Shown piece by piece: positions 1 to 64,000 of a stretch of DNA of 64,000 bases. The translations under genes were made by a program, and so were the position numbers. The DNA is from an uncultured Candidatus Saccharibacteria bacterium. GTDB lineage: Bacteria > Patescibacteriota > Doudnabacteria > UBA920. Within the stretch, counting starts at the first letter, position 1; the number at the start of each line of letters is the position of its first letter. Where the stretch lies: assembly GCA_964512925.1 (NCBI GenBank), contig CAZEKH010000001.1, positions 136,226 to 200,225 of the forward strand, in the 5' to 3' direction. The notes under the pieces were generated by a model. The model was not told where the DNA came from. It saw nothing but the letters and a program-made list of their open reading frames with translations, and ran no database searches.

Positions 1-3000
1 CCGGTTTTTACCGCTGGTATCGGCGCGGAAGGCATCAAAGGCCTTTTGGAACAGATTAATCTGGAAGAATTGTCTATGAGCTTGTCAGTGGCGGTTAAAG
101 AGCTTGAAGGCCAGGCCCAGAGAAAAGCTTTAAAACGTTTGAAATTGGTCAAATCTTTGATCAGCGCCGGTCTTCGTCCGGAATGGATGCTGGTAACAGT
201 CTTGCCGGTTATCCCGCCGGATTTACGCCCAATGGTTCAGTTGGACGGAGGCAGGTTTGCCGCATCTGACTTAAACGATTTGTACCGCCGCGTGATAAAC
301 CGAAACAACCGGTTGAAAAAACTTTTGGAAATAAAAGCCCCGGAAGTCATTACTAGAAACGAAAAAAGGATGTTGCAGGAAGCAGTGGATGCTTTGATAG
401 ACAACTCGGTCAGACACGGTAAAGAAGTTACCGCTTCAACTGGGCAGAAAAGAAAACTTAGAAGTCTGGCTGATATGCTGAAAGGCAAGCAAGGCCGCTT
501 TAGGCAAAATTTGTTGGGTAAGCGCGTGGACTATTCCGGCAGGAGCGTAATCGTGGTTGGTCCGCATTTGAAACTTCACCAGTGCGGTTTGCCGAAGTTT
601 ATGGCTTTGGAATTGTTTAAACCATTTGTTATTTCCAAGCTAATCGCCCGCGAGTACGCGCATAATGTCCGTTCCGCCAACCGCATAATAGAGCAGGGGC
701 GCAATGAGATTTTTGATATCTTGGAAGAAGTGACCAAAAATCATTATGTGCTTTTAAACCGCGCTCCGACTTTGCACAGATTGGGTTTTCAAGCTTTTCA
801 GCCAGTTCTTATAGAAGGCAAGGCAATTCAGCTTCATCCTATGGTTTGCGCGGCTTTTAATGCAGACTTTGACGGTGACCAAATGGCCGTGCACGTGCCT
901 TTGACCGAGCTGGCGCAAAAAGAAGCGCGCGAGATTATGGTTTCAGCTCATAACCTTTTAAAGCCAGCTTCCGGCGATCCGGTGATGACCCCAGACAAAG
1001 ATGTAGTGGTCGGCTGTTACTACATCACCCGTATCAAACCAGGCTGCAAGGGTGAAGGAAAAATTTTCTCCAGCCCCTCAGAAGCTGTGATGGCGTATAA
1101 CAATAAATTTTTAGAGATCCAGGCGAAGATTAAAGTGCGGCTGGAAAGCGGTGAAATGGTGGAGACTTGCGTGGGCCGGCTGATTTTCAACAAAATTTTA
1201 CCCAAAGAACTTGGTTTTAGAAATGAAAATTTTGACAAGAAGAAACTGCAGGGTTTGGTCCGCGAAGTTCATCGGGCGTTTGGCAATGACCGGACAGCCG
1301 AGCTGATTGACGAGATTAAGCGCATCGGCTTTCACTATATGATGCGTTCCGGCCTGTCCTGGGGTATGGATGATTTGCTGGTGCCTGGCGACAAGCAGAA
1401 GGAATTGGCTTCCGCAGATGAAGAGGTTCAGAGCACTTATGACCAATATCGCGAAGGGCTTTTAACCGAAGAGGAAAGAAAAAACCGCGTGGTGGAAATT
1501 TGGGCCGGAGCTTCCGACAAGATTGCGGAAGAAGTAAAAACAACTGTGCCGGAGTTTGGTTCGGTCAACTACTTCGTGTCTTCCGGCGCTAGAGGATCTT
1601 TTTCCCAGATTACCCAGATGTCCGGTATGAAAGGTTTGGTGGTAAACCCGTCCGGAGATGTTATAGAACTTCCGGTAAAGGGAAGTTTTAAAGAAGGACT
1701 TCAGGTTTTGGAATATTTTATTTCTACTCACGGAAGCCGAAAAGGTATGTCTGACACGGCTCTTCGTACCGCGGATGCAGGATATCTAACCAGACGTCTG
1801 GTGGATGTTTCTCAGGATGTGGTGGTGAATGCTGAGGACTGCGGAACTTTGGATTTTGACCTGATCACTCTGGAAGAAAGCAAAAAAATGAACAAGCTTT
1901 TTGACCGCAGGTTGTTTGGTCGGGTTTCCGCTGAGGATGTTAAAGACAGAAACGGAAAAATCATTGTTCAAACCAACCAGGGAATAGATGACCAACAGGC
2001 TAGAGAAATAGTGGAAGCGGGGATCACGGAAGTTAAATGCCGCAGCGTGATAAAATGCAAATTAACCCGCGGTATTTGCAGGCAGTGTTATGGGTTTGAT
2101 CTTGGTTTTAACCAGATGGTCAACTTCGGCGCAGCAGTCGGGATTGTGGCGGCGCAGGCTATCGGTGAGCCTGGCACGCAGCTGACTATGCGTACTTTCC
2201 ACACCGGAGGTTCGGCTTCTGTAAAAGACATCACTCAGGGTCTCCCCCGCGTGGAAGAGCTTTTTGAAGCCAGAGAACCTAAAGGACAGGCCTGGGTTTC
2301 GGAGATTGACGGCACGGTTTATATTTCCAAGATCAGCAATAAAGAATATTCCTTGAGAGTTGAGGGAGCCGGGGTTACTAAAGACGAGTATATGCTGCAC
2401 GGCGCCCAGTCTTCACTGAAAGACGGCAGTCATATTTTGTCCGGGGAAACTCTTTATATCAACAACGAAGGTCAGGCTGTCAAAGCTAAAGCCGACGGAA
2501 TGGTCAGAGTAGATAGCGATAAAATTAAAGTCGTGTATGAAAGCGATGAGGTAAAAGAATATATTGTGCCGGCTTCTTTTTCCTTGCTTGTCAAAGACGG
2601 GGATTTGGTAACTAAGGGTCAGGCTTTAACAGAAGGAAACTTAAGCCCTCACCAAATAATGCTTTTGCGCGGTACTCAGGCAGCCCAGAAATACATCATC
2701 AAAGAAGTTCAGTCTGTTTATGACTCCCAAGGGCAAAACATCCACGACAAGCACATTGAAGTTATCGTCAGACAAATGTTTTCAAAGATGAAAATATCAG
2801 AAGCAGGAGACAGTCAGTTCGTGTCAGGCGAGCTGGTGGACAAGTCCAAGCTCAACGCGCTTAACGAACAGCTTGCGTCAGAAGGCAGAAAGCCTGCGGA
2901 AGCCGAACAGATGCTGATGGGTATAACCAAGGTATCTCTAAATACCGAAAGCTTCTTAGCAGCAGCGTCTTTTCAGGAAACTACCCGCGTGCTTATCGAG

Positions 3001-3153
3001 GCGGCGGTTACCGGCAAGACTGACTACTTAAGAGGATTGAAGGAAAATGTTATCATTGGAAAACTCATTCCGGCCGGAACGGGTTATGACTTCCATGTAG
3101 CTCAGGAAAAGATCCGAGCAGAAGAAGCAGTTTCAGCAGTGGCAGAAGAATAA
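1..3153 (+). CDS. rpoC: DNA-directed RNA polymerase subunit beta' (5' end truncated by the window edge; ORF track start 46 is an internal TTG)
   Basis: Frame 1 is open from nt 1. Contains the catalytic [14 protein letters not shown] motif and the conserved beta' C-terminal region (GKLIPAGTG). Stop at 3151-3153. Confidence 0.95.
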
Positions 3154-3162
3154 AACATATTG

Positions 3163-3199
3163 AAAAACGCTCCGATGTCCATCGGAGCGTTTTTGTTTT
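3163..3199 (+). terminator. Rho-independent terminator of rpoC
   Basis: Hairpin ACGCTCCGATG-tcc-CATCGGAGCGT followed by TTTTTGTTTT. Confidence 0.8.
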
Positions 3200-3235
3200 G
3201 CTTATAAATAAAAGGGAAAATGAGATATATACATC

Positions 3236-3264
3236 TTGCAAAAGTATTCATTTTATGGTATAAT
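3236..3264 (+). promoter_or_regulatory. sigma70-like promoter for the 3321 ORF
   Basis: TTGCAA (3236-3241), 17-nt spacer, TATAAT (3259-3264). RBS GGAGGGG at 3310-3316 precedes the ATG at 3321. Confidence 0.55.
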
Positions 3265-3320
3265 ATATATTAAGTGCCCTTTTAGTCTTGTATAGGAGCC
3301 CAAGATTGGAGGGGTAAAAG

Positions 3321-3752
3321 ATGGCAAAACTTGCCACAGTATTTTTTCTGGCCGCGCTTAGCGTGGCCTTTTGTGAGGAAGGAGGAAGAAGCATTGTTCT
3401 TTCGGACGTCCGCTATGACGCTCCGAAAGAAGGCACCCGCGCGGTCGGGCGCGGGTGGAAGGTTAGTGCCGCGGCTGTGCTTGCCGCGTCTGCCTTTGAC
3501 TGCCAGTCGTCTTGGGGACGGCTGGAATTGAACCCATTGCTAAGGGGTTCAGACGGACGATTTGGCGCAAAGGGGGCCGGCATCAAACTTGGTATCACAG
3601 CGGGATCTTTGTTTTTGGAGTATGCGCTGGCGCGCAAGCTGCCAAAGGCGGAGAAGGTCGGCGTTGTGACCAACGGTTTGATGGCTGGCGTGTTAACATC
3701 AGTCGCGGTATACAATAAGAAACTTGCCGCCCAGGAGCGGGCAGGCAAGTAA
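3321..3752 (+). CDS. hypothetical secreted/membrane protein with N-terminal signal peptide; high GC (~60%)
   Basis: Good promoter, SD and a downstream terminator. Hydrophobic N-terminus MAKLATVFFLAALSVAF. Composition differs from neighbouring genes. Confidence 0.5.
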   Translation: MAKLATVFFLAALSVAFCEEGGRSIVLSDVRYDAPKEGTRAVGRGWKVSAAAVLAASAFDCQSSWGRLELNPLLRGSDGRFGAKGAGIKLGITAGSLFLEYALARKLPKAEKVGVVTNGLMAGVLTSVAVYNKKLAAQERAGK

Positions 3753-3777
3753 AACACTAAGCTTCACAAGTTTGCTT

Positions 3778-3813
3778 GGGCGCTTTCGGAGAAATCCGGA
3801 GCGCCTTTTTTTA
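3778..3813 (+). terminator. Rho-independent terminator
   Basis: GGCGCTTTCGGAGAAATCCGGAGCGCC hairpin followed by TTTTTTT. Confidence 0.65.
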
Positions 3814-3954
3814 AAATGAGGTTATAGCAGTTATGAGAAAAATGCAAGTAAAAAAATCCCTGCCCACAGGCAGGCCCGCTGGAGGTTGCCCTCATAACCT
3901 GCCTCGTTTGACTTACGAGTCATGGCGGGAAATTGGGGCAGGGATGACAGAATA

Positions 3955-4010
3955 CAAAAATAGCAAAAACAGGGGCACCCTCTAGCCTTGCTGAGAGGGT
4001 GCCCCTGTTA
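3955..4010 (-). terminator. Rho-independent terminator of valS
   Basis: CAGGGGCACCCTCT...AGAGGGTGCCCCTG hairpin with a U-run on the minus strand. Confidence 0.75.
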
Positions 4011-4018
4011 ACTGGTTA

Positions 4019-6280
4019 TTATTTTGGCCATTTGGATACCATCAGGAGTCCGCCTTTGTCTAGGAGCTTGTGTTCGTTTAAGATTTGCCAGATGTGTTCG
4101 GTAACAAAAGGCATAAAGGGGTGGAGGAGTCTGAGAATAGTATCGAGTATATAGTATAAAGTATTTAGCGTGTTGAGTTTTAATGCTTCGTCGGCCAGTT
4201 GAATTTTACTGGCTTCAATATAGACGTCTGCAAATTCGTGCCAGACAAAGTGATAGATTTCTTGTGCAGCTTCGTGCAGACGGAAGTTCTCCAGGTGTTC
4301 GGTGGAAGATTTAATAAGATTTTCTAATTTGGAGAGGATGTCTTTGTCGGCATCGGTGATTGGCTGCACCCCCTCCCTTAATCCCTCCCCCATCTGATGG
4401 GAGAGGGAAATGGGCGAGGGAGTGTTCTCCTCAGCAGGGGAGGGTAAAGAGGTGAGAATGAAGCGAGCAATATTCCAAAGCTTGTTGGCAAAATGCTTCA
4501 TACCTTTGATTTTGTCTTCAGCAAGTGGAATGTCGTTGCCGGCGGCTGAGGAAAATATTAAAGCAAATCTTAAGGCATCGGTCCCATAGGTATCTATAAC
4601 AGCCAAAGGGTCTATGACATTGCCTTTGGACTTGGACATTTTTTGTCTGTCTTTGTCGCGTACTAGTCCGTGAAGGTAGACTTTTTGAAAAGGAGCTTTG
4701 TTGGTGCGGTAGTAGGAAAGCATAACCATCCTGGCTACCCAAAAGAAAAGTATGTCCCAACCAGTTTCCATAACTTGGGTTGGAAAGAAACTTTTAAAAT
4801 CCAACCTCTCCCCATCCCTCCCCTCAGAAGGGGAGGGGGAAGTAGAAGATTTGCGCTTTTGGTCATTTGCCATAAGTGTGGCAAAAGGCCACTGGCCGCT
4901 AGAAAACCAAGTGTCAAAAGTATCTGGGTCTTGAACTAAAACTTTAGAGTTACATTTTGGGCAAATTGTCTCGGTGTTATTTGTGTCAATTATAAATTCG
5001 GGGCAATTTTGGCAATATTTTGCCGGGATGGATATTCCCCACCAAATCTGTCTTGAGATTGGCCAGTCACGGATGTTTTCCATCCAGTGGCGGAAGATTT
5101 TTTCAAATTTTTCTGTGACAATTTCTACTTCTTTTTTATCCAGTGCTTGTATAGCCATATCGCGCAAACTCGGTCTCCCATCTTTGAGCGGTTTGGTCAT
5201 AGCTATATACCACTGCTGAACAATCTGGGGTTCGATGATTCTGCTGCACTTGTAGCAAGTTTGGACATTGTGTTTATAGTTTTCGTCTATTTTTTCCAAA
5301 AGCCCTTTTTCTTTGAGTTTTTCTACTATTTTTGGTCTGGCTTCTTCAGTGCGCATCCCAGCAAATTCTCCGGCGATAGGTAGAAGCTTGCCGCGAAGAT
5401 CTATAATCTGTTCAAAGTCCAAGTTATGACGTTTAGCAATGTCAAAGTCAACAGCATCGTGCCAGGGGGTGATGGTCATAACTCCACTGCCAAACTCCAT
5501 ATCCACTGCCTTGTCTTTTATGATTGTTGCCGTAATTTTGCCATTGATCCACTCCACATTTTCCAGTTTTTGTCCGTGCTTATACTGCTCGTATCTTTTG
5601 TCGTCCGGATGCATAACTACGTACTTGTCGCCGAACTTAGTTTCAGGACGCGAGGTGCCTATGGTAAAAGGTCCGTATTTAAAATAGTAAAAAGGCTCTG
5701 TGCGTTCTTCGTATTTGGTTTCAAGATCTGCAAGTCCAGTTTGGTGTTTGCTGCACCAGTTGCAAATCCGGCCATCGCGGTAGACAAGGCCGTCTTCGTG
5801 CATTTTTTTAAAAGTGTCGTAAACAACTTTGACTATTTCTGGGTCCAAGGTAAAAATATTTCTACTCCAGTCACAGGAAGCCCCCAGACGTTTTAAGCTG
5901 TTTTCTGTTATGTGTTTGTTGCCCTGTACAAAGTCCCAAATTTCTTTGTAAAAGTCTTCGCGCTGCATCCCAAAACGGCTGCGACCTTCTTTTTCCAGCT
6001 TTTTTTCGTATACCACTTGGGTTTCAAAACCCGCGTGGTCAGTGCCAGGCTGCCACAGGGTTTTAAACCCTTGCATCCTTTTGTAGCGTATTAAAATGTC
6101 TTCAATTGTTACAAATAAAGCGTGCCCTACATGCATAGGCGCATTGGCATTTGGCGGGGGCATTATAATTGTGTAAGGCTCGCCCGTTAGGTTGTCCGGG
6201 TTAAAGTACCCAGAGTCTTCCCACATTTTGTAAATTTTGTCCTCTACTTCGTTTGCGTTGTAAGATTTTTGTAATTCCAT
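4019..6280 (-). CDS. valS: valine--tRNA ligase (class I aaRS); likely start is the internal Met MELQKSYN, the ORF track extends to 6355
   Basis: HIGH-type motif PPPNANAPMHVGHA and KMSKS motif KMSKSKGN. N-terminal YNANEVEDKIYKMWE. Carries two in-frame low-complexity insertions derived from palindromic repeats. Confidence 0.75.
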   Translation of the reverse strand: MELQKSYNANEVEDKIYKMWEDSGYFNPDNLTGEPYTIIMPPPNANAPMHVGHALFVTIEDILIRYKRMQGFKTLWQPGTDHAGFETQVVYEKKLEKEGRSRFGMQREDFYKEIWDFVQGNKHITENSLKRLGASCDWSRNIFTLDPEIVKVVYDTFKKMHEDGLVYRDGRICNWCSKHQTGLADLETKYEERTEPFYYFKYGPFTIGTSRPETKFGDKYVVMHPDDKRYEQYKHGQKLENVEWINGKITATIIKDKAVDMEFGSGVMTITPWHDAVDFDIAKRHNLDFEQIIDLRGKLLPIAGEFAGMRTEEARPKIVEKLKEKGLLEKIDENYKHNVQTCYKCSRIIEPQIVQQWYIAMTKPLKDGRPSLRDMAIQALDKKEVEIVTEKFEKIFRHWMENIRDWPISRQIWWGISIPAKYCQNCPEFIIDTNNTETICPKCNSKVLVQDPDTFDTWFSSGQWPFATLMANDQKRKSSTSPSPSEGRDGERLDFKSFFPTQVMETGWDILFFWVARMVMLSYYRTNKAPFQKVYLHGLVRDKDRQKMSKSKGNVIDPLAVIDTYGTDALRFALIFSSAAGNDIPLAEDKIKGMKHFANKLWNIARFILTSLPSPAEENTPSPISLSHQMGEGLREGVQPITDADKDILSKLENLIKSSTEHLENFRLHEAAQEIYHFVWHEFADVYIEASKIQLADEALKLNTLNTLYYILDTILRLLHPFMPFVTEHIWQILNEHKLLDKGGLLMVSKWPK

Positions 6281-6341
6281 ATGCGATCCTAATTTACGAA
6301 TTACACTCGAATGATCCGAATGTAGTTTGAATAATAAATTA

Positions 6342-6752
6342 TTAAAGATAGCCAAGTTGTTTAAAAAGTTTTCTTGAGGGCGGAACTATATCCATATCTT
6401 TTAAATTTTCAATTTTTACCCATTCAATTTTTTCTACTCCCTCGGGTTTTTGCGGCTGGCCTGAAACATAGGAGCAAAGAAAGTTAAAATATTTATATTT
6501 TGTTTGAACTCCATTTATATCTGGTTTTTCTTCTTCGCTTATACCAATATCTTGATCAGCTTTTATTTTTATACCAAGTTGTTGCAGGATTGCTTTTTCC
6601 GCAAATTCTTTTAAATTTATGTCTTGTTCAGTAAATTCAGCTCCGAACAAATACCAAGTTTCTTTGTAAGGCAGACTGCCTTGCGGCTTTTTACGCATTA
6701 GTACTTTTCCTTGGTTTTCAATGACACATATAGCTAGGCTTTTTGTTTGCAT
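6342..6752 (-). CDS. NUDIX-fold protein with degenerate Nudix box
   Basis: GAEFTEQ...EFAEKAILQQLGI aligns to the MutT Nudix box, but RE..EE is replaced by KA..QQ. Confidence 0.45.
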   Translation of the reverse strand: MQTKSLAICVIENQGKVLMRKKPQGSLPYKETWYLFGAEFTEQDINLKEFAEKAILQQLGIKIKADQDIGISEEEKPDINGVQTKYKYFNFLCSYVSGQPQKPEGVEKIEWVKIENLKDMDIVPPSRKLFKQLGYL

Positions 6753-7119
6753 TGTTTATTTGGATTCCCGCTACCGGCCTTGTCTTGATTGCCAAGTCGA
6801 GACAGGTCGCGGGAATGACAATATAAAAAAATAAAAAACACCTAAAATAGGTGTTTGAGAGCCCTCGCGGGCGGTACCATCTCAAAGTTGTCCCCCAAAA
6901 GCTGAAGCATTTAGGCGGATCCCGCTTTGCGGGACTTAATTTACTACTTTAACGGGCAGTCTCCGGCCAGGTCTAGTTTTTCCAAAGTGGAAATTTCTTC
7001 TGGCACCATCCCGATGACGGTCAGGATATAGGCTTTTTTATAGTATAGAGTATTTGGTATTTTGTATCAAGCGGATAGCAAATTAAAATTATAGATAAAA
7101 TTAAAAAAGGAGAGCGCGT

Positions 7120-7307
7120 TTATTGCGCGCTCTCTGGTGTGTCGATGAAGATTTGCGGGCGAGAATCCTGCTTGGTTCCTAAAGGTCTCCATCTCCAGGA
7201 TTTACCGGCAATAACAATCCCATTCCAGGGATTGTTATTTTTCCAGGCGGCCATAAACTCTCCGGTCGCCTTTGTAAAATCTTCTGCGGATAAGTAAGTC
7301 CACTGCA
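7120..7307 (-). CDS. small hypothetical protein (62 aa, MQWTYLSAEDF...)
   Basis: ATG preceded by GGAGGAGG SD on the minus strand. No recognisable family. Confidence 0.3.
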
Positions 7308-7364
7308 TATGATTCCTCCTCCAGGTTTTGCGCCCTGGAATTTGCGGTTGGCAAGTTTCAAGGT

Positions 7365-7397
7365 ACAAAAAACCCCGCCCTTTAGGAAGGGCGGGGT
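7365..7397 (-). terminator. Rho-independent terminator
   Basis: CCCCGCCCTTTAGGAAGGGCGGGG hairpin flanked by an A/T run. The same stem recurs at 35269-35304. Confidence 0.65.
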
Positions 7398-7490
7398 GGG
7401 AAATGAAAATATCAATGCCCAAAACACCGCCCTAAAGTAGAGCAGGAGGTAGAGGATGAGACCAAGAAATGTAATGAGGATTTGATCATA

Positions 7491-7805
7491 TTAAAATTCA
7501 TAAGGAATACCAAGTTTGAGCGAAGCTTTTTGTATCCAGTTTTCCATTTTTTGAACTCTGCGGACAAGAAAAACCATTTCTTGATGATAATCTTTTATAA
7601 GCTTTGCCAAATTATCAATTTGTGTTTGCACCTGTAGAATATCGGTTTTATCAGCTTTTTGAGATAAAAGAGTTTGAAATTTTGTATCAAGATTGTGTAT
7701 GTCAGTTTTGAGCGCTACTTTATAGTTTAAAAAATCAATAATAAAATCCACTTTTTCTTCAAGATTTGTTGGTTTTTTAACGGATTTTTTATTATTATTT
7801 TTCAT
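7491..7805 (-). CDS. hypothetical coiled-coil protein
   Basis: 104-aa ORF, lysine-rich N-terminus, heptad-like sequence. Confidence 0.45.
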   Translation of the reverse strand: MKNNNKKSVKKPTNLEEKVDFIIDFLNYKVALKTDIHNLDTKFQTLLSQKADKTDILQVQTQIDNLAKLIKDYHQEMVFLVRRVQKMENWIQKASLKLGIPYEF

Positions 7806-7904
7806 TTGTCGCTTTAGTTGCCTGCATATTTTTAGATATTTATATTATATACCAGTGTTTTAAACTTTTCAAATAGTAGTTTTTTATGAGCAATTATGAT
7901 CGTT

Positions 7905-7998
7905 GTTGCCTCACCCCCCAGTACTATTTAGTACGGGGCAAGCCAGCCCCCAGCCCGAACGCCGCAAGCGGGCAGGTCTCCGATGTCGGAGAGGGGGT
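7905..7998. repeat. composite GC-rich palindromic repeat (CCTCACCCC / CCCGAACGCC...GGCGGGCAGGTCTCC-loop-GGAGAGGGGG modules)
   Basis: Same modules recur at 48320-48390, 48660-48740, 49140-49205, 52142-52200 and 55830-55900, and inside pgm at 33590-33650. Confidence 0.7.
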
Positions 7999-8004
7999 AG
8001 GGTG

Positions 8005-9105
8005 TTAAATTTGCAAATTGCTGTCCGCTGAAAGTTTTTTGTAGGAGATGGGTTTAAACCCGCCTGCTAGTTTAACCGCTGCGGCAATACCGATCATCTC
8101 TGCGTTGTCGCCGGTTAAGTGTAGGGGAGCGGGGAAGAATTTTAGTCCATTATTTTTAGACATTATCTCCAGTCTCTGCCTAAGCGCGCGGTTAGCGGCA
8201 ACTCCGCCTGACAGCGAGATGGATTTAGCGCCAAACTCTTTGGCTGCGCGCAGGGTTTTTTGGGTGAGAACATCTACAACCGCTTCCTGGAAGGAAGCGC
8301 AAATGTCAGAGGTAGCGTTTAGTGGGTAGCGTTTAGTGGGTAGGGACTGCAGGTGATAGAGGACAGCTGTTTTAAGACCGGAGAAGGAAAAGTTGTAGTT
8401 TTTGTGGGTGAGCATCGGGCGCGGGAAATTTATTGCCTTAGGGTCGCCTTTTTCAGCTAACTTGGAAACTTCCGGTCCGCCCGGGTAGGGAAGTTTGAAC
8501 ATCTTTGCCACTTTGTCAAAACATTCGCCCGCCGCGTCGTCCACGGTTTCGCCGATCACTTTATAGTTATGTAAATCTTTCATCAAAACCAGCATAGTGT
8601 GGCCGCCGGAAACTATGAGAGCAATGGATGGAAACACCCCCTCCCTTAATCCCTCCCCCGTTTTGCGGGAGAGGGAAGTGGAGAATGGTGAATATAGGTG
8701 GCCAAGCATATGGTTAATCGGGATCAGCGGTTTTTTTGTTGCCAGAGAAAGGGCTTTGGCAAACTCTACCCCTACGGCCAAAGAGACTATGAGCCCTGGG
8801 CCTTGGGTGGGGGCAATATAATCCAAATTTTCAATTTTTAATTTTGCAATTTTCAATGCCGACTCTACAACCGGGCGGATATATCTGATGTGAGCGCGGG
8901 CTGCGGCTTCCGGTACTACCCCGCCCATTTTGGAGTGGATTTTAATTTGGGATTTTACGACCGCAGACAGGATTTTTATTTCTGGCAATTTTTTATTAGT
9001 CCCCCTCTGCTGGTGAGGAGAGGGGTTAGGGGAGAGGTTACAGCTTAAAACCGCAGCAGCAGTTTCGTCGCAGGAAGTTTCAATGGCAAGAATTTTTTGC
9101 ATCAT
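8005..9105 (-). CDS. tsaD: tRNA N6-adenosine threonylcarbamoyltransferase TsaD (Kae1/Gcp family)
   Basis: N-terminal ILAIETSCDETAAAV, GGVAANRALR and C-terminal GDNAEMIG motifs. Two in-frame repeat-derived insertions (GEGLREGV; NLSPNPSPHQQRG). Confidence 0.85.
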   Translation of the reverse strand: MMQKILAIETSCDETAAAVLSCNLSPNPSPHQQRGTNKKLPEIKILSAVVKSQIKIHSKMGGVVPEAAARAHIRYIRPVVESALKIAKLKIENLDYIAPTQGPGLIVSLAVGVEFAKALSLATKKPLIPINHMLGHLYSPFSTSLSRKTGEGLREGVFPSIALIVSGGHTMLVLMKDLHNYKVIGETVDDAAGECFDKVAKMFKLPYPGGPEVSKLAEKGDPKAINFPRPMLTHKNYNFSFSGLKTAVLYHLQSLPTKRYPLNATSDICASFQEAVVDVLTQKTLRAAKEFGAKSISLSGGVAANRALRQRLEIMSKNNGLKFFPAPLHLTGDNAEMIGIAAAVKLAGGFKPISYKKLSADSNLQI

Positions 9106-9178
9106 ATATAGAATATTGCTGTATTATATACGAACTGAAAGTGAAATAAAAGTTGGTTAAAAGTGTATAATAGAAGAT

Positions 9179-9733
9179 ATGACTGACCAAGCTGATGAAG
9201 CACTGGCAAAATTGGCGCAAAATGGCGATTCTGGGGCTTTTTCCCAGCTGGTTTTGAGATATGAGCAAAAAATTCTCAGGTACGCCAGAAAATTTTTGTT
9301 TGGTTATCAGGAAGCCGAGGATTTGGCGCAGGAAGTTTTTTTGAAAGCGTTTGTGAATTTGCGAAGTTTTGATACAGACAGAAGATTTTCCCCCTGGATC
9401 TACCGGATTGCCCACAACGAGTTTATAAACGCAATCAAGAAAAAAGGCAAAGAGCCGCTGCCGTTTTTTGACGCTGATGCGATTTTTCCCCACCCGTTGT
9501 CCAAGGAAGATCCGGCCAAAGATACGGACATTGCCCAGACTAAAATAATGCTGGATAAATGTTTGTCCAAGCTTGATCCGAAATACCGCGAGCCTTTGGT
9601 CTTGTTCTTCTTTGAAGATATGGATTACAAACAGATTGCGGACATCTTGCGTATTCCGATGTCCACGGCCGGAGTGAGGATCAAACGGGGTAAAGAGAGG
9701 CTCAAGGAAATTTTTTCAAATATAAAGGGATAA
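9179..9733 (+). CDS. ECF-type RNA polymerase sigma-70 family factor
   Basis: Region 2 (YRIAHNEFINAIKK) and region 4 HTH (DYKQIADILRIPMSTAGVRIKRGKERL). Confidence 0.85.
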   Translation: MTDQADEALAKLAQNGDSGAFSQLVLRYEQKILRYARKFLFGYQEAEDLAQEVFLKAFVNLRSFDTDRRFSPWIYRIAHNEFINAIKKKGKEPLPFFDADAIFPHPLSKEDPAKDTDIAQTKIMLDKCLSKLDPKYREPLVLFFFEDMDYKQIADILRIPMSTAGVRIKRGKERLKEIFSNIKG

Positions 9734-9737
9734 ATAT

Positions 9738-10502
9738 ATGGAAAATTTAGATGATACACCAATTCATAGCAAAGTGCAAAAAGCCATTCAGAGTGGAGAT
9801 GTTAAAATGCGCCCCAGATGGGTGTTTGGACTAAAAACTTTTTCTGCTGTTTTGGGTTTTGTTTTGCTGATTTTGTCTTTGTGGTATATTGGCAGTCTGA
9901 TTGTGTTTCTGCTCAGCGCGAACGGGCTGTGGGCAGCCCCGGGTTTTGGCTTTAGAGGGTTGGTTGCTTTTTTATGGTCAGTGCCCTGGGTTTTGTTGGT
10001 TTTATCGCTTATGTTTTTGTTTGTGGTAGGCCTCTTGGTTAGCCATTTTTCTTTTGCCTATGGCAGGCCTTTGATTTTTACCGCTTTCGGCATAATAGTA
10101 GTTAGCGTTGCCGGGACTGTTATTGTATATCTAACCCCTTTGCATCAGAATTTGTTTTTACAGGCCAGGATGCACAAATTGCCGTTTGGGGAAAATCTAT
10201 ACCAAGGTTATGGGTTTTCCAGGTCTGAAAAATTGGCAGCGGGCGAAGTGATGCAGATTGTGCCTGAGGGTTATGTGCTGGAAACCCCGCAGGAAGAAAT
10301 ATTATATGTATTAGTGGCTCCGGACACGGATTTTTCTTATGGTAGGGATATAGATTTGGGGGATAGGATTTTAGTTATAGGCGTCAGGCGTAAAAATACC
10401 ATAGATGCCAGAGCTGTCAGGGAGCTTAAGAGTCAGGAATTTTTAAGGCCCAGAGGTGCCTATGAGGGTAAATTTAAAATGCTTCAGCTGCCGGTGAAAT
10501 AA
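9738..10502 (+). CDS. membrane protein, putative anti-sigma factor partner of the ECF sigma
   Basis: Starts 5 nt after the sigma gene. Several TM helices. Function by position only. Confidence 0.45.
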   Translation: MENLDDTPIHSKVQKAIQSGDVKMRPRWVFGLKTFSAVLGFVLLILSLWYIGSLIVFLLSANGLWAAPGFGFRGLVAFLWSVPWVLLVLSLMFLFVVGLLVSHFSFAYGRPLIFTAFGIIVVSVAGTVIVYLTPLHQNLFLQARMHKLPFGENLYQGYGFSRSEKLAAGEVMQIVPEGYVLETPQEEILYVLVAPDTDFSYGRDIDLGDRILVIGVRRKNTIDARAVRELKSQEFLRPRGAYEGKFKMLQLPVK

Positions 10503-10568
10503 TATTTTTGTCCCAAGTGTAGTATGAGGCGGATATCCAAAATAATTAACCATTAAAATAAAATAGTT

Positions 10569-11000
10569 ATGAAAAAGAAATATTTTAGTTTTGCAGTGGT
10601 GCCGATTTTAACCCTGGCGCTTTTGGGCGCTGGAACAGCTTCCGCCCACGGAATGCTTGGTTTTGGACAGGCTGCCCAAAACCCCGAACAATTTGCCAGC
10701 CAAAGGCAGGCAATGTTTCAAAAAGAAGCTGAGCTGTTAGGGGTAAGCGTGGATGAAGTAAAAAATGCCTGGGCAGCAGGCAAAACGCTCGAGCAGCTGG
10801 CCCAGGAAAAGGGTATAACCAAGGACCAGCTAAAAACCAAGATGCAGGAGTTGAGAAATAAAGAACTATCAGCCCAGCTCCAAGCGTTGGTTTCTAAAGG
10901 TGTTATCACACAAGCCCAGGCTGATGCCCGTTTGCAGTTTATGAAAAACCACCAGCAGGAAGGCAAGGGCAAGCGAGGCGGATTTAGAATGCATTTTTAG
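10569..11000 (+). CDS. hypothetical secreted protein
   Basis: Signal peptide MKKKYFSFAVVPILTLALLGAGTASA. Followed by a terminator. Confidence 0.55.
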   Translation: MKKKYFSFAVVPILTLALLGAGTASAHGMLGFGQAAQNPEQFASQRQAMFQKEAELLGVSVDEVKNAWAAGKTLEQLAQEKGITKDQLKTKMQELRNKELSAQLQALVSKGVITQAQADARLQFMKNHQQEGKGKRGGFRMHF

Positions 11001-11010
11001 AACAGTTGAT

Positions 11011-11048
11011 TAAACAAGAGCCCTATTTTGGGCTCTTGTTTTGGTTTT
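11011..11048 (+). terminator. Rho-independent terminator
   Basis: AACAAGAGCCC-tatttt-GGGCTCTTGTT followed by a T-rich tail. Confidence 0.75.
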
Positions 11049-11120
11049 CCCCAAAGTATTAAATTTTAATGTATAATATATTGTAGGATATGTACTTATT
11101 TAAATGGTAAGAGTAAAAAT

Positions 11121-11552
11121 ATGGAAAATAATTTTACTGCCAAAGCTGAAATATTGATCAAAGCCTCACCGGCCAAAATTTGGCGGGCTTTGACCACGCC
11201 GGAAATAGTTAAACAGTATTTTTTTGGCACTGATGTGGTTACCAATTGGAAAGAAGGTTCCCCGATTGTATACAAAGGCGAATGGCAAGGAAAAAAATAT
11301 GAGGATAAAGGCAAGATTGTCCAGGTGGAGCCGGAAAAACTTTTGGTTACAACTTACTGGTCAAGTTTATCAGGACGGCCGGATCTGCCGGAGAATTATA
11401 GCACCGTGATTTATGAACTGTTTTCCAAGGGCGAGGGAACGGAATTGGTTGTGACGCAAGATAACAATTTAAATGAAGAATCAAGATTGCATAGCGAGAA
11501 AAATTGGAAAATGGTTTTAGAAGCTTTAAAAAAACTTTTGGAACATAAATAA
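11121..11552 (+). CDS. SRPBCC superfamily protein (AHSA1/Aha1-like fold)
   Basis: 143 aa. KIWRALTTPEIVKQYF... is typical of the activator of Hsp90 ATPase homolog / polyketide cyclase SnoaL-like START family. Confidence 0.55.
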   Translation: MENNFTAKAEILIKASPAKIWRALTTPEIVKQYFFGTDVVTNWKEGSPIVYKGEWQGKKYEDKGKIVQVEPEKLLVTTYWSSLSGRPDLPENYSTVIYELFSKGEGTELVVTQDNNLNEESRLHSEKNWKMVLEALKKLLEHK

Positions 11553-11583
11553 AAACTGCCCCGATATCGGGGCAGTTTTTATT
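11551..11583. terminator. bidirectional Rho-independent terminator
   Basis: AAAAACTGCCCCGATATCGGGGCAGTTTTT palindrome between convergent genes. Confidence 0.8.
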
Positions 11584-12415
11584 ATTTTTCAAATTGTCTG
11601 ATTTCTTTTGAATAGTTTGGTGTATCGCCTATTTCAAGGGATTTGTCGGTAATAAAATATTTTTTTCTGGCTTGTTCAATACTAAGGTCTGTGTCTAAGA
11701 GTTTATGTTTCAAAGCCAGCTCATCGGCTGAAGCTGTCAGCCACAATTGCCAGGACCACATAGAGATTCTGCCGGGGCTTAATTTGTTGATATGTCCGAC
11801 AATGCTGGAAGTGCAATTGGCCCAAAAAGTGTTATACCAGCGGGGTTTTGTTTGCAGCTCGTTCATAGTTTTTAGCATATCGGTTAAAAGCAGGCGCATA
11901 TTTTCAGAGGATGATGTTTTAACCGGATAAACATAAACATTGTCTTTTCTGATATTGGCTCTAAGAAGCAGCACATCCCGTTCATCGGTCGCTATGTACA
12001 TCAGCGGATAAGTATGTAGCATACCTTTCCAAATGCTGTATGTTTGAGCTTTGGTTTTTCTGGCCTCGATGCTGATGGCTAGAAAATCTCCATTTTCAAA
12101 CTCAAAAGATAGGAAAGTATGGGCCGCCAACTTGTTTTCGTTAAACGGCTCGGTAACATACCAGATTTTTTTAATTTGTCTTAAATCATAAGTTCGGTCG
12201 TAGTAACCGGGTATCATATCGTGCTCAGTCGGCGAGTAGCGGAAATTCCGCACATTTTTTATGGTTACCATATCGCCGGAAAATTCCGCAGTAGAAGGTA
12301 TTTTTAACTGTTCTTGCCAATCGCCCGTAGTTGCCGGAGTTTTCAGATTTTGCCAAAGTAAAAATACACTTAGTAAAAATATTGCGCTTAAAAAAAATTT
12401 TATTTTTTCTGTCAT
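11582..12415 (-). CDS. hypothetical secreted protein
   Basis: N-terminal signal/TM segment. No recognised motif. Confidence 0.5.
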   Translation of the reverse strand: MTEKIKFFLSAIFLLSVFLLWQNLKTPATTGDWQEQLKIPSTAEFSGDMVTIKNVRNFRYSPTEHDMIPGYYDRTYDLRQIKKIWYVTEPFNENKLAAHTFLSFEFENGDFLAISIEARKTKAQTYSIWKGMLHTYPLMYIATDERDVLLLRANIRKDNVYVYPVKTSSSENMRLLLTDMLKTMNELQTKPRWYNTFWANCTSSIVGHINKLSPGRISMWSWQLWLTASADELALKHKLLDTDLSIEQARKKYFITDKSLEIGDTPNYSKEIRQFEK

Positions 12416-12897
12416 TTTTCGGTTGCGGTTAATTGTCCGTCTGAATTTATTATGCCGATGAACTGGGTGTCGTTTTGGTAGTGTTTTAAAACAAAAGGTA
12501 TTGAGACCTTTGCATTTTTGGTAAACTCGGCGAGTGGCAAGTTGTCTATGGGGTAAAAATTCAGAGCGCCTTCGTTGGAGTCTAAATTGTTTGGGACTGA
12601 CAACAGCACTCCCGTGTGCCAGCAGATTATAGACAAAAGGTCCGGCCTGGTTGTTAAAACGGTTAATTTTAGCTTTAAATCGGAGATTTGATCTAGGGTA
12701 ATATGGCTTTCTTCCGAAAGTTCTCTGAGTAAAGATTTTTGCAAGTCTTCAGCTTCTCCAAGTTCCAACTCGGTCTTGCCGCCTAAAGTGGAAATCAGAT
12801 TCGGATCGCGCTTTCTTTCGGGTGAACGCTTCATTAGTAAAACTTCTTTTTTGTTTGGGTGTATAAGGATCAGACCGGTTCGGCATTCAATTTTCAT
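12412..12897 (-). CDS. NUDIX hydrolase
   Basis: Nudix box GGKTELELGEAEDLQKSLLRELSEES (GX5EX7REUXEE pattern retained). Confidence 0.6.
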   Translation of the reverse strand: MKIECRTGLILIHPNKKEVLLMKRSPERKRDPNLISTLGGKTELELGEAEDLQKSLLRELSEESHITLDQISDLKLKLTVLTTRPDLLSIICWHTGVLLSVPNNLDSNEGALNFYPIDNLPLAEFTKNAKVSIPFVLKHYQNDTQFIGIINSDGQLTATEK

Positions 12898-13141
12898 TTG
12901 ATTGGGTTTTTATTAGTTTAAGTTTTTTTATTCTTGACCATTTTTTAACTTCTGACTCGCGTTTTAGAGCTTTGTTTTTGCTTCGAAATTTTTCACTATA
13001 TACTATTTTTCCGCCGCCACGGCTTCTTGTGTATTTGGCGCCCTTGCCCGTGTTGTGAAGCAGCGCGCGCTTTTTTAGGTCATTTGTTGAACCGGAGTAG
13101 AGGCTTTTGTCTTTACAAAGGAAAATGTAGAAGTAATGCAT
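12887..13141 (-). CDS. small stand-alone GIY-YIG nuclease (COG2827/UPF0213-like)
   Basis: YFYIFLC...LYSGSTNDLKKRALLHN. GIY-YIG motifs within 84 aa. Confidence 0.7.
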   Translation of the reverse strand: MHYFYIFLCKDKSLYSGSTNDLKKRALLHNTGKGAKYTRSRGGGKIVYSEKFRSKNKALKRESEVKKWSRIKKLKLIKTQSNEN

Positions 13142-13246
13142 AAAAATATTATATCATCTTTAACTTGTGAAGATTGTAAAAAACCTATAAACTTTAGACA
13201 TAGTTAAAATATTGTAATATCCGCCTTTGGCGGGGAAAGAAAAAAT

Positions 13247-13474
13247 ATGAAACAAATGACCTGCGCCCAATTGGGCGGACCCGTAAATTGCGCCGTTGCT
13301 TTTACCGGAAATTCTTTAGAAGAAATTGCCGGACAGGGCGGGACACACCTGATGTCTACCACGGACGAAGACCATAAGGCAGCCAGAGATATGATGCAAA
13401 ATAGTAAGCCTGAAGACCAGGCTCAATGGATGGCAGATATGATGCCAAAGTTTGCAGCCCAACCGGAGTTATAG
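13247..13474 (+). CDS. small hypothetical protein (DUF1059-like?)
   Basis: 75-aa ORF with a downstream terminator. Weak resemblance to small metal-binding DUF1059 proteins. Confidence 0.4.
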   Translation: MKQMTCAQLGGPVNCAVAFTGNSLEEIAGQGGTHLMSTTDEDHKAARDMMQNSKPEDQAQWMADMMPKFAAQPEL

Positions 13475-13481
13475 TTTTTTT

Positions 13482-13512
13482 AAAAGCCTTCCAAAACTTG
13501 GGAAGGCTTTTT
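13482..13512. terminator. bidirectional terminator
   Basis: AAAAGCCTTCC-aaaacttg-GGAAGGCTTTTT. Confidence 0.75.
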
Positions 13513-13517
13513 AAATG

Positions 13518-14510
13518 CTATGAATAGTTTTCTTTATGAAGTTCTTTGGGGTGAAAAAATTTGGTTAGTCCGCTGCCGAAAAACAAAAGTAAGATAGCGG
13601 CAGAATACACCACCAAGTCTTCCACTTCCCAGGCGCGGAATTGTGTGAGCATGATTACCACTGAAGTGGCAAAAAACAGGGCGATTAAAATTGTGGTTAT
13701 TCTGGTGATGTATCCGAGGATAAAAAGTATGCCAAAGATCATCTCGGCAAAGCCGGCGCTTAGCACAAACAGCCTGTCAGAGTACCAGGAAAAACCCAAA
13801 AGCCGCATAAAGTTCCAGTTATGTTCGGACAAAAAAGCTAAAGAGAGTTCCGGGTACATAAGTTTTTCCGTAAAAGCCATCACTATCAGAGAAATACCTA
13901 CAGTTACCCTGACCATTTCTACCGAGTGTTTGTCCAATTTTTTAAACCGAGAATTCTCCGGTGAATTTTTGATAAAGAAAAAGAGAGCCAGACCCAAAAG
14001 CAGAAGATTTTCCAACAATGCCGCAGGGGAGGCGAGTATGCCAAGAAAAAGCAGGAGCCCAAAAAGCATCATTGAAGCAGCTCGGGGAAATATATTAAAC
14101 ACAAATAGGAGACCGGCCAAAACCTGGACAGCCCCGAGTATGGAAGTTAGTGTGTTGGTTATGGGCAGGTCAGGGCTAAGGATGAGGCTCCAGATAAAAG
14201 TTACAGTGATGAGGAACACACCCAAGATCGCTTGCGCGGTTTGAATGATTCCACGTTCTTTTCTTTCCGCAAAATCCAGTATTTTTTGCCAGGTTTTAAG
14301 TTTGTGGTCTAAAAAGCTAAACAACAAAACCGCTATCAGGCTGATAACAGACCACAGCAGTACTTCTTTGCTGGTTAAGTAGTAAAACGGAGTTTTGCCG
14401 TGTTCAGCTGCAGTTATGGAAGCTGAATCCACAAACCATTTGACGTGAGCTGAGGCAAAAGCTAAGGGGCTTATAAGGCTTATAAGGATAAGTAAAAATA
14501 TTTTTTTCAT
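13518..14510 (-). CDS. polytopic integral membrane protein (possibly DoxX-like)
   Basis: Signal peptide plus about 8 predicted TM segments. Confidence 0.55.
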   Translation of the reverse strand: MKKIFLLILISLISPLAFASAHVKWFVDSASITAAEHGKTPFYYLTSKEVLLWSVISLIAVLLFSFLDHKLKTWQKILDFAERKERGIIQTAQAILGVFLITVTFIWSLILSPDLPITNTLTSILGAVQVLAGLLFVFNIFPRAASMMLFGLLLFLGILASPAALLENLLLLGLALFFFIKNSPENSRFKKLDKHSVEMVRVTVGISLIVMAFTEKLMYPELSLAFLSEHNWNFMRLLGFSWYSDRLFVLSAGFAEMIFGILFILGYITRITTILIALFFATSVVIMLTQFRAWEVEDLVVYSAAILLLFFGSGLTKFFHPKELHKENYS

Positions 14511-14609
14511 TTTTTTATTTATTTTATTTTACAACAAATCTATATAAGTATATTACACCAAAATGGGCAATTTTCAAATTTGTGGAGGTTTGGCATAAAC
14601 TGCTAAGAT

Positions 14610-15194
14610 ATGGATATGCATATAAAATCAGCGGAATTTGTAAAAGGGCTTACAGGGCCGGACGACCTGCTTTTAGATGGCACGCCTCAGGTGGCTTTTA
14701 TTGGGCGTTCCAATGTCGGCAAGTCCAGCGTGATCAATGTTCTGGCTAACAAAAAAGATTTGGCCAGAACCAGTTCTTTTCCGGGACGAACCCAACAGGT
14801 CAATGTTTTTTTGATCAATAAAGAATTTTATTTATTGGATCTGCCCGGTTATGGTTACGCGAAGGCTTCCAGGGAAATGCAGGAACAAATCCAGCAGCTC
14901 ATCTACTGGTATTTACTTGATTCCGACTATGAGCAAAAAGCTGTGGTGTTGATAGTGGACGCGGAAGTGGGTTTGACTAAAACGGACTCGCAAATGCTTT
15001 TTAGTTTGGAGGAAAAAGGGAAAAATGTTATTGTGGTGGCTAACAAAATAGACAAGCTAAAAAAAACCGCCATCCCCAGACAGTTAAAAGAAATTCAGGA
15101 TTCCATAGGCAACCATAAGCTTATTGCTTTTTCCGCAGAAAAAAAGATCGGAGTGGAGGAGTTGTTGAAAGTTGTTTTGGAAGGTATAAGTTAA
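14610..15194 (+). CDS. engB: ribosome biogenesis GTP-binding protein YihA/EngB
   Basis: G1 GRSNVGKSS, DLPGYGYA G3 region, NKIDK G4. Confidence 0.85.
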   Translation: MDMHIKSAEFVKGLTGPDDLLLDGTPQVAFIGRSNVGKSSVINVLANKKDLARTSSFPGRTQQVNVFLINKEFYLLDLPGYGYAKASREMQEQIQQLIYWYLLDSDYEQKAVVLIVDAEVGLTKTDSQMLFSLEEKGKNVIVVANKIDKLKKTAIPRQLKEIQDSIGNHKLIAFSAEKKIGVEELLKVVLEGIS

Positions 15195-15292
15195 GCAGGG
15201 TACAGGAGTAGGCCTTGAATAATTAAAAGTTCGCTTTAGTATTCTGCGTTTCACAATTTTGTCAAAAAAATCGTGAAAATATATTGTTCTCC

Positions 15293-15368
15293 TCCCTTGA
15301 GGGGAGGGGTTAGGCCTGCCCGAAATGCATGAGCATGCATATGCGATGCAGGCGGGGGAGGGTGATGC
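15293..15368. repeat. ~50-bp repeat, inverted copy at 32325-32385
   Basis: GGCCTGCCCGAAATGCATGAGCATGCATATGCGATGCAGG is the reverse complement of 32330-32378. Confidence 0.7.
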
Positions 15369-15487
15369 CGTATCGTTAATAATTTGTTAGTTAGCTCAGA
15401 GATAGTTTATTTAAATTCCTGGGGTTGAAAAAAACTGAAGAATATGGTAAACTTGCAAAAGTTTCCAGTTAAATCGTTTCATATATT

Positions 15488-15727
15488 ATGTATTACTTAT
15501 ATATAATAAAAAGTAATATTAAAGACTGGCGTTATATAGGAATCACTGACAATGTTGAAAAAAGGTTAATTGAACACAATAAAGGTAAAACCAAATCAAC
15601 TAAAGCCTATATTCCATTTACGCTTATTTATAGAGAGACTTTTTCTAACAAGACCGATGCTAGAAAAAGAGAAATATATTTGAAGAAAAATTATAAAGCA
15701 AGAGAAGAAATATTTAGAAACTTATAA
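15488..15727 (+). CDS. small stand-alone GIY-YIG nuclease
   Basis: MYYLYIIKSN...RYIGITDNVEKRLIEHN. Confidence 0.7.
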   Translation: MYYLYIIKSNIKDWRYIGITDNVEKRLIEHNKGKTKSTKAYIPFTLIYRETFSNKTDARKREIYLKKNYKAREEIFRNL

Positions 15728-15741
15728 ACATTTTCTTTTGC

Positions 15742-15816
15742 GGCGCTATCATCTAATGGTTAGGATAAGTGGTTTTCATCCACTAAATCGGGGTTCGATT
15801 CCCCGTAGCGCTACCA
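15742..15816 (+). tRNA. tRNA-Glu (anticodon UUC)
   Basis: Cloverleaf with acceptor GGCGCTA/TAGCGCT, anticodon arm AGTGG-TTTTCAT-CCACT, T-arm CGGGG-TTCGATT-CCCCG, CCA encoded. Confidence 0.8.
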
Positions 15817-15829
15817 AAGAAAATGTTTA

Positions 15830-15985
15830 TAAAAAGTTAGGACAAGTGGTTTTTCCGCCAAAGGCGGACCCGCCTCTGGCGGGTATCCTGATCACACTAA
15901 ATCTGGTTTCAATTTTACAATTTAATTTATAGAAAGATTGATCCGCCTTTGGCGGACGATTCCCCGCCGTGCCCCGCATACGAGT
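15830..15985 (+). pseudogene. disrupted tandem copy of the tRNA-Glu gene (D-arm and 3' acceptor fragments split by hairpin insertions)
   Basis: TTAGGACAAGTGGTTTT and GATTCCCCG...TAGCGCTA match the upstream tRNA. The intervening sequence holds TCCGCCAAAGGCGGA and CCCCGCATACGAGTCCGCGAGTTATGCGGGG hairpins. Confidence 0.45.
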
Positions 15986-16046
15986 CCGCGAGTTATGCGG
16001 GGTAGCGCTATGACAAAAAACTCATCCAAACCGATGAGTTTTTGGT

Positions 16047-16385
16047 ATGAAAACAATGGGTCATGTCCCCATTGTTTTCCCTAGTGAGATGATAAAAAAA
16101 GAATCTGCTCCCGCGATTGAGGCTTTTAAAGAGAGAGAAGGAAAAGTTACGGGCTTGTACGAGGAATGGGACGGCTGCTTGATTGATGATATGTTAAATG
16201 AAGAAGGTAATGCTTTTGCTCAATATTATTTTGATTTCGAAAAAGGGCAGTTTCTAAATGACTACACAAATTTATTTGATGTAGCAGACCCACGCACCTT
16301 TGATGTTCCTTGCACCTGGGAAAATTATGAAAAGTTAAAAGGCGTTATTGATAACCGTTATAACCAATGGAAGAAGTCAAAGTAA
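16047..16385 (+). CDS. hypothetical protein (low-GC islet)
   Basis: 112-aa ORF in the ~33% GC region that follows the tRNA. Confidence 0.4.
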   Translation: MKTMGHVPIVFPSEMIKKESAPAIEAFKEREGKVTGLYEEWDGCLIDDMLNEEGNAFAQYYFDFEKGQFLNDYTNLFDVADPRTFDVPCTWENYEKLKGVIDNRYNQWKKSK

Positions 16386-17452
16386 AAAAACATTTTCTTA
16401 TAATAGCGTCACAGATAGCTGAGCTATATGTCATATTCTCATATTTAATGACTTTTCTAGCACGGAAGGGCACTGATTATTTTGAAGATATTTTGCTTCC
16501 TTTTATTTTGTTTTTAATTGCTGCGGTTGTCTTTTTTACCCAGATAAAGGCAATTGAAAAATTCAGAAAGTTAATAAGCTATATTTCAATAATAAGTATT
16601 ATTGTTTTATCCTATTTAGTATTTATTATTCATAATAAAGGGTACGATTATTTTCAACTTAATTGGTGGAATTTTGAATTTTACAAATATAGAAATCTAA
16701 TTATTTTTTTGTTTCTTATTGTTGGTTCCCAAGTTGTTAAGTTATTGGCTTTGAATATAAATAAACTAAGTTATCAGAAAATAGTTGAGTCTAGTAGGTT
16801 AAAAAAGTTCTTTGTTGTTACTGCTGTAATTCTTGTAGTTGGCATTGTTTTTGTCTTCGTTATGCAAAAGCTAGAGACACACAAGATTGAAAGAACAGGA
16901 ACCGAAGTAGTAAAAAGCATTGAAAAATTTAGGTCGCAATACGGGCGCTTGCCTGAATCACGGGCCGAAATGGGACTTCCTGACACAGAAAGTACACGTC
17001 CTTTTTATACAAAAATCAGCAACGATGAGTATGAACTTAACTACCCAATAGGTTTTGATGGGGGTTATGTATATTATTCAAAAATAGGAAAGTGGCAAGA
17101 CTATCCGTCGGGCGACTTTGGTTGTGCTAACGATGACTATCAATTACTCACATCTCCTAACGGTCAACATACAGCGCGATTATTCAGAAGGGATTGTGGC
17201 GCCACAACAGATTATTCAGGACACGTAACATTGGACAGCGAACCAATTTTTGTACTTAATCATTATTATGGTAAAACTATTGAAGTAAACTGGATTAACG
17301 ACACGCATCTTTTCATTCAATATGCGTATAAGGAATCACCTGACGACGTTTCAATTTTCAAAACAGAATATAAAGGTATTAAATTAGAATATTTCTACTG
17401 GCCTTGTATTGGCCCAGTAGATAAACACCCTAAAGGGTACTGTTTAGAATAA
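16367..17452 (+). CDS. hypothetical membrane protein with C-terminal soluble domain
   Basis: 4-5 N-terminal TM helices. Low GC. Confidence 0.45.
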   Translation: MEEVKVKKHFLIIASQIAELYVIFSYLMTFLARKGTDYFEDILLPFILFLIAAVVFFTQIKAIEKFRKLISYISIISIIVLSYLVFIIHNKGYDYFQLNWWNFEFYKYRNLIIFLFLIVGSQVVKLLALNINKLSYQKIVESSRLKKFFVVTAVILVVGIVFVFVMQKLETHKIERTGTEVVKSIEKFRSQYGRLPESRAEMGLPDTESTRPFYTKISNDEYELNYPIGFDGGYVYYSKIGKWQDYPSGDFGCANDDYQLLTSPNGQHTARLFRRDCGATTDYSGHVTLDSEPIFVLNHYYGKTIEVNWINDTHLFIQYAYKESPDDVSIFKTEYKGIKLEYFYWPCIGPVDKHPKGYCLE

Positions 17453-17467
17453 TAAATCCTATATAAT

Positions 17468-18052
17468 ATGGACTTAAAATTATTTAAAGAAAAACTAGAA
17501 AAGTTTGGCGTAATTTTTGAAGCTGGTTTAAACGATAAGGAAATATTGTTTGCTGAACAAAAATATCAATTTAAATTTCCACCTGACCTTAAACAATGGC
17601 TGCAATACGCATTACCCATTCAGCTAAAGGATAACCAAGGTATGAAATTCCCTAACTGGCGAAATTTAGAAAATAAGGATTTGAAATTCCAAATGGATGG
17701 ACCTTTAGAGGGCATTTTATTCGACGTGGAAAATAATAACTATTGGCTAAATGAATTAGGTAATAAGCCTGCTGATTTGGAAGAGGCTAAAAGTATTATT
17801 TCTGATGCTATTAACAAAGCACCTAAATTAATTCCAGTATACGGACACAGATATTTACCAAGCGAGCCTTTAGAAGAAGGGAATCCAATTCTAAGTGTGC
17901 ACCAGACTGACATTATTTATTATGGAAATAATCTATGGGGTTATTTAGATATTGAGTTTGGCTCTCCTGGACAAATGGTTATTTACGTTGGTGATTCAGA
18001 AGAGCCAAAAAAAATTAAGTTTTGGTCAAGAATTATTGAAAGTAACAAGTAG
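17468..18052 (+). CDS. SUKH/SMI1-KNR4 family protein (putative immunity protein)
   Basis: N-terminal LEKFGVIFEAGLNDKEILFAEQKYQFKFPPDLKQWL pattern typical of SMI1/KNR4 (SUKH-1) domains. Confidence 0.45.
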   Translation: MDLKLFKEKLEKFGVIFEAGLNDKEILFAEQKYQFKFPPDLKQWLQYALPIQLKDNQGMKFPNWRNLENKDLKFQMDGPLEGILFDVENNNYWLNELGNKPADLEEAKSIISDAINKAPKLIPVYGHRYLPSEPLEEGNPILSVHQTDIIYYGNNLWGYLDIEFGSPGQMVIYVGDSEEPKKIKFWSRIIESNK

Positions 18053-18056
18053 CTCT

Positions 18057-18749
18057 ATGTGGCCATTTAAGAAGAAAGTAAAAGAAACTCACATACTCAC
18101 TCCTAGACAAATTAAGGAGGCTCATAAGTTAATAACGACAAATAAGCAGTTATTAGCTGAGAGTCAGATGGCGGGCTGTTATTATTGTTTAGAAATTTAT
18201 CCCGCTAAGGAAGTCGAGGAGTTTTTGGAAGTAGAAAATACAGCACTTTGTCCCAAGTGTGGTATTGATTGTGTTTTAGGAGATAAAATTGATTTCCCAT
18301 TGAATAAAGAAGTCTTACAAGAATTGCATAACTTTTGGTTTTCAGACAGGGGCTGGTCGATATTTACTGAAGATAAAGACTCTAAAAAAGCAGATGTGTT
18401 TGTAAGAAATAAGATGACTAAAGATGACAGAAAAAAGATGCCTTGGATTTTAGAATTATTAGTAACCCCAAAGTTTGCGAATGATAACCTTTCGCAAGAG
18501 GAAAAATTAAAATTACACAGCTTTATTGATGATATAGATACTGAGCTAAGAGAGGTTCGTAAAGTAGAATCAATTGTTAAACTAAACTGGTTTGTATATG
18601 AAGAAGCCTTCTTTTGTTTAGACAAGCCAGATAAGGTTGATGAAATACTAAAAGAAGTTTCAAAAAAATATAGCCCTGAAATCACTTGGCAAACAAAACT
18701 TACGAATGACCCTAAGTGGGATTCCGTATCACACTATCTGAAAATTTAA
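18057..18749 (+). CDS. hypothetical protein with CxxC...CxxC zinc-ribbon-like motif
   Basis: ATG at 18057 (the ORF track's upstream TTG extension overlaps the previous gene). CYYC...CPKC. Confidence 0.45.
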   Translation: MWPFKKKVKETHILTPRQIKEAHKLITTNKQLLAESQMAGCYYCLEIYPAKEVEEFLEVENTALCPKCGIDCVLGDKIDFPLNKEVLQELHNFWFSDRGWSIFTEDKDSKKADVFVRNKMTKDDRKKMPWILELLVTPKFANDNLSQEEKLKLHSFIDDIDTELREVRKVESIVKLNWFVYEEAFFCLDKPDKVDEILKEVSKKYSPEITWQTKLTNDPKWDSVSHYLKI

Positions 18750-18901
18750 GATAGAATTATAAACCTCTCTTACCAAAGCCAAATAAGTTTTCCACCTGTA
18801 CAGAGCGGGTCTACCAAGAAATGCTTCTCAGCCTGTGATGGGGGATTTTTTCTTGATACAAAGTCCCACTTGCAAAGATCATCTTCGTTCACTTCGTTCA
18901 T

Positions 18902-18932
18902 AAAAAACCCCGACCTTGTGTCGGGATTTTTG
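18902..18932 (+). terminator. Rho-independent terminator
   Basis: AAAAAACCCCGACC-ttgtg-TCGGGATTTTTG. Confidence 0.8.
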
Positions 18933-18936
18933 TAAA

Positions 18937-18965
18937 TTGACGGTTGGCGACAAAAGGGGTATTAT
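18937..18965 (+). promoter_or_regulatory. sigma70-like promoter of htrA
   Basis: TTGACG, 17 nt, TATTAT. A second TATAAT lies 20 nt downstream. Confidence 0.5.
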
Positions 18966-19051
18966 GGTTTGTTAACAATTATTTCTGTATCGGGTATAAT
19001 ACGGTAAGGGTTGAGTTGAGGTTTTAAGAAAAAATAATTTAAAAAAATAGT

Positions 19052-20128
19052 ATGAACAAATTTTTAAAATACATAAGCATAGTAACTATTGTGTTGGGAG
19101 TGGTGTTTGTCGTACAAACCGGTGTAGCGCAGAACATTAAATTCAGCCCTATTAAGCCCCAGGCAAAGCAAAACGCTCTTTTAACTGACGAACAGCAGGG
19201 GATTTTGGCTGTGAGAAAAGCAAAGGCCAGTGTGGTCAATATAGTGGGCAGGAAAAACGACATTGGTCCGGGCAAGGTCATCTCCGGCATAGACATCACC
19301 AACGGCACGGGCATTGTCTGGTCGGCTGACGGGTACATAGTGTCCAACAGTCACGTGGTGGAAGATGTGGCTTTTGAATACGAAGTGGTGTTTGCGGACG
19401 GTTCTTCGTATCCCGCCAAAGTGGTGGGTAAAGACAAATACAATGACGTGGCGCTTTTAAAAATAGAAAGATCTGGGTTAACCTCTGCAACTGTGGGCGA
19501 TTCCGACGCTTTGGAAACCGGACAAACAGTCTTTGCTATCGGTAACTCTCTGGGTAAATATCAAAACACAGTTTCCAGAGGTGTAGTGTCGGGTTTGGGT
19601 AGGGCGATAGACATCGGCAGCGAAGCCAAGCCTTTGCCGCGTTTGCAAAACTTGATTCAGACTGACGCGGCCATAAACTTGGGAAATTCCGGCGGGCCTT
19701 TGGTTAATATGGCAGGGGAAGTGGTAGGGATGAATACGCTTATAGAAAACGACGCTGCCAGCATTGGGTTTTCGGTTCCTATAAACACTGTAAAAAAATC
19801 AGTGGAACAGCTGAAAAATTTCGGTAAAGCCTCCAGACCCTATATGGGCATCCAGTATCAAACCATCACTCCTGAAGCTAGGGTTCTGTATGGCTTTTCA
19901 GCTTCGAACGGAGCAGCGGTTTCCATAGTGGCAAAAAATTCTCCAGCTCAAAAAGCCGGACTGAAAGATGGAGATATAATTTTGGAAATAAACAGAGAAG
20001 TTTTGTCGGCGCAAAATGAGCTAGACAAAATCTTGACCAAATATCAGGCAGGGGACCAGATTTTGCTCAAAGTTTTGCGAGGTAAAAACACTTTGGAACT
20101 TTTACTGATTTTGGAAGAATATAAGTAA
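19052..20128 (+). CDS. htrA: HtrA/DegP-family trypsin-like serine protease with one PDZ domain
   Basis: Signal/TM anchor, His-Asp-Ser triad with GNSGGPLVN, C-terminal PDZ. Confidence 0.85.
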   Translation: MNKFLKYISIVTIVLGVVFVVQTGVAQNIKFSPIKPQAKQNALLTDEQQGILAVRKAKASVVNIVGRKNDIGPGKVISGIDITNGTGIVWSADGYIVSNSHVVEDVAFEYEVVFADGSSYPAKVVGKDKYNDVALLKIERSGLTSATVGDSDALETGQTVFAIGNSLGKYQNTVSRGVVSGLGRAIDIGSEAKPLPRLQNLIQTDAAINLGNSGGPLVNMAGEVVGMNTLIENDAASIGFSVPINTVKKSVEQLKNFGKASRPYMGIQYQTITPEARVLYGFSASNGAAVSIVAKNSPAQKAGLKDGDIILEINREVLSAQNELDKILTKYQAGDQILLKVLRGKNTLELLLILEEYK

Positions 20129-20319
20129 TTGAGCAAAAATAAGTAAAATTGACAAAATTGATCAAAATTTAATAAAACGGGACTTACGTATATGGTGTCA
20201 TTCCCGCGGAGGCGGGAATCTAGTTAGTATAACTGTGTTATTTATTAATAAAATTTACTCTGTCACGTCTATTCATCTTTGATAAAAAAAGACAATATGG
20301 ATTTTTAAAAGTGAATAGA

Positions 20320-20356
20320 AAAAGACCGTGCCGATGTGTGTCAGCTCGGTCTTTTT
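20320..20356 (+). terminator. Rho-independent terminator
   Basis: AAAAGACCGTGCCGATGTGTGTCAGCTCGGTCTTTTT. Confidence 0.7.
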
Positions 20357-20514
20357 GAAACCTTCAGGAACTTATGACTCGGCTTTTCTGGCCTTTATAT
20401 TACTCAAAATTGAAAATTTTGAGGAAGCGTTCTGAAAATCTGGCTCCGCCAGTTTTCAGAAAACTTCTAAAGGTAAAGAAAAGCTTATGAAAGGAAAAAT
20501 GCTAGTTTGTCCGT

Positions 20515-20784
20515 TCATAAATTGTCTTCGGTTCCTGTTTTGACCGCTTGCCAGATGGCAAGCATAATCAGGGAAGCGGCGATGCTGACCAGGGAGGCGT
20601 GCTCAACGGCTTTTAACAGCTCGGAGACTTGCGCCAGCATAATCAGCATACCAAAGCCTTTGGAGACCAAAGGCTTGCTTCCTGTTTTGCCGGCAAGCTT
20701 TGCCTTCAGGTTAGAAGTTGACCGAAAGGCGCTTACCAGCAGGCCTGCCATAACCACAGCCGCCAGGAACGCGAAGGAGTTCAT
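20515..20784 (-). CDS. small membrane protein, relatively high GC
   Basis: 89 aa with two hydrophobic segments. Confidence 0.35.
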   Translation of the reverse strand: MNSFAFLAAVVMAGLLVSAFRSTSNLKAKLAGKTGSKPLVSKGFGMLIMLAQVSELLKAVEHASLVSIAASLIMLAIWQAVKTGTEDNL

Positions 20785-21079
20785 AATGCTCCTTTCTTTC
20801 CCGATTTGACTCTCGGGAGAACCTCCTTAATGGTAATGTGCTTCCTCAACCTTGGTTGGCAACGCCAACTCGGGGAGGACCCCGAAGTATAAGTTTAAAA
20901 CATGTGTTTGTCAATATACTTAACCGATGTTAAAATATGTTTAATTGATTTGTATGTTTTGTTGTTTTTAAATTAACCTAATTTCTCCGCCTGCAACTTT
21001 TGCCTAGCATTTGGGCAGGTAATTAACCTAATTACCTAAAATCATACATTGGGATTTATTTAGAATAATCAGAAATTTT

Positions 21080-22060
21080 ATGGATATATACAACACTATC
21101 ATCATCGGATCCGGGCCGGCGGGACTGACAGCCGCAATTTATGCTGCCAGGGCTTCTTTGGCGCCTCTGGTTTTGGCCGGACAAAATCCTGGCGGACAGC
21201 TGATGCAGACCACGGAAGTGGAAAATTTCCCCGGGTTTATAAACGGCATACTTGGCCCGGAGCTGATGGAGAACATGACAAAGCAGGCTGAGAGGTTTGG
21301 CGCCAAAATTCTGCAGGAGACTGCGGTTTCGGTTGATTTTAGCGCTCAGCCTTTTGTGGTAACCACAAATATATACAACTCCCAAAAACCACCTCTTAAT
21401 GCAAGAGAGGGCATAGGGGGTGGTATGCCACAAGGGGTATATCTGGCCAAAACCGTGATCATTGCCACGGGCGCGGAAGCCAACTGGCTGGGCTTGCCCA
21501 ACGAGCAGAGGCTTCGCGGCAAAGGCGTTTCCGCCTGCGCTACCTGCGACGGGTTTTTCTTTAAGGGCAAAGACGTGGCAGTCATCGGCGGCGGGGACAG
21601 CGCCATGGAAGAGGCAAATTTCCTTTCCCGTTTTGCCAATACGGTTACCATAGTCCACCGCAGGGAGGAGTTTAAAGCTTCCAAGATAATGCTTCAAAGG
21701 GCAAAAGAAAATCCCAAAATAAAGTTCGTAACCAATGCGGAAGTTTTGGATGTATTAGGCGCGGAAAAAGTTGAAGGATTGAAAATAAAAGATAAAGTTT
21801 CCGGAAGTGAAAGTGATTTAGCTGTTCAAGGAATGTTTTTAGCCATTGGTCATACTCCGGCAGGCAAGATTTTCAAAGACGCGGGCGTGGAAGTTAACGA
21901 GAAAGGCTATATAGTCCCCAAATACCATACAGAAACCAACGTCCCGGGTGTCTTTTGCGCCGGAGATGTGGACGATGCGCGTTACAGGCAGGCCATCACC
22001 GCCGCTGGTATGGGCTGTATGGCTGCTTTGGATGTTGAGAAATATTTAAGCGAAACATAA
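21080..22060 (+). CDS. trxB: thioredoxin-disulfide reductase
   Basis: FAD-binding GSGPAG, redox-active CATCDG, NADPH-binding GGGDSAMEEA. Probable in-frame hairpin insertion near 21375-21425. Confidence 0.9.
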   Translation: MDIYNTIIIGSGPAGLTAAIYAARASLAPLVLAGQNPGGQLMQTTEVENFPGFINGILGPELMENMTKQAERFGAKILQETAVSVDFSAQPFVVTTNIYNSQKPPLNAREGIGGGMPQGVYLAKTVIIATGAEANWLGLPNEQRLRGKGVSACATCDGFFFKGKDVAVIGGGDSAMEEANFLSRFANTVTIVHRREEFKASKIMLQRAKENPKIKFVTNAEVLDVLGAEKVEGLKIKDKVSGSESDLAVQGMFLAIGHTPAGKIFKDAGVEVNEKGYIVPKYHTETNVPGVFCAGDVDDARYRQAITAAGMGCMAALDVEKYLSET

Positions 22061-22635
22061 TGAAAGAAATTGGGAATAATGAATTTAGCGGGGAAGTCCA
22101 AAAATCCCCAGAGTCAAAGCTTGAAAGTAAGATAAAAAATATTCGCCAGGAGATGTGGCGGCTTTGCTTGATTTTGAATGAGTATTTACTTTCTATAGGA
22201 AATAAGAAAATTTTAAATCGGGAAAATTTTAATATAAATACTTTTTATTCTTATATTACGCAAGCCTCAACAAGCCTTTTAACCGGATCGAAGAATCCGT
22301 TATATCAGGAAGCTATGACTACTCATGCTGAATTGTTAAAGCTTTTTGAGCAACTGATATTTAGTTATAAAAGTTTGGGCAGGCTTAGAAAAACACACCC
22401 AACTGACCAAACATATGATATTTCTCCTAAAGTCGACGATTGGTCGATTGCCTTTCATGGCGATATGAACCCAAATGGCGCCAGAGTTTTAAGTAGCCGA
22501 TTGCCAGATTTGTCGCAGCAAGAAGGGGATATTGGTGATGACGAGCTTATAGATATGCCAGGGGAGAAAGCAAGGAGAAACAAAAGAATTTTGAACATTC
22601 AAGCAAAACTGCCAGATGAAGAGATAAAAATATGA
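22060..22635 (+). CDS. hypothetical protein
   Basis: 191-aa ORF translationally coupled to both neighbours. Confidence 0.45.
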   Translation: MKEIGNNEFSGEVQKSPESKLESKIKNIRQEMWRLCLILNEYLLSIGNKKILNRENFNINTFYSYITQASTSLLTGSKNPLYQEAMTTHAELLKLFEQLIFSYKSLGRLRKTHPTDQTYDISPKVDDWSIAFHGDMNPNGARVLSSRLPDLSQQEGDIGDDELIDMPGEKARRNKRILNIQAKLPDEEIKI

Positions 22636-23075
22636 AAAAATATTGTATTTCTGGCAAAGTTGTAAAGGGTCTGGGCTATGGCAGGAAGCTTGGATACCCG
22701 ACTGCCAACATAGAAAGGCGCGGGTGGGCGAGGCTTACAGAAAAACCGAAGACTGGGGTTTGGGCTGGCTGGATGCAATTGAAAATAGAAAATAGAAAAT
22801 TGAAAATAAATCCCTCTCCCTCAATGGGGGATGGGAAGGGGTGGGGGTGGCACAAGGCTGCTGTAGTTATAGGGCCTTTGGACCAATCCGGTCTTCCAAA
22901 AATAGAAGCGCACCTCCTAAATTTTACAGGCAATTTGTACGGGAAAAAAATTACCATTGTTTTAGAAAAGTATTTAAGGCCGTTTAGAAAGTTTAAGACT
23001 GAAGCCGAACTGAAAAAGCAGATAGGGAAGGATGTTCACAGAGTTAGAAAATTTAAAAATAGAGATAAAAAATAA
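22632..23075 (+). CDS. riboflavin kinase domain protein (RibF C-terminal-domain-like)
   Basis: GKVVKGLGYGRKLGYPTANI motif. Repeat-derived in-frame insertion at 22790-22860 (NPSPSMGDGKGWGW). Confidence 0.6.
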   Translation: MKKYCISGKVVKGLGYGRKLGYPTANIERRGWARLTEKPKTGVWAGWMQLKIENRKLKINPSPSMGDGKGWGWHKAAVVIGPLDQSGLPKIEAHLLNFTGNLYGKKITIVLEKYLRPFRKFKTEAELKKQIGKDVHRVRKFKNRDKK

Positions 23076-23089
23076 AGAATAATGACCAC

Positions 23090-23215
23090 TTTTATAACCC
23101 GCATCTGTCATTCCGGAAATTCCAATCATTAAGGAATTATCCGGAATCTAGCTTTTTTACCCTGGATCCCAGCTCTCTCCGCCTGCTGGCGGATAGTCTG
23201 GGATGACAAAAAGTT
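23090..23215. repeat. two adjacent copies of the TGTCATYCC-hairpin-GGRATC element family
   Basis: CTGTCATTCCGGAAATTCC...GGAATTATCCGGAATC and CCTGGATCCCAG...CTGGGATGACAAAAAG. Confidence 0.6.
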
Positions 23216-24144
23216 ACTTACTACTTGTATTTATGTACCCTCTAATCATTTTCTTTTCTTCTCTCCTTTGGGCTTTGGACGCTCCTTTTCGGCAGCCTTT
23301 GTTGGTCGCGGGTTTGGGCGTGGGGTTTGTGGCTTTACTTGAACATTTGTTCAACACCGGAGCGTCATTGCCGGCTTTGTGGCAAAACCGGGCAAGCTTA
23401 AAAAATATCACACCCAAGCAGTGGGCGGGATTTTTTTACATTGGAGCCGGGGCTTCGGCTTTTGCCGCCATACTGTTTGTCAAAGGCGCGGTTTCTATGA
23501 ACTACAACTTTACAGTAGTGGCGCTCTTACAAAAATTTCAACCGCTCTTTGCTATTTTGTTGTCGTACTTCTTTTTAAAAGAAAAAATCACGGGAAAATT
23601 TTGGCTTTATGCCGTGCCGGCTTTGTTTGGAGGATACTTGGTGAGTTTTGGTTTGTCTAATCCTTTTGTGTTATTACAAACCGCAAAAATTGCTTCATTT
23701 GTCGGCCCTTTTCTTGCGGTCTTGGCAGCAATCCTATGGGCAGGAGGGACTGTTGTGGGTAGAGGGCTTTTAAATAATTTAGATTTTAAACTTGTAACTG
23801 CTTTGAGATTTTTGTTTGGCCTTTTGTTTTTAGTTTTTTATGTTTGGTTTTTTGAAAAATTTCAGTTTAGCCAAATGGGCAGCTTTGAGTGGAGAAATGT
23901 GTTTATTATTGCTATGCTGACAGGGTTTTTTGCCTTGTCTTTGTACTACTATGGCCTGAAAAAAACCAAAGCCTCGGTTGCCACGCTTATGGAGCTTGGT
24001 TACCCAGTTGCCCTTACAATCATCAACTGGAAATTTCTTCATATTGCCCTAAGCCCCTGGCAGATCGCCGGAGCGGTGCTTTTGGTAGTATCTGTGGTAG
24101 CTATGGCTTTAGTCGGACAAAAGAAAGCGCCAGAAGTTCGGTAG
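23203..24144 (+). CDS. EamA/DMT-family transporter
   Basis: 10 predicted TM helices in two repeated halves. Confidence 0.65.
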   Translation: MTKSYLLLVFMYPLIIFFSSLLWALDAPFRQPLLVAGLGVGFVALLEHLFNTGASLPALWQNRASLKNITPKQWAGFFYIGAGASAFAAILFVKGAVSMNYNFTVVALLQKFQPLFAILLSYFFLKEKITGKFWLYAVPALFGGYLVSFGLSNPFVLLQTAKIASFVGPFLAVLAAILWAGGTVVGRGLLNNLDFKLVTALRFLFGLLFLVFYVWFFEKFQFSQMGSFEWRNVFIIAMLTGFFALSLYYYGLKKTKASVATLMELGYPVALTIINWKFLHIALSPWQIAGAVLLVVSVVAMALVGQKKAPEVR

Positions 24145-24438
24145 CTCGATATGATATTAAGTATAGATTTTCAGCTGTACTTTAGAAACAAGATCCCAGC
24201 ATTCCTCCTTTTTTAAAACTCCGGAAGGATAAGTCGCGAGGATTACAATAAAAATAAACTGTCATTCCGGCCTTTGAGCCGGAATCTTGTATTTTAAGAG
24301 AAATATTTTTCACTGTATTTAGTATTTTACTTTGAATTACGAAATTGTTATCAAGACAAAATTTTCCAGGCGATTGACGAGAGGGGTGTTTTGGAGTACA
24401 ATATAAAGTCCTAAATATAACAATTAATTTATAAATAT

Positions 24439-26802
24439 ATGTTAAAAAAAGCTCTTATTTTAGCGGCTTTTGTGGGGCTGATGGCGGCTTTTGCGCCAAA
24501 AGCTCTGGCCGCCACCCCGTATTTGTCCGTTTCTGGACAGAGCGGTGACAACTATACCTTTACCATCACTGGCGCGGATTCAAACGCGAGGGTGGTTTTG
24601 TACGCGAGAACCCAAGGGTCTTCGCTTTGGTCAACAGTCATTGACCCGATTGGTTATACAGACTTTTCCGGCAATTTAACCACCACAAAAAATGCAGGAT
24701 TAGGTAGTTCCGCTGGTGAGTTTTATGTTTTGGTCAACGGCCAGCAGTCAGGAGTGGTAAGTTCAAACTATAACAATTACAATAACTATAATGGAAATTA
24801 TAGCGGTTGTACTTATAACTGTGGCAGTCCATATGGTTTATCTTTGAGCCAAAACAGCGTCAGTGTGGCAGTAGGACAGAATTCGTATGTTACTGCCTAT
24901 AACTCTTCCGGGTTATATATTTCTTCAAATTCCAATTCTTCTGTTGTTATAGCTTCGGTTTCCGGTAATCAGATTACTTTATACGGCAGGGCTTCGGGCA
25001 CGGCAACTGTGCAGGTATGCGGCAATAGCTATAACAATAACTATTACTATAACAACAGCTCAAACTGCGCCAGCATTTTCGTTACCGTAAGTGGCGGAGT
25101 TTTGGGCGCAAATACCAACCTTTGGTTTTCGCCTTCTAACCCAACTTTATTTGTGGGGCAAAATTTAGCAGTCTCTATCAACAGTTCAGTGGTCGCGGGT
25201 AGCTACTACTATCCGCAGAGCAATGCCTACTATATTTCCTCTAACTCTAACTCAGGTGTTGTTTCCGCCAATGTAGTGGGAACAGTTTTAAACTTGTATG
25301 GCTTGACGAACGGTTCTTCCACTATCAATGTTTGTCACAGCTCGCTGGGGTATTGTTCAAGTCTGTATGTTACAGTTAGTGGCGGCTCCTCAGGATCCAG
25401 CATCACTTTTAGCGAACCAAGTCCGGCTATGTATGTCGGGCAAAGCAAAGCTGTCAGCATTTACGGCGGCTCGTATGGCACCTATTACATAGGCGCAAAC
25501 GGCAACTCCTCAGTAGTTTCAGCCAGCATTTCAGGTTCAACTTTGAACTTGTACGCAATGCAAAACGGTTCTTCCACCATTAGCATTTGTCAGTATGGTG
25601 GCACTTGCGGGTATATTTATGCTACGGTTTCCGGCTCGGGTACCGGGTCTTTAACTCTTAGCCAGGGCACTTTAAACCTAACACCTAACCAGTCTTCTTC
25701 AGTAACTGTTTATGGCAACAATTCCGGTCTCTATATTTCCCAAAATTCCAACTCCCAGGTAGCCAGCGCGACTTTGTCCGGCAATACTGTCAATGTGTAT
25801 GCCTACACGCAAGGCAACACTACTATTTCCATCTGCCAGACAGGATATAGCGTTTGCGCTTACTTGTATGTTACTGTCAGCGGCGGCTCTACCGGGGGAC
25901 AGGTTTGGTTTTCTCCTTCCAGCGCCAACATCAACGTTGGCCAAAATCAAGCGGTAAATATTTATAGCGGCAGTTTTAACAGCTATTACATCTCAGCTAA
26001 TTCAAACCCAAGCGTTGTAACAGCCAGCATTTCTGGCAATATAATGAACATCTACGGACGGGTAAATGGCTCTTCTACTGTTACAGTTTGTCAGTCTTCT
26101 GTCTCAGCCTGTTCTAGCTTTTATGTTACAGTATCTGGTGGCGGCACGACCGGCGGTTTGTCTTTAAGTCAAACCTCAGTTAGCTTAAACATCGGACAGA
26201 CTTCATATGTTACAGCTTATAACTCTTCTGGCCTGTACATTTCTTCCAATAGCAATTCTTCCGTAGCCTCAGCTTCTGTCTCAGGTAGTCAAATAATGAT
26301 TTACGGACTAACCAACGGCAGTACCAACATTTTGGTTTGTTCCGGTGGTTCGGGTTATACAGTGGGCTGTGCTACTGTGTATGTAACAGTTTCTGGTGGC
26401 GGCGGAGTTTTGGGTACATCTATCTACAAAAATGGCACACTGATTTCTGAAAACGGCACAGTCTATATAACTTATAAAAATACCAAAACCGGATTTGCCA
26501 ATAGAGCGGCTTTTGAAGGCTTGGGCTTTAGATTTACAAATGTTTTGTCCACCGGCTATACCGGCCTTGTTAACTCCGGTTATATTGTGCAGACTGCTTA
26601 TGCTTCCCACCCTTGGGGCTCCTGGATTAAGTCAGGCGGCACGGTTTACTTTGTCCACGAGTCTGGGCTTATCCCAGTTCCATCTTATGATGTGTTCTTA
26701 AATAATGGGGGACAGGACTACCTGGTGGTCCCTGCCAACTCCTGGGACTTTAGTCTCCCAATGCTGTCACCGATGACGTATGGGGATTTTAGGCTTCAAT
26801 AA
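24439..26802 (+). CDS. large secreted surface protein with ~8 tandem Ig-like (Big_2-type) repeats
   Basis: Signal peptide. Repeated modules ...YISSNSNSSVV-ASVSGNxITLYG-NGSSTVxVC-...YVTVSGG. Confidence 0.7.
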   Translation: MLKKALILAAFVGLMAAFAPKALAATPYLSVSGQSGDNYTFTITGADSNARVVLYARTQGSSLWSTVIDPIGYTDFSGNLTTTKNAGLGSSAGEFYVLVNGQQSGVVSSNYNNYNNYNGNYSGCTYNCGSPYGLSLSQNSVSVAVGQNSYVTAYNSSGLYISSNSNSSVVIASVSGNQITLYGRASGTATVQVCGNSYNNNYYYNNSSNCASIFVTVSGGVLGANTNLWFSPSNPTLFVGQNLAVSINSSVVAGSYYYPQSNAYYISSNSNSGVVSANVVGTVLNLYGLTNGSSTINVCHSSLGYCSSLYVTVSGGSSGSSITFSEPSPAMYVGQSKAVSIYGGSYGTYYIGANGNSSVVSASISGSTLNLYAMQNGSSTISICQYGGTCGYIYATVSGSGTGSLTLSQGTLNLTPNQSSSVTVYGNNSGLYISQNSNSQVASATLSGNTVNVYAYTQGNTTISICQTGYSVCAYLYVTVSGGSTGGQVWFSPSSANINVGQNQAVNIYSGSFNSYYISANSNPSVVTASISGNIMNIYGRVNGSSTVTVCQSSVSACSSFYVTVSGGGTTGGLSLSQTSVSLNIGQTSYVTAYNSSGLYISSNSNSSVASASVSGSQIMIYGLTNGSTNILVCSGGSGYTVGCATVYVTVSGGGGVLGTSIYKNGTLISENGTVYITYKNTKTGFANRAAFEGLGFRFTNVLSTGYTGLVNSGYIVQTAYASHPWGSWIKSGGTVYFVHESGLIPVPSYDVFLNNGGQDYLVVPANSWDFSLPMLSPMTYGDFRLQ

Positions 26803-26837
26803 TGCAAGTAGATAGTATATTGTATTAAGTATTATGC

Positions 26838-26872
26838 AAAAACTCCCCCGATGTAATCGGGGGAGTTTTTTT
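26838..26872. terminator. bidirectional terminator
   Basis: AAAAACTCCCCCGATGTAATCGGGGGAGTTTTTTT. Confidence 0.85.
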
Positions 26873-26907
26873 GTCTTTGCTAAATACAAAATACTTTATA
26901 CTAAATA

Positions 26908-27468
26908 CTAGTTCGCCACTCTTTCCACATAAGCGCCGTCTCTGGTGTCCACACGGATGAGGTCGCCTTCCTTGATGAACATCGGAGCGTCAACTGTCAG
27001 GCCGGTTTCAAGCGTGACGATTTTCGTAACATTGCCGCCACTGTTGCCTTTGGTGTCGGGTGGAGCTTCGGTAACTTTTAGTTCAACTTTGATCGGAAGT
27101 TCTATGGAAACTGGTTTGTCGTTAAAGCGCAAGATGGAAACTTCCATACCTTCTTTCAAAAACTTTTCTTGTTCCAATGTAACTTCTTTTTGGATGTCTA
27201 CGGTTTCAAAAGTCGACTGATTCATAAAGTGGGTGCCGTCAGCATCGGCATATAGAAAGCCGGCTTTTTCGCGGGTAACATCCGCTTCCTCTATGCTTTC
27301 GCCGAATTTGAAAGAATATTCGTAAACTTTGCCGGTGATGACATTTCTAAGTTTGGTTTGCATTACTGGTTTTCTTTGGGCAGTACGCATCCGGTTGGAC
27401 CAGATGACCTGAACTGGCTGTTTTTCCCAGAGAATAATGGTACCAATTTTAAGATCGTTTAAATCCAT
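26908..27468 (-). CDS. efp: elongation factor P
   Basis: Full-length EF-P with the conserved KPGKG-type loop region. Confidence 0.9.
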   Translation of the reverse strand: MDLNDLKIGTIILWEKQPVQVIWSNRMRTAQRKPVMQTKLRNVITGKVYEYSFKFGESIEEADVTREKAGFLYADADGTHFMNQSTFETVDIQKEVTLEQEKFLKEGMEVSILRFNDKPVSIELPIKVELKVTEAPPDTKGNSGGNVTKIVTLETGLTVDAPMFIKEGDLIRVDTRDGAYVERVAN

Positions 27469-27570
27469 TGTTGTTTAATCCTAATTATCCGAATTAATAT
27501 CCAAATGTTCCGAATTTACTGCAATCATTCGGGTAATTTGGATTGCAGTATTTGGGTAATTCGGGTTATG

Positions 27571-27801
27571 TTATGCTGCTACAAACGGCAGGAGAGCCAT
27601 ATGCCGGGCTCTTTTTAAGGCCTGGGCAACTACGCGCTGGTGTTTTGGGCAAGTGCCTGTTCTTTTGCTACCCATAATTTTAGCGTGGGGAGACATAAAG
27701 CGTCTGAGGCCTTGGGTGTCTTTGTAGTCAATGGTGGTTAAGTGGTTGGAGCAGAAATAACACTGCTTTTTTACGTTGATGGTTGGTTGTTGTGGACGCA
27801 T
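27571..27801 (-). CDS. rpsR: 30S ribosomal protein S18
   Basis: CYFCSNHLTTIDYKDTQGLRRFMSPHAKI... Confidence 0.9.
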   Translation of the reverse strand: MRPQQPTINVKKQCYFCSNHLTTIDYKDTQGLRRFMSPHAKIMGSKRTGTCPKHQRVVAQALKRARHMALLPFVAA

Positions 27802-27906
27802 AATAAAATTATTCTAATTATTCTAATTGCTCTAATTAACCTAACTGATTTTTAGAATAATTAGGTCAATTAGGTTAATTTGTCATTACCATTTTAAACC
27901 AATGGT

Positions 27907-28404
27907 TTAAAATGGTATATCTTCCACATTTACATCTTCCTGCTGGATGGTTGGAAGTTCTTCTTCTCTTGGGGCTGGGGCAGGGGAGAGGTTTTGTGGT
28001 TTGGTTGAGGATTGAAATGTTGGAGCTTGGGAAACTTGGGGCTGGAAAGCTGAAGACTGGGAAGTGCCGGAAGATTTGCTGTCCAGCATAATCATATTGT
28101 CGCCGATGATTTCCGTGCGGTAGCGCTTTTGTCCGTCCTGGCCGTCCCAGGAGCGGGTCTGGAGCCTGCCTTCTATGTAGACTTTTGCGCCTTTTTTCAG
28201 GTATTGGTGAGCGATCTCGCCAAGCTTGCGCCAGAGGACTACGTTGTGGAATTCGGTTTGTTCCACTTTTTGCCCCGTGTCTTTGTTGGTGTAAGCAAAG
28301 CCCGTGGCAACACCGATCTGGCAAACATTGACGCCAGAAGGGGTGGTGCGCAGTTCTGGGTCGCGGGTCAGCCGACCGATGATCATAACTTTGTTTAAAT
28401 CCAT
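27907..28404 (-). CDS. ssb: single-stranded DNA-binding protein
   Basis: OB-fold N-terminus MDLNKVMIIGRLTRDPELR and acidic C-terminal DIPF tail. Confidence 0.9.
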   Translation of the reverse strand: MDLNKVMIIGRLTRDPELRTTPSGVNVCQIGVATGFAYTNKDTGQKVEQTEFHNVVLWRKLGEIAHQYLKKGAKVYIEGRLQTRSWDGQDGQKRYRTEIIGDNMIMLDSKSSGTSQSSAFQPQVSQAPTFQSSTKPQNLSPAPAPREEELPTIQQEDVNVEDIPF

Positions 28405-28494
28405 ATAAATCGCTGATCTCTCGCGGATTAAAACGCTGATCTCATGCGGATCTGCGTGGGGTCCGCGTTAATTTCTGCGTGTATTCCGCGTTAA

Positions 28495-28983
28495 TTATTT
28501 GGTGAGGTCTTCAGTTAGCGCTGCCTCTATCTTTTCTTCCAGGGCTTTTTCGTCTATGTCTTCCAGCTTAACCTGAGGCTTTGCTTTTTTCTCCACCGGA
28601 GCTGAGCTTGGCTTTTCCAGTTCAGAAGCCGGGATTTTGCGCTTGGAATTTAAGGCGCTTTGGGCTTTCCTGTCCTTTTCCGCGCGTTCCAAGTACTCAT
28701 CCAGGTTGACCAGGATATAGCGGATAATGTTTTGGTTCTGGGAGCGGATTTTCGCGTCCAAACCGTTGACCTTTTTTCCTTCCATACTGAAATTCACCAC
28801 AACATAATGTCCGTTGCGGGTTTTCTTGATGGGATAGGCAAGTTTCTTTTTGCCTAACTGGGTTTCTACAACTTCTTCTCCGCCAAATTCTTTGACAAAG
28901 TCTAAAACTTGAGCGGTGATGCCAGGAACGTCAGTGTCTGCTACGTGGCTTCCGAGCAGATACATAAGTTCATATTTTGGCAT
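28495..28983 (-). CDS. rpsF: 30S ribosomal protein S6 with acidic C-terminal extension
   Basis: MPKYELMYLL...YVVVNFSMEG. Conserved rpsF-ssb-rpsR order. Confidence 0.9.
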   Translation of the reverse strand: MPKYELMYLLGSHVADTDVPGITAQVLDFVKEFGGEEVVETQLGKKKLAYPIKKTRNGHYVVVNFSMEGKKVNGLDAKIRSQNQNIIRYILVNLDEYLERAEKDRKAQSALNSKRKIPASELEKPSSAPVEKKAKPQVKLEDIDEKALEEKIEAALTEDLTK

Positions 28984-29216
28984 AAGGAGGTCTCCTTATC
29001 TCTGCGGCTAAATACCACAAAGAATATGAATAATTATTGTTCACAAATCACCAATACTACAAATTTTACAAATAACTTATCAATCTGTTTGATTTGCCGT
29101 ATCTATGATCAGTGGATGATGTTGAAAGTATAGCAATTACTGGGTTTTTTGTCGATATTGACAATTTTTAGGATTTATGGTAAGATGTTGGGTCATTCTG
29201 AAGGAGGGTGACATTA

Positions 29217-29480
29217 GTGTACGCAGACAAACGCCTTGCCAAATTTTTCCACGGACCGCTCGGTGTCCCTCCAGGGATACGGTCGGTCATCGTCCTTGAA
29301 GGGGGCGAGACCGCAGACGCGGTTATGTGGAGAGCATACAAGGAGAAAGCGGTTTATACGTCATGGGGTGGAGACAAGCTTTTTTGGGTGGTTTTTCCAA
29401 ACAAACCTGACAGAGCTTGGGATTTCACCGCAGGGGCGCTTAGACGCGAACTCCGAAAGGCAAATCAGCCGAAAGGCTGA
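29217..29480 (+). CDS. hypothetical protein in a high-GC segment
   Basis: GTG start 10 nt after GGAGGG. ~58% GC. Followed by GC-rich hairpins. Confidence 0.3.
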   Translation: MYADKRLAKFFHGPLGVPPGIRSVIVLEGGETADAVMWRAYKEKAVYTSWGGDKLFWVVFPNKPDRAWDFTAGALRRELRKANQPKG

Positions 29481-29684
29481 GCCGCTCGCACCCGGCTTAC
29501 GGTGCGGCGCTAACCGCAGGATCTCTAAGCGAGGTTTTGGCGGGAAACGATCCGAAGCGGCGGCCGAAGGCCTGCCGAAGACGGATCGCCGGCGCGGCGA
29601 TGTCTGCATATAATATATTATGAAAAAAAATAAGATCTAGCTTAAAACCCTAGGTCTTTTCTTTTGATTTATTTTTTATAAATT

Positions 29685-29782
29685 ATTTCCTCCCCTTAGT
29701 GTAAGGGGAGGCTGGGAGGGGATATGAAGTTTTCAGTATCACCCCCTGCCCCCTCTTATGTTAAGAGGGGGGAAAATATTTG
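29685..29782. repeat. m2-m1 junction of the CCTCCCCTTA..TAAGGGGAGG / ATCACCCCC..CCCCCTCTTA..TAAGAGGGGG repeat family
   Basis: Same modules flank the DUF559 gene at 40400-41005, in the opposite order. Confidence 0.6.
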
Positions 29783-29785
29783 CGT

Positions 29786-30880
29786 CTATGCAGATGTTAG
29801 GAAATGAACAACATCCCCATCCTGTACCACATAGGCTTTGCCTTCGGTGCGAAGCCAGCCTTTTTCTCGGGCCTTGCCATAGCTGCCGGCTTCCAGGAGT
29901 TTGTCCCACTGGATGACTTCCGCGCGGATGAAGTTTTTTTCAAAGTCAGAGTGGATCTTGCCTGCGGCCTCAGGCGCTTTGGAGCCGGCTACACAAGTCC
30001 AGGCTTTGGACTCTTTTGGTCCCGCCGTGATGAAAGTTACCAAGCCCAAAGTTTTGTAGGCTTGTTTGATGATTTTGTTTAAACCTGACTCAGGCAGTCC
30101 CAGCTCTTTTAAATATTCGCTCCGTTCTTCGTCAGAAAGTTCGGAAAGCTCGGATTCAAGTTGCGCATCAGCAGATATAAAATCCTTATAGTCCCCCTCC
30201 CCAGGCTTGGGGAGGGTTGGGGAGAGGTCGAAGTTTTTAGTACTTAAATCAAATTTCTGGTTCGCCACAAACAAAAACGGTTTTGTGGTAAGAAGCTGGA
30301 TGTCTTTGCTGTTTTCTTTTTCTTCATCGCTCAAAGAAACTTCAGACGCCATTTTCCCTTGGTTTAAAGCTTCTCTATATTTTTCCAAAACCTGTTTTTT
30401 TATAACCATTTCCCGGTCGCCGGATCTGGCGCCTTTGGAAGCGGTCTCAAGCCTTTTTTCCACATTTTGCAGGTCAGCCAGCTGAAGCTCCAGGCCAATA
30501 GTTTCCATATCCCTTTTTGGGTCCACAGTGCCGGAAACGTGGATGATGTCCTTGTTTTCAAAAAACCTTATAACTTCCATTATAGCGTCCACTTCTCTTA
30601 TGTTTGCCAAAAACTGGTTACCCAAACCTTCGCCTTTGTGCGCGCCGGCAACCAAACCTGCGATGTCCACGAACTCTATGGTAGTAGGCACGACTTTTTC
30701 ACTTTTTTCCTGCTGGGCAAGTTTTCCAAGCCTCTCGTCCGGCACTGTTACGACTGCCACGTTTGGTTCAATAGTTGCAAAAGGGTAGTTGGAAGCCACA
30801 ACCTTGCTTTTGGTAATGGCGTTAAAAAGTGTGGATTTGCCTACATTTGGCAGGCCGACAATGCCGATTTTGAAGCTCAT
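29786..30880 (-). CDS. ychF: ribosome-binding ATPase YchF (Obg-family GTPase)
   Basis: GIVGLPNVGKSTLFNA, NYPFATIEPN, C-terminal TGS domain. In-frame repeat insertion at 30190-30235 (PKPGEGDYKDF). Confidence 0.9.
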   Translation of the reverse strand: MSFKIGIVGLPNVGKSTLFNAITKSKVVASNYPFATIEPNVAVVTVPDERLGKLAQQEKSEKVVPTTIEFVDIAGLVAGAHKGEGLGNQFLANIREVDAIMEVIRFFENKDIIHVSGTVDPKRDMETIGLELQLADLQNVEKRLETASKGARSGDREMVIKKQVLEKYREALNQGKMASEVSLSDEEKENSKDIQLLTTKPFLFVANQKFDLSTKNFDLSPTLPKPGEGDYKDFISADAQLESELSELSDEERSEYLKELGLPESGLNKIIKQAYKTLGLVTFITAGPKESKAWTCVAGSKAPEAAGKIHSDFEKNFIRAEVIQWDKLLEAGSYGKAREKGWLRTEGKAYVVQDGDVVHFLTSA

Positions 30881-31211
30881 AGTTTTTCCTTATAGTCTCC
30901 CTCCCCCTGTCTGCCGCCAGGCAGGCAAAGCTTGGGGAGGGTTGGGGAGAGGTTTGATCTTGAATAATAACGATATACAACCCAAGTATTGTAAATGAAA
31001 TAAGGATTTTCGCCAAGCATTAAATTTTTACTAATGCGAAATAATACAAAGTCATTTTTTTGTGTCATCCCCGCGGAGGCGGGGATCTTGCTAATTGTCA
31101 TTATTTACCGATTTTCATATGGGTAAACTTCAACAGGTATCTAAGTTTGCCCAGCAAGGACTTGATTTTTTCAAAGAGAGAGAGAGTACATTACTGGGCA
31201 AGGAGGTAGTT

Positions 31212-31361
31212 ATGGGCATCAAATTACCAATTCTGCCAGGCAGAAGGAATTCAAGAAGGCGCTCACCAGCTGAGCGCAGGCTACGAATGAAAGGGGGGTG
31301 TTCGGGGAAAAGCTGCAAGGAAGCTTTTTCAGAAATCCGACACCAGTGTCGGGAGGGGTGA
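31212..31361 (+). CDS. small Arg-rich hypothetical protein (49 aa)
   Basis: Perfect SD AAGGAGGT 6 nt before the ATG. Terminator hairpin GCGGCGCGCTCCTCGCGCCGC+T7 at 31416-31445. Confidence 0.3.
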   Translation: MGIKLPILPGRRNSRRRSPAERRLRMKGGCSGKSCKEAFSEIRHQCREG

Positions 31362-31743
31362 AAATTCCCGATGGCAAGACCCCGATGTCGTCCGGTGGTA
31401 ATCGTTTCAAAGCGGCGCGCTCCTCGCGCCGCTGATTTTTTTACAAAGAAAAAGCGCCGTTTGTAGTCCGGCGCCTGCCCGAATGGGCAAAAAACTGTGC
31501 TGGATCACCCCCTTTCCCGCTGGTTGCGCCCCGTCTGTGCGGGGTAAATAGGATGCGTCAGACATCTTTTTTTGCTACCACGGGAAAGGAGGTTTGTTCA
31601 GTTGGAATCTCATACGAGTCCTCCTAATCACAATATACTCCAAATGAAAAAAAATATCCACTTGACCAAAATGTGGAAAAGAGTAAGATATTAGACAAGA
31701 TGCTGCCTGGAGCAGCAAATTTCAATCAGAAAGAGGCAGATAC

Positions 31744-32169
31744 TTGGCACCTTTTGGCAGTCAAAAGTCTAGGGCCAACATTGGTCGTCACGGGCAAAGG
31801 AGGTCGCAAGCACGCGCTTACGCACGCAATCATCCTATTTCATTCGGGGTATGCAGCGTCCCACTACAAGAGATTTTAGCAGGGTTGTACTTGCTTTCAT
31901 CTCTGGGTGATCAAAAAGAAACTCCTAGCACCGAGCGACTGATCGTTGAGATCGTTGGTGCGGCCACACGGCTAAAATGTCCTGTTATCATCAAAGCTTA
32001 CAAGGTGGTTTGTAAGCACAAGGGCGGTCAAAAGTACGGCAAGTTGGGGGTAGAGATTCGTACCAAGCGGCGTTTTCAAATAGACGGATATCCGCCCATT
32101 ATCCGCCTCTGGGATACGCCTGAACAAGTCTTATTCTATATGAGAAAGTGGGCGAGCAAACTTTCTTGA
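31744..32169 (+). CDS. hypothetical protein
   Basis: 141-aa ORF ending just before a strong terminator. No family recognised. Confidence 0.3.
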   Translation: MAPFGSQKSRANIGRHGQRRSQARAYARNHPISFGVCSVPLQEILAGLYLLSSLGDQKETPSTERLIVEIVGAATRLKCPVIIKAYKVVCKHKGGQKYGKLGVEIRTKRRFQIDGYPPIIRLWDTPEQVLFYMRKWASKLS

Positions 32170-32179
32170 CACCCATCGT

Positions 32180-32214
32180 GGGCGCCGGCAACTGCTGCCG
32201 GCGCTCTTTTCTTT
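32180..32214 (+). terminator. Rho-independent terminator
   Basis: GCGCCGGCA-actgc-TGCCGGCGC followed by TCTTTTCTTT. Confidence 0.75.
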
Positions 32215-32479
32215 GGGAGTGTTATAATATTAATACTTGCGGTTTTCAATGAATTTTCTATTCTGATTTTTCAAGGTGGAGTGGAATTGCTTAAAGTTAT
32301 TGATTATTTAAAGTTCAGGGGTCCCCACCTGCATCGCATATGCATGCTCATGCATTTCGGGCAGGCCTCCACTCCTCGGATGCACTCGTCGGTCGGGATG
32401 ACAAAAAGAATTTGGGGAGGGTTCTTGCTTAATACTTAATACTTAATACTTAATACTTAATACTGAGCATCCCACACAA

Positions 32480-33940
32480 ATGCAAAACATAGATACTTCC
32501 ATTTTCAAAGCCTATGACATAAGGGGTATATATCCAACACAGATAGATGCGGATTTGGTATATAAAATTGGTCAGGCGTATTTGCAGTTTCTGCAAACGC
32601 GGAATTACGCTGACCAAGACGCGGACTTACGGAGAAAGTTTAAAATTGTAGTGGGACACGATATGCGCCTGTCTGGGGAGGAGTTTTCTGAAAGCGCAAT
32701 CCGCGCTTTGACAGACGCGGGAGCGGATGTGGTGGATATCGGCCTGGTTTCAACTGATCAGTTGTACTTTGCTGCCGCGACTTTGGACGTTGATGGCGGT
32801 ATTCAGATCACTGCCAGCCACAACCCGAAAGAATACGGCGGGATGAAATTGGTTAGGGAAAAAGGCCGGCCGATTTCGGGGGATAGCGGAATTTATCAGA
32901 TTCGGGATTTGGTAATAAGTAATCAGAAATCAGTTATCAGTGATCAGAGAGGAAGAGTGGAAAAGAAGGATATTACTGAAGAGTATTATAAACATATACT
33001 AAAAACTTTTGAAATAAGTAAATTTAAAAAATTCCGTATAGTTGCCAATGCCAACTTTGGGATGGCTAATCCCGCCATCGAAAAGCTTAAAACTCTTTTG
33101 CCAATTGAGTTTGTGGAAGTTTTAAATGGCCATTTGGACGGCAGTTTCCCTAAAGGACCTTCGGATCCACTACTTCACTCTAACCGTGAAGAAACTATAG
33201 AAGCCATAAAAAAGCACAAACCGGATTTGGGCGTGGCTTGGGACGGGGACGCTGACCGTTGTTTCTTTTTTGATGAGAACGGAAAATTTGTCACACCCGC
33301 GTACATAAACGCGATTTTAGCAGAATACTATTGCAAAAAAAATCCAGGCTGCAAGATACTTCACGATACCAGGGTTGTAAGAGTGATTGATTATGCCGTA
33401 GAAAAAAACGGGGGAGTGAGTGTCATGAACAAAGCCGGCCACTCGTTCATAAAAGAGCGGATGATCAAGGACGACATTGTTTTTGGCAATGAAACTTCGG
33501 GGCACTATTATTTCAAGGACAATTTTTATCTGGATAACGGCCTAATGCCGTTTTTGGCAATACTGTCAATTTTGTCCGAATATATATCTCCCTCATCCTT
33601 TGCGGGAGACCTGCCCGCCGTGGGTGTTCGGGCGGGGGGTCAGGGAGAGGTCGTGCTGTTATCCGATATTCTACAGCCTTTACGCGAGAAGTTTTTTATC
33701 TCCGAAGAGATAAATTTTAAAGTCAAAGATGCCAATCAGGTTATTGAAAGCCTCAGGCAAAAATACCAGGAAGCCAAAATAGATGAAATAGACGGTTTGG
33801 ATTTTAATTTCCCATCCTGGCGCTTCAATGTGCGCAAAAGCAATACAGAACCGCTTTTAAGGCTCAACTTGGAAGCTAATAGCCAAAAAGAGCTTGAGGA
33901 AAAACAAAAAGAAATTAGCGATTTAATTTTAGCCATATGA
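32480..33940 (+). CDS. phosphomannomutase/phosphoglucomutase (alpha-D-phosphohexomutase family)
   Basis: Active-site TASHNPKEYGGMK, metal-binding DGDADR. In-frame palindromic-repeat insertion at 33590-33650 (SFAGDLPAVGVRAGGQGEVV). Confidence 0.85.
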   Translation: MQNIDTSIFKAYDIRGIYPTQIDADLVYKIGQAYLQFLQTRNYADQDADLRRKFKIVVGHDMRLSGEEFSESAIRALTDAGADVVDIGLVSTDQLYFAAATLDVDGGIQITASHNPKEYGGMKLVREKGRPISGDSGIYQIRDLVISNQKSVISDQRGRVEKKDITEEYYKHILKTFEISKFKKFRIVANANFGMANPAIEKLKTLLPIEFVEVLNGHLDGSFPKGPSDPLLHSNREETIEAIKKHKPDLGVAWDGDADRCFFFDENGKFVTPAYINAILAEYYCKKNPGCKILHDTRVVRVIDYAVEKNGGVSVMNKAGHSFIKERMIKDDIVFGNETSGHYYFKDNFYLDNGLMPFLAILSILSEYISPSSFAGDLPAVGVRAGGQGEVVLLSDILQPLREKFFISEEINFKVKDANQVIESLRQKYQEAKIDEIDGLDFNFPSWRFNVRKSNTEPLLRLNLEANSQKELEEKQKEISDLILAI

Positions 33941-34284
33941 ATGAAACCTGGACAGAGTTTGTTGAAGAAAATAATGAGGTTTATAAACTTTTTTTAGCCT
34001 GGCGCGAGATGGAGGATTTAAAAAAAAGACTTGATCCCAGCCACCCAGAAACTTCGCAGGTTTTTTGGCAGAAAATTGAAGAGATAAAAAAACAATCCCA
34101 TTGGGATGATTTGTTATTTGATTCAGATGTCATTATTAGGAAAAGTTTGGCAAAAAAAATTTATGACTATAGCATATCAACCGGAAACATTTATGCTGTT
34201 GGTAACTACTATGAAGATTTGGTTGAAAAAATGAGGCTTGAGGTGATGGAAAAAAGAGGGTATAAAAAATCGGCCCTAGAGTAG
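33937..34284 (+). CDS. hypothetical protein
   Basis: ATGA overlap with the upstream gene. 115 aa. Confidence 0.45.
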   Translation: MNETWTEFVEENNEVYKLFLAWREMEDLKKRLDPSHPETSQVFWQKIEEIKKQSHWDDLLFDSDVIIRKSLAKKIYDYSISTGNIYAVGNYYEDLVEKMRLEVMEKRGYKKSALE

Positions 34285-35253
34285 GCCGATTTTTTCTTTA
34301 ACTTCAGAAAGTGTTACGCTGGCAACTGCTTTTGCTTTTCTGGCGCCTTCAGCCAAAACTTCCGCTATATAATCTGGTTTGTTTAAAAGTTCTTTTTTCT
34401 TTTCCCTAAACTCCGCAAAATATCCGGCAGTGGCTTTTGCCAAAGTTTCTTTCAGTTCGCTGTATTTTAACTGGCCCGTTTTTTGGGCTTCGGAAAAATA
34501 TTTTACTTCATTTTCGGAGCTAAACTTTGATAGTAGATCTAAAAGGTTTTCTTCGCCCGGAGATTTTTGTCCAGGTATGGAAGCGGTAACGGCTTTTTTG
34601 AGTTTTCTATGTATTTCTTCCGGACCGTCGTCTAAATTTAGGGCTTCGTCGCCGGTCTTGCTCATTTTTTTTGCCGGGTCGGTTAAGGACATTATCCGCA
34701 AAGGTTTCCGAAGATACGTTTGGGGCTCTGGGAAAGTTTCGCCGAAGTGGTGGTTAAATTTCCTGGCGACGACCCGAGAAAGTTCAACGTGCTGGATCTG
34801 GTCTTCACCTACCGGGACAGCGGTTGGTTTGTAAAGTAATATATCAGCCGCCATCAAGCAAGGGTAAGTTAAAAGTCCGGCGTTGATGTTTTCTTTATGT
34901 TGTTTGGCTTTGTCTTTATATTGAGTCATCCTTTCAAGCTCGCCTAATGGGGTGATACAGTTGAATATCCAGGCAAGTTCGGAGTGTTCGTGAACGTGGC
35001 TCTGGACAAAAAAAGTGATTTTTTCCGGGTTGATGCCTAAAGCTAAGTAGGTAGCCGCGATGTCCAAAGTATTTTCTGCAAAAGTTTTCGGATCAAAAGG
35101 CGTAGTTAAGCCATGCAAATCAGCGATGAAATAAAAGCAGTTATTGTTTGGGTTATTTTGGGTTTCCAAAAGTTGCTGTACCAAGCCCAAGTAGTGCCCG
35201 ATATGAAGTTTCCCAGAAGCGCGTATTCCCGCCACCAAGTTTTGTTTTGTCAT
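34276..35253 (-). CDS. trpS: tryptophan--tRNA ligase
   Basis: HIGH motif GKLHIGHYLG, KMSKS motif KMSKTG. ~325 aa. Confidence 0.9.
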   Translation of the reverse strand: MTKQNLVAGIRASGKLHIGHYLGLVQQLLETQNNPNNNCFYFIADLHGLTTPFDPKTFAENTLDIAATYLALGINPEKITFFVQSHVHEHSELAWIFNCITPLGELERMTQYKDKAKQHKENINAGLLTYPCLMAADILLYKPTAVPVGEDQIQHVELSRVVARKFNHHFGETFPEPQTYLRKPLRIMSLTDPAKKMSKTGDEALNLDDGPEEIHRKLKKAVTASIPGQKSPGEENLLDLLSKFSSENEVKYFSEAQKTGQLKYSELKETLAKATAGYFAEFREKKKELLNKPDYIAEVLAEGARKAKAVASVTLSEVKEKIGLL

Positions 35254-35266
35254 ATGGAATATTATA

Positions 35267-35305
35267 CCAAAAACCCCGCCCTTTGCTAAGGGCGGGGTTT
35301 TTGGT
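35267..35305. terminator. bidirectional terminator
   Basis: AAAAACCCCGCCCTTTGCTAAGGGCGGGGTTTTTGG. Confidence 0.8.
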
Positions 35306-35367
35306 ATGTTACTGATCCACTGATTACTGATAACTGATCACTATGTACCGAGTGCTAAGCACTGTCC

Positions 35368-37344
35368 CTACATTTCCATTATCACGGGCAAAACCATTGG
35401 GCGGCGTTCGGTTTTTTGGTAGAGGTATTCGCCGATTTCGTCGCGGATGATATTTCTAAGGAAAGTCCAATTCGGCTCGAGCCGTTCTTTACTCTTGGAT
35501 TCCACGAGTTTTCTTACTTCGTGTTTGACTTCACGGATCAGCTCGTCGTTGCCTTTCATATAGATGAAGCCTCTGGAGATGATATCCGGCTGGTTGATGA
35601 TCTTGCCGTTTCTGCGGTCCAGCGTGATGATGATGACAAACATTCCGTCTTGGGCCATCACCTGGCGGTCGCGGATAACCACTTCGCCGACATCGCCTAC
35701 TCCAAGCCCGTCTATGAACACATAACCTGAGACCACTTTCGGGTCTTCGACTATCTTGGCTTCTTTGGCGGAAGTTATCTCAACTATCTGCCCGTTGTCT
35801 AAAGCAAAGATGTTGCTGTCCGGGATGCCCATAGTTTTTGCCAGATCCGCGTGAGCCACAATCATATGGTGTTCGCCGTGGATGGGCATAAAGTATTTCG
35901 GTTTGACTAAAGCTATCATCAGTTTTAGTTCTTCCTGGTGAGCGTGTCCGGAAGTGTGGATGTCTAAAGTTTTGTTGTAAATGACGTGGCTGCCCAAACG
36001 GGTGAGGTTTGAAAGCATAGCGGAAATAGCGCGCTCATTGCCCGGGATAGGGGAGGCGGACACAATGGTGGTGTCGCCTTTTTTGATTTTTACGGTTTTG
36101 TGGTCGCCACGGGCAATGCGAGCCAGGCCAGCCGCTTCTTCGCCCTGGGCGCCAGTGGTTAAGATGACGATCTGGTTGTCCGGAAATTTTTTCGCCATTT
36201 CGGACTTGATGATGATCTTCGGCTGAATCTTTAAGTAACCCAAAGACAAAGCAATCTCAATGTTGTTGACCATAGAGCGGCCTGTAACTATGACTTTGCG
36301 GTTGTATTTGGCAGCCGCGTCAAACACTTGCTGGATGCGGGAGATGCTGGTTGAAAAGTTGGCAAAAATAATTCTTCCCTTTATGTCAGCAAAAGTCCGG
36401 TCAATGGTTAAGCCGATTTCTCTTTCCGAAACACAGTAACCGGGTTTGACCGCGTTGGTTGAGTCTGACATTAAAAGTAAAACTCCTTCAGCGCCGAATT
36501 TGGCGATTTTGTCGAATTCGGTGGGCTTGCCGTCTACCGGCGTGTGGTCAAACTTCCAGTCAGTGGCATATACCACTTGTCCGACCGGGGTGGTGATACA
36601 AAGACCTACTCCATCTGGGATACTATGATTGGTTCTAAAGAAGCGAATTTTAAAATTGCCCAAAACCAAAACATCGTCTTTGGTCAGAGAGTTGATTTTT
36701 GAGCGGCCTAACAGACCGAACTCTTCCAAACGCTTTTTTATGAACGCCGCGGTCAGGGGTAAAGTATAAACCGGCGGGTCGCCCAGTTTGGGTAAGATAT
36801 ACGGCATAGCGCCGATGTGGTCCAAATGCCCGTGGGTGATGATCACGCCTCTGACTCTGCGCTTGTTTTCTTCCAGCCATTTGGTGTCAGGGATGATGTA
36901 GTCAATGCCCGGCATAGTATCGTCTGGAAAAGCCAGACCCATATCTATGATAATCAGGTCATCGCCAAATTCCAGGACAGTCATATTTTCACCGACTTCC
37001 TCTATACCTCCCATTGGGATAATCCTGAGGTTTTGTCTGGAAGCCGTGTAGCGGCTGGTAGAAGACAAAACAGTGTCAGCCGGTGTTTTAAGACCGAGGC
37101 TGGTTGCTTTGTCTATCAGGCGGTCAAGCCGGCTGGTACCGCTATTGACGTTAGCCTGCTGTTCGTTAGCAGGGGATTTTTTTACGGGATGGTTCACCCC
37201 GTGCCCGCTTCTCTGCGGATTTCGATTGTGAGAAAAGGTTTTTCTCATCATAAAATTCTTTCGGGTCAAACTTTCTGCAAAAAAAGACCTGGATAATAAA
37301 TATTCCCATTTTTTTGGGAACGATTGCGTTTCTTTGAGCTTCAA
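35368..37344 (-). CDS. rnj: ribonuclease J (metallo-beta-lactamase/beta-CASP) with ~100-aa N-terminal extension; start uncertain (alternative Met at 37251)
   Basis: HGHLDHIG motif, beta-CASP and C-terminal domain. Conserved core begins at LRIIPMGGIEEVGENMTVLEF. Confidence 0.85.
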   Translation of the reverse strand: MKLKETQSFPKKWEYLLSRSFFAESLTRKNFMMRKTFSHNRNPQRSGHGVNHPVKKSPANEQQANVNSGTSRLDRLIDKATSLGLKTPADTVLSSTSRYTASRQNLRIIPMGGIEEVGENMTVLEFGDDLIIIDMGLAFPDDTMPGIDYIIPDTKWLEENKRRVRGVIITHGHLDHIGAMPYILPKLGDPPVYTLPLTAAFIKKRLEEFGLLGRSKINSLTKDDVLVLGNFKIRFFRTNHSIPDGVGLCITTPVGQVVYATDWKFDHTPVDGKPTEFDKIAKFGAEGVLLLMSDSTNAVKPGYCVSEREIGLTIDRTFADIKGRIIFANFSTSISRIQQVFDAAAKYNRKVIVTGRSMVNNIEIALSLGYLKIQPKIIIKSEMAKKFPDNQIVILTTGAQGEEAAGLARIARGDHKTVKIKKGDTTIVSASPIPGNERAISAMLSNLTRLGSHVIYNKTLDIHTSGHAHQEELKLMIALVKPKYFMPIHGEHHMIVAHADLAKTMGIPDSNIFALDNGQIVEITSAKEAKIVEDPKVVSGYVFIDGLGVGDVGEVVIRDRQVMAQDGMFVIIITLDRRNGKIINQPDIISRGFIYMKGNDELIREVKHEVRKLVESKSKERLEPNWTFLRNIIRDEIGEYLYQKTERRPMVLPVIMEM

Positions 37345-37594
37345 AAGTGGCTTGTTCGGCCGACCGTCAAAGCTAAATGTTTAGCAATTAGCAGATGCAA
37401 AATAAAAAAACTTTTTTATCAAATATCCGGTAATTGTTTTGGTTTCTTTAGAGCCAAGAAAACTATTTCTAATATTATATCACTAATCTAGAAAACTGTC
37501 AAAAAATAAACAAAATTTTGCTTTATTTAAAAGGGAAAATAAAATAACATATAGCGATCTGATTTAACTACAACCCTGCATATTTCTACGCATT

Positions 37595-37681
37595 TGGTGG
37601 GCGAAGAGGGACTTGAACCCTCACGGGATTACTCCCACACGTACCTGAAACGTGCGCGTATGCCAATTCCGCCATTCGCCC
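37595..37681 (-). tRNA. tRNA-Leu (anticodon CAG), type II with long variable arm
   Basis: Minus-strand read GGGCGAATGGCGGAATTGGCATACGCGCACGTTTCAGGTACGTGTGGGAGTAATCCCGTGAGGGTTCAAGTCCCTCTTCGCCCACCA. Confidence 0.8.
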
Positions 37682-37761
37682 ATCAAATATTTAGAATATA
37701 TAAGCGGGTAGACACCACTCGAGCAAAAATATTTGCCTACCAATTATATACGAACTAACTT

Positions 37762-39507
37762 TTATTTCCAAGCTCTTTTTTCCTGAACATACCAACGGCT
37801 TACCGCTGAATACCTTTGAGCCGGTTCAAAAATTGATTTAAAAGCAACTCCTTTGAGGTTTTTATTGGCTACAAAAAAGTACTGCGCCTGGTTGATCGGC
37901 AGGGACGCAAGTTCTTGAGAGACTGTTTGTTCCAGCAGGCGGTATTTATCCAGCCGTAAATTTTGGTCAGTAGTGGTTCTCGCTTCCACAATCAGTTTGT
38001 CCGCAGCTTGGCTGTTTAAGCCGGACAGGTTCAGGCCCGGATCGCTTTTTTGGCTGGAGTGCCAAAAGATAAAAGGATCCGGATCAGGGGAAAATTTTTG
38101 AAAAAACAACAACAGGTCAAAATTTCTGCCTTTGATTATTTCCTCGGACAACTGCTTGTTGGAGAAAGTTTTTACATCCGCGTTGATGCCGACTTCTTTT
38201 AGGTTTTGGGAAATCAGTTTGGCGGCTTTGACATTGGGTTCGTATTCATTGGTAGCCAGCACAAAATTTAAACCGATCTTTTTTCTTTCCCTGACCAAAG
38301 TTTCGGCGTTCAAAGCCCAGCCAGCCGCTTCCAACTGGGCAATGGCTTTGTCTTTGGAGAACTCCGGGTTTAAAAGGCTTTGTTCGCCGAAGTTGAAAAT
38401 CAGCTGCTTGAAACCTAAAATATTTTGTTCGCCAAATGCCTGGCTGATGATTTGTTTACGGTCAATAGCCAGGTTGACGGCTTGCCTGATAGAGCTTTCA
38501 GACAACGGATTCTTTCGTAGATTAAAAAACAAGGTTTGATATTGCGCGGACGGGGCTGAAAAAATTTGCAAATTCCCCGTGCGTTCAGCCAAAATTTTAG
38601 TGTTGGAGGTCAGGTAGCTGAAAAAATCCGCTTCTTTGGCCTGAACAGAAGCGATGGCTTGTTCGTCTGTATCAAAAAATTTGATTGTCATCTCGTCCAG
38701 ATACGGCCGCCCGTTCGTATAGCCGTCAAAAGCTTTGAGGTTCAGGCTTTGAATTTTGCCGTTCGGAAGTTTGCTTATTTCAGAGATGGCAAAAGCCCCG
38801 CTGCCTATGGCTTTGAGGTTGAATTCTGACAAAGGGAAATTTTGTGCGTCCACTTTCATCCAGACGTATTCCGGAAGGATGGGTAAGGTCAGGTTGCCAA
38901 GAAACGGGCCGGAAATGTCCTTGGTAATAAACTTAACCGAAGTTTCGGACAATTTTTCTACAGTGGTGGACTGCCAAAACGTATTGTAAGGGCTTTTCAC
39001 CTGCGGATTTTGTAAAATTTTTATCGTAAAGATGATGTCATTGGCATCAATAGGTCTGCCGTCGTGCCATTTGCGGCCTGTTTTTAGTTTGATTATGTAT
39101 TGTTTTTGGTCCTGGGAAATCTCTGGCATTCCGTCCGCCAGCTCAGGAACCAATTTACCGTTTTCATCGTATTTATAGAGAGAGGCAAACAATAGGCGGG
39201 TGAGGCTTAAATCCGGTTCTTGGTAGGCGAGTATGGGGTTTAAAAAAACCGGTTGCCCGCGCACAGCCTCGGTGATTTTTCCACCGCGAGCCGGTATGGG
39301 ATTGGTATGGGCGAAATAGGATTTTCTTAAACTAAAACCCAGGCCGATAAAAAATATAAAAATTAAAAAAAACAAAGCATATTTTTCGTGTTTACCCATC
39401 AAAGAAAAAACCTTGCCAAGCAAGGAAAGTCGGATTTTTGGCACAGCTTTGAGTCCCTGGAAAATTAGCCTGCCTTCATTTTTAAATTGTTGGATAAACT
39501 CTGCCAT
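37762..39507 (-). CDS. ABC transporter substrate-binding protein, family 5 (oligopeptide/dipeptide-binding-like), membrane-anchored
   Basis: N-terminal TM anchor. ~540-aa SBP_bac_5-like domain. Start may be the internal Met near 39399. Confidence 0.55.
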   Translation of the reverse strand: MAEFIQQFKNEGRLIFQGLKAVPKIRLSLLGKVFSLMGKHEKYALFFLIFIFFIGLGFSLRKSYFAHTNPIPARGGKITEAVRGQPVFLNPILAYQEPDLSLTRLLFASLYKYDENGKLVPELADGMPEISQDQKQYIIKLKTGRKWHDGRPIDANDIIFTIKILQNPQVKSPYNTFWQSTTVEKLSETSVKFITKDISGPFLGNLTLPILPEYVWMKVDAQNFPLSEFNLKAIGSGAFAISEISKLPNGKIQSLNLKAFDGYTNGRPYLDEMTIKFFDTDEQAIASVQAKEADFFSYLTSNTKILAERTGNLQIFSAPSAQYQTLFFNLRKNPLSESSIRQAVNLAIDRKQIISQAFGEQNILGFKQLIFNFGEQSLLNPEFSKDKAIAQLEAAGWALNAETLVRERKKIGLNFVLATNEYEPNVKAAKLISQNLKEVGINADVKTFSNKQLSEEIIKGRNFDLLLFFQKFSPDPDPFIFWHSSQKSDPGLNLSGLNSQAADKLIVEARTTTDQNLRLDKYRLLEQTVSQELASLPINQAQYFFVANKNLKGVAFKSIFEPAQRYSAVSRWYVQEKRAWK

Positions 39508-39547
39508 TTTGGAAAAGGAGCCAGTCCTTTTTTGCTTTGGTTGTTGT

Positions 39548-39766
39548 TTACTTGATAAACAAAAAAGAAATATTGATTCCCACGAAGAGGGTGCCTAAAA
39601 CTATGGTTGCGTAAAACAGCCATTTTTCAAAACCGCGGCGGGTGGAAACTACGCCTCCGCCACCGCCGAAAACTCCAGACAAGCCGGAAGATTTGTTCTG
39701 TAAAACCACAGCAATAATCAAAAGAACCATAACCAGGATATTTGCAAATTGTAGGATATTTTTCAT
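39548..39766 (-). CDS. secG: preprotein translocase subunit SecG
   Basis: Two TM helices with the characteristic GVFGGGGG glycine-rich loop. Confidence 0.7.
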   Translation of the reverse strand: MKNILQFANILVMVLLIIAVVLQNKSSGLSGVFGGGGGVVSTRRGFEKWLFYATIVLGTLFVGINISFLFIK

Positions 39767-39923
39767 AAATGGATTTTAGTAACTTATGCATTATATGGAT
39801 TTTGAAACTTTGCGTCAAGGCGCTACAGAAAAAAGTTGACCGCACTACAGATGCCTACAAAAAAATGCAGGGTTGACATTTGCAGATTTTTATGGCATTG
39901 TAGGTGTGCGAAGGGGGTAAATT

Positions 39924-40307
39924 ATGCGTATCTGGTTGTTGGTGCATACTGGCTTGTGGTTGCTGATGATCGCACCCGCAAGCTGGTTGGGCTGCTTGTG
40001 GGCACTGGCAGGGGTGGTTGCGCCACTAGAAAAAATGCCCTGGTGGCAAAGGGTTGTTGCCGCGAGTATTTTTGCCCTCGGGTTAGTATACGCCACTGGG
40101 TTTATGATTGATCCATGGTTTACACCAGCAGGCACTGCTTGCGCAATGGTATTTTACTATCTGGGGGTTCTGTTGTGGGTCATTGGTCAGGGGCTTTGGT
40201 GGCTTCTGCCCAAAATGGTCTGGCCGTTTGTGGCCAGTCAAATCCTAATCGGAGTGCTTATACTCCGAAAATGGATGCACAGCAAGCCATTTTCGGTTCA
40301 ACCCTAG
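39924..40307 (+). CDS. hypothetical membrane protein, high GC
   Basis: TTGACA -35-like at 39875. SD GGGGGT. 4 TM helices. Confidence 0.35.
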   Translation: MRIWLLVHTGLWLLMIAPASWLGCLWALAGVVAPLEKMPWWQRVVAASIFALGLVYATGFMIDPWFTPAGTACAMVFYYLGVLLWVIGQGLWWLLPKMVWPFVASQILIGVLILRKWMHSKPFSVQP

Positions 40308-40399
40308 CAACTTTTTCAATCGTTTTTTGCTCGCTGATACGCGGGCGCGCTTTTAGGGCGGACGTTGTTATACGGCCGCCTTTTTGTTTTTTCTATAAA

Positions 40400-41005
40400 A
40401 AATATCACCCCCCAGCCCCCTCTTACTTTAAGAGGGGGAGGAGAAAAAAAGGCTCTAATTATTTTATAGAAATGATATTGTTCCGTCCCTCCCCTTAAGA
40501 TAAGGGGAGGTTAGGAGGGGATACTTTTTAGCGCATTTATTGTTTGCAGAATTTTTTCTCCTACGCCATCAATATTTTTAAATACATCAGTATTGTAAAA
40601 TCTTAATACAATAATATTTTGTTTATCTAAAAATTTAGTGCGGATTTCATCATTGATTTTATTTTGTATCTCTAAATGCTGTCCGCCGTCTAACTCAATA
40701 GCAAGTCTTAATTTTGAACAATAAAAATCCAAAATATAATTACCCACGCTATATTGCCGCGTAAATTTATAACCCGTTTGTCTGTTCCTTAAAATCTGCC
40801 AGAGTTTGTATTCTGCATCTGTTTGGTTGTTGCGAAGATTTTTTCTAAGTTGCTTTAACTGTGGGTGTTGGTAAAACATAAAGTATGAGTGAATATCACC
40901 CCCCAGCCCCCTCTCCTGCCAAAGGCGGGCAAGTATTTTAAGAGGGGGAGGTTATTTTTGCATTATCCCTCCCCTTAAGATAAGGGGAGGTTAGGAGGGG
41001 ATAGT
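40400..41005 (-). mobile_element. DUF559 endonuclease cassette bounded by ~110-bp direct repeats
   Basis: Direct repeats 40400-40510 and 40893-41005 (m1 ATCACCCCCCAGCCCCCTCT...TAAGAGGGGGAGG; m2 TCCCTCCCCTTAAGATAAGGGGAGGTTAGGAGGGGATA) flank the 369-bp ORF. Confidence 0.4.
40511..40879 (-). CDS. DUF559 endonuclease-domain protein (Vsr/restriction-endonuclease-like fold)
   Basis: YILDFYCSKLRLAIELDGGQH motif typical of DUF559. Confidence 0.75.
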   Translation of the reverse strand: MFYQHPQLKQLRKNLRNNQTDAEYKLWQILRNRQTGYKFTRQYSVGNYILDFYCSKLRLAIELDGGQHLEIQNKINDEIRTKFLDKQNIIVLRFYNTDVFKNIDGVGEKILQTINALKSIPS

Positions 41006-41013
41006 GTTTCGAA

Positions 41014-42975
41014 TTATAAACTCTTTTTTATAGTCTCTGCCAGTTTTTGCCCCACCACTTCAGCCAGTTCTTCCAATGATGAGTTTTTTATTTGGCTGAC
41101 TGTGCCGAATTTGGTTTTTAAGAGTTTTTTGGTTTTAGGCCCCACGCCCGGTATTTCGTCCAGCGCAGATTTAACGGCTTGCTTGCTTCTTAAGCTTCGG
41201 TGGAAAGTTATGCCAAACCTGTGGGCTTCGTCGCGAAGTCTTTGCAACATCTGAAGCCCGGGCTGATCGTGGCTTAAAACTATGGGAGTGGGATTGCCCG
41301 GTAAAAATATTTCCTCGATGCGTTTGGCCAAGCCGATCAAGGGTATAGGGCTAAGGGCTAAGGGTATAGACTCTATTTTTTCCAGCGCAGCGGATAGTTG
41401 GCCTTTGCCCCCGTCTATCACTATCAAATCCGGTATGGGCCAGAACTCCCCCGGCTTCGCCACCCCCTCTTTGGCAAAGAGGGGGGAGGGGGAGTTCGTC
41501 TGATTTACTGATCCACTGACCAAATGTCCCGACTTGGCTAGTCTTCTGCTTAGCATTTCCTGCATCATCTGGAAATCGTCCGGCGTGTCTTTTGTGCGGA
41601 TTTTAAATTTTCGGTATTCGGATTTTTTAGGCATTCCGCCCTCAAACACCACCATACTCCCGACCGCGTTAGTGCCCTGGGTGTTGGAGATGTCGTAACA
41701 TTCTATCCGCCTTGGGATATTTTTCAAATTCAAAACTTCTTTGAGTTGCTCCAATCCTGCATTTATCCTATCTAGCATAAAGGCTTCGGAAGACTGTTTT
41801 TGTTTGAGAAATTCCAAAGCGTTTTCTTCGGCTATTTTCCAGAGTTTTTGCGGTTGTTTTTGAATTGCTAAATTGATTTTAATAGTTTTGCCTGAGCGTT
41901 CTTTTAGTAAAGCTTCTAGAAGGTTTTGATTTTCAATTTTAGTTCCAGTATAAATTTTTTTCGGAAAATCCGAAGTCTTACTATAATAGTCCTCTAAAAA
42001 CCTTTGCAGCCCAGTTTCTTCCCCCCTTAAGATAAGGGGGGACTGAGGGGGGTTATGATGCAGAGTGGATTTGTAGACATTTGTAAATTTGTCTTTCATT
42101 TGTATATTTGAATTTTTGTAGACAAAATTTTCCTTATCTGCCAGTTTTCCTTGCCTGACTTTCAGTAGACTAAAAGAGATCTCCCCATTTGCTTGGCTTT
42201 GCCCGACAACATCCCAGGAAACTTTTTTAGGCATAATCACATTTTGCTTTTGTTCCAGAGATTCTAGGGATTTGATTTGGTTTCTAAGGCGCGCGGCTTT
42301 TTCAAAAAGTTTTTTAGCCGCGGCTTTTTGCATTTCTCTGGCAATTTCTTTTTTTACGCCTATTATGTCGCCTTGTAAAAATTTTTTAATTTTATCGAGA
42401 TGTTTTGCGTATTCTTCAAGGGTTATTGAGCCTATGCACACACCAGGGCAGCGGTGCAGATGAAAGTAAAAGCAAGGTTTTTGGCCAATTTTCTCATTGG
42501 CGCAATAGGAAAAGATGTAGCGGACAGTTTTAAGAATCTCTTTGGCTTTGTAAGCGGCGGAGTAGGGACCGAAAGAAGTAGGGCTAAGGGCTAAGGGTTT
42601 AGGGTGTAGGGATAGTTCAATATTTCTGGAAATGGTTATTTGGGGTATTTGTGTTGAGTAGTCAATGACAATAAACGCATAGCTCTTGTCGTCTTTTTGG
42701 AGGATGTTGTATTTGGGGCGGTATTTTTGGATCAGGGTTTGTTCCAGGTACAGGCTTTCAAGTTCAGTTGAAACTACTGTAAAGTCTAAGCTTTTTGCTT
42801 CCTGCATCAAGAAAGGAATTTGAGGTCTTTCATCTGTGCCACGGAAATACTGGCTAACTCGGTTTTTCAGGTCTTTGGCTTTACCCACATACAAAACCGC
42901 CCCGTCTTGGTCTTTGTAAATATAGACCCCGGGTTTTTTGGGGAGGCTTGGGAGGGTGAAACTTATTTTTTTCAT
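41014..42975 (-). CDS. uvrC: excinuclease ABC subunit C; start at internal Met MKKISF (the ORF track's upstream extension translates an intergenic hairpin)
   Basis: N-terminal GIY-YIG (GVYIYKDQDGAVLYVGKAKDLKNR), UvrBC interaction region, RNase-H-like endonuclease, C-terminal HhH. At least four in-frame repeat-derived insertions. Confidence 0.9.
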   Translation of the reverse strand: MKKISFTLPSLPKKPGVYIYKDQDGAVLYVGKAKDLKNRVSQYFRGTDERPQIPFLMQEAKSLDFTVVSTELESLYLEQTLIQKYRPKYNILQKDDKSYAFIVIDYSTQIPQITISRNIELSLHPKPLALSPTSFGPYSAAYKAKEILKTVRYIFSYCANEKIGQKPCFYFHLHRCPGVCIGSITLEEYAKHLDKIKKFLQGDIIGVKKEIAREMQKAAAKKLFEKAARLRNQIKSLESLEQKQNVIMPKKVSWDVVGQSQANGEISFSLLKVRQGKLADKENFVYKNSNIQMKDKFTNVYKSTLHHNPPQSPLILRGEETGLQRFLEDYYSKTSDFPKKIYTGTKIENQNLLEALLKERSGKTIKINLAIQKQPQKLWKIAEENALEFLKQKQSSEAFMLDRINAGLEQLKEVLNLKNIPRRIECYDISNTQGTNAVGSMVVFEGGMPKKSEYRKFKIRTKDTPDDFQMMQEMLSRRLAKSGHLVSGSVNQTNSPSPLFAKEGVAKPGEFWPIPDLIVIDGGKGQLSAALEKIESIPLALSPIPLIGLAKRIEEIFLPGNPTPIVLSHDQPGLQMLQRLRDEAHRFGITFHRSLRSKQAVKSALDEIPGVGPKTKKLLKTKFGTVSQIKNSSLEELAEVVGQKLAETIKKSL

Positions 42976-43103
42976 TTGTAGGTTTGAATTTGAGGTCATT
43001 GTCATTCCCGTGAAAACGGGAATCTTAATGAGTTTATTATACTTGTCCGTAACGCAGGTTGACAAATAAATTTGTAAATAGTATACAAAAGCGGGGAGGA
43101 TGG

Positions 43104-43265
43104 ATGAAACTTACTGGTTGTGCAATTTGTTTCTTGGTCTCTATGCGTTTTTTGACCTGGTTACCCCAAGGCGATGGAGCCTGGGGAAAGGGATTGATTG
43201 GCTTGGCGGGAGTAGTATACTTGTTGGGAGGAGTGATGATTTGGCGCCTTCCAACACAGAAGTAG
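43104..43265 (+). CDS. small 2-TM membrane protein (53 aa)
   Basis: SD GGGGAGGATGG before the ATG. Paralogous to the next small ORF (GLIGLAGVVYLLGGVMIW versus GLAIAGLVVGFWAMMDW). Confidence 0.3.
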   Translation: MKLTGCAICFLVSMRFLTWLPQGDGAWGKGLIGLAGVVYLLGGVMIWRLPTQK

Positions 43266-43361
43266 TTTTTTGGGTTCCTTTGCGGCTGTTATGTGCGCTT
43301 GGGATCCTTCTTTTTTTTGACAATTTTTCTGATTTCAATTATAAACCTTGTGGAGGTGGGG

Positions 43362-43529
43362 ATGAAAGTGATTGTCGGGATTGGCCTTCTGATCGAAGGC
43401 TGTATATCGGTTGGATGCTTTGTGTGGTATCGAGGCATTGATCCGACCGCTTCGATACACTCTTTTGGACTTGCAATCGCAGGTTTGGTGGTGGGGTTTT
43501 GGGCTATGATGGATTGGATAAATGAATGA
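43362..43529 (+). CDS. small 2-TM membrane protein (55 aa), paralog of the preceding one
   Basis: SD GGAGGTGGGG before the ATG. Confidence 0.3.
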   Translation: MKVIVGIGLLIEGCISVGCFVWYRGIDPTASIHSFGLAIAGLVVGFWAMMDWINE

Positions 43530-43677
43530 AAAGGGGGTGGGAGACTATATCGGGCTTTAGGTGTGTTTACCCTAGGGCTCTTTTCATTTCTTGACATTTA
43601 TGGTAAACTTGCTATTACTTTGTGCTTAAAAATTATTTATGAATTTTTATTTTTGATATTTCAATTTTAAATTTTTT

Positions 43678-46584
43678 ATGGCTGATATCATTTCTATCCG
43701 CGGGGCGCGGATGCATAACTTAAAAAATATTGATGTAGATTTGCCTAGAAACAAGCTGGTGGTTTTAACCGGCCTGTCAGGCAGCGGCAAGTCGTCTTTG
43801 GCTTTTGACACCATCTATGCCGAAGGGCAGAGAAGGTATGTGGAAAGTTTGTCAGCTTATGCCAGACAGTTCATTGGTCTTATGGACAAGCCGGACGTGG
43901 ACAAAATAGAAGGTTTGTCCCCGGCAATTTCCATTGACCAAAAGTCCGCATCGCACAACCCTCGCTCTACTGTCGGAACCGTAACTGAAATTTATGACTA
44001 TATGAGGCTACTTTGGGCTCGTGTGGGAGTGCCTCATTGTCCGGTCTGCGGGAAAAAAATCCAAGGTCAAACTATCCAGGCAATGGCTGAGCAGCTTTTG
44101 GGTTTGGAAAAAGGCACAAGGCTGATGCTTTTGGCGCCTTTTATTAAAGATCAAAAAGGCGAACACCGGCATATATTTGAACAGATCAAAAAAGCCGGTT
44201 TTGCCCGCGTGCGTGTGGATGGCACAGTGATGGACTTAAACGAAGCCCAGGGTTTAAGCCTGGACAAGCAAAAAAAACATAATATAGAAGTGGTGGTGGA
44301 CCGCGTGGTGGTAGATCCGGCTGAACGGGGCAGACTCTCCGAGAGTCTGGAAAAGGCTGCGGATTTGGGCGATGGGATAGTTATAGCTTTGCGGGTTGCT
44401 GAAGAAACAAAACCTGACAGCAAGACGCGATCAACCTCTCCCCAGCCCTCCCCAAGTCTTGGGGAGGGAGGCTATAAGGAAATATTGCTCTCCCAAAAAT
44501 TCGCTTGTCCGGACGGACACATTCAGCTGTCTGAGCTGGACCCGAGGGATTTTTCTTTTAACAGCCCGCACGGAGCTTGTTCGGAGTGTAAGGGTTTGGG
44601 CACTAAGCTGACGGTGGAGCCGGATTTGGTTTTACCCAACCACCGGCTGACTTTGGCTGAAGGCGCTATCCGTCCCTGGAGCAAGACGACTTCCAGACAG
44701 TCCTGGTACTCGCGGATGCTGGAAGCCGTGGCCAAAGAATACGGTTTTTCCGTACACACTCCGGTGAAAGATTTGCCAAAAAAATATATTGATATTGTTT
44801 TGCACGGTTCAGGCGAGAAAAAAATCCGCATCTCCGGCGAGTTTAGGAGCGGCGACGGGGAGTTTGAGATGAACACGGTTTTTGAAGGCGTGGTGCCAAA
44901 CCTGGAGAGGCGGTACCGCGAGACTGACTCGGAATATATGCGCAGCGAAATAGAAAATTATATGCGCGTGCGCCAGTGTCAGGTTTGCCACGGCAAGCGC
45001 CTTAGGCTGGAAGTTTTGGCTGTGACCGTAGGCGGACAGGGGATAGTGGAGGTATCTGCTATGACTATAGACAAAGCCGCGGATTTTTTTGAAAAACTTT
45101 CCAAATCTTTGAGCGCCAAAGACAATCAGATTGCCAAACAAATTTTAAAGGAAATTTCCGCGCGTCTGTCTTTTTTGCTCAATGTTGGTTTGTCGTATTT
45201 GTCTTTGGACAGAACTGCGGATACTTTGTCCGGTGGGGAAGCCCAGCGCATCCGTTTGGCGACCCAGATCGGCAGCGGCCTGACCGGAGTTTTGTATATA
45301 TTGGACGAGCCATCTATCGGCCTGCATCAGCGCGACAACGGTAGACTCCTTAAAACATTGAAAGATTTAAGAGATTTGGGCAATACGGTGATAGTTGTAG
45401 AGCACGATGAGGAAACCATTCGCGAGGCGGATTGGGTGGTGGACATCGGACCAGGAGCCGGCAAGCACGGAGGCGAGCTGGTGGCGGAAGGTAAACCTTT
45501 GGATATTGAAAAAAATCCGAAAAGCATCACCGGGCAGTATTTGTCAGGAAAAGAATACATAGAAGTGCCGAAAAAAAGACGGCACGGCAACGGTAAAAAT
45601 ATTTCAGTTGTGGAAGCTTCTGAGTTTAACCTGAAAAATGTTACAGCCCAGATCCCGCTCGGCAAATTTGTCTGCGTAACCGGGGTGTCAGGTTCCGGCA
45701 AATCTACATTGATTTCTGACATTTTAGCCAGAGCGTTAAACAAACATTTTTGGGACAGCAAGGACGAACCAGGCAAGCATAAAAAGATCACGGGACTTGA
45801 ACACCTAGACAAAGTCATCAGCATTGACCAAAGCCCCATAGGCAGGACTCCGAGGTCAAACCCGGCTACTTACACCGGGCTGTTTACGCCGATCCGGGAG
45901 ATTTTTGCCGAAACCCGCGAAGCCAAGATGCGCGGCTATCAGGCTGGCAGGTTTAGTTTCAACGTCAAAGGCGGTCGTTGTGAGAAATGCGCCGGGGACG
46001 GGGTTTTGAAAGTCGAGATGAATTTTTTACCCGATGTCTATGTAACCTGCGAAGAGTGCAACGGCAAAAGGTATAACCGCCAGGCTTTGGAGATCCACTA
46101 TAAAGAAAAAACCATTTCCGATGTTTTGGAGATGACAGTTGACGAAGCAAAAACTTTTTTTGCAGCCGTGCCTGCCTTGCACAAAAAACTGGAAGTCTTG
46201 TCCCAGGTGGGCTTGGGCTATATGCGCCTGGGCCAGAACGCCACGACTTTGTCCGGCGGGGAAGCTCAGAGGATCAAACTTGCAACCGAACTGTCGCGCG
46301 CGTCTACCGGCCGCACTCTTTACCTTTTAGACGAGCCAACTACGGGCTTACATTTTGCGGACGTCAAACGTTTGATCCACGTTTTAAACAAACTGGTAGA
46401 CAAGGGCAACACTGTGGTGGTCATAGAACACAATCTGGATATGATCAAAACCGCGGATTGGCTTTTGGATATGGGTCCGGACGGGGGAGACAAGGGCGGA
46501 ACTATAGTTGCCGAAGGCACACCCGAAGATGTGGCAAAAGTCAAAGTTAGCTTTACCGGCCAATACCTAAAAAAGATTTTATAA
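43678..46584 (+). CDS. uvrA: excinuclease ABC subunit A
   Basis: Two ABC ATPase modules ([12 protein letters not shown]; [11 protein letters not shown]), zinc fingers and signature motifs. In-frame repeat insertion at 44430-44480 ([17 protein letters not shown]). Confidence 0.95.
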
Positions 46585-46605
46585 CCCACACATTTTATTT
46601 TATGA

Positions 46606-46633
46606 TATAATACCTTCATACACGACTGTATGA
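46606..46633. repeat. palindromic hairpin CTTCATACACGACTGTATGAAG; second copy at 47150-47178
   Basis: Identical hairpins flank the TrpR-like gene on both sides. Confidence 0.6.
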
Positions 46634-46657
46634 AGGTATTATTAATATACCAACAAA

Positions 46658-47149
46658 ATGACAAAGCTATCTAAAAGAAAATTAGACCCTGAGCATTTTG
46701 GGCACTATATAAATAATCTATGGTCAGCTTTTACTCTGCTAACCAGCAAGGAAGATATACGGCTTTTGTTTAAAGATATTTTTACCCATACGGAATATAA
46801 AATGTTTGCAAAACGATTGGAGATTGCTCGCCGTCTTTTAATGCAGGAGAGTTACGAGCAAATAGAAAAAGCATTAAATGTTACATCAAGGACTATTACC
46901 TCCGTAAATAATGTTCTTTCAGAAAAAGGGGATGGTTTTAGAAAAGTTCATGAAAAGTTTGAAAGAATTGAGGATGCTTATTGGAAGAAACAAAAAGAGA
47001 TCACGAAAAATTTGGAAAATCCTTTTCGGAAGAAAGCTCAAAGGAAAACTGTGGGCGGGGCGTTGCTCAAAGCCGGCGCCATAGCTTTAGACAAAGTAAT
47101 CGTCAAAAAGATAAAAGAAAAATCTGCAAAAAAATATTTAGATATATGA
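46658..47149 (+). CDS. TrpR-related YerC/YecD-family DNA-binding protein
   Basis: EYKMFAKRLEIARRLLMQESYEQIEKALNVTSRTITSV HTH region. Confidence 0.55.
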   Translation: MTKLSKRKLDPEHFGHYINNLWSAFTLLTSKEDIRLLFKDIFTHTEYKMFAKRLEIARRLLMQESYEQIEKALNVTSRTITSVNNVLSEKGDGFRKVHEKFERIEDAYWKKQKEITKNLENPFRKKAQRKTVGGALLKAGAIALDKVIVKKIKEKSAKKYLDI

Positions 47150-47475
47150 CACACCTTCATACACGACTGTATGAAGGTGTGGGTGGGGAAAGTGGGGGGT
47201 GGGTTGGTTTGTAGAATTGCCACAAAACTGACCAAATAAAGTTTGGATTTTAAATAATCCGCCTTAAATAAGGCGGATTATTTTTGCTATGGGGCTTGAT
47301 TTTTTTGAGGGTTTGTGTTAAAGTAACAAAGCTTTGAATGAGGAATCGACTAAACCTAAGGGTAAGGCCGATTTTTTGTTTGTTTGTCGCGGTGCAGGAG
47401 ATCTCGCACTACGGCAAAAAGCTGCGCCCGTCTCAAAAAGGCGGGTTAAGATTTCAGTTCACCAAGGAGAGGGAA

Positions 47476-48102
47476 ATGTCAGATTTTCGCAAGTTGTTTC
47501 TCGCGGCTTTCGCCGCGATTCTGATGTTCTGGGCGCCGCAGACTGCGTCGGCAGGTTTCGTGGACAATTTCGAATTGAACCCGAACGCTGGGGACGTGGG
47601 CGGTCTAGATGGTTCGAATACGATCTGGGTCGTCACGCCCACCCTGGACGTTGCGGGACCCATGTATGGAGGTCTCTCGTGCCACAGCGGCACGAGTTGT
47701 ATCGACATGGACGGCACTGGCCAGATGGCCGGCTCCCTCAAGACCATGTTCGCTACTATGGTTGGGGCGACTTACACCGCCAATTTCTGGATCGGGGGAA
47801 GTCAGCGCAACTTCCTTGGACCGGATGCGGTGACGGTGAATTTCGGGACCGCGATCCCACTGGTGGTCACGACGCCGCAAGGCGACACCAGCTGGACAAT
47901 GTACACAATGTCTTTCGTCGGTGATGGGAACAACCACTGGTTGGAATTTGTCGGTCAGGGAGCCGACAACGTCGGAGTGTTGCTGGACGACGTGGAACTG
48001 GCCGATAACTCGGTTCCGGAGCCCGCGACGTTCGCGTTGATCGGCGGAGGTCTGGTGCTTCTCGGCCTCAAACGCCGAGGTCGCAAGAACGCCAACAACT
48101 AG
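47476..48102 (+). CDS. secreted protein with C-terminal PEP-CTERM sorting signal; high GC (~60%)
   Basis: Start at Met preceded by GGAGAGGG SD (the ORF track's extension to 47338 is unlikely). Signal peptide. C-terminus VPEPATFALIGGGLVLLGLKRRGRK. Confidence 0.55.
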   Translation: MSDFRKLFLAAFAAILMFWAPQTASAGFVDNFELNPNAGDVGGLDGSNTIWVVTPTLDVAGPMYGGLSCHSGTSCIDMDGTGQMAGSLKTMFATMVGATYTANFWIGGSQRNFLGPDAVTVNFGTAIPLVVTTPQGDTSWTMYTMSFVGDGNNHWLEFVGQGADNVGVLLDDVELADNSVPEPATFALIGGGLVLLGLKRRGRKNANN

Positions 48103-48104
48103 TC

Positions 48105-48135
48105 CGCCCGCCCCGATGTCCATCGGGGCAGGCAA
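48105..48135 (+). terminator. hairpin / possible terminator
   Basis: GCCCCGATGTCCATCGGGGC. The same CCGATGTCCATCGG stem is used in the rpoC terminator. No T-run. Confidence 0.35.
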
Positions 48136-48289
48136 GGAGGACTAATCGCAATAAATTAGCCTGTTTCCCGCGTTCGGGCAGCAAGCAGGCTAATCGCTGT
48201 TTTTCGCACTCCCTAGCAGGACGGCGAAAAACACACGCAACAATGTTCGCTCGAGCCGCGACTCACTTCTGTGATCGCGGCTCTTTTCA

Positions 48290-49215
48290 TTTGTATAATT
48301 TTTTACATACTAATTAACTCCCCCAAGGCCCCCCGTCCGAACGCCCACGGCGGGCAGGCCTCTTTAAAAAAGAGGGGGGAATGAAGCGGGTAGGTTTGAA
48401 AAAGAGTGGAAAAAATATTACAGTCGTTGCAACCTCACCCCACCCCCTCTCCGATAGCGGAGAGGGGGAAGCGGATGCAAGATTCCAGCCGGAGTTTACC
48501 CCGATGAACATCGGGGCGGGAATGATACCTTTTCTATTTTTGTCATCCCCACATAACCGGGGATCTTGGTTTTTACCCTCTCCAATATGGGAGAGGGTGT
48601 CCCGATGAACATCGGGACGGGTGAGGTTTGAGCGATGGTGATAAAATATAAGTTGGTTTAATTTTCTAACATTGTTACCTCACCCCATCCCCCCGCCCGA
48701 ACGCCACAGGCGGGCAGGTCTCCCAAATGGGAGAGGGGGTAAAGAACGCATCATTCTCACCTAGTGGGAATGATATAGAAACGCGGAATGACGGAATATT
48801 TTTCCTATTTTCCCCAAGTTTCCCACATAGCTTTGCACAGGGGTTTTCCACTTTTGGGGGATAATTTTTGCTGTTTGTTGGGCTTTGACCAGAGGCAGGC
48901 TTTTGTGCCAAGATATAAAGACCACTTTTTACCCCCGTTAGAAGCAATCCGCCGTCAGGTGGATACCGAGCCTTTTTGTGCCCGGGCTTCTAACGGGGTG
49001 ATCTGGTTTGTGGGGACATTAACTCCCCCTGACCCCCTCTTTGAAAAAGAGGGGGAAATGAAAGGGGGTAGATTTGAAAAAGAGGGGAGAGGCTTAAAAT
49101 ATTACAATCATCGTAACCTCACCCCCCTACTTCGTTAAAACTTCGTAGGGCAAGCCAGCCCCCCGCCCGAACGCCCAAGCCGGGCAGGTCTCCGATAGCG
49201 GAGAGGGGAACTAAT
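48290..49215. repeat. ~0.9-kb non-coding repeat cluster
   Basis: Contains CCCTCTCC-loop-GGAGAGGG hairpins, CCGATGAACATCGG hairpins, CCCGAACGCC..GGCGGGCAGGTCTCC modules, a TGTCATCCCC..GGGGATC element and a 75-bp GGTGAGG..CCTCACC MITE-like unit. Confidence 0.7.
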
Positions 49216-50451
49216 TTGATATCTATGAATGAGCTGAAAATAAAAATTGAACAAGAGATTGTTAAAGCTTCCGGGATTTCTATCATCGGGCTTTTAAACG
49301 ACCTGGTGGAATACGCGGAAAGCCTCCGCGCTTCGGACATCCATATTGACCCGTACGAAAAAGATGTGCTGGTTCGTTTTCGCGTGGACGGGGTCTTGCA
49401 GGAGATATTCCGCTTGCCGAAAAATATCCATAGCGAAACAATCAGCCGCATCAAGATTTTGTGCGGCCTGAGGACTGACGAACATCAGGCGGCGCAGGAC
49501 GGACGCTTTCGGATGTTTTTTGATGTTGAAAAGAAAAAATTCATTGACGTCCGCGTGTCCGTGGTCCCAACTTACTTTGGCGAAAACGCGGTGATGCGTC
49601 TTTTGACTGACAAGGCCGAAGGTTTGTCTTTGGACGACTTGTATTTTTCCAAAGAAAACCAGAAAAAAATCCTTAAAGCCGCGCATAAGCCTTATGGGAT
49701 GATCTTAACTACCGGCCCTACGGGTTCGGGCAAAACCACCACGCTTTACGCGCTTATCAAGCTTTTACAGGGGCCAGAAATTTCTATCGTAACTATAGAA
49801 GACCCGATTGAGTACGCGATGCTGGGCATAGAGCAGATCCAGGTCAACTCCAGAACCAACTTAACTTTTGCCCAGGGACTTCGCGCCATCCTCAGGCAGG
49901 ACCCAAACATCATAATGGTTGGCGAAATCCGCGACTCAGAAACTGCCGGGATAGCGGTTAATACGGCGCTTACTGGACATTTGCTTTTGTCCACTCTTCA
50001 TACCAATGACCCGGCTACCACTCTGCCCAGGCTTTTGGATATGGGAATAGAGAGCTATCTGGTTGCCTCCACTGTTAACTTGGTTATCGGTCAGAGATTG
50101 GTTAGAAAAATTTGCGAGAGCTGCAGAGTAGTAAAAAAATTCACCCCTGCTGAAACCAAAAGTTTGTCCGAACATATCCCTTTAAAAATCTTAAAAAAAT
50201 TTAAACACTTCTATCAAGGTACCGGCTGCGATGAATGTAACAACACCGGGTATAAAGGCAGGGTGGCGCTGCACGAGGTGTTGGAAGTTGATGATCATAT
50301 CCGCGAGTTGATTTTGAAAAAAGCTTCCGCAACGGAGATCCGCCATCAGGCTTTTGAAAAAGGCACGGTGGCTATGGGAATGGATGGTCTTTTAAAAGCC
50401 GGGCAAGGCCTGACCACGGTGGAAGAGATACTCAGGATAAGCCATGAGTAG
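49216..50451 (+). CDS. pilB: type IV pilus assembly ATPase, GspE/PilB family (short form)
   Basis: Walker A GPTGSGKTTT, Asp and His boxes, C-terminal tetracysteine CESC...CDEC. Confidence 0.8.
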   Translation: MISMNELKIKIEQEIVKASGISIIGLLNDLVEYAESLRASDIHIDPYEKDVLVRFRVDGVLQEIFRLPKNIHSETISRIKILCGLRTDEHQAAQDGRFRMFFDVEKKKFIDVRVSVVPTYFGENAVMRLLTDKAEGLSLDDLYFSKENQKKILKAAHKPYGMILTTGPTGSGKTTTLYALIKLLQGPEISIVTIEDPIEYAMLGIEQIQVNSRTNLTFAQGLRAILRQDPNIIMVGEIRDSETAGIAVNTALTGHLLLSTLHTNDPATTLPRLLDMGIESYLVASTVNLVIGQRLVRKICESCRVVKKFTPAETKSLSEHIPLKILKKFKHFYQGTGCDECNNTGYKGRVALHEVLEVDDHIRELILKKASATEIRHQAFEKGTVAMGMDGLLKAGQGLTTVEEILRISHE

Positions 50452-50517
50452 AATTATTCTAATTAACCTAATTTCTAATTATTCTAAAATATTATTTTAT
50501 CCCCATAAGCAAAATTT

Positions 50518-50895
50518 TAATTTGCTGTCATCCCGGCCTTGAGCCGGGATCCAGGGTTATATGCAAAACGAATGTTATGTATACATCCTTGCAAACAAAA
50601 GAAACGGAACACTGTATGTGGGAGTGACCAATGACTTAATAAGAAGAGTTTATGAACATAAAAATGATTTAACAGAAGGCTTTACTAAAAAGTACCAGAT
50701 ACACACTTTAGTCTATTTTGAAAATACAGGAAATATAGAAAGCGCAATAAAAAGAGAAAAACAGTTAAAAAGATGGCAAAGACAATGGAAAATATCCCTT
50801 ATTGAAAAACAAAATCCGCAGTGGAATGAGTTATACTCTAACTTGACTTAACCCTGGATCCCGGATATCCGCCTAAGGCGGATTCCGGGATGACA
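50518..50895 (+). mobile_element. GIY-YIG gene bounded by inverted hairpin repeats
   Basis: Left TGTCATCCCGGCCTTGAGCCGGGATCCAGGGTT (50521-50553). Right AACCCTGGATCCCGGATATCCGCCTAAGGCGGATTCCGGGATGACA (50840-50887). Both are members of the same element family, in opposite orientation. Confidence 0.4.
50561..50851 (+). CDS. small stand-alone GIY-YIG nuclease (UPF0213-like) inserted between pilB and pilC
   Basis: CYVYILANKRNGTLYVGVTNDLIRRVYEHKN. Confidence 0.7.
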   Translation: MQNECYVYILANKRNGTLYVGVTNDLIRRVYEHKNDLTEGFTKKYQIHTLVYFENTGNIESAIKREKQLKRWQRQWKISLIEKQNPQWNELYSNLT

Positions 50896-51023
50896 AAATC
50901 TATTTAGCTAAAGCCCTATATTTGATTGGAGTTTATAACCACTTATTTAGAATAATTAGGTTAATTACCTACCCGAATGCCAAGTAAAGCGTGGTAGGCG
51001 GGGAAATTAGAATAATTTAACCC

Positions 51024-52142
51024 ATGTTTAATTTAAAAATTCAAAAAAACACACCTGAACTAGTTACTTCTCCGTCGTTTTTTACCCGCCTTGTTGAAGG
51101 TTCCATCTCCCGCTCGGAGCAGGTGCAGTTTGCAAAGAGGCTGGCTTTTTTGATGCGCGCGGGAGTGCCGATTTTAGAGAGCCTGCAGATTTTGGCCGGG
51201 CAGTCTAAGACTAAAGGCGGCAAAAAAATGTTAGAGAATTTGGTGTCAGAAGTTTCCAACGGGCATTTTTTGTCTACCGCAATGGCTAAGTTTTCTTCCG
51301 TGTTTGGTGACTTTGCGGTCAACATTGTCAAAGTCGGGGAACAGGCTGGCATCTTGCCTGAGAATTTAAACTATTTGGCGGAGGAGCTGAAAAAAAAGCA
51401 GGCGCTGAGAAAAAAAGTGATGGGCGCTTTGTTTTACCCGATATTTATAGTGGTGGCCACGCTTTTGTTGGTGGGACTTTTAACTGTCGTGGTGTTTCCT
51501 AAAGTTTTACCCATCTTTACCAGTATCAATGTGCCTTTGCCTGTTAGCACAAAAATTCTAATGTCAGTCAGCCGGTTTCTCATAGCTTATGGATTTTGGG
51601 TGTTGATTTTGATATTGATTTTTCCCTTCGCTCTTTTGTTTTTATCCCGCTTGCCTAAAGTCAAAGCCTGGCTGGATAAAGTTTTGCTGAAAATTCCGTT
51701 AGCCGGTAGCATTGCCCAGAACTATTATTTGGCTAACTTTTGCCGGACTATGGGACTGCTACTCAAAGGCGAGTCGCGCCTTGACGAAGCTTTGCAGACT
51801 TCCGCGCGTACCACGCAAAATATGGTTTACAGAAAGCAGCTGGAAAACCTGGCGCAGACTGTAGCGAAAGGCAGTAGGATGTCCGAGTATATGCTGAAAA
51901 ACAAAAAATATTTTCCGGATATGGTGTCTCATATGTTGGCCGTGGGGGAAACCGCGGGCAACCTAAGCGAGAGTTTTATGTATCTGGCGGATATGTACGA
52001 AACCGAGGTAGATGACCAGACAAAAAATTTATCTACTCTCATTGAGCCGGTTTTGATGGTGTTTATGGGCCTGTTGGTCGGTTTTGTTGCGATTTCCATC
52101 ATCACCCCAATTTATTCGGTTACCCAGAAATTACATCCATAA
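51024..52142 (+). CDS. pilC: type IV pilus inner-membrane platform protein PilC (GspF family)
   Basis: Two T2SSF repeats and three TM segments. Confidence 0.85.
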   Translation: MFNLKIQKNTPELVTSPSFFTRLVEGSISRSEQVQFAKRLAFLMRAGVPILESLQILAGQSKTKGGKKMLENLVSEVSNGHFLSTAMAKFSSVFGDFAVNIVKVGEQAGILPENLNYLAEELKKKQALRKKVMGALFYPIFIVVATLLLVGLLTVVVFPKVLPIFTSINVPLPVSTKILMSVSRFLIAYGFWVLILILIFPFALLFLSRLPKVKAWLDKVLLKIPLAGSIAQNYYLANFCRTMGLLLKGESRLDEALQTSARTTQNMVYRKQLENLAQTVAKGSRMSEYMLKNKKYFPDMVSHMLAVGETAGNLSESFMYLADMYETEVDDQTKNLSTLIEPVLMVFMGLLVGFVAISIITPIYSVTQKLHP

Positions 52143-52265
52143 TGCCCCTCTCCGAGCACGGAGACCTGCCCGCCGTGGGCGTTCGGGCGGGGGGTTAGGG
52201 TGAGGTAACAGTGTTTGAATATTAAATAAGCTTAAATTTTATTACCATCGCTTAAACCTCACCCC
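52142..52265. repeat. composite repeat including a 75-bp MITE-like element (GGTGAGGTAACAG...TTAAACCTCACC)
   Basis: Near-identical copy at 52870-52990. Related copies at 48610-48683 and 58930-59005. Confidence 0.7.
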
Positions 52266-52311
52266 AGCCCTCTCCCATATAGGAGAGGGAGTAAAAACAT
52301 TTCTGACAATT

Positions 52312-52797
52312 ATGATCAATTCTGCGCAATCTAAAAACGGGTTTACCCAACACCATTTTTTTTTAGAAAAAAATAGTGCTGGGTTTACCCTCATAGAAGT
52401 TTTGGTTTCAATGGGTATACTGGCAATGCTGGGGACTTTGGGACTGGTGTTTGGGTTGGATTTTTATCGGGCGTATGCTTTTAACTCGGAAAGGGATTTG
52501 GCGGTGGGGATTTTACAAAAAGCGCGCAGTCGCAGTTTGGCTAACATTAACCAAACAACTCACGGAGTTTGTATTATAGGTTCTAAATATATTTTGTTTG
52601 AGGGTGCTTTAAATTGCGATCCGAACAATTCAGCCAATGAAGTTTATGATGCAAACCCAGGCGTTTCAAATTCGGGACTACAAATTGTTTTTCAGCAGCT
52701 TTCCGGTAGGCCGAATTCTGTTGGTTCTGTAACATTAACTTCGGGCGTGAGATCTTCGGTTATTAACATTAACGCTGAGGGGATGGTGGAGTGGTAA
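52312..52797 (+). CDS. pseudopilin / minor pilin (prepilin-type N-terminal cleavage/methylation domain)
   Basis: KNSAGFTLIEVLVSMGILAMLG class III signal. Confidence 0.7.
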   Translation: MINSAQSKNGFTQHHFFLEKNSAGFTLIEVLVSMGILAMLGTLGLVFGLDFYRAYAFNSERDLAVGILQKARSRSLANINQTTHGVCIIGSKYILFEGALNCDPNNSANEVYDANPGVSNSGLQIVFQQLSGRPNSVGSVTLTSGVRSSVININAEGMVEW

Positions 52798-53056
52798 AAT
52801 AATTTAAGATTAAAGATTAAAGATTGAAGATTTAAACAATACGTTTTTATTTTATATGTATGAGTTTTTTCAAATCCCCCTCTCCACTCTCGGAGAGGGT
52901 TAGGGTGAGGTAACAGTGTTTGAATATTAAATAAGCTTAAGTTTTATTACCATCGCTTAAACCTCACCCCTTCCCTCTCCCATATGGGAGAGGGAGTGAA
53001 AAATCAAAAAAAATAGGGTTGAGATAATGTAAAAAAAATGCTAAACTAAGGCGCAA

Positions 53057-54526
53057 ATGAAAATATCAGGAAAAAAAATAAATACCCAGGCAGGCGGCAG
53101 CACGGTTGAGCTAATGGTGGCTTTGTTCGTGTTTGTCGTGTGTTTAGCCGGCATCATTGCCGTGGTTTTTGGCAACCAGTTTTTGTCCGTGGATACGGAG
53201 ATGAACGGAACTGCCATAGCCAAAGCCCAGGAGCTTTTGGATGAAAAGCGTAACGACGCAAGAACGAACTTTAACGGCGTGGTAGCCGGGGTTTCTACTG
53301 ACGGACAATTTACTAAGACAGTGGCAGTCAACAATCTTAACCAATGCCAAAAGGAAGTAACAAGTGAAGTTTCCTGGAACGACGGCACACGCTTACAAAA
53401 AGTTTCTTTAACTACTTTGATCAGCAACACTGACGAGCTCGTGGCGGTCAGCGGAGTTTGCTCAAACCAAAATGGTTTTTCTGGCCTTACTTGCCCCAGT
53501 ACATCGTCTTATTCGGATTGGAATTTTACTTTGCCTGGCGGCGGGACAGTTAAGTCTATGTTTGTGACTAGTAGAATTGTAAGTCTGGCGGTAGACCCTT
53601 CCGGCACGGCAATAACAGATTTTGACTATCTTAGGTTTACAGTTTCTTCTGGTTTAGTATTTAACAATGGAACATTTACAAGAACTCCTTCCGGCGTACG
53701 CACTTCGTCCGGCGGTTTAAACGGCGTAACATATGACAACTCAAAAACTTATGCGTATGGCGCTGGCAAGTGGAGTGGCGCAGGACAAGTGCAGATCATC
53801 AATGCCGACGCAACAAGACCAGGGGGAATGTATGCCATAGCCTTTGTCCTCGATAGTAACACTCAGGACGCTTTAAGCATATTTTTTAGGGACAATAAAA
53901 TTTACATAGGGACAAAAAATAACCCCTCAGGTCCTGAGCTTTATATCATCGACGTTACGAGCCCGGAGTCAGCTCAGATTTTAGCTACCAAAGAGATTGG
54001 CGCGGATGTAAAAAAGATTGTTGTTAGGGGGAGTTTGGCTTACTTAGCAACTTCGGACCCAAGCGCGGAAGCGCGGGTTTATGATATTGGGCAAGTCAAA
54101 AGTATTGCTTTGCCAGGCGTGATCAATTTTGTTGGAAATTTCAATGCCAGTTTGCTTTCCGGTGCCAACAGTTTGGCGGTTTTGGGCGCTACTGTGTTTT
54201 TGGGCGGCAGTGGCGCAAATAATTTTTATGAAATAAATACTTTAAACGCTTCTTCAATGTCTGAGATTACGCATCAACCGATAGGCGGGAGCATAAACGA
54301 CCTTTCCGCCAGCGGCAACCTGGCATATCTCGCCACTGACGGCGCCAATGTTTCAGGCAAGGAGCTTGAACTGTTAAATTACGCGGATATAAGTAGTCCT
54401 CAAACCTGTGCCATTGGTTCGGAAGACTTGCCAGCCTCGGCTTCGGCCGTGGTGTTAGATGGGGGATGGGTGTATGTGGGAATGAATGCTTCAAACAAAC
54501 CGTTGAGGATATATAAGTTTCAGTAG
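53057..54526 (+). CDS. pilin-like protein fused to an LVIVD-repeat beta-propeller domain (candidate pilus-tip adhesin)
   Basis: N-terminus AGGSTVELMVALFVFVV (G-x4-E prepilin-like). C-terminal half has repeated LYIIDVTSPES / ARVYDIGQV / LAYLATxD motifs resembling LVIVD repeats. Confidence 0.55.
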   Translation: MKISGKKINTQAGGSTVELMVALFVFVVCLAGIIAVVFGNQFLSVDTEMNGTAIAKAQELLDEKRNDARTNFNGVVAGVSTDGQFTKTVAVNNLNQCQKEVTSEVSWNDGTRLQKVSLTTLISNTDELVAVSGVCSNQNGFSGLTCPSTSSYSDWNFTLPGGGTVKSMFVTSRIVSLAVDPSGTAITDFDYLRFTVSSGLVFNNGTFTRTPSGVRTSSGGLNGVTYDNSKTYAYGAGKWSGAGQVQIINADATRPGGMYAIAFVLDSNTQDALSIFFRDNKIYIGTKNNPSGPELYIIDVTSPESAQILATKEIGADVKKIVVRGSLAYLATSDPSAEARVYDIGQVKSIALPGVINFVGNFNASLLSGANSLAVLGATVFLGGSGANNFYEINTLNASSMSEITHQPIGGSINDLSASGNLAYLATDGANVSGKELELLNYADISSPQTCAIGSEDLPASASAVVLDGGWVYVGMNASNKPLRIYKFQ

Positions 54527-54585
54527 ATTACATTTTAGATTCCCTCTCCAAGTGTTGGAGAGGGCTAGGGAGAGGTTGAATTATA

Positions 54586-55083
54586 ATGAGTTATAAATTA
54601 CAAAACCAAAATTTAACTCCCCCTAACCCCTCTTTGAAAAAGAGGGGTGAAGAAGCTGGGTTTACCCTGCTCGAGACTTTGCTTTATATCGCCCTCCTGT
54701 CTTTTTTTCTCGCGAGTTTGGTGGGTATCACTTATCAGTCTTTGGATTCAGCCGGGCAGATTGGCCGAAAAATTGCCATTCAGCAGGAAGCTAACTTTAT
54801 ACTTAGAAAAATGGACTGGGCTATAACCGGTGCTTCGGACATCACCGGAACTGCGGATCATTTAACAATCACAAGGACTGTTTCGCCTACTTCAGTTGAA
54901 TTTATCTCAGATACTCTAAACAAAGGTATGGACATCAAAGCCGAGCTTGGCCAGATGAAGTTAAACAGCAGTAACGTCAAAGTGGAAAATGTAAATTTTG
55001 TCATATCCGGCAGTCCGAAAAAAGTCGTAGCCAGTTTTGATATTAACGGAGAAAATTTTAGTTTGACTAGGTATTTGAGGTAA
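54586..55083 (+). CDS. pseudopilin / minor pilin
   Basis: EAGFTLLETLLYIALLSFFLASL. Confidence 0.7.
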   Translation: MSYKLQNQNLTPPNPSLKKRGEEAGFTLLETLLYIALLSFFLASLVGITYQSLDSAGQIGRKIAIQQEANFILRKMDWAITGASDITGTADHLTITRTVSPTSVEFISDTLNKGMDIKAELGQMKLNSSNVKVENVNFVISGSPKKVVASFDINGENFSLTRYLR

Positions 55084-55096
55084 CCGTTAGAGACTT

Positions 55097-55795
55097 ATGG
55101 AATATACTTATATTTTAAAAAGTAAAAAAGACGGTAAAATGTATACAGGTCTGACCAGTGATCTACGGAAGCGTTTTAAGGAGCATAATGAAGGTTTGGT
55201 TCCTTCTACAAAGAATAGAGGGCCATTTAAGATAATTTATTATGAAGCTTGTGTAAATAGACAAGATGCCGCAAGTAGAGAGATTTTTTTAAAAACTGGT
55301 ATGGGAAAGAGATATATAAAAAATCGTTTAAAACGCTTCCTGTCTCTAACGGCTCAAAGAGATAGTGCTAGCACCGTTATAAACAGCTTGCCAAAGTCAA
55401 GCGAAGTTTTTAACGGTGGATATATCGCTTTAACTTCCGTCATCATCGTTTCTTTATTGCTCCTGACTGTCATCACCGCTTTAAGCTCTGTTAACTATTT
55501 TTCCCGTTACAACATATTGGAAAACGAATATAAGGACAGAAGTTTTGCTTTGGCTGAAGGCTGTGTGGATTATGCTATAGGAAGACTGGCGGGAAATAGT
55601 AATTACATCGGTAATGAAACAGTAAACATCGGAGTCGGAACTTGTCAGGTGGCGTCAGTTTCTTCCGGGGCTTTTCCTAAAACTATCAGCACTGTCGGAA
55701 TTTTTCCACCCACGGCTGCAAAAAAAAGTTATACCAAACTTCAGGCAGTTGTAAGTTCAAGTTTCGCCATCAGTTCTTTTATAGAAAATCCATAA
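55097..55795 (+). CDS. GIY-YIG nuclease domain fused in frame to a pilin-like hydrophobic C-terminal half (possible insertion-generated fusion)
   Basis: First ~90 aa are GIY-YIG (YTYILKSKKDGKMYTGLTSDLRKRFKEHN). The remainder has GGYIALTSVIIVSLLLLTVITAL and an internal TTG that could start a separate minor-pilin ORF. Confidence 0.5.
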   Translation: MEYTYILKSKKDGKMYTGLTSDLRKRFKEHNEGLVPSTKNRGPFKIIYYEACVNRQDAASREIFLKTGMGKRYIKNRLKRFLSLTAQRDSASTVINSLPKSSEVFNGGYIALTSVIIVSLLLLTVITALSSVNYFSRYNILENEYKDRSFALAEGCVDYAIGRLAGNSNYIGNETVNIGVGTCQVASVSSGAFPKTISTVGIFPPTAAKKSYTKLQAVVSSSFAISSFIENP

Positions 55796-56112
55796 ATATG
55801 CTTGTCATTCCCTTGGCAAAGGGAATCTTGTACCCTCTCCCTCTCCGAGAGACGGGGATCTGCCCGCCTTGGGCGTTCGGGTGGGGGTAGGGGTGAGGTT
55901 ACGGATTTGATAAAATTAAAGATATTTAAATATGTAATATTAACCCCTGGATCCCGGATATCCCGCGAAGCGGGATTCCGGGATGACAGCAAAAATTTTT
56001 TGGAAAGATTGAATTTTGAACATTGAATCAAGATATTTCTAAAAAACCAACCGCCTTTACAAAAGGCGGATATAAAATTATAATTAAGCCATAAATATTA
56101 AATCATTAAAAT

Positions 56113-56625
56113 ATGAAAAAGTTTCTTAAAAAATCCCAAGGATTTACATTGATTGAAATCCTGGTAGTCATCGGTATCATCGCGGTGTTGGCAACCATTG
56201 TCATCATCGCCATTAACCCCGCCCGCCAGTTTGCCCAGTCAAGGAACACTCAGAGGACGGCCAATGTCCAGGCAATTTTAAATGCGGTAGGGCAGAGGAT
56301 TGCGGATAACAAAGGTGTGTTTGCCGGCACAGTAGGAGCCCAAACTTGTCCAAATTTAACCACCTCCGGAGCAAATGCCTTAACTGCTGGCACTGCTTAT
56401 AAAATAAAGGCTCCTGCAGTACTGGCAAGTAATGAGATTGATTTATCGTGTCTGGTTACAACTTATATTCCTTCTTTTCCTTATGATCCAAGCGATGCAG
56501 CTGCAGCGTGGACAAGCACAGCCGCTTATAATACCGGGTATACAATAGCAATTGATGCGAGCGGAAGAGCTACGGTAGCCGCGCCTACTGCTGAATTAGG
56601 AACGACTATTTCAATCACCCGCTAA
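56113..56625 (+). CDS. pilA: type IV major pilin
   Basis: MKKFLKKSQG|FTLIEILVVIGIIAVLATIVI canonical prepilin leader and N-terminal helix. Confidence 0.8.
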   Translation: MKKFLKKSQGFTLIEILVVIGIIAVLATIVIIAINPARQFAQSRNTQRTANVQAILNAVGQRIADNKGVFAGTVGAQTCPNLTTSGANALTAGTAYKIKAPAVLASNEIDLSCLVTTYIPSFPYDPSDAAAAWTSTAAYNTGYTIAIDASGRATVAAPTAELGTTISITR

Positions 56626-56638
56626 AATTTTATTTTAT

Positions 56639-56676
56639 ATCCAGCCTCGATGTTTACGGGGCTGGATTTTTTGTTT
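56639..56676 (+). terminator. Rho-independent terminator of pilA
   Basis: ATCCAGCCTCG-atgtttac-GGGGCTGGAT followed by TTTTTTG. Confidence 0.8.
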
Positions 56677-56702
56677 CAAAAATGGTATAATAGATATGCA
56701 AA

Positions 56703-56996
56703 TTGATAAACTTTATTATGCAAAAAACTTTACCTGCATTTTTAAAACCTGTTGTTTGGTGGGCTAAGTTTGATGATTTGGATATTGAAAAAGACAAGGG
56801 AACTATTATTGCGCACATATTAAATACCGGAGATACAAAGGCCACAGACTGGATGAAATCTGTATATAAAGAACAAGATATTAAACAGGTTTTACTTGAA
56901 AAAAGACCAGGTTTTTGGGATAAAAAATCTTTAAATTTTTGGTCATTGGTTTATGGAGTAATGCCGAATTTTAATCAGATGCGCCAGATAAAATAA
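56703..56996 (+). CDS. hypothetical protein, candidate antitoxin partner of the downstream AbiEii-like gene
   Basis: 97-aa ORF ending 2 nt before the next start. Assignment by position only. Confidence 0.35.
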   Translation: MINFIMQKTLPAFLKPVVWWAKFDDLDIEKDKGTIIAHILNTGDTKATDWMKSVYKEQDIKQVLLEKRPGFWDKKSLNFWSLVYGVMPNFNQMRQIK

Positions 56997-56998
56997 CT

Positions 56999-57619
56999 AT
57001 GCATTTAGAAATTTTAGACAAAGAAAAACAAGATTTGTTGCCCCATCTAGTGCTATTTTCTCAGCAATTTTATTTAGCTGGTGGTACGGCTTTAGCTTTA
57101 CAACTTGGCCACAGGAAAAGTGAGGATTTTGATTTTTTTTCACAAACTGAATTTAACGAAAACGAATGGAATATCAAAACTGAAAAAGAATTTTTAAATT
57201 TTGGTTTAAAAAAAGTTACTGCCACTTGGCAGACTTTGGGGTATCATATTGGCGGGCATACCAGTTTAAGTTTGATGTGCTATCCGTACCATTTGCTTGA
57301 GCCGTTCGTAGAAATAAAAGGTTTAAAACTCGCTTCGCTTTTAGACATTGGTTGTATGAAATTGTCAGCCATTGTGTCGCGTTCTACCAGTAGGGATTAT
57401 GTTGACCTGTATATGCTTTTAAATGGGCATTTTGAGTTAGGTTTTTTGCTTGAAAAATGTAAAAAAAAGTTTCCAACTTTGGATACTAACCTCATCATAA
57501 AATCTTTGACTTATTTTGAAGATATGGAAGATAAAAATTTGGATATACTGGATCCTAAAATACCCGATATGAAAAAAATTCAGGAATTTTTTGTGAAAGA
57601 AGTAAAAAAGCTTGTATAA
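56999..57619 (+). CDS. nucleotidyltransferase, AbiEii/AbiGii toxin family (DUF1814)
   Basis: FYLAGGTALALQLGHRKSEDFDFF N-terminal motif typical of AbiEii. Confidence 0.6.
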   Translation: MHLEILDKEKQDLLPHLVLFSQQFYLAGGTALALQLGHRKSEDFDFFSQTEFNENEWNIKTEKEFLNFGLKKVTATWQTLGYHIGGHTSLSLMCYPYHLLEPFVEIKGLKLASLLDIGCMKLSAIVSRSTSRDYVDLYMLLNGHFELGFLLEKCKKKFPTLDTNLIIKSLTYFEDMEDKNLDILDPKIPDMKKIQEFFVKEVKKLV

Positions 57620-57627
57620 AATATAAA

Positions 57628-57668
57628 AAAAAACACCTTTTCACTGTTGTGAAGAGGTGTTTTTTTGT
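57628..57668 (+). terminator. Rho-independent terminator
   Basis: CACCTTTTCAC-tgttgt-GAAGAGGTG followed by T7. Confidence 0.75.
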
Positions 57669-57790
57669 ATTGATTTTTTGTTGACATTTGCCGGAAAATG
57701 GAGTAAATTTGTATATTGCGCTAGCCTTTTTCAGCCCCAAGTGCACGGCGGCTGGGAATGGTAATCTAAGGCGCGATTTAGGAGGTTGCC

Positions 57791-58582
57791 ATGACCTATA
57801 AAATGGCAAGGGCGTGTTTGATTGCCCTTATTTTTCTTTCGCTTGTGTGTATCGTACCACAGGCGGAAGCGACAACAATCACCCCGTGGCAGGGGTCAGC
57901 CGCGGGTCGGACATACAACGACCCTGACTTCTCCGACGCCAAGGCCGACGCCTTGGCTAACGGCTTTCAGATCGCGCCCTCAAGCGCGATCACGACACAG
58001 GTGCTGGCCAGCACCTGTGTGTTCGTCATTAACGAGGCGTCCAACGCTCCGACAGCGGGAGAAATCTCCCTACTGGATGCGTGGGTTCGGAGTGGCGGTA
58101 CGTTAGTTGTTACCGCCGATTCCGGTTCAGCTGGGGTTGGATCTGGGAACGCCATCTTTTCGTCTTTGGGCGTTGGCTTGTCATTCGCGGGGATTGCAAC
58201 TCCTGGGGTGATCTTACCGTCGCCGTTCTCAGCAGGAATCGTTGGACAAAGCCTCACAAATTCTCCCGCTTCTGGGGTAACTGGTGGATCAGCCGTTGTT
58301 CAGACGCTGATTCATTATGCCACTCTTGGGCTTGGGATCGTGTTCGGGATGGGAGACGCGAATGTCGCTGCCGCTCATAACGCAGTCGTGGATCAGGTGA
58401 ATTTGGCTTTGGTCAAAAACATCTGCACTGTCGCAGGGTGTGCTGGCAGTACGGGCGGGGGCCCAGGCCCTGATCCGGGTGGGCAGACTCCAGATATGCC
58501 GACTTGGATTTTGGCGGGAACCGGCGGCTTAGGGATTTGGGGTGTCCCTGAGTTTAGACGCCGCCGCCGCTCACGCAAATAA
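57791..58582 (+). CDS. secreted Gly/Ala-rich protein, high GC (~58%), C-terminus resembling a PEP-CTERM-like anchor
   Basis: Signal peptide MTYKMARACLIALIFLSLVCIVPQAEA. C-terminal ...LGIWGVPEFRRRRRSRK. Confidence 0.5.
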   Translation: MTYKMARACLIALIFLSLVCIVPQAEATTITPWQGSAAGRTYNDPDFSDAKADALANGFQIAPSSAITTQVLASTCVFVINEASNAPTAGEISLLDAWVRSGGTLVVTADSGSAGVGSGNAIFSSLGVGLSFAGIATPGVILPSPFSAGIVGQSLTNSPASGVTGGSAVVQTLIHYATLGLGIVFGMGDANVAAAHNAVVDQVNLALVKNICTVAGCAGSTGGGPGPDPGGQTPDMPTWILAGTGGLGIWGVPEFRRRRRSRK

Positions 58583-58685
58583 ACCACCGCATAAGACGGC
58601 GAGATAAGCCCTGTCCGCACTAGGGCAGGGTAAAATTAGAAGGAGATTCCATCAACTTTGTCCCCCAAAGAGGGGACGCTTTCAG

Positions 58686-58717
58686 GCCGGCGCTCAACCA
58701 AGGCGCCGGTTTTTTTA
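58686..58717 (+). terminator. Rho-independent terminator
   Basis: GGCCGGCGC-tcaaccaa-GGCGCCGG followed by T7. Confidence 0.7.
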
Positions 58718-58779
58718 TATTCTCTTCTTTTGCGTAAATACCTACAACTTTGCTACGAAATTACTTGCAGTTTTCCCTC

Positions 58780-59100
58780 CCCTTGAGGGGGAGGGTTAGG
58801 GAGAGGTGATGCAGTGAATTTTTTTTCATCCTCGCGACTTGTCCTTCAGCAGTTTGAACGAAGGAGGAATGTGGGGATCTTGGTTTTTTGCCCTCTCCGA
58901 TATCGGAGAGGGTGTCCCGATGAACATCGGGACGGGTGAGATTTGAGCAATGGTGATAAAACATAAGTTTATTTAATTTTCTAACATTGTTACCTCACCC
59001 CTGACCCTCTCCGAAAGCGGAGAGGGGGAAGAGGATGCAAGATTCCCGCTGGAGTTTATCCCGATAAACATCGGGGCGGGAATGACAGCATTAAATGAAA
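58780..59100. repeat. second copy of the ~230-bp composite repeat unit (circularly permuted relative to 48437-48683)
   Basis: 58872-59005 matches 48553-48683. 59005-59095 matches 48437-48527, both at high identity. Confidence 0.75.
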
Positions 59101-59201
59101 AAAACCATAAATTTTGTGCAAAACCAGAGGATAAAGGGTGTATAAAACTCTTTGCAAAACAAGGCTTTTTATGGTAATATAAGTATATTATCAGCAAATT
59201 T

Positions 59202-59576
59202 ATGGTAGATATTACATTAAAAGCAATTGAGCAATTATTAGATCGGAAGTTAGAGCCGATTGTTGTTACATTGGATGCGGTTCAGGAAACAGTATCAGGT
59301 CATACTGAAAAGTTAGATAAATTACAAAAAGTAGTTTCTAACCATACTGAAATATTGGTTAAGCACTCAGAAAAACTTGATAATTTGGAGAAGATGGTTT
59401 CTGGACATACTGAGATTTTAAATTCTCATACTAAAATTTTGGATGGCATTAGCAAACAGCTTGTGGCTTTGTCTCAGGACAAGGCGGCAATGATAGAAAG
59501 ATTGGACAGGCATGAGAAAATCATTGAAGCTTTGGCAGCTAAGTTGAATTTGGACATCAAACATTTTTTTGTATAA
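59202..59576 (+). CDS. hypothetical coiled-coil protein with ~11-residue HTExL repeats
   Basis: Promoter TTGCAA..TAATAT upstream. Repeats SGHTEKLDKLQ / SNHTEILVKHS / SGHTEILNSHT. Confidence 0.45.
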   Translation: MVDITLKAIEQLLDRKLEPIVVTLDAVQETVSGHTEKLDKLQKVVSNHTEILVKHSEKLDNLEKMVSGHTEILNSHTKILDGISKQLVALSQDKAAMIERLDRHEKIIEALAAKLNLDIKHFFV

Positions 59577-59676
59577 GAAATTAGAAGAAAGTTTTTAAAT
59601 ATTAAAGTTTGTTACCTCACCCCAACCCTCTCCGAAAACGGAGAGGGGGTTTGGCCAGAAAATTAACAGAAACAAA

Positions 59677-60963
59677 ATGAAGAAAATATTATTGGGTTTT
59701 TTAAGTAGCGTGTTGGTTTTGGGACTTTTGCCGGTTTCGGTTTTAGCCATTGCGCCGGGCAAGGTTGTAGTTATAAAAAAAGTTATAAACGACAACGGTG
59801 GAAGCAAAGTTTCTGGTGATTTTACTATTGATCTCTATGTGAAAGACATCACCAGGCCGGCTAGCGAGCCTATGGTTTTGTGGTCAGAGTTTCCAGGACC
59901 CGTGTCGCCTGGCACAACTTTTAGCATAGGCGCTACTTCCTATAAAGTCACCGAGACCCCAGCGTCCGGTTATACAGCTTACTATTCTTCAGACTGCGAA
60001 GGCTCAGTTTCAAACGGAGAGGTTAAAACTTGTACTGTAACAAACAACGACCAGCCACCGAAAGTTACGGTTATAAAAAATGTAGTCGGTGGAAGCAAAA
60101 CTGCCGGGGATTTTGTAATGCAAGTTTATGGGCGCGATGTGACTCGGCCGGCGGATGAGCCCAATGTGCTTTTGGCGGAATTTCCAGGATCAGGCGGCGA
60201 GGGGACTACTGTAAATATCAATGCCGGAAGCTATGAAGTTAAAGAAATTGTGGATTTAGCTTATACCACCACTTTTTCCGAAGGTTGCAGCGGGACAGCC
60301 TCCGTTGGTCAGAACATCTCTTGTACAGTAACCAATACTTTTAAAAATTCTGAAGGTGGAAGTGGCGGAGGTTCGGGCGGCTCTGGCGGAAGCGGGGGAA
60401 CTGGAGGAGCTGGTGGAACTGGCGGCGGGGGTGGAGGTGGCGGTTTGCCAGTGACCTCTGGTTCAATATCCGGCAGCGTATATAACGATATCAATACAAA
60501 CCAAGTCAAAGACGGTACAGATACAGGACTTTCTGGCTTTACAGTTTTTCTGGATGCCAATGACAACGGACAGCTAGATTCCGGCGAGGCTACAGCTCTA
60601 AGCGGCGCAAACGGAGCCTATGTTTTTTCTGGAATACCTTTCGCAATTTATAATATTAGAGTAGTAGCTCAGCCAGGTTGGAGCATTGCTTTTCCAACCT
60701 TAGCATCTGGCAATAAATATACAGTCAATGTAAGCAGTATCCAACCCAATCATTTTGTTAAAGACTTTGCCTTAAACAACAAGGGTGTGATTTTAGGAGC
60801 GTCTACCGGCCCAGGTGGCAGTACAGCGCCCGGCGCTTCTGACCCTGCAATTTTAGGAGCAGTCACTGAACTGCCCAGAACAGGTTTGCCAGCCAGCCTG
60901 CCTGCATTGTTTGCAGGGCTTGGTATAGCGGGATTTTTACTGAAAAAGAAAAAATTTGTTTAA
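59677..60963 (+). CDS. LPXTG-anchored cell-surface protein
   Basis: Signal peptide. Gly-rich linker. C-terminal LPRTG + hydrophobic segment + KKKK tail. Confidence 0.7.
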   Translation: MKKILLGFLSSVLVLGLLPVSVLAIAPGKVVVIKKVINDNGGSKVSGDFTIDLYVKDITRPASEPMVLWSEFPGPVSPGTTFSIGATSYKVTETPASGYTAYYSSDCEGSVSNGEVKTCTVTNNDQPPKVTVIKNVVGGSKTAGDFVMQVYGRDVTRPADEPNVLLAEFPGSGGEGTTVNINAGSYEVKEIVDLAYTTTFSEGCSGTASVGQNISCTVTNTFKNSEGGSGGGSGGSGGSGGTGGAGGTGGGGGGGGLPVTSGSISGSVYNDINTNQVKDGTDTGLSGFTVFLDANDNGQLDSGEATALSGANGAYVFSGIPFAIYNIRVVAQPGWSIAFPTLASGNKYTVNVSSIQPNHFVKDFALNNKGVILGASTGPGGSTAPGASDPAILGAVTELPRTGLPASLPALFAGLGIAGFLLKKKKFV

Positions 60964-61002
60964 GAACAATCCCTTCCCAAAAATGGGAGGGGATTTTGGT
61001 AT

Positions 61003-61617
61003 ATGAAATATATAAAAAAAATTATACTTTGGGTTTTGTTTTTGTTGGTCTTATGTACGGTGTCAGTGGTGCTGTTGAATTTTCGGTATTTTGTTTTGCA
61101 GTATCAGCTTTTGGTGTCCGGCAAGCCGCCAGAGATAGAGGCGCCGCAAATTTCTAAAAATTCTCAAACGTTGGAAAAAAATGAAAAGCCAAATTATCTT
61201 TGGATTCCATCTTTGGGCATTGAAGCTCCCATAGTATATGTGGATGGAATAACTGACCAAATTTTTCAAGAAGCTTTAGGAAAAGGTGTAGTGCATTTTC
61301 CTCAAACCGCCAAGCCAGGGGAATATGGCAACTGTTACATATTTGGCCATAGCAGCGACTATGCCTGGAGCAAAGGTTCGTACAAAACAGTATTTGCTTT
61401 GCTAACCAAGATTCAGCCAGGGGCGGAAATATTGGTTTCAGATAGTATTGGCAAAGTTTATTTCTATAAAGTTTTGGAAGCAAAAGTGGTAAGTAAAAAG
61501 GATGTGGGCCTGCTGTCCCAGGAAAAATATACAAAAAAACTTTTAACTTTACAAACTTCTTATCCGATAGGCACAGCTTTAAAGCGCTATATTGTTCGCG
61601 CGGAGTTGTCTGAGTAA
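61003..61617 (+). CDS. sortase-fold protein with Ser in place of the catalytic Cys (TLQTS instead of TLxTC)
   Basis: N-terminal TM anchor. Conserved His in NCYIFGHSS. LLTLQTSYP...RYIVRAE matches sortase TLxTC...R spacing, but the codon is TCT (Ser). Confidence 0.55.
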   Translation: MKYIKKIILWVLFLLVLCTVSVVLLNFRYFVLQYQLLVSGKPPEIEAPQISKNSQTLEKNEKPNYLWIPSLGIEAPIVYVDGITDQIFQEALGKGVVHFPQTAKPGEYGNCYIFGHSSDYAWSKGSYKTVFALLTKIQPGAEILVSDSIGKVYFYKVLEAKVVSKKDVGLLSQEKYTKKLLTLQTSYPIGTALKRYIVRAELSE

Positions 61618-61618
61618 A

Positions 61619-61660
61619 TCCAGCACTACTTTTTGCTACAAAAAGTGGTGCTGGATAAAA
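61619..61660. other. long perfect hairpin (possible terminator)
   Basis: TCCAGCACTACTTTTTG-cta-CAAAAAGTGGTGCTGGA. Confidence 0.4.
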
Positions 61661-61702
61661 AGTGTGGTATAATAATATAAATACAAAATTAATCTTTTTG
61701 AA

Positions 61703-62014
61703 ATGAAAAATAAAGCAACATTTGCAGCTTTACTAGCTGCTATCGTATTTGGCGCCGTGTTCCCAACTCTGTCTTTGGCGCAAAATTTCGATGTTTTAAA
61801 TGAACAACGGGAAGAGGCAAGGACTTTGGAACAAGCCAGGCCAAGCGGTTTGCAGTTTGAACAGGCTTTGCCTGACGCAGATCCTTCAGTTATGGCGGTT
61901 GGCGAGGTTAAGGGGGCTTCTACCAAGCTGCCCAGAACCGGAGCTCCGCTTCTGGCACTTGCGATTTCTGCCTTAGCCGGGACTTTCGCGTTCCTCAAAA
62001 GAAAGAAAATTTAA
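61703..62014 (+). CDS. small LPXTG-anchored secreted protein
   Basis: Signal peptide. C-terminal LPRTGAPLLALAISALAGTFAFLKRKK. Confidence 0.6.
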   Translation: MKNKATFAALLAAIVFGAVFPTLSLAQNFDVLNEQREEARTLEQARPSGLQFEQALPDADPSVMAVGEVKGASTKLPRTGAPLLALAISALAGTFAFLKRKKI

Positions 62015-62079
62015 ACTCTGCCAAAGCCCCGCTCTAAAGTCAGCCGAACAGGCAGACAGGGCGGGGTTTTAGAAATCAA

Positions 62080-62985
62080 ATGCCAGTTAAAACCAAACCT
62101 TCAACAATTGTTAAATCTTCAAACAAAAAAGCTTTGTTAAAAGCGGTTTTGGTTGTAAAAAAAAGGTCAAAGCTAAAGAATGCCGAAGCGATAAAAATTA
62201 AAAAAAATTCTAGAGCAGAAAAGAACAAGTCCGGAGTTTTAGCATTGAAAAAAAATAAAACCGTTAAACTTAAAAGCCCCCCAGAGTTTTTAATTTCCAA
62301 GCCCAGAGAGTACAGCCTTAGGCAAATTTTGCTGAAGCTGGAAACAGAAAAAATAAATTTAAAACCACAGAGCCCCGTTAAAGTTTTTTTAAGAAATTTT
62401 GTTACAGCCTCAGGAGCGGCGGTTTTGTGTTGGATGGTGTTAAATTCCCCGTATTTTTTTGTAGCCGCCAAGCAGGAGATAAATCAAATTTCAAAATCAG
62501 CGGAAACAAGCGGTGCTCAGGAAATGATTCAAACTAAGATATTACCAGAGCTTAAGACAAATGAAATTTATATTCCAAATTTGCAAATTCGGGCTCCGAT
62601 AGTTTATGCCCAAAATAAAGATGAGTCCGAATTTCAAAAATCTTTGAGATTTGGCGTCGTGCACTATCCGGAAACCGTAATGCCTGGCGAAAAAGGCAAC
62701 TGTTATATCTTTGGCCATAGTTCTGATGCGGCCTGGACAAAAGGCGAATATAAAACAGTGTTTGCGGCGCTTCCCCAGATAGTCACTGGCGAGTCCATTT
62801 ATATTTCCGATCCTGAAGGCAGGGTTTATGTTTATAAAGTTTATGAGACTTTGGTTGTTTCGGCTTCTGACACCAAGTATATTTCTGAAAATTTTGGAGA
62901 AAAAACGATATTAACTCTTCAAACTTCCTATCCTGTGGGGACTGCTTTAAAAAGGTATATAGTTCGAGCGGAGGTTTTAGAGTAA
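62080..62985 (+). CDS. sortase-fold protein paralog, also with TLQTS (Ser) and Lys-rich N-terminal extension
   Basis: NCYIFGHSSDAAW ... ILTLQTSYPVGTALKRYIVRAEV. Ser codon TCC differs from the paralog's TCT. Confidence 0.55.
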   Translation: MPVKTKPSTIVKSSNKKALLKAVLVVKKRSKLKNAEAIKIKKNSRAEKNKSGVLALKKNKTVKLKSPPEFLISKPREYSLRQILLKLETEKINLKPQSPVKVFLRNFVTASGAAVLCWMVLNSPYFFVAAKQEINQISKSAETSGAQEMIQTKILPELKTNEIYIPNLQIRAPIVYAQNKDESEFQKSLRFGVVHYPETVMPGEKGNCYIFGHSSDAAWTKGEYKTVFAALPQIVTGESIYISDPEGRVYVYKVYETLVVSASDTKYISENFGEKTILTLQTSYPVGTALKRYIVRAEVLE

Positions 62986-62994
62986 CATAAGTTT

Positions 62995-64000
62995 ATGAGG
63001 GTTAAAAACCCATCACAATTTGGGCATTCGACTGTGGAAATACTGGTAGCGGCATTTATTTTGGCTTCAGCTTTAGTTGCTGTTCTGATGATTGTTTGGC
63101 AACAATTGGCTTTAGCTTTGTCGGGAGAGATGTTTCAAAAAGCTACTCAAAAAGCGATGACAGCTTTGATTGAAGGTCAGACGGTTTTAAGAAGCAATTT
63201 TGAAGCCAGTATAGACAAAAATGAAACCGATGGAATTTTTGCCTTAAGTCTGAATAAGGATTTTTTAAGCCCACAAGCTGAAAAAGTCATGTCAAAAGTT
63301 TCTTGGCAGGATGCTTTTTATGGGCAGAGAGAGATCGAAATGTCCGGTAATGTCTGGGATCTGAGCCATATGGGCGGAGCAGACACCTGCGGACTGGGTT
63401 TTTCCGGCAGCTGGATAAGCGCCAATACTTTGGGAAGTTATTATGCCGATCCGGCTAACCCAATTATTGACGCTGATGTAGATGATAAAAAAATATATGT
63501 TGCAACAAACTCTTCCGCGTCTTCTCTGGAAGATTTTTTTATTTTAGATGCCTCAGACCAGCTCAATCCTCAGAAATTATCCACTTCCGTTTTAAATACC
63601 GGACCTGGATTGGCTGCTCTTCAAAAGAGCGGTGATTATATATTTGCCGCCAATGACGGCACAGCCCAGCAGCTTCATATTATTAAAGTGTTAAATCCCG
63701 AGGCGCCAACGTTAGTTTTAAAATTGCGAGTACCCAATTTTAACGGCCTGCAATCTGACGGAACAGGCTCATCTGTGCTAGTTTATGGCACAAAATTATT
63801 TTTAGGTTTAACAAAGAACAATGGTCCGGAATTGCATATTTATGATGTTAGTAATCCAGAAGCTCCTTTATGGTTGGGTTACTTTGAAACAAACAGCGCT
63901 GTCAATGCGATGACAGCTTTTCGCGGCAGATTGTATTTGTCCGTTGCCTCAGGAGATCAGTTGGTGATTTTAGACATCAGCGATGCCCATCATCCTGTAA
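62995..64000 (+). CDS. pilin-like protein fused to LVIVD-repeat beta-propeller (3' end beyond window); paralog of 53057-54526
   Basis: ATG at 62995 (absent from the ORF track because no stop lies within the window). N-terminus FGHSTVEILVAAFILASALVAVL. Repeats ELHIYDVSNPEAP, QLVILDISDAHHP. Confidence 0.5.
   Translation, partial: MRVKNPSQFGHSTVEILVAAFILASALVAVLMIVWQQLALALSGEMFQKATQKAMTALIEGQTVLRSNFEASIDKNETDGIFALSLNKDFLSPQAEKVMSKVSWQDAFYGQREIEMSGNVWDLSHMGGADTCGLGFSGSWISANTLGSYYADPANPIIDADVDDKKIYVATNSSASSLEDFFILDASDQLNPQKLSTSVLNTGPGLAALQKSGDYIFAANDGTAQQLHIIKVLNPEAPTLVLKLRVPNFNGLQSDGTGSSVLVYGTKLFLGLTKNNGPELHIYDVSNPEAPLWLGYFETNSAVNAMTAFRGRLYLSVASGDQLVILDISDAHHPV

Follow-up and report, generated by a model that had tools for sequence, protein, structure and literature searches.

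Triplex-motif repeats of the boxC/PIT type were recognised some thirty years ago, and hundreds of bacterial genomes contain many copies of them (PMC4666352). Passages of that report refer to Hoyne et al. 2000 and to earlier boxC work for PIT/boxC. The published pattern is CCCTCNCCC-N3-6-GGGNGAGGG-N3-GGGNGAGGG, with TTA as the second loop of type A, and E. coli unit no. 2 reads CCCTCTCCCTTGAGGGAGAGGGTTAGGGTGAGGGT (PMC4666352). Holder et al. 2015 reported that no transposase or integrase lies near the motifs, and they observed a stable triplex neither in double-stranded DNA nor in vivo (PMC4666352). Here we describe a new boxC/triplex-type element, an inverted pair with an AT-rich spacer in a Patescibacteria host, which adds to a repeat class long known and unexplained. 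It was found in a window of 64 kb, i.e., the whole stretch of DNA that was analysed.

The boxC repeats of E. coli are built from the same three-block unit as those of the window, their third strand obeys the purine-motif code, and the 19-mer GGAGAGGGTTAGGGTGAGG is identical, TTA second loop included. Both sets contain singles and inverted doublets with the third strands inwards, have variable loops and conserved stems, lack a linked transposase, and vary in presence or absence between relatives. The E. coli hrpB-mrcB spacer is arranged as hairpin-CCG-GGGTGAGGG-18 nt-CCCTCACCC-TAA-hairpin, which is the layout of 52875-52997. The window differs from E. coli in blocks of mostly 8 nt instead of 9 nt, in a conserved AT-rich spacer of ~50 nt compared with 16-27 nt in the E. 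coli doublets, and in a density of ~0.25 per kb versus 0.005 per kb in MG1655 (~50x). Its units occur in frame in genes; in E. coli, all motifs lie between genes. Several covarying subfamilies and nested hairpin inserts are found in one genome, and the host belongs to the Patescibacteria, not to a proteobacterium or cyanobacterium. A unit scan of the genome collection gave, among the matches listed, hits across many phyla and doublets in either orientation; where the third strands point inward, the spacers measure 13-48 nt. No account of boxC/triplex elements in the candidate phyla radiation was found in the literature.

Rickettsia palindromic elements, reported by Ogata et al. in 2000, are palindromic repeats that lie between genes and also in frame within conserved genes. 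Their length is ~100-150 bp, and they are not known to be triplex motifs. The in-frame units of the window resemble them in adding short peptide loops without breaking the frame, and differ from them in that the in-gene copies are single units of ~45-65 nt, not the 123-nt composite. The small dispersed repeats (SDR) of heterocyst-forming cyanobacteria, reported by Elhai et al. in 2008, are hairpin modules of ~20-27 nt that sit within other repeats at fixed positions. Modules c and d of the window seem to behave similarly; sequences and phylum differ. Rickettsia palindromic elements are also mentioned in PMC1779305.

The REP/BIME/REPIN repeats with their RAYT enzymes (PMC3116915; PMC3733652) share with the window short GC-rich palindromes with an asymmetric conserved tail, the occurrence as singlets, as inverted doublets round a spacer and as mosaics with conserved linkers, and the lack of target-site duplication. 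In the window, however, the tail mirrors the purine arm, which the tail of REPs does not, and the units carry no GTAG/CGTC tag; no RAYT (Y1 transposase) gene was seen among the window ORFs scanned. The Neisseria intergenic mosaic (dRS3/NTS) with SsnA (PMC11893778) is comparable in that module e of the window agrees with the NTS consensus, that its hairpins lie on both sides of a ~100-aa GIY-YIG gene, and that they accompany repeat mosaics near surface and pilus genes. It differs in that this component stands beside the focal element and that two of the four copies have no such hairpin close by.

Copies and anatomy of the element

The pattern GGTGAGG-N51-CCTCACC is present exactly at 52199-52263 (+), 52904-52968 (+) and 48620-48684, with 0.00 occurrences expected from shuffles, and a fourth copy at 58935-58999 has a single mismatch in one end (GGTGAGA). 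A sequence-only reading had reported these four copies as a MITE-like element; its positions hold to within 1-3 nt, but the size it gave, 75 bp, is corrected to 65 bp in each copy. The two 52-kb copies, described there as near-identical and downstream of pilC and pseudopilin genes, do agree at 64/65 positions, and genes of T2SSF/PilC-like (51024-52142) and prepilin type (52312-52797) stand immediately before them. The 48.6-kb and 58.9-kb copies are, as had been stated, in the opposite orientation to this pair; they agree with each other at 60/65 positions and with the 52-kb pair at 55-56/65, and the AT-rich interior is 85-98% identical among the copies. The duplication of ~125 bp proposed for 52142-52265 and 52870-52990 is real, only its register was wrong: the gap-free match runs between 52192-52297 and 52897-53002 (106 nt, 95%) and extends left into the outer hairpin after removal of the 26-nt insert that only copy 1 carries (52165-52190). 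In this window, the flanks of the four copies show none of the continuing homology that a segmental duplication would leave beyond the element, and an exact search with the 28-mer GGTGAGGTAACARTGTTWGAAWATTAAA gave 0 matches in the genome collection and 0 in the JGI metagenomes.

The whole composite spans ~123 nt (52875-52997) and is palindromic, in the order hairpin, third strand, AT-rich spacer, third strand', hairpin (Table 1). A unit consists of a pyrimidine arm CCCTCTCC, a 4-6-nt loop, a purine arm GGAGAGGG, a second loop of ~3 nt (often TTA) and the third strand GGGTGAGG. Two such units are inverted with their third strands facing inwards, and ~50 nt of AT-rich spacer lie between them. 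The inverted ends are exact over 7-9 bp and reach ~35 nt when the hairpins are counted. The earlier picture of a short, non-coding sequence in several copies, AT-rich in its core and ending in inverted repeats, is supported. The "flanking hairpins" also exist, though as the duplex parts (CCCTCTCC arm) of triplex motifs, and the 7-bp terminal repeats are, judged by their sequence, third strands of the reverse-Hoogsteen kind that belong to two inverted triplex motifs of boxC/TMECO type. Related units lie outside the four positions as well, and the terminal repeats are conserved for a reason other than the one first given. As single-stranded DNA, copy 2 is predicted by Watson-Crick folding only to adopt a three-stem fold (z = -5.8).

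Table 1. Coordinates of the composite copies, their parts and related units in the window
Feature	Position	Strand	Details
Copy 2, uninterrupted reference	52875..52997	+	~123 nt
Copy 2, left hairpin	52878-52899	+	CCCTCTCC-ACTCTC-GGAGAGGG, then loop TTA
Copy 2, third strand	52903-52910	+	GGGTGAGG
Copy 2, AT-rich spacer	52911-52961	+	
Copy 2, third strand'	52962-52969	+	CCTCACCC; followed by hairpin 52973-52994
Copy 1	52145..52297	+	layout of copy 2; begins 3 nt past the pilC-like stop codon
Copy 1, module d	52165-52190	+	splits left purine arm GGAGA/GGGG
Copy 1, third strands	52198-52205, 52257-52264	+	right hairpin 52268-52289
Copy 3	48576..48739	-	hairpin 48576-48597; module c 48599-48618 replaces second loop
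Copy 3, third strands	48619-48626, 48678-48685 (third strand')	-	spacer between
Copy 3, last hairpin	ends 48739	-	pyrimidine arm split by module d 48693-48718
Copy 4	58891..59026	-	hairpin 58891-58912; module c 58914-58933
Copy 4, third strands	58934-58941, 58993-59000 (third strand')	-	first is GGGTGAGA, one mismatch; spacer between; hairpin 59005-59026
Half element (truncated copy)	59594..59650	-	one triplex-motif unit 59615-59647 and ~20 nt of L-type half-spacer
Element B	48313..48468	-	CCCCCTCTT-type triplex unit with module d 48333-48358; R-type AT-rich extension and CCTCACCCC/CCCCCTCTCC unit
Element B, second copy	49018-49125		
Mosaic between SRM hairpin ends	55803..55989	+	left end TGTC-ATTCCCTT..AAGGGAAT-CTTG; right end ..CCGGGAT-GACA
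Same mosaic, interior with diverged L-type AT-rich half-spacer	module d 55859-55884; third strand 55892	+	triplex unit
Diverged variant of the element in the same mosaic	55889-55938	+	
NTS/SRM hairpin, ssnA-type gene, second NTS/SRM hairpin	50526..50895	+	gene 50561-50851
uvrA, single triplex-type unit	44431..44478	+	in frame; 7/8 valid third-strand triads; encodes 16 residues
uvrC, single unit	42018..42061	-	in frame (HHNPPQSPLILRGEETG); missing in three relatives
uvrC, second unit	41449-41496		
Phosphomannomutase/phosphoglucomutase gene unit	33590..33653	+	in frame; module d 33610-33635
ychF, single unit	30183..30230	+	in frame; minus-strand gene; encodes DLSPTLPKPGEGDYK
tsaD, two segments of boxC/triplex family	8635-8681, 8997-9040	-	in frame; polypurine/polypyrimidine
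valS open frame, two segments of boxC/triplex family	4367-4440, 4800-4848	-	second holds strict motif 4804-4837

The halves of the core are parts of separate unit-plus-extension modules, each of which is also found apart. The element is thus a mosaic and not a deleted insertion sequence. The conserved AT-rich spacer is without counterpart in the E. coli doublets and could have a function of its own. When it was sought in relatives and in metagenome contigs bearing module d, only chance 10-13-mers were found, the sole exception being a weak match of the R-type extension beside the single unit of relative L126.

Triplex-motif signature of the units

The window was scanned for class II purine-motif triplex motifs with ITxF-like settings that required 8 or more triads and tolerated 1 mismatch. 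The ITxF criteria allow loops of 1-6 nt and one mismatch, and they require stems of 8 nt or longer and a third strand antiparallel to the purine arm with G.G:C, A.A:T or T.A:T triads (PMC4666352). The 64 kb contain 16 class II motifs, versus 0 in each of 20 dinucleotide shuffles, and these 16 include units of focal copies 1, 2 and 4. Modules c and d interrupt one or both units in three of the four copies, so that the strict scan misses those units. When hairpins were picked irrespective of what flanks them, 19 of 44 flanks formed at least 7/8 valid reverse-Hoogsteen triads, a level reached by 0.9% of random and 4% of permuted control flanks. Within the 19 flanks, G stands opposite G at 112/116 positions, and A or T stands opposite A at 35/36. 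The third strand covaries with the hairpin subfamily (GGAGAGGG/GGGTGAGG, AAGGGGAGG/GGAGGGGAT, AAGAGGGGG/GGGGGTGAT or GGGGGAGTT), a sign that it is the mirror or triplex relation that has been kept. In copy 2 the right unit (52962-52995, reverse complement) reads CCCTCTCCC-ATAT-GGGAGAGGG-AAG-GGGTGAGGT and follows the published pattern with one mismatch. The remaining focal units match 8/9 positions per block and are thus shorter versions of it, the block length being 8 nt, not 9, in most units of the focal copies.

Nested modules and units within genes

Secondary hairpin inserts of 20-26 nt (module c, 20 nt; module d, 26 nt) are present in three of the four copies, where they sit at fixed positions in the units and the fold is kept. 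Module d is found in copy 1 and not in copy 2, the two being otherwise 95-98% identical, and it splits the purine arm at one constant point, between GGAGA and GGGG. Watson-Crick folding with the module predicts that the outer pairs are kept and a three-way junction is formed. Module d is present in 22 metagenome contigs, and in groundwater metagenomes it lies within, or next to, the loops of several further hairpins. Both modules were looked for in the cross-phylum triplex loci and were absent there.

Single units in uvrA, uvrC, ychF, tsaD and the phosphomannomutase gene are in frame and absent from orthologues; valS likewise holds units in frame. The uvrA block is missing in three relatives and in a UvrA of solved structure, and the unit in the phosphomannomutase gene explains an 18-residue insertion relative to PDB 6nn2. 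The two tsaD segments each match an insertion compared with the TsaD structure 6n9a, and the strict triplex scan lists neither. At the ychF loop, one relative (L003) carries a different double unit and another (L004) none. No in-gene, in-frame copy of the 123-nt composite itself was observed in the window. The in-frame copies in essential genes would be tolerated when translated, which argues that the element is a DNA-level entity and not a transcript signal.

Orthologous sites and the ssnA locus

The gap between the pilC and pilin genes measures 1 nt in relative L127, 206 nt in L126 and 169 nt in the window, of which 153 nt are the element. After the pilin gene the gap is 30 nt in L127, 63 nt in L126 and 259 nt in the window, where the element takes 123 nt. 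Neither relative has triplex units at these two orthologous sites. The pilB-like and pilC-like genes lie 3-22 nt apart in relatives, and in the window the NTS/SRM-ssnA-NTS/SRM block intervenes.

The gene in this block encodes a 96-aa, single-domain GIY-YIG protein (Pfam E = 9e-15), and an SsnA on another contig (P0242) is 94% identical to it. The hairpins around the gene are inverted and follow TGTC-ATYCCSG..CSGGRAT-(CCAG/CTTG). Module e fits the NTS consensus, reading GTGTCATTCCCGCGGAGGCGGGAATCTAG at 20195 compared with CGTCATTCCCGCGMAVGCGGGAATCYRG. Hairpins also stand on both sides of the GIY-YIG homologues in L151 and in L153-L155, the latter with near-identical flanks, and the stem sequences differ. 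SRM hairpins are shared with the mosaics enclosing copies 3 and 4: copy 3 has a left-end hairpin at 48541 and imperfect right candidates at 48767-48785 (GGGAATGATA / GGAATGAC), and copy 4 has a truncated left end at ~58870 and an intact right end at 59079. SRM ends also bracket a ~100-nt element at 23106-23208.

Origin and spread of the element

We regard it as very probable that the 65-bp feature is the centre of an inverted boxC/PIT/TMECO pair that is non-autonomous, has been copied within this genome and is part of a larger population of units, which this Doudnabacteria-like genome carries singly, in other pairings and in frame within genes. The sequence-only reading was right that a multi-copy element with inverted ends is concerned, which moreover is absent from the sites of relatives, but its terminal repeats are very probably not transposon ends. 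A true MITE would be the deletion derivative of an insertion sequence, with a transposase elsewhere that recognises the GGTGAGG/CCTCACC ends (GGTGAGGTAACA.../...AAACCTCACC). Such an origin would fit the inverted ends, the small size, the AT-rich interior, the several copies and the filled sites where relatives are compact, yet we consider it highly improbable: the supposed ends are also seen alone or differently paired, as components of triplex units, and the end motif is common to many phyla, among the matches listed, with no linked transposase. Target-site duplications, which the earlier reading had suggested looking for together with a cognate transposase, were sought at all four copies, for the composites and for the 65-bp cores, and none was found; nor did Pfam or NCBIfam scans, which covered 47 of the 73 window ORFs of at least 70 aa, reveal a transposase. 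That low-complexity polypurine/polypyrimidine DNA is merely similar by chance deserves practically no credence. The blocks are indeed compositionally simple, but every pattern tried gave 0 matches in shuffles, and identity of 85-98% between copies extends through the AT-rich interior.

The element could instead act in transcripts of the pilus operon, as a stabiliser of mRNA 3' ends, a terminator or a hairpin sequestering the ribosome-binding site. Copies 1 and 2 are found right after stop codons, between genes of the same orientation, RNA folds are strong on both strands (z ~ -7), and in some places a GGAGAGG arm occurs at Shine-Dalgarno distance from a start codon (54569 before the ATG at 54586; also the unit before ychF). 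This role is nonetheless improbable, as no T-tract follows the hairpins, terminator and promoter scans skip the element, Rfam gives no family match, both orientations occur and like units stand inside coding sequences; furthermore, PIT/boxC in E. coli showed no promoter or terminator activity (PMC4666352), and the orthologous operon of relatives works without the element. There is some chance, though a small one, that the composite is cargo of mosaics with NTS/SRM ends, moved or copied via SsnA in the way that RAYTs are thought to act on REP/BIME. The inverted hairpins on both sides of the GIY-YIG gene and the same flank arrangement in two other lineages speak for it, as does the correspondence with the published NTS-ssnA-NTS layout, in which the authors see a resemblance to insertion sequences and RAYT/REP (PMC11893778). 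SRM hairpin ends likewise accompany copies 3 and 4 (imperfect on the right of copy 3 and on the left of copy 4), 55803-55989 and 23106-23208. Copies 1 and 2, however, which are the latest duplicated pair, have an SRM hairpin on neither side, SsnA is known for cleavage of single-stranded DNA and not for transposition (PMC11893778), and E. coli is rich in triplex units with no reported link to Ssn.

For an inverted boxC/PIT/TMECO pair, the conserved feature would be the way in which one DNA strand folds, into a hairpin joined by a mirror-symmetric third strand, and from this conservation we infer that the fold would be what is recognised or propagated. The spread would leave no target-site duplication behind, and its substrate would be single-stranded or hairpin DNA. 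The route could be REP/REPIN-like, via a trans-acting enzyme for single-stranded DNA, or alternatively template switching where replication or repair has stalled; action of a DDE transposase on the 7-bp ends would not be the route. Tentatively, and with well below even confidence, we suggest that triplex units in this lineage of the candidate phyla radiation may be active, hierarchical and structure-specific micro-elements with no dedicated transposase. Single units would then invade essential genes in frame, at surface loops, like Rickettsia palindromic elements, inverted pairs with AT-rich extensions would copy themselves between genes, and the units would in turn be targets of second-order inserts such as the 26-nt hairpin of module d. 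The Ssn-type nucleases of the same mosaics, specific for single-stranded DNA, may drive this spread. If this is true, the genome would be a natural system for learning how boxC/triplex repeats spread. It is informative as a very small, streamlined genome at ~50x the density of E. coli, and the sites in close relatives are either filled or empty. Elements of this kind break assemblies of short reads, inflate the "hypothetical" peptide loops of proteins from the candidate phyla radiation, and can mislead repeat or MITE annotation.

Several other candidates were rejected. A gathering search of the window against Rfam for known RNA families gave only two tRNAs, and no promoter or terminator was flagged within the element, genuine terminators being found elsewhere in the region. 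A cyanobacterial origin of the repeats (a Nostoc/Microcystis look) was discarded with 0 HIP1 sites in 64 kb and an unsplit rpoC. The best named relatives of TrpS, PilC and the GIY-YIG protein belong to Candidatus Doudnabacteria / Patescibacteria. Two Logan unitigs of the same organism are shorter than 2 kb, and one of them (L001) terminates within copy 1.

Copies and anatomy of the element

The sequence-only reading described a 75-bp MITE-like element with GGTGAGG/CCTCACC terminal inverted repeats in at least four copies. The copy number holds, with three exact matches to GGTGAGG-N51-CCTCACC and a fourth copy with a single mismatch in one end against none in 100 dinucleotide-preserving shuffles, while the length does not, as each of the four copies measures 65 bp. 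Over these 65 bp the two 52-kb copies agree at 64/65 positions, the 48.6-kb and 58.9-kb copies at 60/65, and members of different pairs at 55-56/65. As had been noted, the 52-kb copies lie downstream of pilC and pseudopilin genes, i.e., a T2SSF/PilC-like gene (51024-52142) and a prepilin-type gene (52312-52797). The proposed ~125-bp duplication around them exists (52192-52297 versus 52897-53002, 106 nt matched at 95%), but the intervals were out of register because of a 26-nt insert in copy 1 (52165-52190) that is absent from copy 2. A short-read Logan unitig (L001, SRR14271332) with an identical pilC gene breaks off 22 nt inside copy 1, which is what a multi-copy, assembly-breaking repeat would lead one to expect.

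No target-site duplication was found at the flanks of any of the four copies, and on this the MITE label fails. The inverted ends are conserved, yet when the copies were aligned with other stretches that contain GGGGTGAGG, each end proved to be part of a longer unit with the consensus CCCTCYCC, a 4-7-nt loop, GGRGAGGG, ~3 nt and GGGGWGAGG. By its sequence, the element consists of two predicted triplex-motif units in inverted arrangement, seen uninterrupted in copy 2 and with small hairpin inserts in copies 1, 3 and 4. The left ~30 nt of the spacer (GGTAACARTGTTWGAAWATTAAA) are found again beside a single unit at 59594-59650 and, in diverged form, after the third strand at 55892, and the right ~25 nt (TTTRAGCGATGGTRATAAAA) resemble the extensions that other units carry at 48441, 49125 and 7917 and that of the only unit in the relative L126. 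Since each spacer half recurs with other units, the element is a mosaic of two unit-plus-extension halves, and one particular pairing of identical length is common to all four copies.

Coordinates of the element and of features near it
Feature	Position	Sequence or remark
Copy 1	52145-52297 (+)	65-bp middle 52199-52263
Copy 2	52875-52997 (+)	65-bp middle 52904-52968
Copy 2, hairpin	52878-52899	CCCTCTCC-ACTCTC-GGAGAGGG
Copy 2, second loop	52900-52902	TTA
Copy 2, third strand	52903-52910	GGGTGAGG
Copy 2, AT-rich spacer	52911-52961	
Copy 2, third strand'	52962-52969	CCTCACCC
Copy 2, linker	52970-52972	CTT
Copy 2, second hairpin	52973-52994	CCCTCTCC…GGAGAGGG
Copy 3	48576-48739 (-)	65-bp middle 48620-48684
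Copy 3 mosaic, imperfect bracket	48541; 48767-48785	intact left-end hairpin; imperfect right-end candidates
Copy 4	58891-59026 (-)	65-bp middle 58935-58999
Copy 4 mosaic, partial bracket	~58870; 59079	truncated left end only; intact right end
Module d, seven copies	7951-7976, 33610-33635, 48333-48358, 48693-48718, 49163-49188, 52165-52190, 55859-55884	26 nt, CCTGCCCGCCGTGGGCGTTCGGGCGG
46-nt inverted repeat pair	15312-15357, 32323-32368	AGGCCTGCCCGAAATGCATGAGCATGCATATGCGATGCAGGCGGGG
Single-domain GIY-YIG gene (96 aa)	50561-50851 (whole 50526-50895)	between inverted module e copies, TGTC-ATCCCGGC..GCCGGGAT-CCAGGG / CCCTGG-ATCCCGG..CCGGGAT-GACA
Variant mosaic	55803-55989	bracketed by inverted module e
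~100-nt non-coding element	23106-23208	bracketed by inverted module e; SRM-type ends TGTCATTCCGG... ...GGGATGACA
232-aa ORF	55097-55795	fusion-like
DUF559 gene	40511-40879 (-)	Vsr-like endonuclease fold
Triplex composites around DUF559 gene	40401-40529, 40892-41009	40401-41009 overall
97-aa ORF, AbiEii-type gene	56703-57619	inside pilus cluster

Relationship to boxC/PIT/TMECO units

The boxC repeat of E. coli, the PIT element and the TMECO intrastrand triplex motif are successive descriptions of one repeat with the pattern CCCTCNCCC-N3-6-GGGNGAGGG-N3-GGGNGAGGG (Holder et al. 2015, PMC4666352). In MG1655 the 23 copies are all intergenic and include five inverted doublets; on its own, the single strand folds into a stable triplex in vitro, whereas neither duplex DNA nor work in vivo revealed any, and promoter or terminator activity and a nearby transposase/integrase are absent (PMC4666352). 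Structure, doublet layout and published pattern all recur in the window, one focal unit fitting the pattern with a single mismatch and the remaining units as 8-nt versions. A 19-mer (GGAGAGGGTTAGGGTGAGG) is common to the window and E. coli unit no. 2 (CCCTCTCCCTTGAGGGAGAGGGTTAGGGTGAGGGT), and the E. coli hrpB-mrcB spacer, read directly (hairpin-CCG-GGGTGAGGG-18 nt-CCCTCACCC-TAA-hairpin), is laid out as copy 2 is, but with a shorter, GC-rich inner spacer. The family features being present and the MITE label failing, the focal element is a lineage-specific addition to the known boxC/PIT/TMECO family.

A scan modelled on ITxF, which required stems of 8 nt or more with no more than one mismatch and the triads G.G:C, A.A:T and T.A:T, returned 16 class II motifs in the 64-kb window and 0 in 20 dinucleotide shuffles. 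As a guard against circularity, we picked polypyrimidine-polypurine hairpins regardless of their flanks; at least 7 of 8 triads were valid in 19 of 44 flanks, compared with 0.9% when flanks were random and 4% when third strands were permuted, and in those 19 flanks G stood opposite G in 112/116 cases and A or T opposite A in 35/36. The third strand covaries with the hairpin subfamily (GGAGAGGG with GGGTGAGG, AAGGGGAGG with GGAGGGGAT, AAGAGGGGG with GGGGGTGAT or GGGGGAGTT), and nothing else supports maintenance of the mirror (triplex) relation as strongly. The conserved property is likely to be a single-strand fold of hairpin and mirror third strand. One hairpin can also take third strands on both sides, as in a double-tailed unit in frame in the uvrC gene of the relative L003 (2196-2244; third strand', hairpin and third strand, AACTCCCCCC-TCC-CCCCCTCTTT-GGCC-AAAGAGGGGG-CA-GGGGGAGTT).

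A cross-phylum scan with CCTCWCCC-N1-6-CCCTCYCC-N3-8-GGRGAGGG, one genome per species, gave among the matches listed proteobacteria, cyanobacteria, Chloroflexota, Planctomycetota, Bacteroidota, Bifidobacterium, Akkermansia and Omnitrophica; among these matches, both doublet orientations were present, and the spacers measured 13-48 nt where the third strands face inwards. In the literature we found no description of Patescibacteria as host of such units, of a comparable unit density, of units inside genes (the E. coli motifs are all intergenic), of a long conserved spacer in a doublet or of nested modules at fixed positions.

A cyanobacterial origin, suggested by the look of the repeats, is contradicted by the absence of a HIP1 site from the window, an unsplit rpoC, and Candidatus Doudnabacteria / Patescibacteria as best named relatives of TrpS, PilC and a small GIY-YIG protein; the GC content of the window is 43%. 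REPIN/RAYT offers a good functional analogy, but no RAYT gene was found within the window. RPE-like in-frame insertion applies to the single units in genes, and the nested modules may be comparable to the SDRs described by Elhai.

Filled and empty sites

The comparison covered 64 kb of the source genome and ~20-kb pieces of relatives with a common gene order, L003 and L004 for trpS-uvrC-uvrA and L126 and L127 for the pilus cluster. Triplex units number 0 to 0.19 per kb in the relatives and 0.25 per kb in the window (strict count), the latter ~50 times the density in MG1655. The pilC-pilin gap is 1 nt in L127 and 206 nt in L126, followed after the pilin by 30 and 63 nt, with no triplex unit at these sites; in the window, where units are present, it spans 169 nt (153 of them copy 1), with 259 nt (123 of them copy 2) after the pilin. 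As the pilin gene between copies 1 and 2 is ancestral, the copies are separate insertions or conversions and not a segmental duplication. The focal element has been gained and lost among relatives without target-site duplication.

In the form of single units, the repeat tolerates translated sequence and is itself tolerated there. An in-frame 48-nt unit in uvrA encodes 16 residues that three relatives and a structure-solved UvrA lack; uvrC has in-frame units at two sites, one of them window-only; and at the ychF loop that bears the window unit, L003 has a distinct double unit and L004 has no unit. Two repeat segments in tsaD each fall at an alignment gap relative to a solved structure, two more lie within the open frame of valS, and the phosphomannomutase gene has an 18-residue insertion from an in-frame unit with module d inside. 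The unit at 54612-54650 encodes part of a pseudopilin leader peptide (MSYKLQNQNLTPPNPSLKKRGEEAG|FTLLE), which is 5-7 residues longer than in L126 and L127. The uvrA and ychF genes read through the unit in different frames; the shared entity is therefore DNA, not peptide.

Nested hairpin modules

The element also accepts nested hairpins that preserve its structure. In copies 1 and 3, module d interrupts one outer hairpin within its purine arm (GGAGA|GGGG), and module c (20 nt, GTCCCGATGAACATCGGGAC) takes the place of the second loop in copy 3 and in copy 4; both modules fold as hairpins, and with module d the host hairpin retains its outer pairs in a three-way junction. Copy 2 lacks module d, though it is otherwise 95-98% identical to copy 1. 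All seven window copies of module d have the same position and orientation relative to the third strand, across different hairpin subfamilies, and each interrupts a triplex unit's purine arm at one constant point. Its pattern CCTGCCCGCC-N3-5-GYGTTCGGRCGG was found by a metagenome scan in 22 contigs (L129-L150), several from Hainich 0.1-um groundwater fractions, and in ~6 of the 22 it lies within or beside another hairpin's loop, including triplex units in L132 and L138. Module d behaves as an independent micro-insertion. The 46-nt inverted repeat pair, 98% complementary, is a separate repeat family whose ends resemble module d.

We infer that the substrate of copying is single-stranded or hairpin DNA in the course of replication, repair or transformation, and that the AT-rich extensions would move together with their units. 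Either an ssDNA enzyme supplied in trans or template switching at stalled forks may be the agent; the latter has been proposed for losses of boxC/PIT/TMECO units (Holder et al., PMC4666352).

SsnA-type gene and other neighbouring features

Module e hairpins (e.g., at 20195, GTGTCATTCCCGCGGAGGCGGGAATCTAG) fit the Neisseria NTS/dRS3 consensus CGTCATTCCCGCGMAVGCGGGAATCYRG (PMC11893778), and the hairpin-GIY-YIG-hairpin arrangement in the window equals the published NTS-ssnA-NTS arrangement of the Ssn family; SsnA is a site-specific ssDNA nuclease whose discoverers point out its likeness to insertion sequences and RAYT/REP (PMC11893778). The window gene is inserted into a type IV pilus-like cluster, between its pilB-like and pilC-like members, where the relatives' gap is 3-22 nt, and homologues in two other lineages are flanked likewise by hairpins of different stem sequence. 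Inverted module e copies also bracket the variant mosaic, the ~100-nt non-coding element and, imperfectly or in part, the mosaics that hold copies 3 and 4. The ~100-nt element reaches at its right end into the opening bases of an EamA transporter gene (start 23203). As no module e hairpins stand beside copies 1 and 2, the Ssn system counts only as a neighbour and candidate helper.

The 97-aa ORF and the AbiEii-type nucleotidyltransferase gene that follows it look like a putative type IV toxin-antitoxin pair, and gene calls in the matching stretches of L126 and L127 included none of this kind. In the 232-aa ORF, residues 1-66 form a GIY-YIG domain with 38% identity to the 96-aa protein and residues 105-215 share 57% identity with a 137-aa protein from the pilus cluster of L126, so that a second small nuclease gene apparently landed at a resident gene's 5' end. 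The DUF559 gene lies between direct copies of a two-unit triplex composite, in a uvrC-secG gap of 1247 nt versus 105-168 nt in L003 and L004. NTS/dRS3-type hairpins (GTCATTCCCGCGAAAGCGGGAATC) occur together with triplex units in the Dehalococcoidia contigs L057 and L068 and in a further sequence, L110, and the two repeat families appear to travel together beyond the window's lineage.

Follow-up and report, generated by a model that had tools for sequence, protein, structure and literature searches.

Our analysis of a 64,000-nucleotide stretch of DNA (the window) identified an open reading frame (ORF; 55097–55795, forward strand) that probably represents a mobile GIY-YIG unit lacking a stop codon, fused to an intact minor pilin and made with it as one processed prepilin. 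Most likely the ORF is translated as a single prepilin whose 108-residue leader would be removed by prepilin peptidase. The GIY-YIG element itself is a compact, apparently mobile unit of approximately 270 bp that is widespread in uncultured bacteria. The preliminary description of this locus had already taken the GIY-YIG half for an inserted mobile sequence and the C-terminal half for a pilin-type protein of a pilus operon, and both views are upheld here; its further suggestions that the pilin is degenerate, that the insertion was of the homing type, and that it captured a pristine gene are not.

A Single Reading Frame

The ORF encodes 232 amino acids from an ATG start with zero internal stops, and the hydrophobic stretch beginning GGYIALTSVIIVSLLLL continues the GIY-YIG frame downstream without a break, so the uninterrupted frame originally reported from the GIY-YIG domain into the pilin-like half is real. 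The 232-residue product and its DNA are 100% identical in two separate Logan assemblies (SRR14271332, 6,024 nt, and SRR14271336, 3,998 nt), which makes a sequencing or assembly frameshift in the ORF very unlikely; an earlier worry about such a frameshift is answered by the identity of the junction in assemblies from different sequencing runs, with no hidden stop. The source is a metagenome-derived sequence and the junction lies within a repeat-rich region, circumstances that would suit a frameshift or a chimeric join masking a stop between two genes. Such an artifact is nevertheless scarcely credible, because the assemblies of the two runs match the window at 100% over 6.0 and 4.0 kb, junction included, and homologous fusions are present in unrelated data sets (ENA, JGI, Logan, and NCBI). 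An open frame over the 22 linker codons is expected by chance with a probability of about 0.35 and is not significant alone; the GIY-YIG–pilin architecture recurs elsewhere, so the open linker frame is not attributable to chance.

The GIY-YIG Half Is a Copy of a Probable Mobile Unit

Codons 1–86 (55097–55354, forward strand) encode an intact minimal GIY-YIG protein (UPF0213/Slx1-like) of the full length typical of its family, as judged from the identity of its relatives and from a match to Pfam PF01541 (residues 2–67; 56.9 bits against a cut-off of 22.6; E = 2.6e-15). The domain had been described as complete, which is correct, and as about 90 codons long, which is not, the standalone family length being 86 amino acids. 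There are more than 1,400 close relatives; those listed are 85–109 amino acids long (mostly 86), end in ...KRFLSLTG, and share 68–79% identity with the window protein. Of the 44 positions conserved in at least 90% of 76 copies, 42 are unchanged in the window copy, the deviations being Y64F and G86A, and this copy has Y3, Y5, Y16, G18, R26, H30, E50, R61, and E62, all invariant in the GIY-YIG alignment. The solved structures nearest to the family profile are 1zg2 (E = 2.2e-10), 1ywl, and SLX1. On sequence grounds codons 1–86 belong to the minimal UPF0213/Slx1-like branch of the GIY-YIG superfamily, with a predicted nuclease activity.

Codons 1–86 did not evolve as a domain onto the pilin; they make up one complete copy of a compact and probably mobile unit, all parts of which lie on the forward strand. 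The 5′ terminal inverted repeat (CCGTTAGAGAC; 11 nt, 55084–55094) starts directly past the TAA stop (55081–55083) of the upstream minor pilin gene and lies 2 nt ahead of the ATG. It is 100% complementary to the 3′ terminal inverted repeat (GTCTCTAACGG; 55342–55352), which in the window encodes the C-terminal S-L-T and supplies the initial base of codon 86, an Ala codon where the family has Gly. An internal long-range helix joins a 13-nt 5′ arm (GGAAGCGTTTTAA, codons RKRFK; 55167–55179) to a 100% complementary 3′ arm (TTAAAACGCTTCC, codons LKRFL; 55328–55340). Comparison with the surveyed copies reveals a CAA codon (Gln87; 55355–55357) at the place where most standalone copies stop, and it is this replacement of the junction stop that fuses the GIY-YIG protein to the pilin; Q also opens the extension in other read-through copies (P0137, L069, P0042, and L054).

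The linker contains a 47-nt miniature element (55372–55418, forward strand) consisting of a pair of 13-nt arms with 92% complementarity (CACCGTTATAAAC, 55372–55384, and GTTTTTAACGGTG, 55406–55418) around a 21-nt spacer, and its 3′ arm contributes the Gly-Gly codons ahead of the mature pilin. The orthologous 13-nt pair in L008 (879–891 and 913–925) is 100% complementary and likewise spaced by 21 nt, and the layout of full element, miniature, and pilin in L069 and P0137 equals that of the window. The linker miniature is older than the full GIY-YIG insertion beside it; since this older copy already formed the leader of the pilin, the idea that the insertion captured the start of a pristine minor pilin gene has to be abandoned. 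The sequence TTAGAGAYTTATG, common to the window and L007, was first read as the native start of the pilin and is actually the 5′ inverted repeat of the element or a relic of it. A further miniature repeat pair of the family (CCCGTTAGAAG ... CTTCTAACGGG; 48934–48997, forward strand) was found upstream of pilB by repeat search. No target-site duplication is visible flanking the window copy, and an Rfam scan of 54900–56100 returned no intron and no other RNA family.

The Element Family

Hosts of the element include Patescibacteria, Omnitrophota, Nitrospirota, Planctomycetota, Desulfobacterota, and others. The unit comprises a terminal inverted repeat of 11–16 nt, a short spacer, an 86-codon minimal Slx1/UPF0213-type ORF, and a second covarying helix within the ORF; the 3′ repeat doubles as the codons for the final four residues, S-L-T-G. 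The repeat core of the ORF contains no stop, which is provided by the junction, typically as GG-ATG-A overlapping the start of the host gene; most surveyed copies read ...ACG GGN and then TAA, TGA, or TAG, with the stop just outside the repeat. Fifty-three of 81 copies are located no more than 15 nt upstream of a host ORF start, and the GG[ATG]A overlap is found in 29 of these 53. The element is found at dozens of unrelated sites, where the non-pilin genes behind it include alaS, pth, xth, smc, rpmE, and sugar nucleotidyltransferases.

The ends of the unit and its internal helix are conserved as paired structures. Perfectly complementary 11-nt ends occur in 63 of 82 copies from many phyla, and where the 3′ arm varies, the 5′ arm has changed to compensate (L049, L074, L082, L084, L087, L088, and L089); in 73 of 81 other copies the core CCCGTTAGAGA precedes the ATG by 3–16 nt. 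The internal helix is perfect in 38 of 81 copies and has one mismatch in another 29, with many compensatory synonymous changes. Across 76 aligned elements, 96.7% of cells are paired and both partners have changed in 18 of 27 pairs, a level reached in 0 of 500 shuffles and compared with 25–51% in slid controls; for the internal helix the corresponding figures are 96.4% of cells paired and seven pairs changed on both sides.

Flanking sequences carry possible traces of duplication. Hexamers flanking the same locus agree at 3.26 of 6 positions, as against 2.65 ± 0.11 when shuffled (maximum of 2,000 shuffles, 3.0), and target-site-like direct repeats of 5–6 nt are clear in about one-third of copies, many copies having no duplication; TTTAC beside the 5′ repeat is found at non-pilin sites too. 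I-TevI-type cuts, with their 2-nt stagger, would leave a 2-bp target duplication, which was rejected because the flanks do not fit it. Miniature copies sharing the ends of the element are also present outside pilin genes, with 18 unique examples in 600 kb of unselected loci. Searches of phage and plasmid collections with tblastn recovered only distant GIY-YIG proteins (35–43% identity), with no carriage seen, and the element could be mobilized by something other than its 86-residue putative transposase.

The Pilin Half and Its Operon

The placement of the ORF inside a pilus operon, proposed from the outset, is confirmed by neighbors matching T2SSE (49216–50451), T2SSF (51024–52142), N_methyl (proteins at 52312, 54586, and 56113), and GspH, and by syntenic orthologs. 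The gene order is pilB, pilC, three genes for proteins of 161, 489, and 165 amino acids, the GIY-YIG/pilin ORF, and the major pilin; the ORF is thus the fourth gene of the minor-pilin block, and the order of the operon is identical in L003–L010.

The C-terminal half encodes a mature PilX/GspK-type minor pilin of 124 amino acids plus stop (55421–55795, forward strand). It shares 54–64% identity with eight orthologs, all of them in syntenic pilus operons, and keeps every invariant column; this supports the relatedness of the C-terminal half to pilins, on which a comparison of orthologs had been called for, and, together with the pilin-like model, it contradicts the earlier view that the pilin half is degenerate. 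An AlphaFold2 model of the C-terminal half alone (pLDDT 83) contains a helix over model residues 7–71 and a five-stranded sheet; Foldseek gave no significant match for this model, the best being EpsI/GspI. No Pfam match was obtained for the C-terminal half (PilX_N, N_methyl, and GspK), N_methyl (PF07963) being absent even at E = 10.

A prepilin peptidase site is predicted at Gly107-Gly108 (GG/YIAL, the slash marking the cleavage site; 55415–55420, forward strand) and is conserved in the family: G108, Y109, I110, A111, and L112 are invariant in all nine members, and Gly with the next 20 positions (GG/YIALTSVIIVSLLLLTVITALS) is nearly all invariant among the nine homologs, forming a hydrophobic helix of about 20 residues. 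The mature residue at position 5 is Thr (Y-I-A-L-T) and not Glu, and the absence of Glu5 is a family trait. Minor pilins of the GspK/PilX type also lack Glu5, so its absence excludes membership among major-pilin-like proteins and leaves the minor-pilin class intact. The window pilin resembles PilX/GspK-type pseudopilins in its place within a minor-pilin block, in the hydrophobic helix (approximately 20 residues, no Glu5) that comes directly after a Gly, and in a predicted combination of helix and β-sheet. Its context, the N-terminal helix following Gly, and the predicted fold point to the C-terminal half being a minor pilin. The prepilin peptidase signature GxGD[VIL]K had no match in any of the six frames of the window.

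Insertions in Prepilin Leaders

The insertion in the window is one of many in prepilin leaders. Full-length fusions exist in four other pilin families: P0013/L003 (GspH-like), P0143/L010 (LVIVD tip pilin, ...SLTPTG/FSTLE), P0148/L011 (...PVTG/FTLIE), and L042 (...SLTG/FTFLE). The PilX-like family of the window is also fused in P0137 and L069; the GIY-YIG halves of these three PilX-type fusions are no more similar to one another than to standalone copies, and they may reflect ancient retention or repeated insertion, either being compatible with the data. In L011, an upstream relic (MKNKTGFT joined to PIRER and a stop) and the 3′ junction together rebuild the empty site MKNKTG/FTLIEI.

Far more numerous are the miniature derivatives: at least 120 metagenome stretches have them within prepilin leaders, with the pattern ...GFTPLE...SLTG/FTLIE, and they account for 73 of the 90 prepilin junctions among the matches listed. 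Among the 74 unique leader miniatures in those matches, 55 (74%) have lengths that are a multiple of three (p = 6.7e-13), 52 leave the frame open across the element, and 51 carry TTYAC on both sides; the duplication can be clearly reconstructed at L011 and L042. The length bias and the open frame together indicate that leader miniatures are translated with the pilin. Splicing of the element at the RNA level is disfavored, as a multiple-of-three bias would be needless if the element were spliced out.

Something related is seen in the first minor pilin gene of the window operon, where a palindromic insertion (52339–52390, forward strand) lies in frame between direct repeats GGGTTTACCC, giving a leader ...KNGFT-QHHFFLEKNSAGFT-LIE. 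This insertion is absent from the orthologs L007, P0011, and P0016, and a full GIY-YIG element occupies the same place in L003, so that L003 and L007 form a filled and empty pair for this neighboring gene. For the window pilin itself, the comparison with orthologous loci that had been suggested gave a divided answer: the GIY-YIG insert is indeed missing in most of them, but most of these seemingly insertion-free orthologs carry relics of the element, as in the leader of P0008 (E = 2e-7) and the relic 5′ repeat of L007.

Loss of the GIY-YIG part from most orthologs, and the presence of a full GIY-YIG element at only one of 90 direct prepilin junctions among the matches listed, would suit a history in which full copies are short-lived there, the insertion having killed, or being in the course of killing, the minor pilin, and the long ORF being a passing accident in the decay to a pseudogene. 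We regard this as improbable. In the window ORF both halves remain intact, with 42 of 44 conserved GIY-YIG positions and every invariant pilin column retained and with 232 codons free of frameshift or stop. The layout of full element, mini-element, and pilin is found in lineages whose pilin parts are only 33–39% identical, and the mature parts are full-length in the fused pilins of the four other families.

Recurrence of GIY-YIG–pilin fusions in several lineages might also be taken as a sign of adaptive domain fusion yielding a membrane-anchored nuclease dedicated to the pilus machinery, for example for processing DNA at a competence pilus, and a role in DNA uptake is frequently discussed for the type IV pili of bacteria with small genomes. 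This is very doubtful: the repeat-bounded unit also precedes the unrelated genes named above (alaS, pth, xth, smc, rpmE, and those for sugar nucleotidyltransferases), five different pilin families are involved rather than one dedicated partner, the commonest state of the leader is a non-coding miniature relic, and the nuclease would sit in the cytoplasm with the pilin body outside.

Translation and Proposed Processing

In the favored mechanism, translation would start at the ATG at 55097 and yield a single prepilin, the 108-residue leader of which would remain cytoplasmic as the hydrophobic helix enters the membrane; prepilin peptidase would then cleave after Gly108, so that the GIY-YIG protein is set free and the mature pilin is normal. 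Because cleavage frees a normal mature pilin, the insertion would be nearly harmless, which could account for the in-frame build-up of the element family and its miniatures in prepilin leaders. The target may be the codons GGG-TTT-AC (G-F-T) of prepilins, which match the preferred hexamer of the element, GTTTAC; as the element ORF ends in ...ACG GG, an insertion there would automatically be in frame and recreate a ...SLTG/FT... site. Type IVb pilins have long leaders of 15–30 amino acids; we know of no described prepilin leader that comes close to a folded 108 residues.

Production of two separate proteins from the same ORF, with the GIY-YIG protein starting at the ATG at 55097 and carrying a long read-through tail and the pilin starting at an internal TTG, is a less probable arrangement, though a more plausible one than inactivation or adaptive fusion. 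Read from the sequence, the only candidate internal start is the TTG of Leu98 (55388–55390, forward strand), which is in frame and would give the 11-residue leader (M)PKSSEVFNGG/YIAL, a length within the range of 6–40 amino acids seen in orthologs. Shine-Dalgarno complementarity before this TTG is nil (+1.2 kcal/mol, versus −6.9 for the ATG at 55097); approximately half of the genes in the window have no Shine-Dalgarno match, so this absence is not disqualifying. Ribosomes on the long ORF would, however, cover the TTG site, and the direct fusions in L042, L164, and P0143 leave no space for an internal start between SLTG and the mature pilin. The multiple-of-three bias of the leader miniatures likewise implies that selection sees translation through them.

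Comparison with Known Systems

The preliminary description had suggested a homing-type insertion, which is right insofar as the inserted sequence is mobile; the unit is not a classical homing gene, having 86 amino acids, no DNA-binding domain, no intron or intein, and a length of about 270 bp bounded by covarying terminal repeats. It resembles homing endonucleases such as T4 Seg and I-TevI as a selfish GIY-YIG gene wedged between or before conserved host genes, and the abrupt break in identity at the insertion point between L003 and L007 resembles homing co-conversion; the NCBIfam model for group I intron endonucleases matches the window protein weakly (E = 1.6e-4), far below its cut-off. Homing enzymes, in contrast, are about 200–250 amino acids long with a C-terminal DNA-binding domain and long asymmetric sites, and they have no terminal inverted repeats, miniature derivatives, or target duplications. 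The relatives listed consist of the catalytic domain only, Rfam gives no intron, and copies occupy dozens of unrelated sites.

Minimal GIY-YIG proteins of the UPF0213/YhbQ/COG2827 group have been classified as a "standalone Slx1-like" branch (Dunin-Horkawicz et al. 2006, PMC1564403). The UPF0213 proteins 1zg2 (BH0048) and 1ywl (EF2693) are likewise single GIY-YIG domains of approximately 86–100 amino acids without an auxiliary domain, with low identity between 1zg2 and the element protein (E = 2e-10 via profile). In the searchable literature, UPF0213 proteins are not described as repeat-bounded, as running without a stop into a repeat, or as mobile, and our literature searches found no published description of an inverted-repeat GIY-YIG element or of its insertions in prepilin leaders.

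The conserved terminal inverted repeats and the non-autonomous miniatures sharing these ends are features in common with DNA transposons and their MITEs. As with insertion sequence (IS) elements and MITEs (e.g., the Neisseria Correia elements), direct repeats flank a fraction of copies, many sites are occupied per genome, copies occur in tandem or nested, and internally deleted miniatures are abundant. The element differs from them in being only about 270 bp long, in having one coding repeat, and in having arms and an internal helix that covary like a structured nucleic acid; we know of no catalogued prokaryotic IS family with a GIY-YIG nuclease.

Two further systems offer parallels to the persistence of the element in coding sequence. 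Rickettsia palindromic elements (RPEs), reportedly described by Ogata and colleagues in 2000, are said to be selfish palindromic repeats inserted in frame in protein-coding genes. Like the present element, they are small palindromes that persist in ORFs with the frame kept and are translated; RPEs have no known encoded enzyme and occupy tolerant surface loops of many proteins, whereas here there is an autonomous-looking parent and the favored niche is a cleaved-off peptide. Inteins with homing endonucleases are alike in being in-frame selfish nuclease genes whose product is removed at the protein level with restoration of the host protein. In the present case, removal would be carried out by prepilin peptidase at the pilin's own site, with no self-splicing, and the insert is N-terminal rather than internal.

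A bolder extension of the fusion reading, which we advance tentatively and think somewhat more apt to be wrong than right, is that the unit is an autonomous DNA transposon of a new prokaryotic class, perhaps smaller than any other known, whose Slx1-like nuclease cuts the stem or cruciform of its own repeats, whose ORF is deliberately stop-less, and for which prepilins are a safe harbor. Action of the nuclease on a stem or cruciform formed by the element's own repeats is probable, if speculative, in the fusion reading as well. As an autonomous transposon, the element would use its stop-less ORF to couple to, or fuse with, the host gene behind it, and would prefer prepilins because their G-F-T codons mimic its target hexamer and because the peptidase would excise the element protein.

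Biological Implications

Recognition of the element would turn thousands of genes annotated as "GIY-YIG nuclease family protein" in uncultured bacteria into copies of one mobile unit with defined ends, and it changes the annotation of uncultured genomes and their insertion-rich operons. The element also explains the unusually long leaders of the form ...GFTPLE...SLTG/FTLIE that many predicted pilins have, and it shows how selfish DNA can collect in a leader peptide that is processed. A minimal Slx1-like nuclease coming together with covarying inverted repeats may point to a new mechanism of transposition or excision, with the nuclease as a candidate transposase. If the unit is indeed an autonomous transposon, its removal would be a host-protease analog of intein splicing, and prepilin peptidase would be able to process a folded leader of about 100 residues. 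Processing of the window fusion in the proposed way would mean that prepilin peptidase accepts a folded domain as leader, which may offer a cleavable tag system.

GIY-YIG/Pilin Fusion in a Pilus-Like Operon

Both the ORF listing and a reading of the sequence give one uninterrupted 232-codon ORF at 55097–55795 (+), with an ATG start and zero internal stops. A GIY-YIG domain (Pfam, E = 2.6e-15) covers residues 2–67, and the same frame then continues into GGYIALTSVIIVSLLLL... The in-frame fusion reported in the preliminary description is real, and the sequencing frameshift considered there, or an assembly artefact, is very unlikely because two assemblies from different sequencing runs (SRR14271332, 6,024 nt; SRR14271336, 3,998 nt) are 100% identical to the window in DNA and encode the same 232-aa protein.

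Within the minor-pilin block of a type IV pilus-like operon, the ORF comes fourth. The operon encodes a T2SSE ATPase (49216–50451), a T2SSF platform protein (51024–52142), a GspH-like prepilin that is the first minor pilin (52312–52797), a 489-aa prepilin-like protein (53057–54526), a 165-aa prepilin (54586–55083), the fusion, and the major pilin (56113–56625). Directly after the major pilin gene lies a DUF6922 and AbiEii gene pair (56703–57619; type IV toxin–antitoxin-like), absent at the same position in two orthologous loci, L003 and L007 (fetched DNA loci carry L numbers, homologous proteins P numbers).

Searched alone, residues 96–232 recover the window protein and eight orthologs of 130–184 aa, located at the same position in syntenic operons and 54–64% identical (one at 74%, over a partial match only). 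All nine sequences have an invariant core, G-Y-I-A-L-x-S-V-I-I-x-S-L-L-L...N-Y-F-S-R-Y-N-I-L-E-N-E, so this half is conserved rather than degenerate, contrary to the preliminary description. AlphaFold2 predicts from the nine-sequence alignment (pLDDT 83) an N-terminal helix of 65 residues and, after it, five strands, a pilin topology. Pfam, PDB sequence, and Foldseek searches with this half returned nothing significant; pseudopilin EpsI is a weak match below significance. Glu5 and the N_methyl motif are missing, as they are in minor pilins of the GspK/PilX type. On context, N-terminal anatomy, and predicted fold, we call the C-terminal half a probable PilX/GspK-type minor pilin.

The GIY-YIG Element

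A search with residues 1–108 yields over 1,400 close relatives. Identity is 68–79% in the top 120, which measure 85–109 aa (mostly 86 aa) and terminate in ...MGKRYLKNRLKRFLSLTG; their sources include Omnitrophota, Patescibacteria, and Flavobacteriales. The window copy reads ...RFLSLTA and goes on, its stop missing; of the 44 positions with at least 90% conservation in a set of 76 copies, it retains 42. Among solved structures, the closest are SLX1 and two UPF0213 proteins, 1zg2 and 1ywl; the nuclease falls into the minimal UPF0213/Slx1-like GIY-YIG branch, described as “minimal standalone Slx1-like” (PMC1564403).

The ends of the element were analyzed at 80 loci from species-representative genomes, retrieved with a GIY-YIG-only alignment without pilin sequence. 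CCCGTTAGAGA lies 3–16 nt upstream of the ATG in nearly every copy, and the ORF closes with the reverse complement, TCTCTAACGGG, as its final eleven coding bases, which specify S-L-T-G. These ends are perfectly complementary in 63 of 82 copies, and 3′ arms that depart from consensus are matched by compensating 5′ arm changes (L049, L074, L082, L084, L087, L088, and L089). A second inverted pair of 13 nt lies inside the ORF where RKRFK and LKRFL are encoded; 38 of 81 copies have it without mismatch, and compensatory synonymous changes are numerous. In the window copy, both the outer (55084–55094/55342–55352; 11 nt) and the inner pair (55167–55179/55328–55340; 13 nt) are 100% complementary. Across 76 aligned elements the two helices together have 96.7% of cells paired (slid controls, 25–51%), with changes on both sides at 18 of 27 pairs; none of 500 column shuffles reached the observed covariation values. 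Rfam holds no family matching the window element, and phage and plasmid collections no close relative.

The element's ORF stops just beyond the repeat core, commonly as ACG-GGA-TGA, in which ATG-A starts the next host gene; such overlap occurs in 29 of 81 copies, and a host ORF starts within 15 nt in 53. The host genes are diverse: by N-terminal sequence they resemble alaS, pth, xth, smc, and rpmE, and in many cases genes for membrane proteins. Between the two flanks of an element, the adjoining six bases share 3.26 identical positions within a locus versus 2.65 ± 0.11 between loci (maximum 3.0 in 2,000 shuffles), and clear 5–6-nt direct repeats (ATGAAT/ATGAGT, GTAAAC, GTCAAC, and GTTTAC) occur in about one-third of copies. 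Internally deleted miniature, tandem, and nested copies are also present. These sequence features mark the unit as a putative transposon-like element that has MITE derivatives and shows target duplication in part of its copies only.

Full and miniature elements are found in tandem or clustered at L017:100–140, L065:3255–3275, and L037:1980–3500 (L037 has four or more miniature copies in 1.5 kb); in these tandem units the 3′ repeat is followed by GTAAAC and then the 5′ repeat of the next unit. The window also contains two further small standalone GIY-YIG genes (12887–13141, −, 84 aa; 15488–15727, +, 79 aa), 41–44% identical to the copy in the fusion; inverted repeats of the CCCGTTAGAGA type are not detectable at either, and the second is followed by sequence translating like a tRNA gene. 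A second GIY-YIG subfamily lies between pilB and pilC (50561–50851, 96 aa, approximately 38% identical), between the arms of an inverted repeat of its own (AGCCGGGATCCAGGG/CCCTGGATCCCGG) and followed directly by a 44-nt hairpin unit (50852–50895) with an 89% copy just downstream of the fusion (55945–55988).

Insertion into Pilin Genes

The element's ORF lacks a stop within the repeat, so a fusion results wherever the junction stop is lost or absent. Four of the 84 copies from the pilin-free query read through for more than 130 aa, all four into an N-terminal hydrophobic segment. Two are clear pilins (slash, junction): L042 (...SLTG/FTFLEISLVIL) and L069 (...SNRG/YIALITVV), the latter of the window's pilin family. 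The other two, L056:3001–3861 (286 aa) and L067:3001–4494 (497 aa), are non-pilin proteins with a hydrophobic start; N-terminal membrane or signal segments are common to all four. A phmmer search of window residues 1–142 against 1.84 billion representative proteins added three fusions: P0137, of the window's pilin family and 54% identical across both halves; P0148 (...PVTG/FTLIE); and P0143 (600 aa, ...SLTPTG/FSTLE), an LVIVD-type pilin in a syntenic operon.

The orthologous operon of L003–L006 has a GIY-YIG in its first minor pilin (P0013, 253 aa), a gene uninterrupted in L007. L003:413–3136 and L007:625–3361 are 97% identical in DNA through pilB–pilC, up to the exact GIY-YIG point in L003, and 72–81% identical for at least 9 kb beyond; a recombination breakpoint and the element coincide here.

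Locus L011 retains the original start upstream of the unit (ATG AAA AAC AAA ACG GGG TTT AC/C CCG ATT AGA GAA CGG TAA), with ACG GG/G TTT AC/C TTA ATT GAG at the 3′ junction; subtracting the unit and one GTTTAC restores MKNKTG/FTLIEI. One of the hexamers favored by the element is therefore contained in the prepilin codons GGG-TTT-AC, and since the element ORF ends ...ACG GG, a unit inserted there automatically keeps the frame. Such an insertion would recreate the Gly/Phe-Thr processing site. These junctions would explain the element's preference for pilins.

Metagenome contigs contain at least 120 stretches with TCTCTAACGGGNTTYACNNTNNTNGAR, several with two or three sites per operon. Among the 80 loci listed, miniature repeat pairs of 24–149 nt inside prepilin leaders account for 73 of 90 junctions and read M..K-G-F-T-P-L-E...S-L-T-G/F-T-L-I-E; one junction is a full in-frame GIY-YIG. 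Lengths are divisible by three in 55 of 74 unique miniature copies (binomial p = 6.7e-13), the frame is open across the element in 52, and TTYAC stands on both sides in 51. Translation beginning at the old start codon has evidently been maintained by selection across the insert and into the pilin, a pattern that makes sense if prepilin peptidase removes the extended leader; the 64-kb window contains no prepilin peptidase gene.

The multiple-of-three bias argues for read-through translation, and direct SLTG/FT fusions elsewhere leave no room for a separate internal start. The start at TTG 55388 proposed in the preliminary description, which would yield nuclease and pilin as two products, accordingly seems unlikely. 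It is the only in-frame internal candidate and has no Shine–Dalgarno sequence (+1.2 kcal/mol), against an SD-like GAGG (−6.9 kcal/mol) at ATG 55097, although this absence weighs less given that about half of the window's genes have none. We favor a single precursor, presumably cleaved after Gly108, which would remove a folded leader of 108 residues.

In the window, the full unit directly follows the TAA of the preceding gene, and its junction stop position reads CAA (55355–55357). The ensuing 22-codon linker holds a miniature repeat pair (55372–55384/55406–55418; 13 nt, 92% complementary, 21 nt apart) whose 3′ arm codes for Gly-Gly before YIAL; its L008 counterpart is fully complementary, with an identical 21-nt spacing. 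The three-part layout of full unit, miniature pair, and G/[YF]IAL recurs in L069 and P0137. The mature pilin parts of the three are 33–39% identical to each other, and the GIY-YIG parts 63–72%, no closer than to standalone copies; the layout is either an old arrangement or repeated insertion at the same site. Orthologs free of the nuclease do exist, as none of the eight has a GIY-YIG Pfam match, yet relics persist: the P0008 leader (MGKCYLKNRPKYFLG...) is homologous to window residues 69–108 (E = 2e-7), the P0006 leader matches weakly (E = 0.008), and L007 keeps a 5′-repeat relic, TCCATTAGAGATTTATG.

Other Palindromic DNA in the Pilus Locus

The leader of the first minor pilin (52312–52797) carries an in-frame palindromic insertion (52339–52390) between 10-bp direct repeats, GGGTTTACCC, so placed that G-F-T is coded twice (...KNGFT QHHFFLEKNSAGFT LIE); it is absent from the orthologs L007, P0011, and P0016, and the corresponding site in L003 is occupied by a full GIY-YIG. 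The leader of the 165-aa minor pilin (54586–55083) contains a hairpin, CCCCTCTTTGAAAAAGAGGGG (54612–54650), which matches a repeat unit upstream of pilB (49019–49057) at 77%; leaders of its orthologs differ widely in length (7–24 aa). Also upstream of pilB, a miniature GIY-YIG-family pair (48934–48997; CCCGTTAGAAG ... CTTCTAACGGG, 42 nt between arms) shows compensating arm variants inside a doubtful 116-aa ORF. In a window otherwise of 43% GC, a GC-rich palindromic family with the core CCCTCTCC-N6-GGAGAGGG has at least 11 copies between 48.4 and 59.7 kb, with larger units of 106–128 nt at 87–95% identity; it takes up the spaces between genes of the pilus locus (48325–49210, 52140–52297, 52897–53002, 55833–55887, 58885–59092, and 59594–59649). 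The pilus locus, its leader-coding segments above all, is a sink for small palindromic mobile DNA.

Nature of the Element

Unlike a homing endonuclease gene, the window-type unit has no DNA-binding domain, sits in no intron or intein, and uses many target sites; it behaves like an IS/MITE family. To our knowledge, no catalogued prokaryotic IS family has a GIY-YIG enzyme, and in a full-text literature search neither the repeats nor the stop-less ORF nor the prepilin-leader niche turned up. The in-frame persistence of the miniature copies resembles that of Rickettsia palindromic elements, and the proposed removal of the GIY-YIG leader by a host peptidase is conceptually similar to inteins. We rate the finding as a selfish GIY-YIG gene combined with MITE-like behavior, and there is a substantial chance that the unit represents a new class of transposon.
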